Below, one piece after another: positions 1-64,000 of a stretch of 64,000 bases of DNA. Position numbers and translations under genes: made by a program. The stretch is from Balanoglossus misakiensis. Its lineage: Eukaryota > Animalia > Hemichordata. The notes under the pieces were generated by a model. The model did not search any database. It had not been told where the DNA came from and saw nothing but the letters and a program-made list of their open reading frames with translations. Where the stretch lies: NCBI GenBank assembly GCA_040954595.2, contig CM082580.2, positions 4,392,783-4,456,782 of the forward strand. Reading direction: 5' to 3'. Position 1 is the first letter of the stretch. The number at the start of each line of letters is the position of its first letter.

Positions 1-1223
1 CCTATCATTTGGTCTCGTCATCATAATTGTGATTGATATACGTGTAGGTGGCTCATTACAGCAAAACCATGCAACATCAAATGAAATGATAATGAAATTT
101 ATCCGGACCCGACTCGCTGCTATGACAATGCAATGAAGCGCTAAATTCATCAAATTTCATCGCAGCTTGACAGCGCAGACGTTAGCTACAGTCAGACGTT
201 AGCAGGAGAATTTTGAATATGCGTATTTATTAGGTTTGCATGACGATCCTGAATTGGCGCTTAATGAATGTAGCGGCGGAGATGTCCTCGTCCAATCAGA
301 TCTCTCATTACTGCGGCTACTGATAGAACCGTGAACAGAAAAATGGCCCATTATTTTCGGCATCATGCTGTGTTAACGTCAAATTGTGGTTGTCGAGATT
401 ACGAGATAAATAGCAGCATAATGATAGATTGACTGGTCTTGACGTCAAACCATATCTTCACCGACAAACTATTTAATGAATGTTACTACTTCCAAAATGT
501 TTAACTTTGACAAGTGAGAAAGTTCACACATTTTAGTATATACATGTACGTTTAATTAAATCTCCAGTAACTCTAAATGTACCTATTTATTCATTAGTTT
601 TTTTTCTTCAATTTGTTAGCTTTATGTAATTCAATGTTTAGTTTACCTTACTAACAAATCATGTATCGGTCAGTGTTAATTGTTGTTAAACGTTTTCCAC
701 ACCGCGGTTGAAAGGAAAACTGCATCACGTCAACTGGCAACACAGCACATGGCAATGGGGGTACACGGACAGAACATGCCATCTAAAACAAGATGCAGAT
801 ATTAGGAGACATACCTTGGGGAAAAATGTTGGCGGGTGGTGAGGAGGGGGGACAATCTTTTGTTATGCCCTGAGGAAAAAAAGGATTGGCAATGGAACAA
901 AAATGGTGTGATAGTGGCTGAAAAAAATTAGCTGACACACCCTAATCCTCTACCCCCAAGGAAATATACTGGTTCTCCCCTAAGCTATAAAGGGTGTTGA
1001 ATTTGCATGAAAAAAATTAAAGTTTGTTCAGACACAAATCTGACCTTGCCTGACTTCTTTACCTTTTGCCACAGGCGATACTATTAACAAAACTCTTAGG
1101 GGGAATGGAAAATCATGAAACTTTTTTGATCAAAATGGAGTTTGATCTCCAAACACAATTTGAAGCGACCCAGCCAGCTACGTCACATGACAAGACTGAG
1201 CATGCGTATCTCTGTGCATCGAC

Positions 1224-1291
1224 GGGGAAACCCCCTTTCCAGATCACATGACAAGCATGCGTAGTAGCACATTCACAGGGGGGGAATCCCC
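1224..1291. promoter_or_regulatory. Two NF-kB (kB)-type sites upstream of the GT4-NHL gene
   Basis: GGGGAAACCCC at 1224-1234 and GGGGAATCCCC at 1281-1291 both fit GGGRNWYYCC. TCACATGA (M-box/E-box-like) occurs at 1183-1190 and 1244-1251. About 1.1 kb upstream of the ATG at 2359. Confidence 0.5.
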
Positions 1292-2358
1292 AGTCGCAGT
1301 CACCTGTTGAGCTGTCAAAGAGTTTTGGCAATGTGGCGGTCATGTCTTGAAATCTATGCGTTACTTTATCAGTGAACCCGGAACCAGGGTTTATTTTGTG
1401 ATAGTAGCTTTGGTAACAGGTATGTAGTACGTCACATGTAGACGAATCATGAAGCTTGGAGCGGCTGGGTGCGCGTAGCTAGCTAGAGAGGTACCAAATC
1501 GAGTCTGAGTGAATGCGCCAGATTTCCAGTGATTTGACGACATGAATGTCGTTTCTCTTAATCCGAATTTTTTATTGCTTGCTTGTTCGCCTTCCGATCC
1601 AAGTTTGAATCTGGAAAAAAGGGGGAATTGTCGGCTGAATATGCCACGTTCACCAGCAGTGTTTATCATCTTTGTGAGCTAGGTCACATTCAAAGAGAAG
1701 GGGGGGGGGGGGGGCTGCCACGTGGACAAAATCGCTTTGTTCACTTTATTCGTGTATCACACAGGTCTCTGTGCCATCGTGACGCTTATCTTATCTCAAT
1801 GCATTAAATTTCATTTCAAAACATTGTTGTCTACAGACACGCCCACTTCTGTGCTCAGCAGGCCCGATTTTTCGTGTTTAATGCATGTTGAATTTTCAGT
1901 TGTGATTATGCCGATTCTGTTGTATCACATTTACATTTGAAATCGATTGACTTGAACTGAACAACAGATATCATGTTTTTATTTTGGAATTATTATAGCG
2001 CTCTGTGTGCCACACACTGAAATTCTGTGATTGGCTTTATAAATTGTCCATGGTAACAGTGGTTACATTTTGATATATGACTGTAAATTGCATGCCAAAA
2101 AAACACGTTTTTTTTTTGGTTTAGTGTTAAATGGCTGAAATGGCATATTTGAATGTTCTAAAGAACATTAGGTGCTTTTTTGTGTGCCATCCACTAAAAA
2201 TCTGTGATTGGCCAGAACTCAATTTGCCATGGTAACTGTGGCTAAATTACTATAAGTGGCTGTACACCTCTAATAACAGATGTGTAAGAATCTACCAGTC
2301 TTCTTTAAATGTCTCAAATTTGCTTATAATTTGTACACAGTAATATAATGTCAGAACC

Positions 2359-4477
2359 ATGTGCAGTGCAGCATTGGTTTTATTGACATCATGGGACAAG
2401 GAGAAAAATGATACGACTACTCAACCAACTTGCGCTTTAATCAAACATCTTAAAGAAGAGACACTTCAGACGGATGGAGACACTGAGTTCCACTGTACAA
2501 CCCTTGAAGTTGAAGTGAGTGAAGAACAGAAGAAAGATGCGAAGAGTGTTGGTGCTACTTTGGTCCTCGCAACAAGAAACAAGTGGTCGGATCCTCTTGA
2601 AGACCCCCCTGGAGTACACTGGCTTTTCAATCACTGGGCCTACTTCCCAGAACTGAAGGGATTGCAAAACATCAAACACGTAGTCGGATATTCTCCGAAG
2701 ACGCACAACGCCGCAGCCGCAATCCATGAAAGTCTCTTTCCCAAAGCCAAACTTCACCAACTGCAACTTCCCAATCCACCACCTGTGGCAGCGTTACTGG
2801 TGACGACGTCCTATCAGACAGAATCAGAAGGCCAGCTGACTTTACCAACTCGCACAATTGTCAGTCAACTCCGCGAAGAGTCGCTCAACTCGAACAAAGT
2901 CTCTGAGTTCTACTGTACCACCCTCGAGGATGAAGTGAGTGAAGAACAAAAGGAAGACGCAGAAGAAGCTGGTGTTACCTTGATCCCACCTACGCGAACT
3001 AAATGGTCTCATCCTCTGGAAGATCCACCAGGAGTACATTGGCTTATTAATCACGGAATCTACTACCCTCAACTGAAGAAGCTGCAAAACATAAAACATG
3101 TGGTTGGGTTTCTTAAGAAGACGCAATACGCCGCTATGGCAATTCACGAAGGCCTCTTTCCCGAAGCCAAACTTCACCAACTCCATCTTCCTGATCCACC
3201 TCCAGGGGTACTGTTCGTGTACGATGAATGGAACAGAGAAGACTGTGGCTTGACTGGGTTTCACAGAATTCTCGTACGAGATTTCTCTGCAAGGAAACGC
3301 GAAGAAGGAAAACCTGTCAAAGCCTACTCCACTCTGGTTGGTGTCAAAGTCAGTGATGATCAGAAGGCAGATGCGGCCAGTTGCGATGTTACATTGATTG
3401 CAGCACAAAGACAGGGAAGAATCGACCCAGATGAAGACGAGCCAGAATTGAAGTGGTTGATGTATCATAAAATCTACTATCCCGACTTACAAAAGCTGGA
3501 AAACATACAGTATGTTGTCGGTTACGCTCCCAAGACTGGCCTGGCTGCGGCTGACATCAGAGAGAAAGTATTTCCCAGTGCAGAACTCGTTATGATCAAC
3601 CATGCCTATGAAGATGACAACTGTCTGCTGGGATTATCGAAAGAAAAGTTCAGTGAAATGATGCTGAAGTTGGCCAGTGAAGCTGACATCATATTCTCAA
3701 TTGGTCCAAGTGTGTATGAAGATTTCAGGAGCCAGTACCGAGCCACCTATGACGACAGGGATCTATACATAATCCCTCATGCAGAGATTTTACCCAAACC
3801 TGCTGGAGTCTTCTTCAAGCTGAACCCAAAGTTGCTAGATAAAGTGACTACTCACAGCGTATTGACGTACGGGCAGATCGATACCCAAGAAGCCTTGGAC
3901 AGATGCGAGACAATAGCAGCTTCTGTTGGAAGTGCAGCAAATGTACTGAACGATGTTAACGACAAACTTCTCAAGTGGTCAATACAGGGAGTTTCTCGAC
4001 AAGCAAGTCAGGCTGAACTGAAGCGCCTCCTACACCAGATAAACAGCGATCACGTAAAGACACATCTTCTGTCTGCTTACTCGGCAAAGACCTTACAGAG
4101 ATCTCTGTGTCAATCCGACATTTGCCTTCCGCCACCTTTCAGCGCCGACTATGGCTTTAGTGGTTTGGAATCTATAGCAGTTGGACTCCCAACCTATTCT
4201 GATGAATATTCCCAGCTTGGAAAGTTAGTCAAAGAATACTTTCCATACTACGCAGACAGATTTGTAGTGGCGCACTCATCTGATAAGATTTCAGAGAAGA
4301 TAATATGGAGTGTCAAGAACACCAGGCTAGCTTTTGAAGAAGCTAAGGAACTGAAGAATGCTTTCATGGAAAGTGAAGATGTCAACAAGAGTTATGCCAC
4401 ATTTGCTGGTATGTTGAAGCTAAAGCATACAAGCGAAGATGAAGATGGACTCGATCAATGCAGGAAAGAAACGACAG
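2359..4477 (+). CDS. Exon encoding triplicated GT-B N-lobe and a GT4 (Glycos_transf_1-like) domain
   Basis: 140-aa repeats at 2359-2784, 2785-3204 and from 3205 share CTTLE.EVSEEQK.DA...GVTL, W..NH..Y.P.L..L.NI..VVG. The third copy continues into VMINH...ADIIFSIG...LTYGQ...SDICLPPPFSADYGFSGLESIAVGLP, matching the GT4 EGFGLxxLEAxxxGLP region. Confidence 0.75.
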
Positions 4478-7400
4478 GTGTGTATAATAATATTATATTT
4501 CTGGTTTAAGTTTATTTCCCCTTAATTATTAGGTCCCATTTAGTATTAAAGACTAAGCTGTGTGTGTTTGGTAATCCCAGCTTTCCATTAGAACTATTTA
4601 AATTTGTATTGTTGACTTTACCACGAATGCTTTTAAGGGACCGTTCAGTTTTTACGGCAGGGGGGGGGGGGGCTGGAAAGTTTGTGTCATCGGTTCTCAA
4701 AATCAGGCCGACCCCCCCTTCACCCAGCCCAAAAAAATGATGACCCCCCCTTTGACAGACCCAAAAATATGATGACCCCCCCCCCCCACGCCGAAAACAT
4801 TCGCCGTCCTGATCCTATGTATACACTGTATGCAATAAAGGGAATGGGGCTCCTCACTCCTCAATTATAAATTTCTTAAAGTAATTGAATTATTTAATAA
4901 TATCGTTGCAATAAAGAAATCTATGAACAAAATAAAATGACAAGTCAATACAATAGTTGCTAGAATTGGTAAAACAAGAAAAGTGGCGGGCGTGGGCGTG
5001 GGAGGGGTGTCCCCCTCCCACATAAGAAAATTTTGTAAAATACGGTGCTCAAAGTTGCATTTTAATGAACTCAAAAACAAATAAAGTCAATGTTAGGCAG
5101 GACAAATTTTGATTTTGCCACTCCACTCAAAGTAAGCATAGGGGTGGGGTGGGAATAAGTCTGCCCTGGTACACTAGACAAACCAGCGGATAAATGATAT
5201 GTTGCATAGAATGTAGGGGGTGGGTGTGGGAGGGGGTGTCCCCCTTCCACATAAGAAAATTTTGTAAAATATGTAGCTCAAAGTTGCATTTTTATGAACT
5301 CAAAAGCAAATTCATCTCAATGTTTGGGAGGACCAATTTTATTTTTTGCCATTCCACTCAAAGTTAGAAGATTTGGCGTCATCTTCGTCATGACATCATT
5401 TATAAAACTTCCAGCATATAGAAGATGCAGCACGAAACTATCAGTTATGCAAAATGGTTTAAACGTTTATTCTCCTTTATGTATTAACTTTGTTAAATAT
5501 TATCATCAGAGGGTTTGGGGTGGCAAGCAGTCTGCCCTGGTAGAATAGTCAAACCAGCAAAAATCGATATGTTGCAAAGAATGTAGGGGGTGGGTGTGGG
5601 AGGGGGTGTCCCCCTCCCACATTAGAAAATTTTGTAAAATAAAGGGCGCGAAACTGCAATTTTGTGGACTCAAAAGCTAAAGTTTGGTGGCAAAAGTATG
5701 TGACCCCCCCCCCTAAACGTTTAAAAAAAACAGATGACCCCCCCCCTTTTGGACTTCAAAATTCAAGTGACCCCCCCCCTGGATTTTGCCGGCCCCCCCC
5801 CGGCCGTAAAAACTGAACGGTCCCTAAGCATCATCTGTGAATTGCACTAAACAGCATTCTTAGTGTGTACATGCATGTGATATTATATTGTCTTATGGCT
5901 GTATACTGTTGTTTCTTTTAATCTTAGACCATCTTGCTGACACAATTCAAATCCATGTCCGACTGGATGAAAATGCCTATCAGCAGCATCTAGCAGAAAA
6001 TCAGGACCAGAATGAGGAAAGGCAACAGGCAGCATCTACAGCTTGGGAAAACTGCCGACGAGAGTTTAACAGAAGAGCAGCTGACGTGGTATCCAATAGA
6101 GACGACATCAACAAAGTCAAGAAGGCCTGCACTGATAAACTTGGTCGAGTGGATATACCCGAAACAAAAACAGGGTGTCTTCAAATCACAGTCGCCATTC
6201 CTAGACTTAGCAATCTGTACAGATTGCGAGGAAGCTGTCACGAGTCAAGAAGTTTAGCCAGGGCATTAGAACCAATCTTGATGACAGACGCAATGGAAGA
6301 AGTCAACACAGCTGGAATACCATTACAGTTGACGGCAACATATGACCAAACCAGGTTTGATGAACTGGAACTTGTCTTCCTTAAAAGTAAGTTTTGAGAC
6401 GACGATATAAAATATTACAATTCAGTACAAGATTGGATAATGGAAGAAAAAATGTTGGTTGAATTCCACGAGGAAACAAAAATGATTGAAACATTTCAAC
6501 CCCAGGAACTTTCACAGAAAGAGGTGTAGTCATTTAAATCTTGGTCTACCTTTTATTATCTTCCAGGAGACGGTGGTGGAATAGGACCAGTGAAAGTGTG
6601 TGATGACACTGAAGACGAAGGTATTGATGAAATACTGGATGAGGTATGTCAAATATTGGTATCCTTTAAGGATAGGATATTCTTGTAAGACTAAGATTTA
6701 ATTACATGATGAAAAAGAAAATTGCTCAGATTTTGCCTTACGGTTGATTGCCTGTTTACCTGATTAAATGTCCATATATCAGTCATGAAATAATCCAAAC
6801 CAAGCAGAATTGCCTGTACATTGATAAGAATGTTCTTGTTTCTGTTTAAGGCTGAAGGAGAAGGTCTAACATTGCAAGAGGATCCTCATAGCAAACTCAT
6901 TGACCTGAAACAAAGTGAGTACAGAACAAACACTGGTAGTTTAATTAGGGCCCAAGCGCAAGCAAGCGCTTGGGCCCTATTGGTTTCGTTGGAATTTTTC
7001 TTTCTTTCTTTATTCTTGTGTCAATTCTTCGGCCAACCAAATCTCTGAAACTACAGCAGCTACACTGCTCAAACTTGCTACAGTGGTCAAGGTCTATGAG
7101 TAGATGTGCAGTGACTTGTGAATACTTAATTAGTCACGTGACCTGGCGGCCATATTGGATTTTCTGAAAAAAATCAAATCTCAGATCTCAGAAACTACAA
7201 GTCAGATCGACTTCAAATTTGGCATGCAGGTAGGCTACCTTCTACCCATCATTTTTGTAATTGGAAATTTTGCTGTCATTGTTGCAGTTTTTTTGCTACA
7301 ATTTTTTTTCTGAAATCTGGCTTAAAATTCAAAAATCTTCTTCTCCAGAACCGGTGATAACAGAGACACGGGGTTTGGGGTATGTGGTCACCTAACTGAT

Positions 7401-10400
7401 GTCTATCAAGTTTGCGAAGATCATTGTGATTGGTCGAAGATTATGGCGGCCATATTGGATTTTCGAAAAACCATAGTTAAACTCCAAAAATCTTCTTCTC
7501 AAGAACGGGAGATGACTGAGTTGCAAGATTCGGGGAGTATGGTCAATACACTGATGTCAATCAAGTTTGCAAAGAGCATTGTGATTGGTCGAAGATTATG
7601 GCGGCCATATTGGATTTTGTAAAAAGCAGTGAAAATTTGAAATTCCTTTTTCTAGTCTAAAAATTGATAGCATACAAATTCTTTTTATGGATATCAATCG
7701 TCATGTGACTAAAATATGTTACAATTTTTTTGGCAATTTTTCACATGACCTTTGACCTACTTATCATGCGTTATTATTTCTGCATATCTAATTTCAGGCT
7801 AACCTATAGGGCTAGATGTTTGGTTTTTGATGCATGTGGATTAGTGTGTGATCAAAAAATTTTGCTACTTTTCATGACCCCTTTGACCTCTGCTGACCTC
7901 ATTAATTATGTGCATAGCTAATTACAGGCGAACCAATAGAGCTAGAGGTTTGGTTTTTGTTGGACATGGACCAGTATGGGATCAAAATTTTTTGCCCAAA
8001 TGTTGGGTGACCTCTGGTGACCTTTGATCTACTTTCGCATATCTCAGCATCCAGAGCAGATACAGCCATGGCATTTGGTAGGATGGGACCAAAATGTAAA
8101 GCCACATTTTTGGGTCACCTGTAACACCTGCTGACATCATTAAATATGCACATACCTAATTACAGGCGAACCAATAGAGCTAGACTTTTGGTTTTTGTTG
8201 GACATGGACCAGTATGGGTAAAAAAAATTGCCCAAATAGTGGGTGACCTCAGGTGACCTTTGACCTACTTCACCCTATTTCAGCAGCAAAAATACACACA
8301 TCCTTGTTATGTCATGAGATAATACATCCGATAGAAAATTCTGTTTCTTCTCATTCATACTGTGCATATATAATTCAAGATCAGCGCTTGGGCCCGACAA
8401 TGCTGCTCGCAGCTTTAATTTTAATTTAAGTTTAATTTTAATTTTACCACAATGATCATTTGGACATAGCCAATCATATCTTTCCTTGTCACTAAGATGT
8501 GCACTTTTGGTGTGCTTAACTAAATACCTTGAGTGATCATTTTGATATGGATGGGTATTATCGCAATTATTTGTGTAGGTTCACCTTCAACATGTCTTCG
8601 GCACTGCTATAGGAAGATTGAGAGTAAATTCTTTCACACTGCGTTATTATATTTCTGTACCATTTTATTTGATGGCAACCTTGCAGGTGGGACATTATCG
8701 AAGCTGTTGTTTCTTGAGATTGATCCGACACGAGAAATCAAGAAGTCAGCAGACAAATATGCACCTCTGATACTCAACAGTGAGCAGTGTAAAACCAAAA
8801 GAAAGAAAGGAAGACAGTGTGATATCATACAACTATCAGTGAAAATGACCGAGAAAGTTCAGCATATCCTATCTCACAGGCCACAAGTCTTAGAGTTACT
8901 GGGTGTTAGAAGATATCTTATGACTAACACAGAAGGGATTGATTTCAGTGACTCAGGTAATGACTGCATATTTATAATCACACAGTCCAATACACTGCAA
9001 CAATCATGCATGGCAAACTGTCTAATTATGTTAAGTGTCCTGAGTGTGATATCCAGTGATATTTTTTTCGCAGGCTCACTTGTCTCTGTAACAATTACAG
9101 TTTGTGGAGCTTATTGCAGAATTGAAATGACCTAGCTGTTGCAATCAATATATTGTCATGTCACCATTGTATGTATGTGCTTTTTATAATACATGAATGT
9201 GCTTTTGAAAAGAGGGACATCGGTTGTTCACCATCTTTTTTTCACAAAAATCACTACATGCGCGGTACTTTAATATTACTCTATACTCACACCTGCAGAT
9301 TGCCAAATGTACATCTTACATTTAAGTATCTACATATCATCTTCTTCATTCCAGAGTTGGAAGAGAAAATCAAACAACAGGGTACACTAGTTCATCCCAT
9401 ATCAGATGAATCTATCAGCTTACAAGCACAAAGCTTACTGCCCTTTGAAGTTAGTCTAAAACAGTTCAAAGAAATCCAGGTCTTGCTATCACAGATATTG
9501 TGTATGAGACAGAGATTAGACAAAGTCGTGGCAGAGAAGGCCAGAATTTACACAGAGAAGACCAAAATCCAACTAGAGAAGTCTAAACTCCAGACAGAAA
9601 AGATGATTGTAGAGAATCAGTTGAAGGAAGCAATTCAGGAAAAGTCCTTCTTGGAAAAGCAGTACGACGACAGCAAACAGAAACTTGCAAGTGCCGAAAA
9701 AGTAGCTGCCAAACAGCTTGTAAACATTCACTTTCTCCGGAAAAGTTTGGATGAAGTAGACCCTAAAATCATCCAAGTCTTGGAGTCTAAACTTGAACAG
9801 AAAGAGCAAATGATTAACGAACTGAACAGAAAGTTATCGAACATCTCTGATAGTGAACTGAAACTTGAACTTGAAGATCCAACACTGGAAACAGAGCAAG
9901 AAAAAGGTAAGATTGAAGTTATGGACCGGTATATTATAATAGGGAATAATACCATTTCAAGCGGGAGATTGTTCCACAGGTGTGCTGAGTTTTACTGTAA
10001 CACTGTCTCTCCTATGCTTTATATGTACAATTGCAGATAACCACATAGTGTCCCGCATTATTTTCTACTGTTGTGGAGTATTTTTAAATGTGCTGACATT
10101 CCACTGTCTGGCTTGAAATTTAAGTAGTGGGTACTCAGAGTGGAGCAAAAGCAGCTTGAAATTTTGTTCCTAATGTATATACACACGCGTAACTGTGAAG
10201 AGTTACTCTAGGCTAGTGCTATTGAAAATGTAATTTGTTGCAGATTTGATGTTATACATGTAACTTGAGAAAGACAAAAACTGTAAACTGAGTTGGATGT
10301 CATGAGGATCCCGTGGATATTTGTAACATCTTAAGGTGTTATCCTCCAATTCTTTTTTTTTTATTGTAACATTGGAAACCTGCAGAAAAACCTTCAATTT

Positions 10401-12123
10401 GAAATAGAACTGTAAATTCCCATACACAGTGACCAGAGGGGATACAGATGACAATCTGTAACTTAATAGTTTACTAAAAAAAAAGCAAATGTACATGGCA
10501 GATTACCTTTATTGCTCCCTTTACATGCGGTGTTACTTTTCCCCATGTGCCTGCAGAAATGTCGACAACACATCCTGAGATGCAAGAAGAAGAAACTGGC
10601 ACGGAGGAAACCGAACAGCCACAACCTGAGACTACTAGGGAAGGAGAAACTGGGGATGCCAAAGCCAAACCAATACAACCTGAGCATCACGAGCCCCAGA
10701 CGGAAGAGACTGAGAAAGGTAATAATTAAAAAGCAAATGAAGTGGAGATAACTTGTAACCAGAGACATTTTTTATTTTATTATAATTACCATACCTATTA
10801 ATTACAGTGCTATATGTTTATACTACAATTATTACTTTTACAGAAGACAAAGCAGCTCCAGGCCTCTTTGGTAAATTGAGAAGATGGTTTGCAGGGAGTG
10901 AAGAAACTGCTGGTGATTCTGTGACTCCAGGTAGCAGTGAAGAATCTAAGGATACAAAGGGGACCAGTGTTTCTGCAACAGCTGCTAAAACAGACGTACC
11001 AGGTACAGCATGGCTAATTCATCTTTGCAAAATTAAAAACACCACAGCTACTGCTAATGACTATATCGGTATACACAGGAGCCAATAATTCAAAGTCTTG
11101 CTAATGTAGATTTATAAGATAGGTAATGAGCCAAGAGAAATTGTCACTTGTAACAAGCCAAAAATAATTCAGAGTAACTATTACCGGTATAGCCCATCAG
11201 CTACTGAGTTACGACAAAAATTTTGCCTCGGGTGACCAGCTATTTTTTACGTCACTGTGCATGTACAGAAGTATCAACCATGATTTCTGTTTAAACTTCT
11301 AGGCAACTGGTCAATGAATGTATTGGATGTCCAAAGTCCGAAGCCAGGGCAGAAGTTTATACAACCAAGAGGTATGGTGTTCCATGGTGACCGACTGGTG
11401 GTGTGTGATATGGACAACCACAGTGTGCAGATATTGAATCAAGACTACAGCAGTGCAGACAGAGTCTTAAGCTTTGATGGTCGGTTTGCGAATCCATGCC
11501 AGCCGTTGGATGTAGCTGTCTCCCATGATAGCATCTACTTCATAAATGACAAAGGGAATTCTCAGATTGTTGTTTGTGATCAAGACAGTGTGATTATTAG
11601 AATAATTACCCTGTCTGCCGACATCAATGCTTGGGGCATAGCTCTACTGAAGGGATACGTTTTGATCACTGAGGTCAACGGTCAGCGATTGCTCAAGTAC
11701 ACCAAAGATGGCCAGTTTGTTGCAGAAGTTGGCGGTCAAGGTTATGGCCAAACACAATTTGACTGGCCTGGCTTTGTGGTTGTCAACAGCAAGAATGTCA
11801 TCTTGGTGTCAGACCGTTTCAATCACTGCATCAAGTGTTTCGATCAAGAATTGAAATTCTTGTATCAATTTGGGATGGAGGGTTCAGGCCCAAGTAGGCT
11901 TTGGAATCCGCTAAGCATTGATGTCGACGAGGAGGATAATGTGTATGTGTGTGATTGGGGCAGTGGCAGGGTTGTGAAGTGGAGATTTGACGGAGAGTGG
12001 GTCTGTCAGTTATTTCACGGTGAGCTGCGAAACCCCTCGTACCTCGCAGTGATGAGCAGTGATCAAATCGCTGTTCGAGAGTCAGGCAGCAATCAAATCA
12101 AAATGTTCTACAAGCAGATATAA
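2359..12123 (+). CDS. Multi-exon ~1560-aa protein: 2x partial GT-B N-lobe repeat + GT4-like glycosyltransferase + TRADD-N-like domain + coiled coil + NHL beta-propeller
   Basis: Coding exons 2359-4477, 5928-6386, 6567-6643, 6851-6914, 8687-8956, 9355-9906, 10557-10718, 10844-11002, 11303-12123. All have GT..AG boundaries and matching phases; total 4683 nt = 1560 aa + stop. Acceptor at 2340 implies an upstream non-coding exon. AATAAA at 12421. Confidence 0.8.
4637..5824. mobile_element. PIF/Harbinger (Tourist-like) non-autonomous MITE in an intron of the GT4-NHL gene
   Basis: 22-bp TIRs GGGACCGTTCAGTTTTTACGGC (4637-4658) and GCCGTAAAAACTGAACGGTCCC (5803-5824), flanked by TAA at 4634-4636 and 5825-5827 (3-bp TSD). 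Three internal G-rich repeats (~4990, ~5215, ~5585). No coding capacity. Confidence 0.8.
5928..6386 (+). CDS. Exon encoding TRADD-N-like domain
   Basis: KTGCLQITVAIPRLSNLYRL...LARALEPILMTDAM...LQLTATYDQTRFDELELVF resembles the G[S/C]LxITV...L.KTTI.EE.Y pattern of TRADD-N-like domains in invertebrate immune proteins (by eye). Symmetric phase 1-1 exon. Confidence 0.5.
6943..8420 (+). mobile_element. Helentron-associated (HINE/DINE-1-like) non-autonomous element
   Basis: 5' hairpin AGGGCCCAAGCGC...GCGCTTGGGCCCT; 3' subterminal inverted copy AGCGCTTGGGCCC (8383-8395) followed by stem-loop GCTGC-TC-GCAGC and TTTAATT. T-rich flanks with no clear TSD. Internal direct repeats (~7330/7490 and ~7900/8140). 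Confidence 0.6.
9355..9906 (+). CDS. Coiled-coil exon of the GT4-NHL gene
   Basis: Heptad-rich E/K/L/Q sequence (EKARIYTEKTKIQLEKSKLQTEK...VLESKLEQKEQMINELNRKL); phase 1-1 exon. Confidence 0.75.
11303..12123 (+). CDS. Terminal exon: NHL-repeat beta-propeller (TRIM2/3/71-like NHL region)
   Basis: Repeated F..P.G/D[VM]AV...[LI]VV.D..NH.[VI]Q.[LF] motifs, e.g. FDWPGFVVVNSKNVILVSDRFNHCIKCFD and LWNPLSIDVDEEDNVYVCDWGSGRV. Confidence 0.9.
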
Positions 12124-12420
12124 AAATCAACTGTGAAATGTTTGCCAATGTGACGTACAGACCGCTGTCAATTTTGAGGCAATGAATTTAAATTCACTGA
12201 CCTGTGAATGTATGTTTGAGAAGTTTTATGTCAACTGCTTATAATATCTGTATTTTAAATTGCTTTATGTTATTCATCAAAATTTGAATTAATGCAATAT
12301 CCATTCAACCCAAACAAATCTTCATCTGTGACACATCTTTTCTTACCACTGACTTGGAAGAATCAAATCAGTGTTTTAAGCAAATATGTTAATTTATTTT
12401 CGGATATTGTAAAGCTTTGC

Positions 12421-12426
12421 AATAAA
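12421..12426 (+). terminator. Polyadenylation signal of the GT4-NHL gene
   Basis: AATAAA about 300 nt after the stop codon in an AT-rich 3' UTR. Confidence 0.5.
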
Positions 12427-13109
12427 CTTTGAAACATTTCTCTGAACAGAACATGCTTTTATATTATATGTACTGACAACTACATATACTTCATGAAGCT
12501 CGCGCAGTCATAACCCTAAAGGCTTGTGTTTTATCAACATATTTTGTTTTACTTCTGACAGACGTTTAAAGGTCCCAGCTTGCGTGTCAAACATGCACAA
12601 ATATTCTTTTATTCCAAACACAGTGCGGCTTTTCAACGATAGGAATTGATGGATTTTTCATGTGTATATTTCCTGCCATTGTACACGTGTGAATCCGCGT
12701 TTAATGACTTTTTGGATTTGTTTTACTATGTGTAGATGTGTAATTTCATGAGTCACCATTTAATAGCCCAGTTTTGGGATGAATAAAGGTTATTGAATTG
12801 AACTGAATAGATCAATAATTTAGGTGCCATATTGTTTGGAATTCTATGTGTTATTACGGTCCATTGATGTTATTATGTGCGATCCTGTGAGCAACGCACA
12901 CATATGGAACTCATACAAGAATCTCCATGGATCCTAAATTGATGAGATGAATGAGATGGTGATTTATAAGTGGCTATACTATGAAATACAAGATGTGTTG
13001 GTTGTAAAGCAGCTACACATCACTCCAAGTTATAATTGACACCTCCCTTTTTCTGTAATGTATCTATGTAAGCATGTATCCTGGGATCCCATATAGATCA
13101 GTCAGGCAA

Positions 13110-13358
13110 ATTCTCAGCAATCGCGTGATATAGCCATGTGACAAACAGTGTTGTCATTTCCAGATGACAGGCAAGCAGTTTTACTTCAGAACAGCCAAAC
13201 ACGTAACATGTATCAGGTATAGTTCCTCATCAGCCTCATGGAGTTTCATCTGCACAGTCTTCGTCTGGACCACGTTGAAGTTGTCCGTCGTGTGGATATT
13301 TGAATGCCAACGTAACTGCCGCCTGAGCGCATCTGACGTCATTTGATATCGAAGAATA
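13110..13358 (+). repeat. Dispersed repeat copy 1 (related copy at 42960-43261)
   Basis: Shared blocks GTCATTTCCAGATGAC.GGCAAGCA, CCTCATCAGCCTCAT, TCTGACGTCATTTGATA.CGAAGAATA. Confidence 0.75.
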
Positions 13359-15659
13359 GGGAGACAGGAAGGAAGGCAGAGCAGTGCATAGCTATCTATT
13401 GGTCTGTTGTTTTCTGTACTGGTATCTTCTGGTGGTGATGTGTCTTTCATTGTATACTACTGGCATACGACATCTTTAAAATGCTCAGGGCCAACAGAAA
13501 ATTCCAGTAATGTTTGGAGGAGGGGGGGGGGGGACCAATGGCTATGATGCTTATGAAGATAAGACAAACACACAGAAAATTTCATGTAAATGTGTTTATT
13601 TCTACCCGACGTGAAGTTAGGTTTGTTTTACAGCAACAGCTAAGCCGAAATATTTGAAATGAATAGCATGCCGAATACAATGGAACAATCGAAATACCCT
13701 CTGTCACATCAGAAATTTCATCTCTGTTGCTGCGAGCGGGCTACCCAACCCTTCCTTTGTGCCAAAATGAGTAAAGGCAGGGAGGTAGGATTTTACCAAT
13801 GCTCTGACCAGCTCAAAGGGTGTTTACTCACCCTTACTTATGTCAAATTTTGGAGGGGATTTGAATATAGCATATACTAGTATATCCACATGAAGTCACA
13901 CGGTAGGTGATGTAAACCTGCTGAAAAGAAAGCAAACATTAGAGCATAATATACGCAACACAACACCAACAAAAGAAAGAAAAGAAAAGTCAAAACAACA
14001 CAACACAACAGACGACACAAAAAAAATCTACTTCACAATTATAGCCCCATTACAAGTTATTCTGTAAATCAATGGGTTGTTAGTTAATTACCTTCCCTTT
14101 CACCAGAAAACATTTTGTTGAGATTCAAACTACCCTGGTATAATACTTTGTTCTGTATTGCATCTAACCAACCCTTCATCCATCAACTTTTCATCTAAAA
14201 ATGCATTCATGCACTACACCAAAATCTTGTTATATGAACTAACAACTTTCAAATTAATGTACATACACTTAAAAATGTCTCAACTACTTACAGTTACTGC
14301 TCACTCTGAAATTAATGACACGACACATATACATGTGGCAGGAAAGATTGCTTGATATGTACGGACAAAGATATTAATCATGTATAATAGTCAAACTTCA
14401 TATGTAAATTGTAAAAAATATCACTTTTTATGTAATTCACAAAGCTTTAAATCACATAGTCTCTTGCATATTTTTATATATAACCTTCAGCATTTGATGT
14501 CCTAATGTTGCACTTGCCATAGTACAAGAACCATGAGAACAGTATATATGATGCTTGCATTTATTCAAAAGCTGTAAAACTTTAACACCTGTAAATTGAC
14601 CCCAATGGCTTATTTTCGACGCTTAGCTATTCAATCATATATTCTTAGTAAACTAAGAAAATGATAACTTGCAAAGTTTGATTTGTACATATGAGCTTAA
14701 GATGTTTCTCTGTTGAAATAAAAAAATGAATAGTGAAAACTAAATCTCATGTTTAACTTTGATAAACCTATCTGTTTTCATAAACTTCAATTGTAAAAAT
14801 CTAAATCTCACATTTAACCTATTTACTCCCTTTTTGTGAATTTAAATTTTAAAGAATGTGTAAATTCTTTATCAGTTTCCTCTAAAAGAAAATGGATTAA
14901 CGTTATACACGCTTTAATGGGGAAACACCCGTTTTCAATGACATAAACATTCAATGCCAAAAAGTACAAATGCAAGAATCAGAGTTTGAATATTGTATAA
15001 ATAATTACATAAATTCATGTTCAGCTAAATTGGACTGTAGGACACCACACTTTGTATTCTGACCAAATATATGTGTTACATCTGTGGAATATAGACGGAA
15101 ACGCTTCACTTCAGTTACTTCACCCTGATTTCAGCTCTTAATGTGTAATGGCACGTGTGACCATCCGAAAATGATACTTTCAGAATTCAGTCAATAAAGA
15201 AAATTATGATATGAAAATAAAAAGAACATATGGCGAAAAGTTAAAGTATTAACGAAAAACAATTAAGTATTTAAAAAAAATATTTTAAGAAAAATACATC
15301 AGTTAAAAGTGAACCTATGAAACTGATGGAAATGAATAGTCAATGAAAAACAATACAGTATTGTTTACAAAATTAAATTACCGGGATGTGAACAAAGGGA
15401 ATCAGCTAAAAATTAACCAAAGACACAGATGAAACTAATATTCAATAAATGTAAAAGTATTAATAAAAAATAACAACAGAGTATTCTGTGAAAAATGATA
15501 TTATGTAAACAAAAGGGAATTAATAAATAGCAAACCTGTGAAAATGATGAAAGAAATAAAATATTCAATGACTGTGAAAGTGTTCATGAAAACAACAAAA
15601 CAGTATTCTTTGAAAAATAAAATATGATAACAAACAGGTTTTAAAAATAGCGGACCTAT

Positions 15660-16790
15660 GACAATCATGAAAGAAATACAATATTCAATCAATGTGAAAG
15701 TGTTAATGAAAAACATTATTGTTTGAATAAGTCAATGATGAAAAGAAATACAATATTCAATGAATGTGAAAATGTTAATGAAAAACATTATTGTTTGAAT
15801 ATGTCAATGATGAAAAGAAATACAATATTCAATGAATGTGAAAATGTTAATGAAAAACAGTATTGTTTAAATAGGTCAATGATGAAAAGAAATACAATAT
15901 TCAATGAATGTGAAAATGTTAATGAAAAACAATATTATTTGAATAGGTCAATGATGAAAAGAAATACAATATTCAATGAATGTGAAAATGTTAATGAAAA
16001 ACAGTATTATTTGAATAGGTCAATGATGAAAAGAAATACAATATTCAATGAATGTGAAAATGTTAATGAAAAACAGTATTATTTGAATAGGTCAATGATG
16101 AAAAGAAATACAATATTCAATGAATGTGAAAATGTTAATGAAAACCAGGATTGTTTGAATAGGTCAATGATGAAAAGAAATACAATATTCAATGAATGTG
16201 AAAATGTTAATGAAAACAGTATTATTTGAATAGGTCAATGATGAAAAGAAATACAATATTCAATGGATGTGAAAATGTTAATAAAAACAGTATTGTTTAA
16301 ATAGGTCAATGATGAAAAGAAATACAATATTCAATGAATGTGAAAATGTTAATGAAAAACAATATTATTTGAATAGGTCAATGATGAAAAGAAATACAAT
16401 ATTCAATGAATGTGAAAATGTTAATGAAAAACAGTATTATTTGAATAGGTCAATGATGAAAAGAAATACAATATTCAATGAATGTGAAAATGTTAATGAA
16501 AAACAGTATTATTTGAATAGGTCAATGATGAAAAGAAATACAATATTCAATGAATGTGAAAATGTTAATGAAAACCAGGATTGTTTGAATAGGTCAATGA
16601 TGAAAAGAAATACAATATTCAATGAATGTGAAAATGTTAATGAAAACAGTATTATTTGAATAGGTCAATGATGAAAAGAAATACAATATTCAATGGATGT
16701 GAAAATGTTAATAAAAACAGTATTGTTTAAATAGGTCAATGATGAAAAGAAATACAATATTCAATGAATGTGAAAATGATAATGAAAACA
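15660..16790. repeat. 72-bp AT-rich minisatellite (~15 copies) within a diverged ~120-bp repeat region (~15190-17110)
   Basis: Unit TGAATAGGTCAATGATGAAAAGAAATACAATATTCAATGAATGTGAAAATGTTAATGAAAAACAGTATTATT; period 72 (15721 to 15793). Explains the MMKRNTIFNECENVNEKQYYLNRS ORFs. Confidence 0.95.
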
Positions 16791-17734
16791 ATACAGTGTT
16801 GTTTGAAAAATGAAATTATGTTAACAACAGGGAATTAGTAAACAGTAGACCTATGATACTGATGAAAAGAAATACGATATTCAATGAATGTGACAGTGTT
16901 AATGAGAAACAAAGCATTATTTTTTGAAACATGAAATTATGTTAACAAAAGTCAATCAGCTAAAATTGAACCGTTGACACAGATGAATAGAAAATTCAAT
17001 GAATGTAAAAATGTTAATGAAAAACAATACAGTATTGTTTGAAAAATGAAATTATGTTAATATAAGGGAAACAGTTAAAAGTGAATCTATGAATCTGATG
17101 AAAAAGTATTCATTGAATAATTAAACCATCTCAATGTAAAGGAAAAGTGTATTCGCTTAAAATTTAAACAATGCCCATAAAAAGGGTTTGGAAATTTAAG
17201 TGAGAGGCAATGAAAGTTTTGCATTAAAGTAAAACATGATAGTGGTAAGAAGCAAACAATGAAAAAAGAAAACTTTCACTCAAAAGGATTAATATATGTA
17301 GTGAAAAATGAAACTATAACAGTGGAAAGGAATAAAGTATTACATGAATGTGAAGCTGTAAAATAGAGTGTTCAGCAATGTGAAGCTGTAAATTAATGAA
17401 ATAGTCTAGAGTGTACAGTAAAAATCAAATTATGTCAATGAAAGAAAATAGCCATATTCAGTGAATAGACAAATATGACTGTAAAAAGGAATAGAATATT
17501 CCGTGAAGTGTATAACTATGACAATGAAGACTGGGCATTTTTAAAAGGAAATGTTTGTAAGGCAAAAAGGAACCAGGCCAAGGCAAATATGAACAGTCCA
17601 TGCTGAACATATTTTTAAGGAATCATTCATAAGGCAGGCATTTGCCAAGGAAAAGAAAAACATTCTTACACACTACCTCGAAATTTAAAAAAAAATAAAA
17701 CATTAAACTTTGTTGGTGTTTATGTGTCAACTAC

Positions 17735-18225
17735 ATCAAAGACGCACACTTTTAACAATAATGTGTAGCAGCTAACCTTCGAAACTTGCATCAAGAAAAT
17801 AAAATGGAAATTTTGTACACATATGCCAGCACTCTAGTTTCAATAGACTATGACATTACACAATGACCAAAATTTGTATTTCTACAAGCAAAGTCTGTAG
17901 ACCTGGCCCCTGAAAATAAAAGGAACATGAAGTGTGCAACACATATTAGGCATCAAATTGCCATGCACCATCAATGATCATTTTCAAGTCAAAACATAAC
18001 ATAGAATTGTTCAGTTGTGTTAAGTAATAACCAAGTATACTCTAATTATAATGTAAAATTGGAAGTATCATCTTTGATAAACAGGAAAAAATATACATTC
18101 TTTGTCATATATGGATTCACCGTCAAAAACTCTCAATATTACCATGAAGAATATAAACCTACTCTCCTGAAAATACAGTACCAAATATGAGATATTTTCA
18201 TAAAACCTTTGAATTTAAAAAAATT
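17735..18225 (+). repeat. ~500-bp dispersed direct repeat, copy upstream of the CYP gene
   Basis: Aligns by eye with 25068-25592 (AAAATAAAATGGAAATTTTGTAC.CATATGCCA.CACTCTAGTTTCAATAG; ATCATCTTTGATAAACAGG; ATATGAGATATTTTCATAAAACCTTTGAATTT). Confidence 0.85.
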
Positions 18226-18527
18226 CATTACAAAGACTGGACATCTTTATGCTGATCTGTTAATAATAATGTGATGAACAGAAATGACAGAAGGCTAATA
18301 AGAGCGGTACTGAAATAAACTTCGCACACTTTTTGTTCTGTTAGACCTATTATTGAATATTATATTATACCAGTATATTGATGGTGTAAATCACGCTATT
18401 TGATTGGTCGAGACACGACACGTGACCGTGATATATTAGCCATATACCACAGTCATATATCATAGTTAAAGAAAATGCCTTTTTAAAATGTTTTATGCAA
18501 AGTTTCAATATACTGGCATAATATAAT

Positions 18528-18670
18528 AGCAATATAACACCCCCAGCCATGGTATACCACTCGATTTTGACCAGTTCAACTCCATATACGCACTCGCTAT
18601 CGCTCGTGCGTATATGTCGTGAACTGGTCAAAATCTCGTGGTATACCATGGCTGGGGGTGTTTTATTGCT
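18528..18670. repeat. Long imperfect inverted repeat (hairpin), probably the end of a Crypton-like non-autonomous element (~18364-18673)
   Basis: Arms AGCAATATAACACCCCCAGCCATGGTATACCAC..GATTTTGACCAGTTCA / TGAACTGGTCAAAATCTCGTGGTATACCATGGCTGGGGGTGTTTTATTGCT around the centre CACTCGCTATCGCTCGTG. The hairpin is certain; the family assignment is tentative. Confidence 0.7.
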
Positions 18671-19030
18671 TAACTACTATGTTCCCTGTGTGAATCACAC
18701 TGACTGACTGACTGACTGCCACAGACAGACAGACAGACAAGCAGCCAAAGGTTATCCCCACACCAAAGCTGTGACGTCGTGAGATACATCTGCGCAGTCT
18801 CGGACAAATTGTGGCTGTCCAGGGATAGTTAACTTCCTGGGAGCAAAACCATACGCACCCCTGGAACATTAAACCAGACCACAGGTGTGACGGTCAAATT
18901 AAGGTCAAGGTCGGTCGACAGTGGCAAGGTCGAGATTCAGTCGTGATCATATATAGGCTACATGTACATCAACCAACAGTCTATCGCGGCAACCCACCTA
19001 TAGGCCCTATAGGCTATATCACAAACCACT

Positions 19031-22000
19031 ATGTTGTACACCATGTCCAATGTATTGTCATTGTTGACGTCAGTTGTTTTGGCTGCTGTCCTATTCATAG
19101 TTGCGTGTGCGTTGGCATTCAGTTTGTATATTTTTCGTCAACACTGGAAGTACAGTCACATACCAGGACCAAAGAGAAGCAGGTAGGTATCCCAGTCGCA
19201 ACTTCTCGACTTCGGGACGCAGCTCAACCACTCCCTAAAATCCGTTTGTGTTTGAGAGTGACACAAACAGTCAACGGATAGCCACTGGCCTCAAATTCGG
19301 CAGCAACACGCCACTTTACTGTGTAGCATATGGTATCTTTGATTCACGGTAAATTTTATAAAAAAATAATTGTTATTCCTGTAACCCACTTCCCTTTCAC
19401 AGTTTTTTATTGGGAAACGTCTCAGAGGTGGCACGGGCCTCAAAGAATGGAATGACACTTCATGAGCTGATGCTTGAGTGGTAAGCGTCACGTATATTCA
19501 CGCATTTGTCTGTGTCTAACATAGTCAACATAGCGATAACCAGGTTGTTTTGATGACAGTTAAAAAATGTTATTCACTTGTGAAAGATAAGTGGGGGTCA
19601 TTATAGGTCAGTTGAACAGCAAGCTTGGTGAACGGACATTATTTTTCTCGCCTCGCTATGTTTGAAATACATGTACATGTATATTAATTTATCATCATGT
19701 TACATCACTCCATTAATTTTGTGGTACGATAATTTAACTTGCTGACGCCGCAGAAACAAAGTAAGGTGGCGATGGCTCAAAATACAGTCAGTAGAATGAT
19801 ACCATGGAAAGTTTAAACCTAGAAAATGTGTAACTTTGATATCTTTAGTAAAGTTAGATATGTGTGCGTGACGAGGGGGGGGGGGGAGGAATATGAGGGG
19901 GAGGGAGGGAGGGTTTGTCGATCCCAAAGTAAGTCTTGGGGCTTTTATGTATGTCTCAAGCAGGCATACTTCTGATTTCTCGCCTGTAGGACGAAGGAAC
20001 ACGGACCAGTCTTTGTCATGTTTCTAATGCATCGAGTAATTGTGGTTATCCTGGATCCATTGGCTGTAAAAGTATGTTTCATCCACATTTACTTCAGTTA
20101 CATTACAACCTTCAGGATTTAAAGCAAATGATTAACAAAATAGGTGCATACTCTGATACTTATAAATTAATAAACAAAGCAACAAAGAAAATAAAAAATC
20201 TAGGAATAACAACACTTATAACTGAAAAAAAACCCTGATGGAACAGAAATGAAATTTGAAAAAAATACGAAGGAGGAAAAACTGGATCAATTAACCATAC
20301 ATTCTGTATATCTTTCCAGTATCTGCTTGTGACGACTAACGCGCAAAAGCCGGCGTCTGCATATAGTGTTTTCCATTCTGTTTATGGTGAGCGGTTTTTG
20401 GGACGTACTTTGGCGGTTGATACCGATCCTGCAAGGTGGCTTAGAACGAGAGAGATTCTCAACCCAGTTTTTCATCGCAAGTAAACAAATAAATTAATTT
20501 CTCTAAGTACTTCTATATCTGACGAGAGTGTACATTTTATTATTATCTTCATCTGAAATGCTCCATTATCCACAGCATATGCATTTATCACTAATTTCTA
20601 TATTTTTCAATATCTTTTTTTTTTCAAAAATACGGGCGTACATGCAATCCGCCAGGGTCATTTTTACTCTCTGGGAATCGTTCAGCCGTTCTGCTTTCCA
20701 CCTTTTGAAATTGATTGTGTGACTTGCTTAACATCTTCAGATTGCTGATGAACTTCATAGGTCAGTTTAACCAAAGTGCCGATTTGTTGATCGAGAAACT
20801 GAAAACAGTGGCAGATGGTAAAACTTCAGTATCTATGTTAGATGAATTCAACAAGGTCACCTTGGATATCATCGCGAAGGTGAGTCTATTAAACAATTTT
20901 GGAAATACGTGCAGTCAACTTGTATTTTGAGGAATTTAAAACTAAATAACGTACGTTCTTCAATGTAAATCTCGTATTATCGTCAGAAGGACAGCATCTT
21001 TTCGCTTGCTGGCCAAACGAAACGAATTCAAACGAATATGTGGACGGAAAACAAAGGTCAGCCATCGTGATGACTGACAACGTACTTAAACGTCACACCT
21101 CAATTGCATATGCCATATTTTGGGTATGGTGTCTGTAATATATGCCAGCTTAAATCAACTGTCTCGCGAAGCCACCACAAACATAGCCTTTCCCGGGTTT
21201 CTTATGATGAACAGGTTGCATTTGGTCTGAATGTAAACGTCTTGTCAGACGCCGAAGCTGAATTCTCGAAACACCTACATTTGTGCCTGGCGACCATCTT
21301 GAGGAAGATTTTAAATCCTCTTGAAGAGGTAAGAACAACCCAGAAATATTAAGTGAGTAATGTGTAACATTGACGAAATGTTCCATGTATAAAGTACAAT
21401 GAGAAAAAGTGAACCGCGTATCGACCTACATCCGCACACATTGCCAGAGTATATACGTCTCGAAAATCAAAGTCTTCACCAACTTCACAAGACAGTGTTA
21501 AAATGTCACTCTTGCGTACCGCAGCTTTGTAATTTCGTGTCGTAGTGGTTTGATGTGTTACATCTTCGTTCTGTGAACAGTACCGACCTTTCATTGGACG
21601 TCTTCGTGATCAAGTGCGGAGAAGCGCTCGATATCTTCGAAGAACGGGCCAAGACGAAGTGGAAAGGAGGCTCTCTGCCCTCAACAGAGGACAGGACTCG
21701 AAAAATGACCTTTTGGGTCGTATGTTGGAAGGATCGGGTGAGATACTAGAAGATGGTACTGATGACCCATCTTTAAAAAAAAACTGTAAAGAAACTTTAC
21801 CATGAAAGCTTCCGTGTTTATTTGAAAGGATGGGAGTCGTCCCCTGTGCGACAGCGTGTCACGGGCCCTTTACGACATGCACATGCTGTTGCTATCAATT
21901 CGAAGTAGCCTAAACGCAAAGTATGGCAGCTGCAATGTACATTATGACATAGTCGTAATGCTGAATATGCTTGTCTCTTGTCAACTATAGAAAATGGCCT

Positions 22001-23639
22001 TGCCCCACGTGCCGAGGTGTATCGTATCTATGATATAACTTGAAGTCTAATATATATTTGGTGTGTCATTTTATAAACAGACTACCTGCGGAATCCGGAC
22101 ATGCAAATGGAGGATATTCTTGATGATTTTATCGGATTCTTCTTTGGAGGTAAATAACAGCTTTGTTGCTTTAGTTACAACCGGTCTCTTTAGATTTTCA
22201 AATTGTTATTACGAGATCATCAAATTTCAACCTTCTAAAACTTGCGATGGTCACGTGATGGCGATGATATCGTATAGTAATGTTACAAGTCTTCTTTAAA
22301 CCCTTATCTTTCGAAAGCAAGCGCTTCATTCAACGTTTGTCCTTTTGTGCCTCCGCAGGTCAGGAGACCACGGCCAACGAGCTGTCGTTCACATTAATGG
22401 AACTACTGAGGTGCCCGGAAATTGAACACAGGCGAGTAACTGGCGGGCACTTGGAATTATCACGATGTGGTGTTCCCGTGAACTCAGACACTCAGATCCC
22501 AATTCTAATCGATTATGATGTCGTATTCAGCAAATTTGCCCCATATTGCGAACAGTTTGAAACATGCATGAAATGGCTGTGTATCCTATGTATGCCGCTG
22601 GCAACCGTCGACCATAGCTTAGCCCCTTCCGAACGGAACAGCCAAAAATTAGCAAAGGTAAAGACGGCGCCTACAAAATGTAACGACACACAGCAAGTCC
22701 GATCACAAAGGCACATTTAGGTCAAACCAGGTCCGTCTTTTGATATTATTTTTCAGAGTGAGAACGGAAATTGATTCTGTTCTAAATGGTAAAACGTTTG
22801 TGGAGTATGAAGACATTGGTAAATTGTCGTACACGTCAAAGGTAACGTACTCATTTTCAAAACAAAAAATTCAAACCGAAGAAGAAGTCGATTCTAAAGT
22901 AAGGCTCATTTGATGCGAAGTTGAACACTGTCCCTCTGGTTCTGTTTATAGATATTGACATCGTAGCAGCAACTTGTTTACATGTGACATTTCACCATTG
23001 CAGGTGTTGAAGGAGTCTCTGAGGCTGTATCCACCTGTTACACGCATAATGCGCGAGAACACTAAAGATGAAGTGTTTGCTGGCATAATGGTACCCGCTC
23101 ATAGTCCCATCATGGTAGGTCATTCCATGACCCCGCGGAATTCGCACTGATTTTGTTTTAGACAATCCCGACCAACAGATCGCCATAGTATACAATTGAA
23201 TGTTGAATTTTGAATGAACTGCGGGTCAAAAGACCATCGCACTTTACCACGTTGACAGTTGCATAATCTCAACAATTAACTTCAAAGTGCACATTGAGGA
23301 TATCACAGAGTCTTCAGATCCAGTGTAAAGTCTCAGTTGCACAATTAAATCGTGTGCTCCTGTCTCCGTTGCTTTCTCAGCTTAGTACATATGTCATGAG
23401 CAGGATGGAAGAATTCTTTGAAGACCCGCTTGTGTTTAACCCTGACAGATTTGATGAAACAGAAACAAAGTAAGTCATCAAATGAATGTATGTATGTATG
23501 TATGTATGTATGTATGTATGTATGTATGTATGTATGTATGTATGTATGTATGTATGTATGTATGTATGTATGTATGTATGTATGTATGTATGTATGTATG
23601 TATGTATGTATGTATGTATGTGTGTATGTGTGTGTGTGT

Positions 23640-23725
<86 letters not shown>

Positions 23726-24090
23726 CTATGTATGTACTAAGCCATTTTGTATTTTCTTTCTCAGAACCATGTACATGTACGCATATTTCCCATTTTCTCT
23801 CGGTCCCCGCAACTGCATTGGGAAAGCCTTTGCAGAGGTAAGAAGGCCGTCATTTGAAATCTGCACAGAATTTGACAACCTTTTCTTTGATCATCTGCGT
23901 AGAAATATCAACTAACAATCCGTTGTTTAATAACGCAATCTTTCAGATTGAAGCCAAGTTGATATTGGCTAGATTGTTGACGGAGTTCGATTTCACATGG
24001 TTGCCCGACCAGTCATATGACATACTGGATCTTGTGACAACTAGGCCAAAGGATGGCTGCCAAACGTACATCAAGATTCGTGATAAGTGA
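19031..24090 (+). CDS. CYP46A1: Cytochrome P450, CYP46A1 (cholesterol 24-hydroxylase)-like, 14 exons, 508 aa
   Basis: Exons 19031-19182, 19403-19480, 19990-20071, 20320-20480, 20741-20879, 21215-21328, 21581-21737, 22081-22149, 22359-22431, 22757-22841, 23004-23114, 23381-23469, 23765-23837, 23947-24090 (1527 nt). N-terminal anchor + YSHIPGPKRSSFLLG, VYGERFLG, WLRTR, GGQETT, KESLRLYPP, FNPDRF, heme motif FSLGPRNCIG. Family-level call; strict orthology not established. Confidence 0.92.
23488..23723. repeat. Compound microsatellite (TATG)n-(TG)n in a CYP intron
   Basis: Directly visible; explains the MYVC/CV ORFs. Confidence 0.97.
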
Positions 24091-25067
24091 TGCAGTACAG
24101 AACACCCAACAAGTGATTTCCCCTGTGATTAGACATGCTATATTTGCAACTATATCTCGCTTGCTGTATAAAATAGGGTAGTATGTGGAAAGTTTTTGAG
24201 AGAAATCTGGTTGGTTTAAAGAAAATTTTAGATTAGCCTATATGTCATTTATACAAGTATGTTAATTGTAGTGCTATATTTGCATATGTGAATTGAGAAC
24301 TTTTTGTGATTTTTTTTGCATATGGGTATATCAGCGGAAACAGAACTATCTAGAAAAGATTTTTTTCTTTAAGTGTGAACAGCGTACATGGAATAGCATA
24401 GGAGTTTGAAGTTAGTCTTGAACATGCAGTTGGTCAGTGGGACGACTTGTAAAAGGTCCAACTCTTGGCATCGTAGGCAACAGCTGCATATAGGTTATAC
24501 CAAATTGAAAACAATCTCTTATACATTGTAATTAGTCGTTTGTTGATTTTCACAATTCCATATGTAATCGACACCTCGTATAACCCATAGTTAATTTGAA
24601 ACCAAGATCTGTTTAAAAAAAGATCAATTAATTAATAAAAATCACAAATAAGACTTTTTCAGCAAAACAGTTCACAACTGTACATGCGGTGATGTTAAAA
24701 TTCTATTTCGCTGAGAATGTGAATTCAAAATTGTAACATCAAACTACGTACACTCAGTGGCCAAAAATTTTAGGAGCCCACAAGCTGGTACTCTGATCGT
24801 AACAAGCTTTATTTTTATATGTCGTGATCGGTCTTCCAAAGTTCATGGAGCTGGTACAACCGTGCATGCACCACAGACCTCCATGCAGTACTGAGGTAGT
24901 TTCAAAATCGTAGTTTCAGAGGACGCGATCACAGTGATTGAAGTCGCAAGATACAGTTCCGAAAATAATAGTTTCGTAGAGCGCAGCCAGCGGTAGAATT
25001 GGGACAGGACCCTGGAACTGGACCATCCAGGTGAGGGAAAACGAGCATCACAATACCGGAAGTAAAT

Positions 25068-25592
25068 ATCAAAGACACACACTTTAACAATACTAGTAAT
25101 ACGTAACTTTCAAAACTTGCCAAGTATGAAAATAAAATGGAAATTTTGTACTCATATGCCAACACTCTAGTTTCAATAGTCTATGACATTACAGAATGGT
25201 TTTGTAGTGACAAAACATGTATTTTTGCAAGGAAACTTAGATAAAGTCTATAGACCTGGCCCCTGAGAATAAAAGAAACATGAAGTGTGCAATATATAAT
25301 GTGAAAAAATGTGTAACCAAGTAACATTGACTTCATGTGTCATCAGTAATGCTATTAACTCTTTTTTTTACTAAACATAACATGGAATTGTTCATGTGTC
25401 AAGTGATAATCAAGTATTTATAATGTAAAATTGAAAGTATCATCTTTGATAAACAGGTAAATATATACATTCTTTGTCATTTATGGATTCACTTTTAAAA
25501 ACTCTCAATATTGCCATGAAGAATATAACCGTACTCTTCTGAAAATATAGTATATGAGATATTTTCATAAAACCTTTGAATTTTTAAAAAAA
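25068..25592 (+). repeat. ~500-bp dispersed direct repeat, copy downstream of the CYP gene
   Basis: Homologous to 17735-18225 in the same orientation. Confidence 0.85.
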
Positions 25593-26659
25593 TGTGAAAA
25601 AGTTCATGTTGTATAATACATATCTAGGAATACTACAAACTGTTTAGGCAACTTAAAATACCCTGACAAACATCTTTAAATCATTTTCCTTATTGTTATT
25701 TATTTTCACCCTCACTTGGGAATATTCCACAACATCTGGTAGTGTCACCCACTACCGCAGCAAAAAATTTGGGGGTTTCCACTTTGTTGTAAAGCATATC
25801 ACCATGGATGATCCTGTTAACTACCTGCTAATATGCTAATATGAATATATGAATGTTTCTAAAGTTGAATAAGAACCCCCCCCCACTTACTTTGTGAAAC
25901 TTGTTAGAAACATAGATGTCATCTGAATTAAACTATATTTAGAAACACCTCATTTAGAAACACCTCATAGTGTTTTATCACAAAACAATACATATTGCAT
26001 ATTAATGACCTTTTCTAATAAGTGATTACCGATATTAATTTGATGAATGATAGTTTAAAGACTAATCTTACTGAGATGTAACGATACAATAAAACTATTT
26101 TAGAGTCACCTAATAGTGGTTCATCATTTAACAGTAGAGATAGCAGATTGATGGGTAAATTAATAAAAAAATACAAATTGGTAATACAACCAAACCTTCA
26201 CATCATTGAACTCCCAAAACTCTGAAATGAGAAAGGTACACTTGGATGAAAAACATGCCTTCATCAAATAATTTCATTGGCATTTTCAAAACTATTTGAC
26301 CAAGGCCTATCCCATACAGTGGCTAATCTGGTTACATGTTTAATGTGAATATGAATGCAACTAAAACAAAAAAATGTTATATATGAAGTGTGCCTGCATC
26401 TTGTTACATATATAGTGACAAATACAAACCCATTACTTTACTTTTTTGTCTAAGATATATGTCATATTCATATCTAAATTTTCATTTTGTCCATTCCGGT
26501 TGTTCCAATAATAGAATTAGCTTTGCACTGTCAATCATACACATTGCACACAAATAACACTGAAAAGTAAATGGGTTTCTCTATTTCTTTATGTAAATCT
26601 AATATCACAAGCTAAATCTTTGTGAATTACAGAGAAGATATATAATACTTTTTGATGTA

Positions 26660-26934
26660 TTTTCTTTGTTTCTTCATTCCTTTTGTTCTTTCTTTCTTTT
26701 TGTTTTCCTTCCTTTCCTTCCTTTCATCCTTCCTTCTTTCCTTCCTTCCTTCCTTCCTTCCTTTCTCTCTTTATTTCTCGCTTTTTCCTTCCTTTCCTTT
26801 TTTTCTTTCTTCCTTTCCTTTTTTTCTTTCTTTTTTCCTTGAATGAATGACTTAATGTTGCTTCCTTCATTATGCTAATGAATGACTTTAACAATCTAAT
26901 GCTTTCATTCTATTTTCCTTCCTTCCTTTCCTTT

Positions 26935-26997
<63 letters not shown>

Positions 26998-27030
26998 GTG
27001 TTACTTTCCACATGTTACTTCCTTCCTTTC
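26660..27030. repeat. Polypyrimidine low-complexity tract with (TTTC)n/(TTCC)n
   Basis: Directly visible; pure (TTTC)n at ~26933-26996. Confidence 0.9.
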
Positions 27031-27399
27031 TTCATTATGCTAATGAATGACTTTAACACTCTAATGGTTCCAAAGGCCTAGAATATTTGTTTGTGCCAGG
27101 TTTATCCTCTTTGATGGTATTTGAGCCAATCTGACCACTTTTGGGCTGGTAGAATAAGACAATTGTACCTATTCTTTCTTCTACCTATTCATTTCTTCTA
27201 TGTGATTATTCAGTGGCTGGTCGACCCATTCTCGCGCACCAGTCATCTATTTCCACTTCATGAAAAGAAGGCTCTGTCATATTAGGCCTACGCAAGGAAT
27301 TCTCTATGTATGAGTGTAATATACATGTAGCCAGTATATAGGAGTTGAAAATGAAGTTTTTTATATACAACCGGTACATTCCACATGTGCTCTTCGTTT

Positions 27400-28900
27400 G
27401 AAAGTCCGATTTTATACATGCATGAAAATTGTCTTTTCCATGGCCATGCAGACACGTTATCCTATGGACAATACAGTGTGTCCACGATGTTATCTACTGT
27501 AGTACATCTACTCAACGTGCATTGATTTCCTTAGCGAATCCACTGAAGTCACCGGTACTGTACAGATATCTAGACAGGTCATATTAACTGACTTCACTAA
27601 CTACTTGACTGCTCACAATATTGATATTCTAAGTCTAATAAAACCACTCCTGACAATTTTCTAATTTAACACAACTCCTTTTGGGCAGGTAGAAGTAGAA
27701 AATTCTACCCAGACCTTCTTCTTTCTTATCTGTTTCTTCAGTTGCTGACCATATATAGCCACAATGAAAATAAAATCTCAATGCATTTTTCTGCATTTTC
27801 TATTTGTTGGACTACCTGCTATTTCTCAATCACCCGCCACTGTACAGATATGTAGACAGGTCGTACTAACTGACTTCACTAACTACTTGTCTGCTTACAA
27901 TATTCATTTTCTCGGTCTAATAAAACCACTCCTGACAAATAACAATTGAAACTCAAAATCTAATGTAATGTGACAGTTTATCCTATGTTCCGTGTATTTT
28001 CCGTGTGTAAGTTGCAAGGTCGGGTTCTGTACATACATGAGAATTGTCTTTTCTGTAGCCATGCAGACATGTGATCCTGTGGACAGAGCAGTGTGTCCGC
28101 AATGTTGTTGTACATGTACTCAACTCAATGATGAACCATGAGCGGTTCGAGCACAATCTTTTTGACCAGTTGGGTCTTCGTGAATCCAATGAAGTCACCG
28201 GTACTGTACAGATATTTAGATAGGTCATACTAACTGACTTCACTAACTACTTGACTGCTTACAATATTCATTTTCTAAGTCTAATAAAACCACTCCTGAC
28301 AAATATCTACATAATACGACTCCTTTTGGGCTTGTAGAACTATAGTATTTCTACCTTGACCTTCTTAAAATTCTTCCGATACCTTCTTCTTTCTTATCGG
28401 TTTATTACCTTCTTCTTCATACTGACTGACTCCACTAACTACTTGACTGCTTACAATATTCAATTTCTAAGTCTAATAAAACCACTCCTGACAAATAACA
28501 ATTGAAACTCAAAATCTAATGTAATATGACAGTTTATCCTATGTTCCATGTATTTTCTGTGTGTCATAAGATTCAAGGTCCGATTTTGTACATATTTGAA
28601 AATTGCCTTTTCTGTAACCGTGCAGACACGTGGTCCTTTGGACAAAGCAGTGTGTCCGCAATGTAATCAGTTGTACATGTTCTCAACTTGTCATGATTTA
28701 CCAAGAGCGGTTCTAGCACAATCCTTTTGACCAGTTGGGTCGTCGCGAATCTACTGAAGTCTCAAGTACTGTACAGATATCTTGAGAGGTCATACTAACT
28801 GACTTCACTAACTACTTGACTGCTTACAATATTCATTTTCTAAGTCTAATAAAACCACTCCTGACAAATTACAATTCAAACTACAAATCTAATGTAATAC
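27400..28900. repeat. Complex diverged tandem repeat
   Basis: Core ACTGACTTCACTAACTACTTG.CTGCT.ACAATATT.AT.TTCT.AGTCTAATAAAACCACTCCTGACAA recurs at ~27587, 27869, 28233, 28425 and 28798; longer flanks recur with a ~570-650 bp period. Confidence 0.85.
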
Positions 28901-29484
28901 AATCTTTCTATAATTTAAGTTGCAAGGTAAATTTATTCGACTATGCGGGCTTCACAATGCCCAGTACAATTGCCCTTGCTGGTATTACGGAGCGTCTTGT
29001 CAGTTAGACGCTATACCTGTTTACCATATACTTTGCAACATCTTTTATGGTGTCCATCCAGAGATAACACTCTTCATGATATTCTGCTGATGTCACCACC
29101 AGTTATGATTTTCTTCTTGATAGTCACCTGTCACTTCTGATTTGTGGACAAAATATCATTCAAACCACGTTCTCATCAAACGGCCTGTGCTGGCATCAGT
29201 ATTCCCCTGACCTTACAGCACTTGCAAGACTGCTATGGCGGAAATTAATCTCAACCACAAAGGTGGCACATGCAGTCAAACCCAGGTGTGCCAACTACCA
29301 ACTCACATGGAACTTATGTGACTTAGCCTTTGGAAGCAGACATTCCCTGACATTGTCAGTGTTTGCACTACTCTGCCTCACATCGTCAGTTTGTGTACAA
29401 GTAACTGTCTTCATTTCTTAACAAACTTGGACTTGCATCATTTTCCTTCAGTGATAAAGCTTCAACGTTTTTTAGTGAAAGTGA

Positions 29485-32400
29485 ATGCCCCTGATCACCA
29501 TGTTTGCAATCTCAGCACCTACGGCAACACCTGGAATATGTTTCACACAGTCTAGGATGCGCCCCTGATCAAAATTGTATGCATCACAGGGCCATTGCTA
29601 ACTTCTGGCTTTTGTTTTGCACAGTTTGGGATGCCATCCCAATCACATTGTGTTAAATCTCACCACCATTATCGCCAACTTCTGGCTTATGTTTCAACCA
29701 CTCTGAAATGCGCCCTTGATCACCATGTTACCAATCTTGGCATCACCGCCAACTTCTGGCATTATGTTTCAACTCAACCAGTGTGGGATGCGCTCCTGAT
29801 CACCATGTTACCAATCTTGGCATCACCGCCAACTTCTGGCATTATGTTTCAACTCAACCAGTGTGGGATGCGCTCCTGATCACCATGTTACCAATCTCAC
29901 CTTCACCGCCAACTTCTGGCATTATGTTTCAACTCAACCAGTGTGGGGTGCGCTCCTGATCACCATGTTACCAATCTCACCTTTACCGCCAACTTCTGGC
30001 ATTATGTTTCAACTCAACCAGTGTGGGGTGCGCTCCTGATCACCATGTTACCAATCTCACCTTCACCGCCAACTTCTGGCATTATGTTTCAACCAGTGTG
30101 GGATGCGCTCCTGATCACCATGTTACCAATCTTGGCATCACCGCCAACTTCTGGCATTATGTTTCAACTCAACCAGTGTGGGATGCGCTCCTGATCACCA
30201 TGTTACCAATCTCACCTTCACCGCCAACTTCTGGCATTATGTTTCAACTCAACCAGTGTGGGATGCGCTCCTGATCACCATGTTACCAATCTTGGCATCA
30301 CCGCCAACTTCTGGCATTATGTTTCAACTCAACCAGTGTGGGATGCGCTCCTGATCACCATGTTACCAATCTCACCTTCACCGCCAACTTCTGGCATTAT
30401 GTTTCAACTCAACCAGTGTGGGATGCGCTCCTGATCACCATGTTACCAATCTTGGCATCACCGCCAACTTCTGGCATTATGTTTCAACTCAACCAGTGTG
30501 GGATGCGCTCCTGATCACCATGTTACCAATCTCACCTTCACCGCCAACTTCTGGCATTATGTTTCAACTCAACCAGTGTGGGATGCGCTCCTGATCACCA
30601 TGTTACCAATCTCACCTTCACCGCCAACTTCTGGCATTATGTTTCAACTCAACCAATGTGGGATACGATCCTGATCACCATGTTACCAATCTTGGCATCA
30701 CCGCCAACTTCTGGCATTATGTTTCAACTCAACCAGTGTGGGATGCGCTCCTGATCACCATGTTACCGATCTTGGCATCACCGCCAACTTCTGGCATTAT
30801 GTTTCAACTCAACCAGTGTGGGATGCGCTCCCGATCACCATGTTACCAATTATGGCATCACCGCCAACTTCTGGCATTATGTTTCAACTCAACCAGTGTG
30901 GGATACGCTACTGATCACCATGTTACCAATCTTGGCATCACCGCCAACTTCTGGCATTATGTTTCAACTCAACCAGTGTGGGATGCGCTCCTGATCACCA
31001 TGTTACCAATCTCACCTTCACCGCCAACTTCTGGCATTATGTTTCAACTCAACCAGTGTGGGATGCGCTCCTGATCACCATGTTACCAATCTCACCTTCA
31101 CCGCCAACTTCTGGCATTATGTTTCAACTCAACCAGTGTGGGATGCGCTCCTGATCACCATGTTACCAATCTTGGCATCACCGCCAACTTCTGGCATTAT
31201 GTTTCAACTCAACCAGTGTGGGATGCGCTCCTGATCACCATGTTACCAATCTTGGCATCACCGCCAACTTCTGGCATTATGTTTCAACTCAACCAATGTG
31301 GGATACGCTCCTGATCACCATGTTACCAATCTCACCTTCACCGCCAACTTCTGGCATTATGTTTCAACTCAACCAGTGTGGGATGCGCTCCTGATCACCA
31401 TGTTACAAATCTTGGCATCACCGCCAACTTCTGGCATTATGTTTCAACTCAACCAATGTGGGATACGCTCCTGATCACCATGTTACCAATCTCACCTTCA
31501 CCGCCAACTTCTGGCATTATGTTTCAACTCAACCAGTGTGGGATGCGCTCCTGATCACCATGTTACCAATCTTGGCATCACCGCCAACTTCTGGCATTAT
31601 GTTTCAACTCAACCAGTGTGGGATGCGCTCCTGATCACCATGTTACCAATCTTGGCATCACCGCCAACTTCTGGCATTATGTTTCAACTCAACCAATGTG
31701 GGATACGCTCCTGATCACCATGTTACCAATCTCACCTTCACCGCCAACTTCTGGCATTATGTTTCAACTCAACCAGTGTGGGATGCGCTCCTGATCACCA
31801 TGTTACCAATCTTGGCATCACCGCCAACTTCTGGCATTATGTTTCAACTCAACCAGTGTGGGATGCGCTCCTGATCACCATGTTACCAATCTCACCTTCA
31901 CCGCCAACTTCTGGCATTATGTTTCAACTCAACCAGTGTGGGATGCGCTCCTGATCACCATGTTACCAATCTCACCTTCACCGCCAACTTCTGGCATTAT
32001 GTTTCAACTCAACCAGTGTGGGATGCGCTCCTGATCACCATGTTACCAATCTTGGCATCACCGCCAACTTCTGGCATTATGTTTCAACTCAACCAGTGTG
32101 GGATGCGCTCCTGATCACCATGTTACCAATCTTGGCATCACCGCCAACTTCTGGCATTATGTTTCAACTCAACCAATGTGGGATACGCTCCTGATCACCA
32201 TGTTACCAATCTCACCTTCACCGCCAACTTCTGGCATTATGTTTCAACTCAACCAGTGTGGGATGCGCTCCTGATCACCATGTTACCAATCTCACCTTCA
32301 CCGCCAACTTCTGGCATTATGTTTCAACTCAACCAATGTGGGATACGCTCCTGATCACCATGTTACCAATCTTGGCATCACCGCCAACTTCTGGCATTAT

Positions 32401-35400
32401 GTTTCAACTCAACCAGTGTGGGATGCGCTCCTGATCACCATGTTACCAATCTTGGCATCACCGCCAACTTCTGGCATTATGTTTCAACTCAACCAGTGTG
32501 GGATGCGCTCCTGATTACCATGTTACCAATCTTGGCATCACCGCCAACTTCTGGCATTATGTTTCAACTCAACCAGTGTGGGATACGCTCCTGATCACCA
32601 TGTTACCAATCTTGGCATCACCGCCAACTTCTGGCATTATGTTTCAACTCAACCAGTGTGGGATGCGCTCCTGATCACCATGTTACCAATCTTGGCATCA
32701 CCGCCAACTTCTGGCATTATGTTTCAACTCAACCAATGTGGGATACGCTCCTGATCACCATGTTACCAATCTCACCTTCACCGCCAACTTCTGGCATTAT
32801 GTTTCAACTCAACCAGTGTGGGATGCGCTCCTGATCACCATGTTACCAATCTTGGCATCACCGCCAACTTCTGGCATTATGTTTCAACTCAACCAGTGTG
32901 GGATGCGCTCCTGATCACCATGTTACCAATCTTGGCATCACCGCCAACTTCTGGCATTATGTTTCAACTCAACCAGTGTGGGATACGCTCCTGATCACCA
33001 TGTTACCAATCTTGGCATCACCGCCAACTTCTGGCATTATGTTTCAACTCAACCAGTGTGGGATACGCTCCTGATCACCATGTTACCAATCTTGGCATCA
33101 CCGCCAACTTCTGGCATTATGTTTCAACTCAACCAGTGTGGGATACGCTCCTGATCACCATGTTACCAATCTCACCTTCACCGCCAACTTCTGGCATTAT
33201 GTTTCAACTCAACCAGTGTGGGATGCGCTCCTGATCACCATGTTACCAATCTTGGCATCACCGCCAACTTCTGGCATTATGTTTCAACTCAACCAGTGTG
33301 GGATGCGCTCCTGATCACCATGTTACCAATCTTGGCATCACCGCCAACTTCTGGCATTATGTTTCAACTCAACCAGTGTGGGATGCGCTCCTGATCACCA
33401 TGTTACCAATCTTGGCATCACCGCCAACTTCTGGCATTATGTTTCAACTCAACCAATGTGGGATACGCTCCTGATCACCATGTTACCAATCTCACCTTCA
33501 CCGCCAACTTCTGGCATTATGTTTCAACTCAACCAGTGTGGGATGCGCTCCTGATCACCATGTTACCAATCTCACCTTCACCGCCAACTTCTGGCATTAT
33601 GTTTCAACTCAACCAATGTGGGATACGCTCCTGATCACCATGTTACCAATCTTGGCATCACCGCCAACTTCTGGCATTATGTTTCAACTCAACCAGTGTG
33701 GGATGCGCTCCTGATCACCATGTTACCAATCTTGGCATCACCGCCAACTTCTGGCATTATGTTTCAACTCAACCAGTGTGGGATACGCTCCTGATCACCA
33801 TGTTACCAATCTTGGCATCACCGCCAACTTCTGGCATTATGTTTCAACTCAACCAGTGTGGGATGCGCTCCTGATCACCATGTTACCAATCTTGGCATCA
33901 CCGCCAACTTCTGGCATTATGTTTCAACTCAACCAATGTGGGATACGCTCCTGATCACCATGTTACCAATCTCACCTTCACCGCCAACTTCTGGCATTAT
34001 GTTTCAACTCAACCAGTGTGGGATGCGCTCCTGATCACCATGTTACCAATCTTGGCATCACCGCCAACTTCTGGCATTATGTTTCAACTCAACCAGTGTG
34101 GGATGCGCTCCTGATCACCATGTTACCAATCTTGGCATCACCGCCAACTTCTGGCATTATGTTTCAACTCAACCAGTGTGGGATACGCTCCTGATCACCA
34201 TGTTACCAATCTTGGCATCACCGCCAACTTCTGGCATTATGTTTCAACTCAACCAGTGTGGGATGCGCTCCTGATCACCATGTTACCAATCTTGGCATCA
34301 CCGCCAACTTCTGGCATTATGTTTCAACTCAACCAGTGTGGGATACGCTCCTGATCACCATGTTACCAATCTTGGCATCACCGCCAACTTCTGGCATTAT
34401 GTTTCAACTCAACCAGTGTGGGATGCGCTCCTGATCACCATGTTACCAATCTTGGCATCACCGCCAACTTCTGGCATTATGTTTCAACTCAACCAATGTG
34501 GGATACGCTCCTGATCACCATGTTACCAATCTCACCTTCACCGCCAACTTCTGGCATTATGTTTCAACTCAACCAGTGTGGGATGCGCTCCTGATCACCA
34601 TGTTACCAATCTCACCTTCACCGCCAACTTCTGGCATTATGTTTCAACTCAACCAGTGTGGGATGCGCTCCTGATCACCATGTTACCAATTATGGCATCA
34701 CCGCCAACTTCTGGCATTATGTTTCAACTCAACCAGTGTGGGATGCGCTCCTGATCACCATGTTACCAATCACACCTTCACCGCCAACTTCTGGCATTAT
34801 GTTTCAACTCAACCAGTGTGGGATGCGCTCCTGATCACCATGTTACCAATTATGGCATCACCGCCAACTTCTGGCATTATGTTTCAACTCAACCAGTGTG
34901 GGATGCGCTCCTGATCACCGTGTTACCAATCTCACCTTCACCGCCAACTTCTGGCATTATGTTTCAACTCAACCAGTGTGGGATGCGCTCCTGTTCACCA
35001 TGTTACCAATCTCACCTTCACCGCCAACTTCTGGCATTATGTTTCAACTCAACCAGTGTGGGATGCGCTCCTGATCACCATGTTACCAATCACACCTTCA
35101 CCGCCAACTTCTGGCATTATGTTTCAACTCAACCAGTGTGGGATACGCTCCTGATCACCATGTTACCAATCACACCTTCACCGCCAACTTCTGGCATTAT
35201 GTTTCAACTCAACCAGTGTGGGATGCGCTCCTGATCACCATGTTACCAATCTCACCTTTACCGCCAACTTCTGGCATTATGTTTCAACTCAACCAATGCT
35301 GGATACGCTCCTGATCACCATGTTACCAATCTCACCTTCACCGCCAACTTCTGGCATTATGTTTCAATTCAACCAGTGTGGGATGCGCTCCTGATCACCA

Positions 35401-38400
35401 TGTTACCAATCACACCTTCACCGCCAACTTCTGGCATTATGTTTCAACTCAACCAGTGTGGGATGCGCTCCTGATCACCATGTTACCAATCTCACCTTTA
35501 CCGCCAACTTCTGGCATTATGTTTCAACTCAACCAATGCTGGATACGCTCCTGATCACCATGTTACCAATCTCACCTTTACCGCCAACTTCTGGCATTAT
35601 GTTTCAATTCAACCAGTGTGGGATGCGCTCCTGATCACCATGTTACCAATCACACCTTCACCGCCAACTTCTGGCATTATGTTTCAACTCAACCAATGTG
35701 GGATGCGCTCCTGATCACCATGTTACCAATCTCACCTTCACCGCCAACTTCTGGCATTATGTTTCAATTCAACCAGTGTGGGATGCGCTCCTGATCACCA
35801 TGTTACCAATCTCACCTTTACCGCCAACTTCTGGCATTATGTTTCAATTCAACCAGTGTGGGATGCGCTCCTGATCACCATGTTACCAATCTCACCTTCA
35901 CCGCCAACTTCTGGCATTATGTTTCAATTCAACCAGTGTGGGATACGCTCCTGATCACCATGTTACCAATCTCACCTTTACCGCCAACTTCTGGCATTAT
36001 GTTTCAATTCAACCAGTGTGGGATTCGCTCCTGATCACCATGTTACCAATCTCTACTTTACCGCCAACTTCTGGCATTATGTTTCAACTCAACCAATGTG
36101 GGATGCGCTCCTGATCACCATGTTACCAATCTCACCTTCACCGCCAACTTCTGGCATTATGTTTCAATTCAACCAGTGTGGGATGCGCTCCTGATCACCA
36201 TGTTACCAATCTCACCTTTACCGCCAACTTCTGGCATTATGTTTCAATTCAACCAGTGTGGGATGCGCTCCTGATCACCATGTTACCAATCACACCTTCA
36301 CCGCCAACTTCTGGCATTATGTTTCAACTCAACCAGTGTGGGATGCGCTCCTGATCACCATGTTACCAATCTTGGCATCACCGCCAACTTCTGGCATTAT
36401 GTTTCAACTCAACCAGTGTGGGATGCGCTCCTGATCACCATGTTACCAATCTCATCTTCACCGCCAACTTCTGGCATTATGTTTCAACTCAACCAGTGTG
36501 GGATGCGCTCCTGATCACCATGTTACCAATCTCACCTTTACCGCCAACTTCTGGCATTATGTTTCAACTCAACCAGTGTGGGATGCGCTCCTGATCACCA
36601 TGTTACCAATCTCACCTTTACCGCCAACTTCTGGCATTATGTTTCAATTCAACCAGTGTGGGATACGCTCCTGATCACCATGTTACCAATCTCAGCATCA
36701 CCGCCAACTTCTGGCATTATGTTTCAACTCAACCAGTGTGGGATGCGCTCCTGATCACCATGTTACCAATCTCATCTTCACCGCCAACTTCTGGCATTAT
36801 GTTTCAACTCAACCAGTGTGGGATGCGCTCCTGATCACCATGTTACCAATCTCACCTTTACCGCCAACTACTGGCTTTATGTTTCAACTCAACCAGTGTG
36901 GGATGCGCTCCTGACCGCCATGTTACCAATCTCACCTTTACCGCCAACTACTGGCATTATGTTTCAACTCAACCAGTGTGGGGTGCGCTCCTGATCACCA
37001 TGTTACCAATCTCACCTTTACCGCCAACTTCTGGCATTATGTTTCAATTCAACCAGTGTGGGATACGCTCCTGATCACCATGTTACCAATCTCAGCATCA
37101 CCGCCAACTTCTGGCATTATGTTTCAACTCAACCAGTGTGGGATGCGCTCCTGATCACCATGTTACCAATCTCACCTTTACCGCCAACTTCTGGCATTAT
37201 GTTTCAATTCAACCAGTGTGGGATACGCTCCTGATCACCATGTTACCAATCTCACCTTCACCGCCAACTTCTGGCATTATGTTTCAACCAGTGTGGGATG
37301 CGCTCCTGATCACCGTGTTACCAATCTCACCTTCACCGCCAACTTCTGGTATTATGTTTCAACCAGTGTGGGATGCGCTCCTGATCACCATGTTACCAAT
37401 CTCAGCACCACCGCCAACTTCTGGCATATTGTTTCAACTCAACCAGTGTGGGATGCGCTCCTGATCACCATGTTACCAATCTCAGCACCACCGCCAATTT
37501 CTGGCATTATGTTTCAACTCAACCAGTGTGGGATGCGCTCCTGATCACCATGTTACCAATCTCACCATCACCGCCAACTTCTGGCATTATGTTTCAATTC
37601 AACCAGTGTGGGATGCGCTCCTGATCACCATGTTACCAATCTCACCTTTACCGCCAACTTCTGGCATTATGTTTCAATTCAACCAGTGTGGGATGCGCTC
37701 CTGATCACCATGTTACCAATCTCACCTTCACCGCCAACTTCTGGCATTATGTTTCAATTCAACCAGTGTGGGATGCGCTCCTGATCACCATGTTACCAAT
37801 CTTGGCATCACCGCCAACTTCTGGCATTATGTTTCAACTCAACCAATGTGGGATACGCTCCTGATCACCATGTTACCAATCTCACCTTCACCGCCAACTT
37901 CTGGCATTATGTTTCAATTCAACCAGTGTGGGATGCGCTCCTGATCACCATGTTACCAATCTCAGCACCACCGCCAACTTCTGGCATTATGTTTCAACTC
38001 AACCAGTGTGGGATGCGCTCCTGATCACCATGTTACCAATCTCACCATCACCGCCAACTTCTGGCATTATGTTTCAATTCAACCAGTGTGGGATGCGCTC
38101 CTGATCACCATGTTACCAATCTCACCTTCACCGCCAACTTCTGGCATTATGTTTCAACTCAACCAGTGTGGGATGCGCTCCTGATCACCATGTTACCAAT
38201 CTTGGCATCACCGCCAACTTCTGGCATTATGTTTCAACTCAACCAGTGTGGGATGCGCTCCTGATCACCATGTTACCAATCTTGGCATCACCGCCAACTT
38301 CTGGCATTATGTTTCAATTCAACCAGTGTGGGATGCGCTCCTGATCACCATGTTACCAATCTCACCTTCACCGCCAACTTCTGGCATTATGTTTCAACTC

Positions 38401-41240
38401 AACCAGTGTGGGATGCGCTCCTGATCACCATGTTACCAATCTCACCATCACCGCCAACTTCTGGCATTATGTTTCAATTCAACCAGTGTGGGATGCGCTC
38501 CTGATCACCATGTTACCAATCTCACCATCACCGCCAACTTCTGGCATTATGTTTCAACTCAACCAGTGTGGGATGCGCTCCTGATCACCATGTTACCAAT
38601 CTCACCTTCACCGCCAACTTCTGGCATTATGTTTCAAACAGTGTGGGATGCGCCCCTGAACACCATGTTACCAATCTCACCTTCACCGCCAACATCTGGC
38701 ATTATGTTTCACCCAGTGTGGGATGCGCTCCGGATTACCATGTTACCAATCTCACCTTCACCGCCAACTTCTGGCATTATGTTTCACCCAGTGTGGGATG
38801 CGCTCCGGATTACCATGTTACCAATCTCACCTTCACCGCCAACTTCTGGCATTATGTTTCAAACAGTTTGGGATGGTCTCCTGATCACCATGTTACCAAT
38901 CTCACCTTCACCGCCAACTTCTGGCATTATGTTTCAAACAGTTTGGGATGGTCTCCTGATCACCATGTTACCAATCTCACGTTCACCGCCAACTTCTGGC
39001 ATTATGTTTCAAACAGTGTGGGATGCGCCCCTGAACACCATGTTACCAATCTCACCTTCACCGCCAACATCTGGCATTATGTTTCACCCAGTGTGGGATG
39101 CGCTCCGGATTACCATGTTACCAATCTCACCTTCACCGCCAACTTCTGGCATTATGTTTCACCCAGTGTGGGATGCGCTCCGGATTTCCATGTTACCAAT
39201 CTCACCTTCACCGCCAACTTCTGGCATTATGTTTCAAACAGTTTGGGATGGTCTCCTGATCACCATTGTTACCAATCTCACGTTCACCGCCAACTTCTGG
39301 CATTATGTTTCAAACAGTGTGGGATGCGCTCCTGATCACCATTGTTACCAATCTCACCTTCACCGCCAACTTCTGGCATTATGTTTCACCCAGTGTGGGA
39401 TGCGCTCCGGATTACCATGTTACCAATCTCACGTTCACCGCCAACTTCTGGCATTATGTTTCAAACAGTTTGGGATGGTCTCCTGATCACCATGTTACCA
39501 ATCTCACGTTCACCGCCAACTTCTGGCATTATGTTTCAAACAGTGTGGGATGCGCTCCTGATCACCATTGTTACCAATCTCACCTTCACCGCCAACTTCT
39601 GGCATTATGTTTCACCCAGTGTGGGATGCGCTCCGGATTACCATGTTACCAATCTCACGTTCACCGCCAACTTCTGGCATTATGTTTCAAACAGTTTGGG
39701 ATGGTCTCCTGATCACCATGTTACCAATCTCACCTTCACCGCCAACTTCTGGCATTATGTTTTAACCAGTGTTGGATGCGCTCCTGATCACCATGTTACC
39801 AATCTCACCTTCACCGCCAACATCTGGCATTATGTTTCACCCAGTGTGGGATGCGCTCCGGATTACCATGTTACCAATCTCACCTTCACCGCCAACTTCT
39901 GGCATTATGTTTCACCCAGTGTGGGATGCGCTCCGGATTTCCATGTTACCAATCTCACCTTCACCGCCAACTTCTGGCATTATGTTTCAACTCAACCAAT
40001 GTGGGATACGCTCCTGATCACCATGTTACCAATCTTGGCATCACCGCCAACTTCTGGCATTATGTTTCAACTCAACCAGTGTGGGATGCGCTCCTGATCA
40101 CCATGTTACCAATCTTGGCATCACCGCCAACTTCTGGCATTATGTTTCAACTCAACCAGTGTGGGATGCGCTCCTGATTACCATGTTACCAATCTTGGCA
40201 TCACCGCCAACTTCTGGCATTATGTTTCAACTCAACCAGTGTGGGATACGCTCCGGATTACCATGTTACCAATCTCACCTTCACCGCCAACTTCTGGCAT
40301 TATGTTTCACCCAGTGTGGGATGCGCTCCGGATTACCATGTTACCAATCTCACCTTCACCGCCAACTTCTGGCATTATGTTTCAAACAGTTTGGGATGGT
40401 CTCCTGATCACCATGTTACCAATCTCACCTTCACCGCCAACTTCTGGCATTATGTTTCAAACAGTTTGGGATGGTCTCCTGATCACCATGTTACCAATCT
40501 CACGTTCACCGCCAACTTCTGGCATTATGTTTCAAACAGTGTGGGATGCGCCCCTGAACACCATGTTACCAATCTCACCTTCACCGCCAACATCTGGCAT
40601 TATGTTTCACCCAGTGTGGGATGCGCTCCGGATTACCATGTTACCAATCTCACCTTCACCGCCAACTTCTGGCATTATGTTTCACCCAGTGTGGGATGCG
40701 CTCCGGATTTCCATGTTACCAATCTCACCTTCACCGCCAACTTCTGGCATTATGTTTCAAACAGTTTGGGATGGTCTCCTGATCACCATTGTTACCAATC
40801 TCACGTTCACCGCCAACTTCTGGCATTATGTTTCAAACAGTGTGGGATGCGCTCCTGATCACCATTGTTACCAATCTCACCTTCACCGCCAACTTCTGGC
40901 ATTATGTTTCACCCAGTGTGGGATGCGCTCCGGATTACCATGTTACCAATCTCACGTTCACCGCCAACTTCTGGCATTATGTTTCAAACAGTTTGGGATG
41001 GTCTCCTGATCACCATGTTACCAATCTCACCTTCACCGCCAACTTCTGGCATTATGTTTTAACCAGTGTTGGATGCGCTCCTGATCACCATGTTACCAAT
41101 CTCACCTTCACCGCCAACTTCTGTCATTACGTTTCACACAGTTTGGGATGGTCTCCTGATCACCATGTTACCAATCTCACCTTCACCGCCAACTTCTGGC
41201 ATTATGTTTTAACCAGTGTTGGATGCGCTCCTGATCACCA
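29485..41240. repeat. 11.7-kb satellite array of 80-bp and 75-bp units (roughly 150 copies)
   Basis: 80-bp unit CTGATCACCATGTTACCAATC[TTGGCA|TCACCT]TCACCGCCAACTTCTGGCATTATGTTTCAACTCAACCAGTGTGGGATGCGCTC. 75-bp units lacking one CTCAA dominate 38630-41240 and the diverged left edge. All overlapping ORFs are repeat read-throughs. Confidence 0.98.
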
Positions 41241-42666
41241 TTTGTTAGTCTTGTTGGTACTCGAGTAGAAAAGAAATTTTTTATAACGGAACTTCAGGAT
41301 AAAATGCAAATAAGTCTTATTACCATAGTGAGCATGTGTGATTGTGTTCACATCTTCCACAAAATAGCAGCTCAGGCAGATTGTTTTCATAGGTTTTCGA
41401 TTATGTACACAGATTAGACGCTAGATTTGTTTGCTTGGGTTGGTAATCTTGCTATCCATCTTTCACTTCTCTTGGTCATTCTTATAGTTTGCTCATTTAA
41501 ATGAAGCAAGTTCTGCATAAATGAAATGTCTGACGCAGGATTTGTTGATTTTTTGCGCCTTCTATGTCTCCCACATTGATTTTGTGCATCTCGGGTATCT
41601 GCGTCTGTACTGACTTATTACAGAAGACAAAAATATATGCTTTTCGCGTTAACAAGAACCACAAACTAACAAGGAAAAGACAGGAAAAAGAATTACAAAT
41701 AATGTAAAATAAAAGAAAAAAGTCATAAATTTAAATCTGGTAACAAATGTACAGGATAAAACTCTGTGTAGTAACTTACATACTTGTTATTTTCTAAGTT
41801 GCAAATTTATCCTGGCTGTCTTGGCATTTTAAAGCATTATAAGTTTCTACCAACATTAACAGCCTAATGTGATCTTCTTGCAATTTATATCTGGGATTCA
41901 AAGCACAACATTTTGTCTACAATATTTTACCGACTCATAGTCATCTGTCTGAAAAGGTTCGAGTGAGCCTGATTTTTGTCCATGTTTTCTGTCTATCATG
42001 TCCTGCCGAATCTCTTGAAAAGTTTAAATTTCGACTGACCCTACTTCTATGTCGTGGGAATAAACCGAAATACACAATACATTGAATCAAAAAGTATAAG
42101 TAAGATTGAAAGGAATCGCAAAAAACGGATAACGAACGGTTAGAAATATTTAGGCATGTACGTGAAGGGAAACGATTTTCTAAATCTAGGCGTTCATTGG
42201 GACTTGAACGAACAGGAGCTATGTATATCCTCTCCACGACGTAACTGTTGCCGTAAAGAGGCCGTGGTTTACGATGTGTCCTATTAGTGTATGGCACACC
42301 TAACAAAATAATAAATGATCACCTACCACCTTATCTGGAGATTGTCCCCCTTAAAGAAACAAAATGTCCAAGATAGAATCGTAAAAATAAGCCAACCTTA
42401 AATAACTGACGCTTGGAAAAATACTAAATAAAGAGGTCCTACCAGTTCATCTGGTCTTCAGCTTGGCGAAAATGAACTGTATATGTTACACACCTAGGAG
42501 GTGGGTGACGGATGCCACCGTGGTGTCTCAACATTGCAGAGGCTCGGCGAACATGTAACAACGCCTACAAGAGTAAAGAGATGTCACAACCTTATTATCA
42601 AGATAACATTTTCTAATCCTTTCAAACAGAACGAGATCGAATAAAGCAAAATCATTCATGGTCCCA

Positions 42667-42669
42667 AAA

Positions 42670-42760
<91 letters not shown>

Positions 42761-42761
42761 A
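42667..42761. repeat. (AAAT)n microsatellite
   Basis: Directly visible. Confidence 0.95.
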
Positions 42762-42959
42762 TATGCACTCTTAGGCTCATTTCATATTGTGCTATTATTC
42801 AATTATTTAAAGAATTCGCGGGGCAATAATGAACCCGGTCTGGCATGTGGCAAGCCCATTATCTACGTACAATATATTTGTTTGGATTTTCACAAATTAC
42901 TGCACTCGACAAGAACTCGCCCCGAGAGTAGTGTCGGAAAGGCCAACACTGCACTGGGA

Positions 42960-43261
42960 ATTCTTTACTATCAATCACGTGATCTGGCAATGTGTCACAT
43001 GGCGCAGTCATTTCCAGATGACGGGCAAGCAATATTTCGGCATCCAGTAAAAGTTTTTCCGAGTATGTTTTTACTTTAGAACCGCCAAACACATAACATG
43101 TATCGGGTATGTTGCCTCATCAGCCTCATTGCATTTCGTCTGCACAGTCTTTGTCTGCACCACGTAAGTCCACGTTGCTGAAGTTGCCCGTCATCTGGAA
43201 ATTTGAATGCGAACGTAACTGCCACCTAAGCGCGTCTGACGTCATTTGATAGCGAAGAATA
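42960..43261 (+). repeat. Dispersed repeat copy 2, containing a perfect 19-bp inverted repeat (MITE-like)
   Basis: ATTTCCAGATGACGGGCAA (43010-43028) and TTGCCCGTCATCTGGAAAT (43184-43202); homologous to 13110-13358. Confidence 0.7.
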
Positions 43262-43727
43262 AACACTCGCGTATCGTACGTGGCGCCCAGTAGCTTCGGA
43301 TTGTAGAACACCGATACTGCTTCTACGCGTTACAGCGTACAGCGCGTGAAACGCCCGGATGGGGAACAAGAGAGAACTCTCGTCCGAACAACAGTCGAAA
43401 TGGATATAGAATGTCTCGCAAAACAAAACAAAAGTTTGAATCATTCTTCGTTTATATTATCTATAATCAGTAAAATAAGATAGCCAAGTAAATTAACAAC
43501 ACCCACGGTACTGCCACTTCGCTAGAAAACAACGCGAGAATGTCATGCTCTAATTAAAAAAAGGCGTGGTTAGACGAGAGCAGACGGGTACGGTAGAAGT
43601 ACTTCGCTACACACGGTGACTCAGTCGCTTCGGTGCGTTTTTATTACTCAACGGAATAACTAAATTTAAAGTCATATTGTAATTTTTATGTAAAGCAGTG
43701 TACAGTGTCCATGTAAACATTTAGTAC

Positions 43728-45375
43728 TTGCTTACTTACCCCTTTCACAGAAAATCAGCGATTTTTTTGCCATCACCGGTGACGATACCTGTACTACGCT
43801 CGACAACAACAGCAGAATGGATGGCAACGCCGGTGTGTGTGTACACGATCAACAAAGCAACGGCGTTGTCGTCCCTGGTAACTAACTTTTAGCCAATCAG
43901 TGACTGTCTTCGCCAGGTTGACAACATACGTCATGTACGTTTATGGCCAATCGAAGAAACGTTCGATGTGTGACGTACAGCGCGCCGTGCGCGTTAGAAA
44001 TATTCTATTCGCTAAGTTCGATATTTTTCGACTGTTCAGTTCGGCAACTTTCGGACTGATCTCAAGAATCTATCACTCGATTTTGATTGAGGAAAGCACA
44101 GTCACAAGTTTATGTCTTATGAGAATGTGGTGACGATGTTTGAAAGTGAAAATAATGATGCAAAACTTATAGACGAGTTCTTATCGCATTCGATTTACAA
44201 ATAATTATTAACAAGTACAGTCCTTATAAGTCTGGCCGTAAGGACGTTTCTGTCACGGCATTCCGTAACGTAAAGAAACCCATTTTTTTCTCATGAAAAA
44301 TCTAAAATTTGCTTGTTGATAACAAGTTCTAAGCCTATGGAGTACGCTATTTATCTTTTAAAACATATTCAACACTGGCTTACTTACTTTTTACGCGGAA
44401 AATCAGCGCTTTATCGGCACCTCTGGTGACAGCGACTGTACTACGTTTGACGACAACAACAGAATGGGTGACAACGCCGTCGTGTGTACACGATCAACAA
44501 AGCAACGGCGATGTCGTCCATGGCAACCAACTTTTAGCCAATCGTTGAGAAAGAAATTTCCACGCGAGAGTGACGATAGAAGTTAACGGCCAATCGAAGA
44601 AGCGTTCGATGTGTGACGTACAACGCGCCGTTTCGAAATATTCTATTCACTCGCTGTTCGGATTGATCACTTCGGCAACTTTCGGAATTGAACGATCTCC
44701 GAAATGTATCCTCGATTTTGATTGAGGAGAGAACACCCACAAGTTTATGTCTTTATGAGAATGTGGTGACGATATATTAACGTTAAAATAATGATGCAAA
44801 AATTATAGACGAGTATTTATCACATTCAATTTACAAATAATTATTAACAAGTGCAGTCCTCATAAGTCTTGCCGTAAGGACGTTTCTGTCACGGCGTTCC
44901 GTAACGTAAAGACTGAAACACATTTTTTTCTCCTGAAAAAATCTAAAATTAGCTTGGTGATAAAACGTTTAAAGCCTATGGAGTACGCTATTTATCTTTT
45001 AAAACATATTCAACACTGGCTTACTTACTTTTTACGCAGAAAATCTGCGATTTAACGGCATCTCTGGTGACAGCGACTGTACTACGTTTGACGACAGATA
45101 CAGAATGGGTGGCAACGCCGGCGTGTGCACACGATCAACAAAGCAACGGCGTTGTCGTCCGTGGTAACCAACTTTCAGCCAATCGGCGAGAAAGAAATTT
45201 CCACGCGAGAGTGACGACAGAAGATAACGGCCAATCGAAGAAGCGTTCGATGTGTGACGTACAGCGCGTCGTGCGAAATATTCCATCCACTCGCTATTTC
45301 GATTGTTCAGTTCGGAAGCTTTCGGATTGATCTCCGGAATCGAGAACTCGATTTTGATTGAGGAGAAAACACAAC
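43728..45375. repeat. ~640-bp tandem repeat, about 2.6 copies
   Basis: GCTTACTTAC...GAAAATC.GCG at ~43730, 44378 and 45019; CACGATCAACAAAGCAACGGCG and GGCCAATCGAAGAA.CGTTCGATGTGTGACGTACA occur in all three. Confidence 0.9.
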
Positions 45376-45619
45376 TATATCTCTGTGGGAGTGTAACAGC
45401 AATTCTTTTAATTGAAAATAATTATGGATAAGTGAATCAAGTCCTGAATATCTCGTTCGAGAGAGAAATAAAAATAATGGAACATCGTTACATCATGCTC
45501 CTTTGATTCGCTGAACACTGCGTCTCACGTGACTAAGCAAGGCGCATCACGAAGATAGACGCCTCTTCATGATCCTTGGTGTTTGTCACCGAAGCAGGGT
45601 ACCCCACTGCGACCCAAAC

Positions 45620-45830
45620 AAACGTGACTGTGAAACTCGGACTGATTTCATTGCATATATGATGGACCGCATGAAAGTGAGCTTCAGGATCTGAGATGAG
45701 AAAATCTTAGATTGAGACAGAAACTGTCTGACCATGAGAGTAGATTTTCGCAAGCCGATTTTGAAGGAGACGATGAGAAAGCAAAGTGTTTGACTGGTGT
45801 CTCATCTTTCACTGTGTTGTCATTGATAGG
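45620..45830 (+). pseudogene. Fragment of a Harbinger/ISL2EU-type transposase (post-THAP linker region)
   Basis: ...ENLRLRQKLSDHESRFSQADFEGDDEKAKCLTGVSSFTVL resembles the F..DD.KV.FYTGL.SF.V motif preceding the HTH in these transposases; truncated and interrupted. Confidence 0.45.
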
Positions 45831-46288
45831 TCAAGAAAGGAACACACTGATGTCAAAGCCATTCCACGAACAAAAAAAATCTGCATTATTTCAAGGGAAT
45901 ACTGACATTATGTTGTTGCCACCAGGGACAGCAGTTGCTTTTGTCCACACTGTGTCAGCAACTCTGCAGAAAGTGAGTGCCTCTTCCTAGAATATGCTGG
46001 TCCCTGGGCTGTGTCATCTTTGAAACCCTGCAGGTTGATGCGCCAACAACTTTCTACTATACGAAGCTACCTGAACAGAAGGTCTGGGTCCAGTGATTGT
46101 GGGCCTGCTGAGAGGTCTGGCTTACCGCAGGGTAGTGGCCGTATCCTTTTGAAATTGATCTATCACGTTTTGGTAAATGATTATTGTATGATTGCTGTGG
46201 AACTACATGTACACTACTTGGCCCCTCGCACATCCCTTGACAAAATTCGAATGTTAATTGTCAAACTAATGAGGTTATACTTAAATTT

Positions 46289-46940
46289 ATGAATGTCAGT
46301 CAGTTACAGGAATATTTGAGATCTCGGGGCATTCTGTACCCCCGCAGAAGGAGAGATGGCCTTATAATCACTCTGGTAAAGGATGCCCATGCATATGCCA
46401 CTCAAAATACTGATGCATTTGATACAGATGAAATCGCCCCATTGATATCACAAGAAATTATTGAAGCAAATTCTGGTTAAACAGTGAAAGAATTCGAAGA
46501 AAAGTTTATGCGTAGACTTGGTAACATTGATAAAGATACGATTACACGAATTGCTGTTGAGACAGCTAACCAGAGATCATCACCTGTTTGATACAAAGTA
46601 AGAGAAGGTCGCATCAATGCATCAAAGGTGTTTCAATGTATTCATAATGTTGGAAATGATGGGAATGTGTCAACCAGAAATACCAGTCTTGTTGGTTCTG
46701 TGATGGGGTATGCAGAAACATTCCAATCAAAAGAAATGCAATGGGGGAAAAGAATGGAGAGAACAAGCATCAACCATTACAGTGCAATGCACTAGAAAAA
46801 AATGAAACATAAACAACCCAGTGTACAAGATACTGAATTTCATATATCTGAGGATTTTCCAGTCATTGGTGCCTCACCTGATAGCCTTGTTGATTGTGAG
46901 TGTTGTGGTAAAGGTGTTCTGGAAGTAAAAAATCCTGTGT
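46289..46940 (+). pseudogene. Degenerate YqaJ/lambda-exonuclease-like gene, transposon-associated
   Basis: ETANQRSSPV*YKVREGRINAS...MQWGKRME...H*...FPVIGASPDSLVDCECCGKGVLEVKNP carries the PD-(D/E)xK YqaJ motifs, with stops at 46589-46591 (conserved W position) and 46793-46795. N-terminal VSQLQEYLRSRGI is SAP-like. Confidence 0.8.
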
Positions 46941-47605
46941 TTTTTTCAGTGCCAAAGTGATCTACTAATAGGTTGGAGTTTTAGAAGCAAGAGAAACGTC
47001 AGGTCAAATTCCCTTTGAGCTGCTACTATACAACTGCCTCTACTGACTGAATGTCAACATTTGATGTTTTTCTCCTTTTCACTGGGGGTGTATCAACAGA
47101 AAAACCTGCCCCCCCCCCCCAAATCTCTGAGTCATATTCCAGTGTATGCATTCTTGATAATGTATTTTTTATTTGTTGTAAACCATGGATGGAAAATCCT
47201 ATCAGGTAATTGAATATCCACAAGATCAAAATCATCAGAATATCTTTCATGTGAAAGCATTAGAGAGTAATTATGCCAGTACTATAACATATCACCCAAA
47301 ATGGCTAAACAGAGTTAAATTTAAAACCAAAGGTGGCAAGTATATTATTGTCTTTGCCATATACAATTGGCCCGAGCATTTCAAACCAAAGTAATGTCTA
47401 TGTTACATATGCATTATTTCAAACTTAAAGATGTAAGTTCATTATTTCAAACTTAAATATGTAAGTTCACATTTGGAAGAAAATTTGAAAAGAATGGAAG
47501 CTGAGCAGCATACAATGACTACTTTCAAGTCATGATAGTCTTTTGGAGACAGTTTAATTCTGATGGCCAGCACAACAGACTACATGTAGATATAATGGAC
47601 AAAAA

Positions 47606-49367
47606 TTAGGCAAAATACATATTGCAGTACACGTAGTCTTCGCCAAAGCGAGGCACTTCCATCAAGCAAGCAGTAAAAGCAGAAATGGTAACTGGTTTGA
47701 ACGGATACCAGGAAAAGGACCCTTTGAATGCGTCGTGACATCCTGATTCCTGAAACGTAACATGATATGAAGAGAAATGGAGTATATTTTTAATCATTAA
47801 ATGAAGCTAAGTTCTAAATTAAATTCCATCACAAGAACAGATACATTGGTTGGCAGTCTATACTGCTGTATGATCCAGAACACTAGTAATTCTATATTAT
47901 TGGATGATGTTTTCAAGACTCTATAATAATACAGTCATCTCCGATGTTTATAGAATATTCCATTTGATTGTAAGAAAACATTCATCTTTGTATGTTGCAT
48001 TATACCGACATTTAAAGAGACGGTATTTGTGATTCCCAATGAATGTACATACCTGGCAATGCCAAAGACCAATTCCGTTGGCATACTCTGTCACGTTGCA
48101 ATGGCCACACCTTGTAATCAACTCGCTCCCGTCACCCATGCCCTGCAATCAACCCAAATGTCAAAACATTTTAATTTATTTCATCTTTGTATCTTATTGT
48201 ATACATTTAACCTTTCTGCTGTCAAGCCATGTATAGTATTTAGAACAGTTTTATTTCAATATTTCAAACCGAATGTTCACCTGTAATATAAACAATATGT
48301 TGTGGTGGTGGTAATATGAACCTTGGCGTGATTCCAAAGACGGGGTTTACTATACTTTCATGGGACCAGCAGAAACAGCAAGCAGTACGGACGTGATTGA
48401 AGGCCAAGTCTGCAGACAGTCAAGTCAATAGAAATTCAGTTATACAAAGTTGCAGACTTTACTGAATGTTAACCCACTTCTCTTCAAGCCAGCACAACAA
48501 TTGTCTGTGTAATATGTGTGAGAGGAGATGCCAACACAGTAATCCTCTCACCAGGTATATGTCTTCAGAAAGACGTTTGCCCGATATTCCAACAAGTGCA
48601 TAGTGGGTTTCATTCTGCAAATCTAAAGCGTACAAAGTGGAACCTTGACTTCTTTCTTGAACAAGGCCAGCCTTGATGTCATTGACGCTGGCGATCAGGG
48701 TTGATGGACAGTGGTTGATTAATTCACAGTCTACATAATGCAATCCATCATCGGCATTGATATCAATCTTGCATATCTCTCCATGACAGGCCAGATCATC
48801 ATTGATGTCCTTCACCAGAGAGTCGCTACCTTGCAGCGATACTAATGCAACTATTGTGACAATTCGCGCAAATTTCTGAAATAGGAAACCAATTGATATC
48901 TTGTAATTCTCCTTCTGCTTAAATAGAGGGGTGCAGGGATGGGTGTATAATATTGATACAAATACGTTTTGTTTCACATTTTCATATTTTGAAGGATCAC
49001 TCACTCTACTCTAATAATATCTCATACTATCTTATCTATATAATTATCCGAAGGGGTGATTCAAAAAGGCTATGCCTCTTTGTTATATTGGCTGGTGACT
49101 TTTTTCTATACATGTCATTAGTTTCTGGAAGATGTACAATTATCTGTATGTCAGGCACTGTTGCTGTTAGACAGCCTGATTAAAAGTGAACATATTAAAA
49201 GTTGTGTTCTCAAGCTATCTCTTGCCATAAATGCCAAATGGATCAAAACAACAGTATTCGGATTTCAAACATAATGCATGTTTTAGGCTCTTTGAAATTA
49301 AATAGCAATTCCTATACATATCATTAATGAATATGCAGTTCTTTCTATCCAATAGTACACTTACCAT
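47606..49367 (-). CDS. Small secreted Cys-rich protein, paralog A (186 aa), unknown family
   Basis: Exons 49367-49365 (ATG then GTAAGT), 48875-48552, 48142-48053, 47749-47606; all introns phase 0. MKFARIVTIVALVSLQGSDS signal peptide; 10 Cys; ends RFGEDYVYCNMYFA*. Confidence 0.85.
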
Positions 49368-50107
49368 AGTGGTAGCCGACACAAACATCAACATCAAAAT
49401 TCACCTCATCTATGGTGGAGATGCTCGATTGGTCACTTGTTCATATAAATGACCAATTGTATTCATAGCCAACTGACTATTTTTGTGTGAACACACTTTT
49501 TACTGTCATTTAAATATTAAAGCCATATTGCCACGAAAGCAACGCTTTAGAGTCTAGAACTAAAATTATATTCCGGAGATATCGCAAACATGTTTAAGCA
49601 TGCACTGAGGCTAAGCATAACCTTCTTCATCGATAGAATAACTATTTTTAGGACGCTTCGGTTGATCATAAAAAAATAAATTCCCCAAGTCATATAGGAG
49701 TATTTGCGAAAGAAGAAAATGTCCACCGACTTGAGAAGCTTTCATTAAACCTGGGTACTGAAAACGTTATCGTGGTCATACACATCTCTATTTCGACACT
49801 CACAGGTATCACTTCTTTAAGGGAACCAAGAGAACAAAATAGTCAATAGTTATAACTTAATTAAAGGCATTCACTTGCTTAGGTTATTGGTTAATCAATA
49901 ACATTTTGCAAAACATTTATCTTATCAATGGCCACTTTTCTATAAAAACACAAAACACATGACTTGTCTAAAGGAAACAATAGGAGCCAGGAGATAATTA
50001 ATTTGTTTTTATTTGGATGGTTTATCCAATGCACTTTAGGGAACTAAGTACATTTTTGGTTATTCCATGCACTCTTATCCGTTCCATCGAGATTTATTTG
50101 GCCAATA

Positions 50108-52071
50108 TCAGGCAATATAGAAATCACAGTAGAAGAACTCTTCACCAAAACGAGGGGTTTCCACGATGCAAGAGCCGCCAAACAAGGAACTGGTAACTGG
50201 TTTGAACGAAACCCAGGAAAATGGTCCTTTGAATGCACCATTGCATTCTCCTTCCTGAAATATGGTGTGATATGACGAAGTAAAGGAATATATATTATCA
50301 TGTTCTTGGTCAGGAAAAAGTCTAAAAATGAAACAGGGGTATGGTATGTAATCTGAGGCATTTTGTAAAAGATCAGGGCCTCAAGGGCTTTTATGTAGTC
50401 ATCATATTACATTATAAGAGGTGTTTGTAATTATATTACTAGAATCTACACTAAAGTTAAAACAATAACCCATTGCCTGTTTGCAAGTTATGAGCATGAG
50501 CGGCTTGCTCATTATGTGTTGTTGGCCCTCAAATGAGCGACATGTGATACTTTGCCAGGGGCTATTATTCTCAGACTGATAATACCTCCATAGCTTGACA
50601 ACCAGAATTATGATATCCACAACTAATTCAGTAGAGACCTATGGCTTTTTTCGGTTTGGTTATTTTTGGGGAAGTGTATAAGAAATTTCTGGGCAATACT
50701 GTAGCAAGATCATGATGTTTGAACATCAAATATGTAATGTCAGCTATGTTAGTACAGGATATGGCCCAGTTACTTATCCACCATGACTAGTGTTTGACCC
50801 ATTACGATGGAGAAACAAAACAAATCTATCATCTTCTTCAATTACTTTTACTCTACTCCAGTCAGGCACCATGCATTTTTGATATTGAAATATACAGACA
50901 TTAAAAAAGCTTGTTTCACAATACACGTACCTGACAATGCCAAATAGCAATGCCGTTGTCGTATTCTGTTAAATCGCAGTGCCCACAACCCGAGGTCAAC
51001 TCGCTCCCTTCTCCTGGGCCCTGGATGTAAATGGAATGGGCAGTATGTTATTATATATAATTGTAAGATTCCTGAAATCGTATTAATGATAAACTTTATA
51101 TATTTTTATCGTCCGAATTTTCAACACAAGTATATGTTGTGGTTTCAGATATAAACCTTGATGTGTTTTTTTTTCCAAAGAAGGAGCTTGCTTTATGCGA
51201 TTCAATGCATAAAGAATTAGCGATGATTTCATGCCAATCCGTCTTTTATTGAGGCCAGTAAAGAAACAGTTAACACAAAACACATTTAACACATAAAAGC
51301 AAGCTTTGTATTCTCTCACCAGATCGACATCTCCAGGAGGGCGCCTATCGGATATAATAGTAGTGACGAAACGAGTTTCATTCTTAAAATACAAAGCCCA
51401 GACAGTTGAACTTCGACTTCTTTCCTCTGCAAGACCGTTCTTAACCTCACTGATTTTGGGGAAGAGATGTGACGGACACTGCGTTGTTAACACGCAGTCC
51501 AAGTAATACAAACCAACATTGGCATTGACATCAGCCTTGCATATTTCACCATGACAGGGCCGGCTGTCGATAACGTCGTCTTCTCTTGTCACCGGGGAAG
51601 CACTCGCTTGAAGCGACAGTAGCACACCTACGGTGGCAACAATTCGTCTCAGTGTCTGAAATAACAATAAAGACCGATTGGTATTTCCAGTTTATTTCGT
51701 CTGTCCTTCGTCTCCTCCTCATGGGCCTACAATGACATTGTTTCACATTTTCATATTGGATATGATCACCCACTATTTGTCTGCATTAGTAACATTATTT
51801 TAGAGGGAATGCCAAACAAGCTACGCCCGCCTATGTTACAAATCATGACTCCCGCAGAATTACCTGGTTATCACTAGTACTGAAGCTGTGAATCGAAATG
51901 GCATTATCTGTGTGTCATACTCGCTAATACTTTTTGTTCATACACGTCAAAAACACCAAGACAACATTTATCAGTCTGAGAATGGATGGAGTGTTTTTTC
52001 ACAGGCTAAATGAACTGTTACATCTTTACACACCTTAGTGCCAACATGAATGTTAATTGTACACTTACCAT
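50108..52071 (-). CDS. Small secreted Cys-rich protein, paralog B (191 aa), unknown family
   Basis: Exons 52071-52069 (ATG then GTAAGT), 51655-51320, 51020-50931, 50254-50108. MTLRRIVATVGVLLSLQASA signal peptide; CHGEICK, GEGSELTSGCGHC, AFKGPFSW, PRFGEEFFYCDFYIA* align with paralog A. AATAAA (minus strand) at 50093-50098. Confidence 0.87.
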
Positions 52072-53502
52072 AGTGTATATGTCAGCCACGCAGTTTTCTT
52101 AATTGACAGTACAGTATCTTGAAATGCCCAACTTGGCACTTTATATATTTTATATATAATATAATAATATATTCATAACGGCCAAGTCATTTGTATTTAA
52201 TATTTTTTAAATTCATTAAAACATGCGTGGTAGCAGGCCCACATCTATTTATAAAGAGTAAAAACGCTGGAGACAATATAAATATCTCACCTACTTATGG
52301 TCATATATATGATTTCCAGTTAATGGCCAGCATCTATTAAAGCCCCATGAGCTGCAACTTGATAAAAAATTAAGTCTTATATAATCTTGTAATCATGCCT
52401 TTTCAATGATATTCCTGATAGCCTTTTTACGACAAAATGTCCGAAAATAAGGAAACATCAGTACAGTCCTGCAAATTTTTAAGGTGAAATATTGCAATGG
52501 AAAATGAAAATGTAATTTCTCAGTGACGAACATTTACTTCCATGTGTTCTAGTGGATGATATAATGCTTTGTTTCAAAGTGGGAAATGCAACATTTTCAT
52601 TGTATATTGCATTTTCCCCATAATGGCGGCGATATTCTATTGCGGTAAAGCATTATTATTTATGTGGTTAAAACTTGCATATACACTCCTAATTATGCTA
52701 ATAATACTATGAAACTTGTATACACTTCTGTATGGATTAATTATAACAGATTGAAAATAAATTTCCTGATCATTAAAGCTGCACTTCATGTGGCATTGAT
52801 AAAGCATGATTAAACCTATTGCAAACAAGCGAGATAAAAGTACAAAATGAGGTCAAAGAAACTCAGTATGCACGGCTGTTCATGACATTCTTTACATTCC
52901 CATTAATTACCAGTGGTAGTGGTTAGATCTTGTGAGTGATTGGTAATTTACAGATCGGCTTATTTATTTGAATTTCAATGAGAATGATACTGATATGTTT
53001 TCTTTGGTGTTATGAGTTAGGGTACAACATGAAAGAGTAAAACAGGCCACCCAATATACATACTGATGTTATTAGGACACTATGGTTAGATGCACAGAAA
53101 GGTTTCTGCCCTGCAATTTTCAAAATTCACTATTTATAGGATGTGTGGCGATGCAGATGAGTGGTATTTTTCCCATTGCACAAACTTTTTTTAAATTCTT
53201 TCTAATTTAGTCTCTACACCTCTCTGCGTAAAACGACCTCATACTAGTTCACCACGAGAAAACACTGGTGCACCACTCTCTAATATGAAAAGCGAGTAGA
53301 AGTCAAAATCTTATTTTCAATTATTTATGTGACAGAAAATATTATTTTAGTTTAATATTAAAATCGGACATTTTTCTTTGTTCGATAAATTTGTGACACA
53401 AAGAAGAAAATGCGTTTTCAATTTGAAAGCAAACAACCATATGTGAATATAAAAAAGGTAAAGAACTGCAATTGTCATGCCATAGGTTGCAGTGGACCCA
53501 TC

Positions 53503-55032
53503 ATGGCGATTAGACTGGCATTATTCGTAGTGTCTTCTTTGGCATTGGTTAGTTCAAGTATCGACCATCCATACCACACGAAACCGTGGATATGCACAGT
53601 TACTAAATCTCGCCTGTACAATGACGCTGTGTGGAATATTCTTCTCACACGACAAACTGAATGCTCCGAGGAGATCATGGCGCTGCCAGACGTGTTGCGG
53701 AATGAAACTCTGATCAGGAGGGACATTGTGTATGAGACCATTGGCCCCTTTATTGGACCTACAGAGTCATACAGAATGGTGGTTGTTCCAGTGGACCAGG
53801 TGGATACGATTGACTTGGTAAGGAATGAGGGGGTGGGAGAGCTTACAGACAGAGACAGACAGGTACAGAGGGAGAGACCGGCAGACAGACATGCGGTTGA
53901 CGAATATATTCTTTGCGCTCTTTTTTTCTTCAAAATAACATAATGTTGAAATATGTTGTTAACCAAGAATACACTAACCGTATACCGTTATATGCATGGA
54001 ATATTATTTTAATGAATTAAACTTTTACAAGACAACATATGTGGTTGTGGGGCACATCCCACAAGTAGAGGACGACAATTTAAAACGTATACTCTGATTA
54101 CAAGAGTAATTGTAAACCTTGCGAGAGTGTTTGTAAATATTGGGAAAGTTGTAAAACTGATGAAAGTTTTAAGTTGCAGAAACACTTACAGGAAAATTAG
54201 GGGAAGGTCAGAACAATAGAGACGACGATTGGTATAAAATAGTAAACGCCTCAGTTCAAGAAATTGAACTCATATTGAAATCGTTTTTAGGGAACGAAGA
54301 TTGAAGGCGAATTTGTGAACGAATGCTTGATTTGTGCACTGGACTTCTACACTAACGCTGTCAATGTTACCTGTAATACATTAGAGGTAAGAGTTGACAA
54401 GCATCAGATTACAACTCAAAAAATCTCGTATCACTGTTGCCAAATACACCATGGGAATGTATGAATTTCGGTATTACTCAAATCAAGTTATCTTTCTGTA
54501 GTGCTTTTTAACCTAAAGTGATGCCCAGCATGCATAGTTGGTGGAAGCAAATGTCATGAAATGCTTGTACATGTTTATTTATAAAACATGTTCAACGCTT
54601 TCAATTTTGTACAGTGCTTAGACCTATCTTCACGTATATAAATAGCATGATATGACAACTACTATGAATGATTCACATTTCATTCCTCACTGAAACAACC
54701 ACTAATTTATTTTAGGTTTTGCACATTTAGAAATTTAAAAATATATGTCAAAACATCAGTTTATAAACCTATCTTGCTTACTTGTAATTTCCTTTCCGCG
54801 ACTTCAGTGAATGTTTACCATGCATGACCCAGCAAACTTGAATGTGCAAAATCCTAAATAAATCATCGCCTGTTATTATCTTTTCCCTCATATGTAGAAA
54901 TGTCCAATGAGGCTTTCCCAGGAATTGTACTGGAACCCACCTGGAAACATTACTTGGGAAGGTTTGGAATATTGTTCCACCAAGAGTTATGGAAGTACTC
55001 TGAACTTTATCTGCAAGCTTTATACCACCTGA
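53503..55032 (+). CDS. Small secreted Cys-rich protein, divergent paralog C (181 aa), unknown family
   Basis: Exons 53503-53817, 54291-54386, 54898-55032 (phase 0). MAIRLALFVVSSLALVSS signal peptide; junctions IDL|GTKIEGEFVNECLIC and |KC...LYWNP...YC...YG...ICKLY mirror A/B. AATAAA at 55087. Confidence 0.8.
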
Positions 55033-57336
55033 TAAGTTGTCTCTAGATAAACATGATTTAAGTGTAACTGTCATCAGGTTTCTGCAAATAAAGACACGTT
55101 GCATATTTAAGGAACTTGTTCAATGATCTTTATAAATCAAGAGTTACTGAGCCAAATTTAATGAAGCTCGCTAGGGGTGTTGTTTTCAAATACGGTGGGT
55201 TAAAATTATTGTAGGTCGGGTAATGGAACAGCACATTGCTTTTATTTTGGCCTAAGAAACACTTGGTTTAAATAAGATGTACATTAAATCTCCGGTTATT
55301 AAAACGATAAGCTTATATACTTAAGAGACGTACAGAGGTACGCAGAGGGCTTAACTGCTGAATAAAATAAGATCATCATAGTATCATTAATACAACAGTT
55401 TTGTTCCCACGGTACTTGCATAGAACGCAGTGTCATGCTGAGCCATATTTAAGTGAAATCTCTAAACAGAGACAAGTTGAGGAATAAAAGTCATTCAGAA
55501 GGGTCATAAGTGCTGTAAACGTCCTTCATGGAAACTACCGAACCATTGGACTATAGACTGTGTACAGGATAGTAATCCAACCGAAACAGATGATCAGCAA
55601 GTATTCATTGGGTTCATGAAGATTCAAATTGACCGATTGCACAGTGGCAAGGGTGGGGTTCTTTCCATACAAAGCTTTTCAGGGATATGCAATCATCAAC
55701 TGCCAACATTGATTAATTTTATTCAAAAATCTATGTGACAAAGCCATTAATATGATAGCCGCACGCACCAAACAGTTCATCCAGTACACAACGCGTACGG
55801 AACATATTCAGCGACAGTGTTTCATTTTATTTTTAACAGAGATCAGTGGCTAGATTAAAGTACATGTCTGACACAAAATAAAAGGCACAAAACAGACGAA
55901 TGTTTAACAAGCAAGGGCAATCATGAAAAAAATCGAATATGAAATAAATAAATATCATGGATGAGAAGTATTACTTGGATTAAAATATCGATGCAAAATA
56001 TTAATAACGTTCAGGAGAACATCCTTCACCTTTGTCACATAATATTAAAGTACTTTGTGATAACAAATACCATTTTTCACTTTGTCACAAAACATTCAGT
56101 GGAACTCATTACTTATTAAATCAACAAGATAAGGAGATTTGTAGCGAAATGAATATTTAATATACAGAAGAGCTCTCCGATGGAGTTAGCTCACTTTATT
56201 ATGAAATCCTCTTTCTATGATCTTAGTCACATTTTCCTTTAACGCTGTTCACATTAATTAGACATGGACAGGTACTTGATTAGAACACATCATTTTATAC
56301 TGTTAATATCGCATTCCCTCGAGTGTATATCGAGTGTACGTTTCGGTGATAAACCCAAGTCAAAACATCACATCAAAGGAAGTCGTGTTTAAGTAATGCC
56401 TGCGGATAATGGCACTGTCGCGGCGGAAAAGCTATGGATATTCTTTGATGTACTGGTTTTCTAACTTTATTGAAGTGAGCAAATGGATTTGAATACGTGT
56501 GTCGAAGATAGGAAGACTTAAAGTCTCTAACCACTCCTGGGTTGTCAATGCCCCCAAGTAGCAAACACAGTGTAGGCGGTAAATAGTCAAAACTTTCCAT
56601 AAACTTAGAATAAGCCCTTCTGTTTGGTGTACTAACTCTAGTTACTAGAAAACCTTTCTATATCTTGGCAAAGCATCGCACGGGTTAGTAATAATTAAAG
56701 ATCGAGTCACCAATTGAAAGATAATCTTTCATCTTGTTTTTTTCTCTCTCCGCATATGAAATCTATATCATTACCCCAGGGATGTATGCCACGTCTCTCC
56801 CTCCTCCGCCATCTGTCTCAGTGAATCTTTTAAGGTGTCCCGCAAGCTTTCAGTTTTCGTTAAACGATGACGGCTTGCGCTCTTTAAGGCGGCGTATTTC
56901 CTGGCGTAGGTATACACTGCAATTTGCAAAATTTAGACCATAGACCATGCAGTTCTGCTTTCAGGGGTGCAAAATGTCGTAGTGAGATCACATTATCAGT
57001 TGTCCCGTAACTCATTCATAATATATCAAGCGCCTTTATACTGACCCAGTGTAAAGTTAACGTTTTCGTTGAAACTTATACGAAGCACATGAAATACACA
57101 TTATAAAATGGACGTCGTGCCTTACAGGTTTTAGGGCTGCCATCATTGGCTGCGGCTGTAATTTATGCAATGGCTATGTAGAAGAGGACTTGGTTGCTGG
57201 GCAACATTTGCATATATTTAGTATCCACAGTTTATATGTTTGGCCCAGCAGTCAGACCGCGCACTGTGAGTGACAAACATGATTTGAACCGAATCGTTAC
57301 AACTTGAAGTTTGATGTGGAAAGCATATTTGTTGAG

Positions 57337-60300
57337 ATGTCAATTTTGCGCGATAAACGGCACGGAAAAGTTGCTCTTATGGTTTGGTGTGGTACACTAT
57401 TGATAGCTATTTCAAACAAGGTGAGCTTATGTTTAATTCATTGTGAAACTATAGCTACGTGATGTTTGCTGCTTGTTGAGTTCTGAAACTAATTCCCCTC
57501 CATCGATACTAAACCTTTCTCCCAAATTTATAGTGTAATTAACCAATGGACGCAAAAATTATCATTGAATTCTGAAAAATTAAACAACATAGGTGCGAGT
57601 CTGACCTTTTCATCTAAAAAGCTGAATCTCCAGATAACTTTGCTAATTACGTCATAAATTTAACTATTTCCAATATATTCTATTACAGAATATTAGACTA
57701 ATCATACCTGACACAAGCGTGGGGTCAAAATCGCTCATTTACCAAAACAAATTTGCGACTGAATTGTTTTCATACTCCTTTTCATCTAAAAAGCTGAATT
57801 ACGAACTCCCCCCCCCCCCCCGATAGCATTGCCAATGAAACCTTAAATCAAATGCATGTACGTCAACATTGTTCACATCCAGGCACAGTCCATAGAAGGG
57901 CCGAATCTATGTGAAGAATTGTGGAAAATAGGACCGTATGACGAACAAGTATGCGCTTGTCCAAGTGGTTTCACACCTGTTGAGCGTTCACACCAATGCA
58001 AAGGTGAGATCTATAAGCGAATTGCCCTTTTGCCCAACAAGACGGAATGACTCCTTTAGCAGTCTTGTGATGGATAAACTTTTGACATGACGGCGTAATA
58101 AAAAAAACACCGAACCTGTAGAATTTGGTGTTAGTGGATGAACGTTTGTACTTCTATACACAAAACGTCACCATTTTACTGTAAAAAAATAAAACAACCA
58201 ATCTAATTCCACATCTTTTTCCTGCATATAAGAAAGGTTTTGTTATTTTCAGATATCGACGAATGTGACACTATGAATGGTACCTGCCATCACATCTGTG
58301 AAAATACGATTGGGTCATACTACTGTACGTGTTACGCAGGTTATGAGTTACAGGATGATACCAAGACCTGTGAAGGTGACAGACAGCACTAAATTTCTTG
58401 TATTAATTAATTCATTAGTTAATTAATAAATCCGTCAATTAATTAATTAATTTCTGTTTGTTTACGTCCGTCGTGAAATGTAAATTACAACGAATATCGG
58501 GTTTGAAAACTTGACATTATAGAAAAGTGGTTGAATTCCCAAATGCGAATGGATGTTTCATTATATACTAGGCCGACGTGTGTATCACTTTCATGTAAAC
58601 CAATGTTTCCACAGTTTGTGCTGTCAGCTGCATGGACGGCATATGTTTACCTGTAAGCTATCGATGTGACAATGTCCGTGACTGTGAAAATGGCGAAGAT
58701 GAAGACGGATGTCAAAGTAAGTATATAGCGTTAATCAAATATTGTCTGGATGTACGAGCTCATTTATATATATTTTACAACTATATTATCTGCAATGTCA
58801 CAATTTGTATGGCAGCTGCTGAGTTAATGGACAATGATATTTTCTTGTCTTCCACTAGTATGTGAAGGGGGAGACTTCCTTTGCAGCGACGGGACGTGCA
58901 TTGCGAACTACAAGATTTGTGATGGATCGATTGACTGTGATAATGACGAGACAGCGTGTGATGAGAGTGAGTATTGCGCACAAACTAAGCCAAAACTAAG
59001 CATCGCTCGACAATAAATTTTGGCTTGCACGGATTCGACGTAAGGTTTAGGTACAGATGTTACATTGTTCCAGCGTTAGGTTCATGCACAGTGCCTTCAC
59101 AAACGGGACTGTGGTTATGGGAAGGCGCTAACTTAGTCGAATCGACGATAGGTTATTAGACGGTATTGTAGGGGGTTGAATATTAAAATGGGTACATTTT
59201 CGTAGTCGGATATGACATCGTCTTAACGATCTGAACTCGTTGCGCATATTCTTTTTTTTTTTTAAGAATTCACAAGGTAAATAATGCAAAATGTGATAAT
59301 GTTTACAGTACATTTGAAGGCAATTTTCATTTTTTGACACTATTTCAACAGCAGTCACAGCATCAACAACAATAACGAAATGGTGAATTTTCTGTTTCCT
59401 CAAACAGAATGCGGAATGAACAAGTTTGCCTGTGATAATGGAACTCGATGCCTCGAGCCTTCTGAAGTGTGCGATTATTGGAACGATTGTGAGGACGGAG
59501 AGGACCAACAACATTGTGGAGGTAAAACTGGCTTAATATTAAAGAGTTGCGTTAACATGTTCATGTAACCCCCCCCCCCCCCACACACACACACACGAGA
59601 TTTGAGTTGTCATTAAATTCCACCGGCATGGCGATGTATACATGTTTGAGTGCGACGATACAGGCCTGTGACCAGTAAATAAGTCAACAACACAGTCCAA
59701 TAAAAAATGAAGATGTTCTGGAAAAGCTCGATGACATAATTATAGTGTTGCTTGTTAAATAAATTACGAAACATCCACTATCATTCCGTGTGCGCATTTC
59801 TATCGTTGTGTGGTTGGTTGCCTGTTTTCTAGTGTTTCTGGTGATTTCTCTTAAAGTGTGATTAGCATAATGTAATAACAAAACAACCCATGGCGATCGA
59901 GATCGTGCAAACAAGAAGTTCCGGGGTTATTTCTACTCGTGCTGCCAGTGCATTCTTGCTGCATCCATTTGCACTCGCTGTGTGCGCTCGTGTGACGACG
60001 GCCGCAGAATACACTAACAGCCCTCGTGCAAACCACCCCCGGTACGTCGTGTTTGCACCATCTCACCATGGTGTTCTGTCAACGATAACTACTAACCAGT
60101 AAGGTATTCAAACAGGGAAACGGCAGCAGCATATTTTCTCCACACAAACATAACTTGGAAAAAGTCTTGATTTTCACTATGTTCCGCTAAACTCACAAAA
60201 TTCTAACCAGCTCCGTTCAAATCAGCTTAAGCAAACATAACCATGCAGAAAATAAAAGTATATAATTCGTGCGTTTGCCTCTCCTCGCTCCGACATCCTT

Positions 60301-64000: not shown

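What the first reader, a model, noticed from the sequence alone, without database searches (positions are those of the whole stretch)
2359..12123. Candidate novel innate-immune sensor/effector: GT4-type glycosyltransferase + TRADD-N-like + coiled coil + NHL propeller
Seen: nine exons splice in phase into a ~1560-aa protein with this domain order and no RING, B-box or NACHT that I can find. Known: GT4-type domains occur as N-terminal effector modules of expanded cnidarian NLR-type proteins, TRADD-N domains are adaptors in death/immune signalling, and coiled coil + NHL is the oligomerisation and ligand/RNA-binding end of TRIM-NHL proteins. Inference: an effector-adaptor-oligomeriser-sensor protein in which NHL is the recognition module and a GT-fold unit replaces the E3 ligase, i.e. 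a possibly undescribed immune receptor class.
Basis: partly seen in the sequence, partly recalled or inferred. Interest (0 to 1): 0.85.

Follow-up and report, generated by a model that had tools for sequence, protein, structure and literature searches.

The report
Acorn-worm propeller sensor on degenerate glycosyltransferase
A gene whose closest relatives are in acorn worms is predicted to splice nine exons into one protein that joins a sugar-transferase domain lacking one of its usual catalytic residues to a likely signalling switch and a propeller whose predicted binding face varies strongly between gene copies, so it is likely an intracellular pathogen sensor, a variant of a kind already catalogued in marine invertebrates rather than a new class.

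Summary
The nine-exon, 1560-aa model holds: GT4-conflict domain (E=1.6e-38), TRADD-N-like domain (joint best structural match TRADD-N, Z 6.2, with the family's Ser/Cys turn), coiled coil, NHL propeller; no RING, B-box or NACHT. The same order stands in one chain in 18 of 41 homologues with a full GT4; named homologues are Ptychodera flava and Glandiceps talaboti. It is not an undescribed class: Kaur et al. 2021 describe GT4-TRADD-N immune proteins and list GT4+TRADD-N+beta-propeller. This scan also noted the same chassis, with other tails, twice in this genome. Best reading: an inducible, diversified cytosolic receptor with NHL as variable head on a pseudo-GT4/TRADD-N switch. No RNA or functional evidence. 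New variant of a known kind; interest 0.45.

The parts
1224..1291 (+). Pair of NF-kB consensus sites (1224-1234 and 1281-1291), about 1.1 kb upstream of the ATG; function inferred
   Evidence: two or more sites in 1-2358 arose in 11 of 3000 dinucleotide shuffles. Consensus pattern recalled; sites were seen by eye before testing.
1420..2340 (+). Possible 5' UTR intron (donor after 1419, acceptor at 2340); in-frame stop at 2341-2343 makes ATG 2359 the start
   Evidence: sequence; homologues align from residue 1-5; no RNA
2359..2787 (+). Exon 1, repeat R1 (aa 1-143): copy of the first ~140 aa of the GT4 N-lobe
   Evidence: 3 Pfam GT4-conflict stretches; 35% identical to the GT4's own N-lobe start, 61% to R2
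2788..3207 (+). Exon 1, repeat R2 (aa 144-283): second N-lobe copy
   Evidence: 77% nucleotide identity to R1 over 302 nt; two repeats also in P0001, P0014, P0015, one in most other P. flava members
3208..4477 (+). Exon 1, GT4-conflict glycosyltransferase domain (aa 284-~690); Ala596 (4144-4146) at the first-Glu position of EX7E, Asp597 next to it, second Glu604 (4168-4170) kept
5928..6386 (+). Exon 2, TRADD-N-like domain (aa 707-859) with a helical insertion; Gly789-Cys790 (Cys codon 6176-6178) in the beta2-beta3 turn
6567..6643 (+). Exon 3, acidic linker; its start is conserved in homologues
6851..6914 (+). Exon 4, acidic linker; least well anchored exon
   Evidence: splice sites and phase only
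8687..8956 (+). Exon 5, small ferredoxin-like (beta-alpha-beta-beta-alpha-beta) domain, optional in the family
   Evidence: model pLDDT 85; many tied matches, best Z 7.6; in 20 of 67 homologues; no profile match to exon 2
9355..9906 (+). Exon 6, predicted coiled coil (aa ~1030-1165)
   Evidence: homologous region in most full-length members
10557..10718 (+). Exon 7, acidic low-complexity linker
   Evidence: weak matches in 2 of 13 homologues for exons 7-8
10844..11002 (+). Exon 8, low-complexity linker
11303..12123 (+). Exon 9, six-bladed NHL propeller (aa 1288-1560) and stop; top-face positions hypervariable among paralogues
12421..12787 (+). Two AATAAA polyadenylation-signal candidates (12421, 12782)

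Best explanation
The gene is predicted to splice nine exons into one protein with two extra GT4 N-lobe repeats, a GT4-conflict domain lacking the first Glu of EX7E, a likely TRADD-N switch, an optional ferredoxin-like domain, a predicted coiled coil and an NHL propeller, and it is likely a cytosolic, NF-kB-inducible pattern-recognition receptor of an expanded acorn-worm family. Mechanism, step by step. Shown: the domains, their order in homologues, swapping of C-terminal tails on a constant GT4-TRADD-N front, loss of EX7E across the family, excess variation on the NHL top face, two kB consensus sites. Inferred: (1) infection signalling induces the gene; (2) the NHL top face, different in each paralogue, binds a foreign ligand, more likely protein or glycan than a TRIM71-type stem-loop RNA; (3) the coiled coil clusters receptors; (4) as in the model of Kaur et al., TRADD-N holds its flanking domains inactive and on ligand binding re-exposes its Ser/Cys surface (Cys790) to recruit a downstream adaptor or a paralogue with an executor tail; (5) the GT4 and its N-lobe repeats act as a non-catalytic ligand-binding clamp or scaffold, not as a sugar-transferring effector.
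For: Architecture. One chain: 18 of 41 homologues with a full GT4 carry TRADD-N and NHL too; 37 of 41 carry TRADD-N; P0001 aligns over nearly the whole model (43% over aa 3-1202, 38% over 1137-1558). Expansion: of 67 homologues after dropping 5 isoforms, 47 are named P. flava, 4 G. talaboti, 3 unnamed, 13 not looked up. Tail swapping: TPR (P0007), NB-ARC+TPR (P0045), PARP14-like RRM/KH/Macro/WWE/PARP (P0072) on the same front; NHL and exon 5 are scattered over the GT4 tree (quick tree). NHL variation: 30 top-face positions, mean entropy 2.56 bits against 1.75 for 32 bottom-loop and 0.96 for 84 core positions in 23 rows (top>bottom p=4e-5); pairwise identity 20%, 42%, 63% in 18 proteins, while whole-domain identity (48%) equals that of the GT4 (48%). 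GT degeneracy: the family profile aligns to glycogen synthase 4QLB (E=0.0033) with a variable residue on the first Glu; 0 of 42 rows have E-x7-E; PF00534 scores only E=0.059 here while 100% of members of the nearest cnidarian GT4-conflict clusters carry it. kB sites. Acorn worms have NF-kB family members (PMC10210618, passages).
Against: No expression, induction, binding or enzyme data. TRADD-N rests on Z 6.2, tied with unrelated ferredoxin-like folds, Foldseek E=0.22 and no Pfam TRADD-N hit in exon 2 or in any homologue scanned; only 20 of 47 rows have a tiny residue before the Ser/Cys. Top and bottom positions were assigned by repeat pattern, not from a model, and after I had seen the entropy line; the top opening also differs among human TRIM NHL domains that are not variable immune receptors (PMC9634614); no dN/dS could be computed. 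The GT keeps Glu604 (41 of 42), an Asp/Glu one place after the lost Glu (39 of 42) and many invariant polar residues, and one EX7E Glu is expendable in some GT4 enzymes (PMC8760489), so activity is not excluded. The kB sites could lie in a repeat element; three other consensus matches in intron 1 do. This gene stands alone in the 64-kb window.
Confidence: 0.52

Rival explanations
1. Same sensor, but the GT4 is an active, non-canonical enzyme: ligand binding by NHL releases it to glycosylate invader or host molecules.
For: Glu604 in 41 of 42 rows, Asp/Glu597 in 39 of 42, Asn414-His415, Trp291, His302-Arg303 conserved; one EX7E Glu is expendable in some GT4s; Kaur et al. place GT4 in the effector position.
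Against: 0 of 42 rows keep E-x7-E; the first-Glu column holds 12 different residues, Trp among the commonest; no column between aa 503 and 517 keeps a Lys/Arg in 70% of rows, where GT4s carry the pyrophosphate-binding Arg and Lys (role; the mapping of this stretch is recalled, not aligned by a tool); PF00534 below cut-off.
Confidence: 0.22
2. An RNA-binding restriction factor or post-transcriptional regulator in the manner of TRIM71/Brat, with NHL reading RNA.
For: Best PDB matches of exon 9 are TRIM-NHL propellers (Thin, TRIM2/3 E~1e-33 to 1e-37, TRIM71 ~1e-31); top face is rich in aromatic residues and has 4 Lys/Arg of 30 positions; a relative carries PARP14-like RNA-binding modules.
Against: Net charge of the domain is -8 and top-face residues are not conserved among paralogues, unlike the strongly basic TRIM71 surface; no RING or B-box. 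A Brat-like flat surface for linear RNA is not excluded.
Confidence: 0.12
3. A lineage-specific scaffold family without an immune role, expanded by duplication and exon shuffling and drifting on its exposed surfaces.
For: No functional data; exons 2, 5, 6, 7 and 8 are symmetric phase 1-1 and shuffle easily; many homologue models are partial.
Against: Partner tails are immune-type (NB-ARC, TPR, PARP14-like); variation is higher on the top face than on the equally exposed bottom loops; kB sites upstream.
Confidence: 0.1
4. The GT exon and the NHL exon belong to separate genes, or the locus is not expressed.
For: The splice model rests on sequence and homology alone; exons 4, 7 and 8 have little homology support.
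Against: All 8 introns in phase with canonical ends and no stop in 1560 codons; 18 database models from two species join the same parts in one chain; these are gene models whose transcript support I could not check.
Confidence: 0.04

Closest known systems
GT4-TRADD-N (DEDD2 clade) proteins of cnidarians, cephalochordates and hemichordates (Kaur, Iyer, Burroughs, Aravind 2021, PMC8195603), e.g. XP_019644604.1 GT4+TRADD-N+beta-propeller
   Same: GT4-conflict domain directly before a TRADD-N-like domain; constant front, variable tail; lineage-specific expansion in a sessile marine invertebrate; beta-propeller, TPR and coiled-coil tails are in the paper's source data.
   Different: The paper treats GT4 as a likely active effector; here EX7E is lost family-wide. 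Extra N-lobe repeats, the optional ferredoxin-like domain and the variable NHL face were not seen in the passages and rows I read; Ptychodera does not occur in the Fig. 6 source data. The propeller type of XP_019644604.1 is not stated.
TRIM-NHL proteins (TRIM2, TRIM3, TRIM71/LIN-41, Brat, Thin)
   Same: Coiled coil followed by a C-terminal six-bladed NHL propeller; best PDB sequence matches.
   Different: No RING or B-box; no filamin hit; N-terminal half is GT4-TRADD-N; top face is not conserved among paralogues.
Cnidarian GT4-conflict proteins, including GT-NACHT NLR-type receptors (the NLR fusion is recalled; GT4 expansion in Acropora)
   Same: GT4-conflict as N-terminal module; nearest Atlas clusters by features are cnidarian GT4-conflict proteins (score 0.98).
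   Different: No NACHT/STAND here; the cnidarian clusters carry PF00534 in 100% of members, this GT4 falls below its cut-off.
Vertebrate TRADD (N-domain 1F2H, 1F3V)
   Same: Joint best structural match of exon 2; Ser67-type turn.
   Different: 8-10% identity, long helical insertion, no Death domain; a TRAF partner is not shown, and Kaur et al. note that MATH is not a universal partner.

Membership tests
GT4-TRADD-N proteins (Kaur et al. 2021) | GT4-conflict domain | tested here: met
   PF20706 133 bits, cut-off 26
GT4-TRADD-N proteins (Kaur et al. 2021) | RRM-like alpha+beta fold of TRADD-N directly after the GT4 | tested here: met
   four strands with helices; 1F2H joint best, Z 6.2, rmsd 4.2, 106 aligned; 1F3V highest TM, 0.41, E=0.22. 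The fold class is clear; Z alone does not single out TRADD-N.
GT4-TRADD-N proteins (Kaur et al. 2021) | Tiny residue + Ser (sometimes Cys) in the beta2-beta3 turn | tested here: met
   Gly789-Cys790; Ser 43 or Cys 4 of 47 rows; preceding residue G or S in 20 of 47
GT4-TRADD-N proteins (Kaur et al. 2021) | Sequence placement in the DEDD2 clade of TRADD-N | tested here: inconclusive
   no Pfam TRADD-N hit in exon 2 or homologues; the 50 phmmer hits gave no named sequence outside acorn worms; likeness to DEDD is recalled only
GT4-TRADD-N proteins (Kaur et al. 2021) | Variable C-terminal modules and lineage-specific expansion | tested here: met
   NHL, TPR, NB-ARC+TPR, PARP14-like tails; 47 named P. 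flava homologues
Catalytically canonical GT4 enzymes | EX7E motif | tested here: not met
   first Glu absent in 42 of 42 rows, second Glu in 41 of 42
Catalytically canonical GT4 enzymes | Arg and Lys that bind the donor pyrophosphate | tested here: inconclusive
   Gln506 (Gln 28, Arg 2 of 42) and Glu511 (Lys 7 of 42) at the expected place, but no tool alignment to a solved GT4 covered this stretch
Catalytically canonical GT4 enzymes | Sugar transfer activity | not testable with these tools
   needs an assay
TRIM-NHL | RING and B-box | tested here: not met
TRIM-NHL | Coiled coil and C-terminal NHL propeller | tested here: met
   NHL; coiled coil by crude scan only
TRIM71-type RNA-binding NHL | Strongly basic, conserved top surface | tested here: inconclusive
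   net -8, 4 Lys/Arg and 2 Asp/Glu at 30 pattern-assigned top positions, low conservation; no model or electrostatics, TRIM71 not counted at the same positions
NLR / STAND receptors | NACHT or NB-ARC NTPase | tested here: not met
   no Walker A, no Pfam hit; one relative, P0045, has a weak NB-ARC hit

The most novel reading that the evidence does not exclude
Enteropneust acorn worms have built a large variable-receptor system in which NHL propellers with a positively selected top face serve as antigen-like recognition heads on a dead-glycosyltransferase/TRADD-N chassis, and chassis-sharing paralogues with death-fold, TPR or PARP14-like tails act as partners; the duplicated GT N-lobes and the optional ferredoxin-like domain are integrated baits for pathogen effectors, as HMA domains are in plant NLRs.
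Probability: 0.2. Interest if true: 0.75.

Novelty: new variant of a known kind. Interest (0 to 1): 0.45.

Why it matters
GT4-TRADD-N proteins are a predicted, untested immune system of marine invertebrates. This member makes two of its open questions testable: whether the GT4 is an enzyme at all (a whole hemichordate subfamily has lost EX7E yet keeps the cleft), and whether NHL propellers, known mainly as RNA or protein binders of TRIM ligases, have been turned into a variable recognition repertoire in the sister group of echinoderms. If both hold, it adds a pseudo-enzyme-gated receptor to the ways deuterostomes diversified innate recognition without antibodies.

Tried and rejected
No whole genome is held, so paralogues in this organism and the repeat status of the kB region could not be checked. 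Sequencing runs: no RNA holder listed; this says nothing on expression. Atlas look-up of the exon 2 region through homologue P0001 gave no usable hit. Two copies of exon 2 in the complex predictor: no answer (score 0.17, mark 0.32; alignment not used), neither for nor against self-association. Exon 5 as a second TRADD-N: no profile match to exon 2 (probability 0.3); TRADD-N was not among its 50 listed structural rows, which does not exclude it; the rice Pikm-1 HMA match (Z 6.6) is tied with dozens of ferredoxin-like folds and is no evidence. One search compared untrimmed alignments and was uninformative. Attempts to get canonical GT4 sequences for residue mapping failed: PDB phmmer of exon 1 and of P0022, profile A4 swamped by NHL hits, prokaryote contigs (9 candidates, none confirmed), third homologue search (1 hit). 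NCBIfam added nothing. The narrow kB pattern was chosen after seeing the sites; its chance figure is not used. The GT4 tree is the quick one; the careful search did not finish. The repeat tree groups R1 with R2 at weak support (0.91, FastTree), so independent duplication versus gene conversion is open. Exon 1 and exon 9 were not folded (both jobs went to exons 2 and 5). Paper searches for a description of this family found only Kaur 2021; 0 papers for 'GT4-conflict'/'PF20706' and for 'Ptychodera' with 'NHL repeat'. The Saccoglossus dsRNA-challenge paper does not mention glycosyl-, NHL or TRADD in its main text; only one small supplementary file was held and had no hit, so its expression tables, unseen, may bear on induction.
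Full report
Observation. The window is AT-rich animal DNA; no genome is held. Exons 2, 5, 6, 7 and 8 start and end in phase 1, so each can be gained or lost without a frameshift. An in-frame stop 18 nt before ATG 2359 and the alignment of homologues from their first residues fix the start. Pfam gives GT4-conflict (E=1.6e-38) in exon 1 and NHL (E=2.5e-20) in exon 9. No RING, B-box or Walker A pattern occurs in the forward frames of 1-13500, and 0 of 46 intron and flank ORFs hit Pfam.

Relatives. Searches with the GT4 gave 13 long and 13 shorter proteins, all Ptychodera flava, 42-52% identical, and one Glandiceps talaboti protein; a search of 1.84 billion representatives with exon 2 gave 50 hits. 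After dropping 5 isoforms, 67 homologues remain: 47 named P. flava, 4 G. talaboti, 3 unnamed, 13 not looked up. The organism is therefore likely an enteropneust acorn worm (inference). Of 41 homologues with a full GT4, 37 have the exon 2 domain, 18 have it and NHL, 5 have exon 5 as well. P0001 (XP_070561900.1) is colinear with the model almost end to end and falls with it, P0014, P0015 and P0018 in one GT4 clade (SH-aLRT 98, quick tree). These are database gene models; their transcript support was not checked. The same front carries TPRs (P0007), a weak NB-ARC plus TPRs (P0045) or a PARP14-like module (P0072). No second copy lies in this window.

Exon 1. Before the GT4 stand two 140-aa repeats, 61% identical to each other and 35-36% to the start of the GT4 N-lobe; most P. 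flava members have one, three have two. The family profile aligns to glycogen synthase 4QLB (E=0.0033) across the EX7E region and puts a variable residue on the first Glu: Ala596 here, 12 different residues and no Glu in 42 rows, while the next position is Asp/Glu in 39 and the second Glu is kept in 41. In characterised GT4s the first Glu contacts the donor sugar and the second the ribose; both are needed in some enzymes, one is expendable in others (PMC8760489, passages). No Lys/Arg is conserved in aa 503-517, where I expect the pyrophosphate-binding pair, but that mapping is recalled. PF00534 scores below cut-off, whereas the nearest cnidarian GT4-conflict clusters all carry it. Many polar residues of the domain stay invariant. 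I read this as a cleft that still binds something but likely does not transfer sugar.

Exon 2. The AlphaFold model from a 47-row alignment is confident (pLDDT 93): four strands, with a long helical insertion after the first. Among 48,161 chains TRADD-N (1F2H) is joint best (Z 6.2, rmsd 4.2, 106 aligned), tied with PCDH15 MAD12 and a Y1 transposase; Foldseek puts 1F3V third with the highest TM score, 0.41, at E=0.22. These scores alone are middling. The independent check is the motif: Kaur et al. define a tiny residue plus Ser, sometimes Cys, in the beta2-beta3 turn; the model has Gly789-Cys790 there and 47 of 47 rows have Ser or Cys. TRADD-N-like is well supported; the DEDD2-clade label follows from the paper's GT4-TRADD-N pattern and was not shown by sequence.

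Exon 5 folds as a small ferredoxin-like domain (pLDDT 85) with many tied matches (EF-G domain V, ribosomal S6, ACT, HMA; best Z 7.6). It occurs in 20 of 67 homologues, scattered over the tree, and nothing names its function. Exon 6 has heptad-like stretches; exons 3, 4, 7, 8 are acidic linkers.

Exon 9. The best PDB matches are Thin, TRIM2, TRIM3 and TRIM71 propellers. In 23 family rows the 30 positions assigned by repeat pattern to the top face have mean entropy 2.56 bits, bottom loops 1.75, core 0.96 (p=4e-5 top over bottom); pairwise identity is 20%, 42% and 63%. The top face is the binding site of NHL domains and is strongly basic in TRIM71 (PMC9634614, passages); here the domain is net -8 and the face is mixed and aromatic. 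Caveats: positions were picked after seeing the entropy line, no model was made, top faces differ among other NHL paralogues too, and selection was not measured.

Upstream. Two NF-kB consensus sites lie at 1224-1234 and 1281-1291; the window holds 6 distinct consensus sites, three of them in an intron 1 repeat; two or more in 1-2358 arose in 11 of 3000 shuffles. A splice donor after 1419 and an acceptor at 2340 suggest a non-coding first exon just downstream of them. This is a hint of inducibility, not proof.

What is known. Kaur et al. 2021 (PMC8195603; sections 11, 12, 15 read whole, other passages, and searches in the Fig. 4 and Fig. 6 source data) describe GT4 preceding TRADD-N in cnidarians, cephalochordates and hemichordates. 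The Fig. 4 file (cut when stored; 30 of 176 GT4 places seen) lists GT4+TRADD-N+beta-propeller in Branchiostoma belcheri, Death+TRADD-N+coiled-coil+beta-propeller, and coral TRADD-N+beta-propeller proteins annotated TRIM71-like or brat. The word NHL is absent from those two files, but the label covers such propellers. The paper's model is that TRADD-N sits between constant and variable parts and switches on ligand binding through the conserved Ser. Earlier notes of this scan report the same chassis, with a degenerate GT4 and IFIT-like or ZU5-UPA-DED tails, on two other pieces of this genome (unchecked AI notes; I had found the EX7E loss before seeing them). Other papers were seen as search listings only, except PMC10210618 (passages and one supplementary file).

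Verdict. A real, intact-looking gene; a member by tested features of the GT4-TRADD-N kind, not a TRIM and not an NLR. It works most likely as a variable cytosolic sensor: NHL head, coiled-coil clustering, TRADD-N switch, pseudo-GT4 clamp (0.52), with an active non-canonical GT the main rival (0.22). New for the kind, as far as my searches reach: the NHL-tailed acorn-worm expansion with a variable top face, family-wide EX7E loss, N-lobe repeats and an optional ferredoxin-like domain. Novelty: new variant of a known kind. Interest 0.45.

Noticed in passing
window 29673-41241: 80-bp satellite, about 147 copies at 94% match; the many ORFs there are repeat translations.
   Followed up: no
window 15437-17104: AT-rich nested tandem repeats of 72, 115 and 120 bp.
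   Followed up: no
window ~22350-22430 and ~23780-23840 (+): Two cytochrome P450 exon fragments (PF00067, E=0.0066 and 5.2e-6); the second follows an ATGT/GT microsatellite.
   Followed up: partly
window 48459-49010 (-) and 51083-51691 (-): Two related small ORFs with a hydrophobic leader and a shared cysteine pattern, no Pfam hit; look like duplicated secreted proteins.
   Followed up: partly
window 53389-53943 (+): ORF with a signal-peptide-like stretch, no Pfam hit.
   Followed up: partly
window 61493-61849 (+) and 63187-63591 (+): Exon-like ORFs that resemble an F-type lectin end and a C-type lectin domain (recalled likeness; no Pfam hit at E 0.05).
   Followed up: partly
window 2348-2386 (+): Short out-of-frame ORF starting at an ATG 11 nt before the main start and overlapping it; could damp translation.
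   Followed up: no
window 4988-5680 and 7322-8285: Repeat elements in introns 1 and 4: three ~160-bp copies at 83-86% in intron 1 and duplicated 150-160-bp units in intron 4.
   Followed up: no
window 1183-1251: Two TCACATGA E-box-type sites interleaved with the kB pair (11 such sites in the window).
   Followed up: no
protein P0072 (G. talaboti, 3027 aa): GT4-TRADD-N front fused to a full PARP14-like module (RRM, KH, Macro, WWE, PARP).
   Followed up: partly
proteins P0002 and P0060: P0002 has a very divergent GT4 at the N-terminus and a second repeat+GT4 at the C-terminus; P0060 has two TRADD-N-like domains.
   Followed up: no
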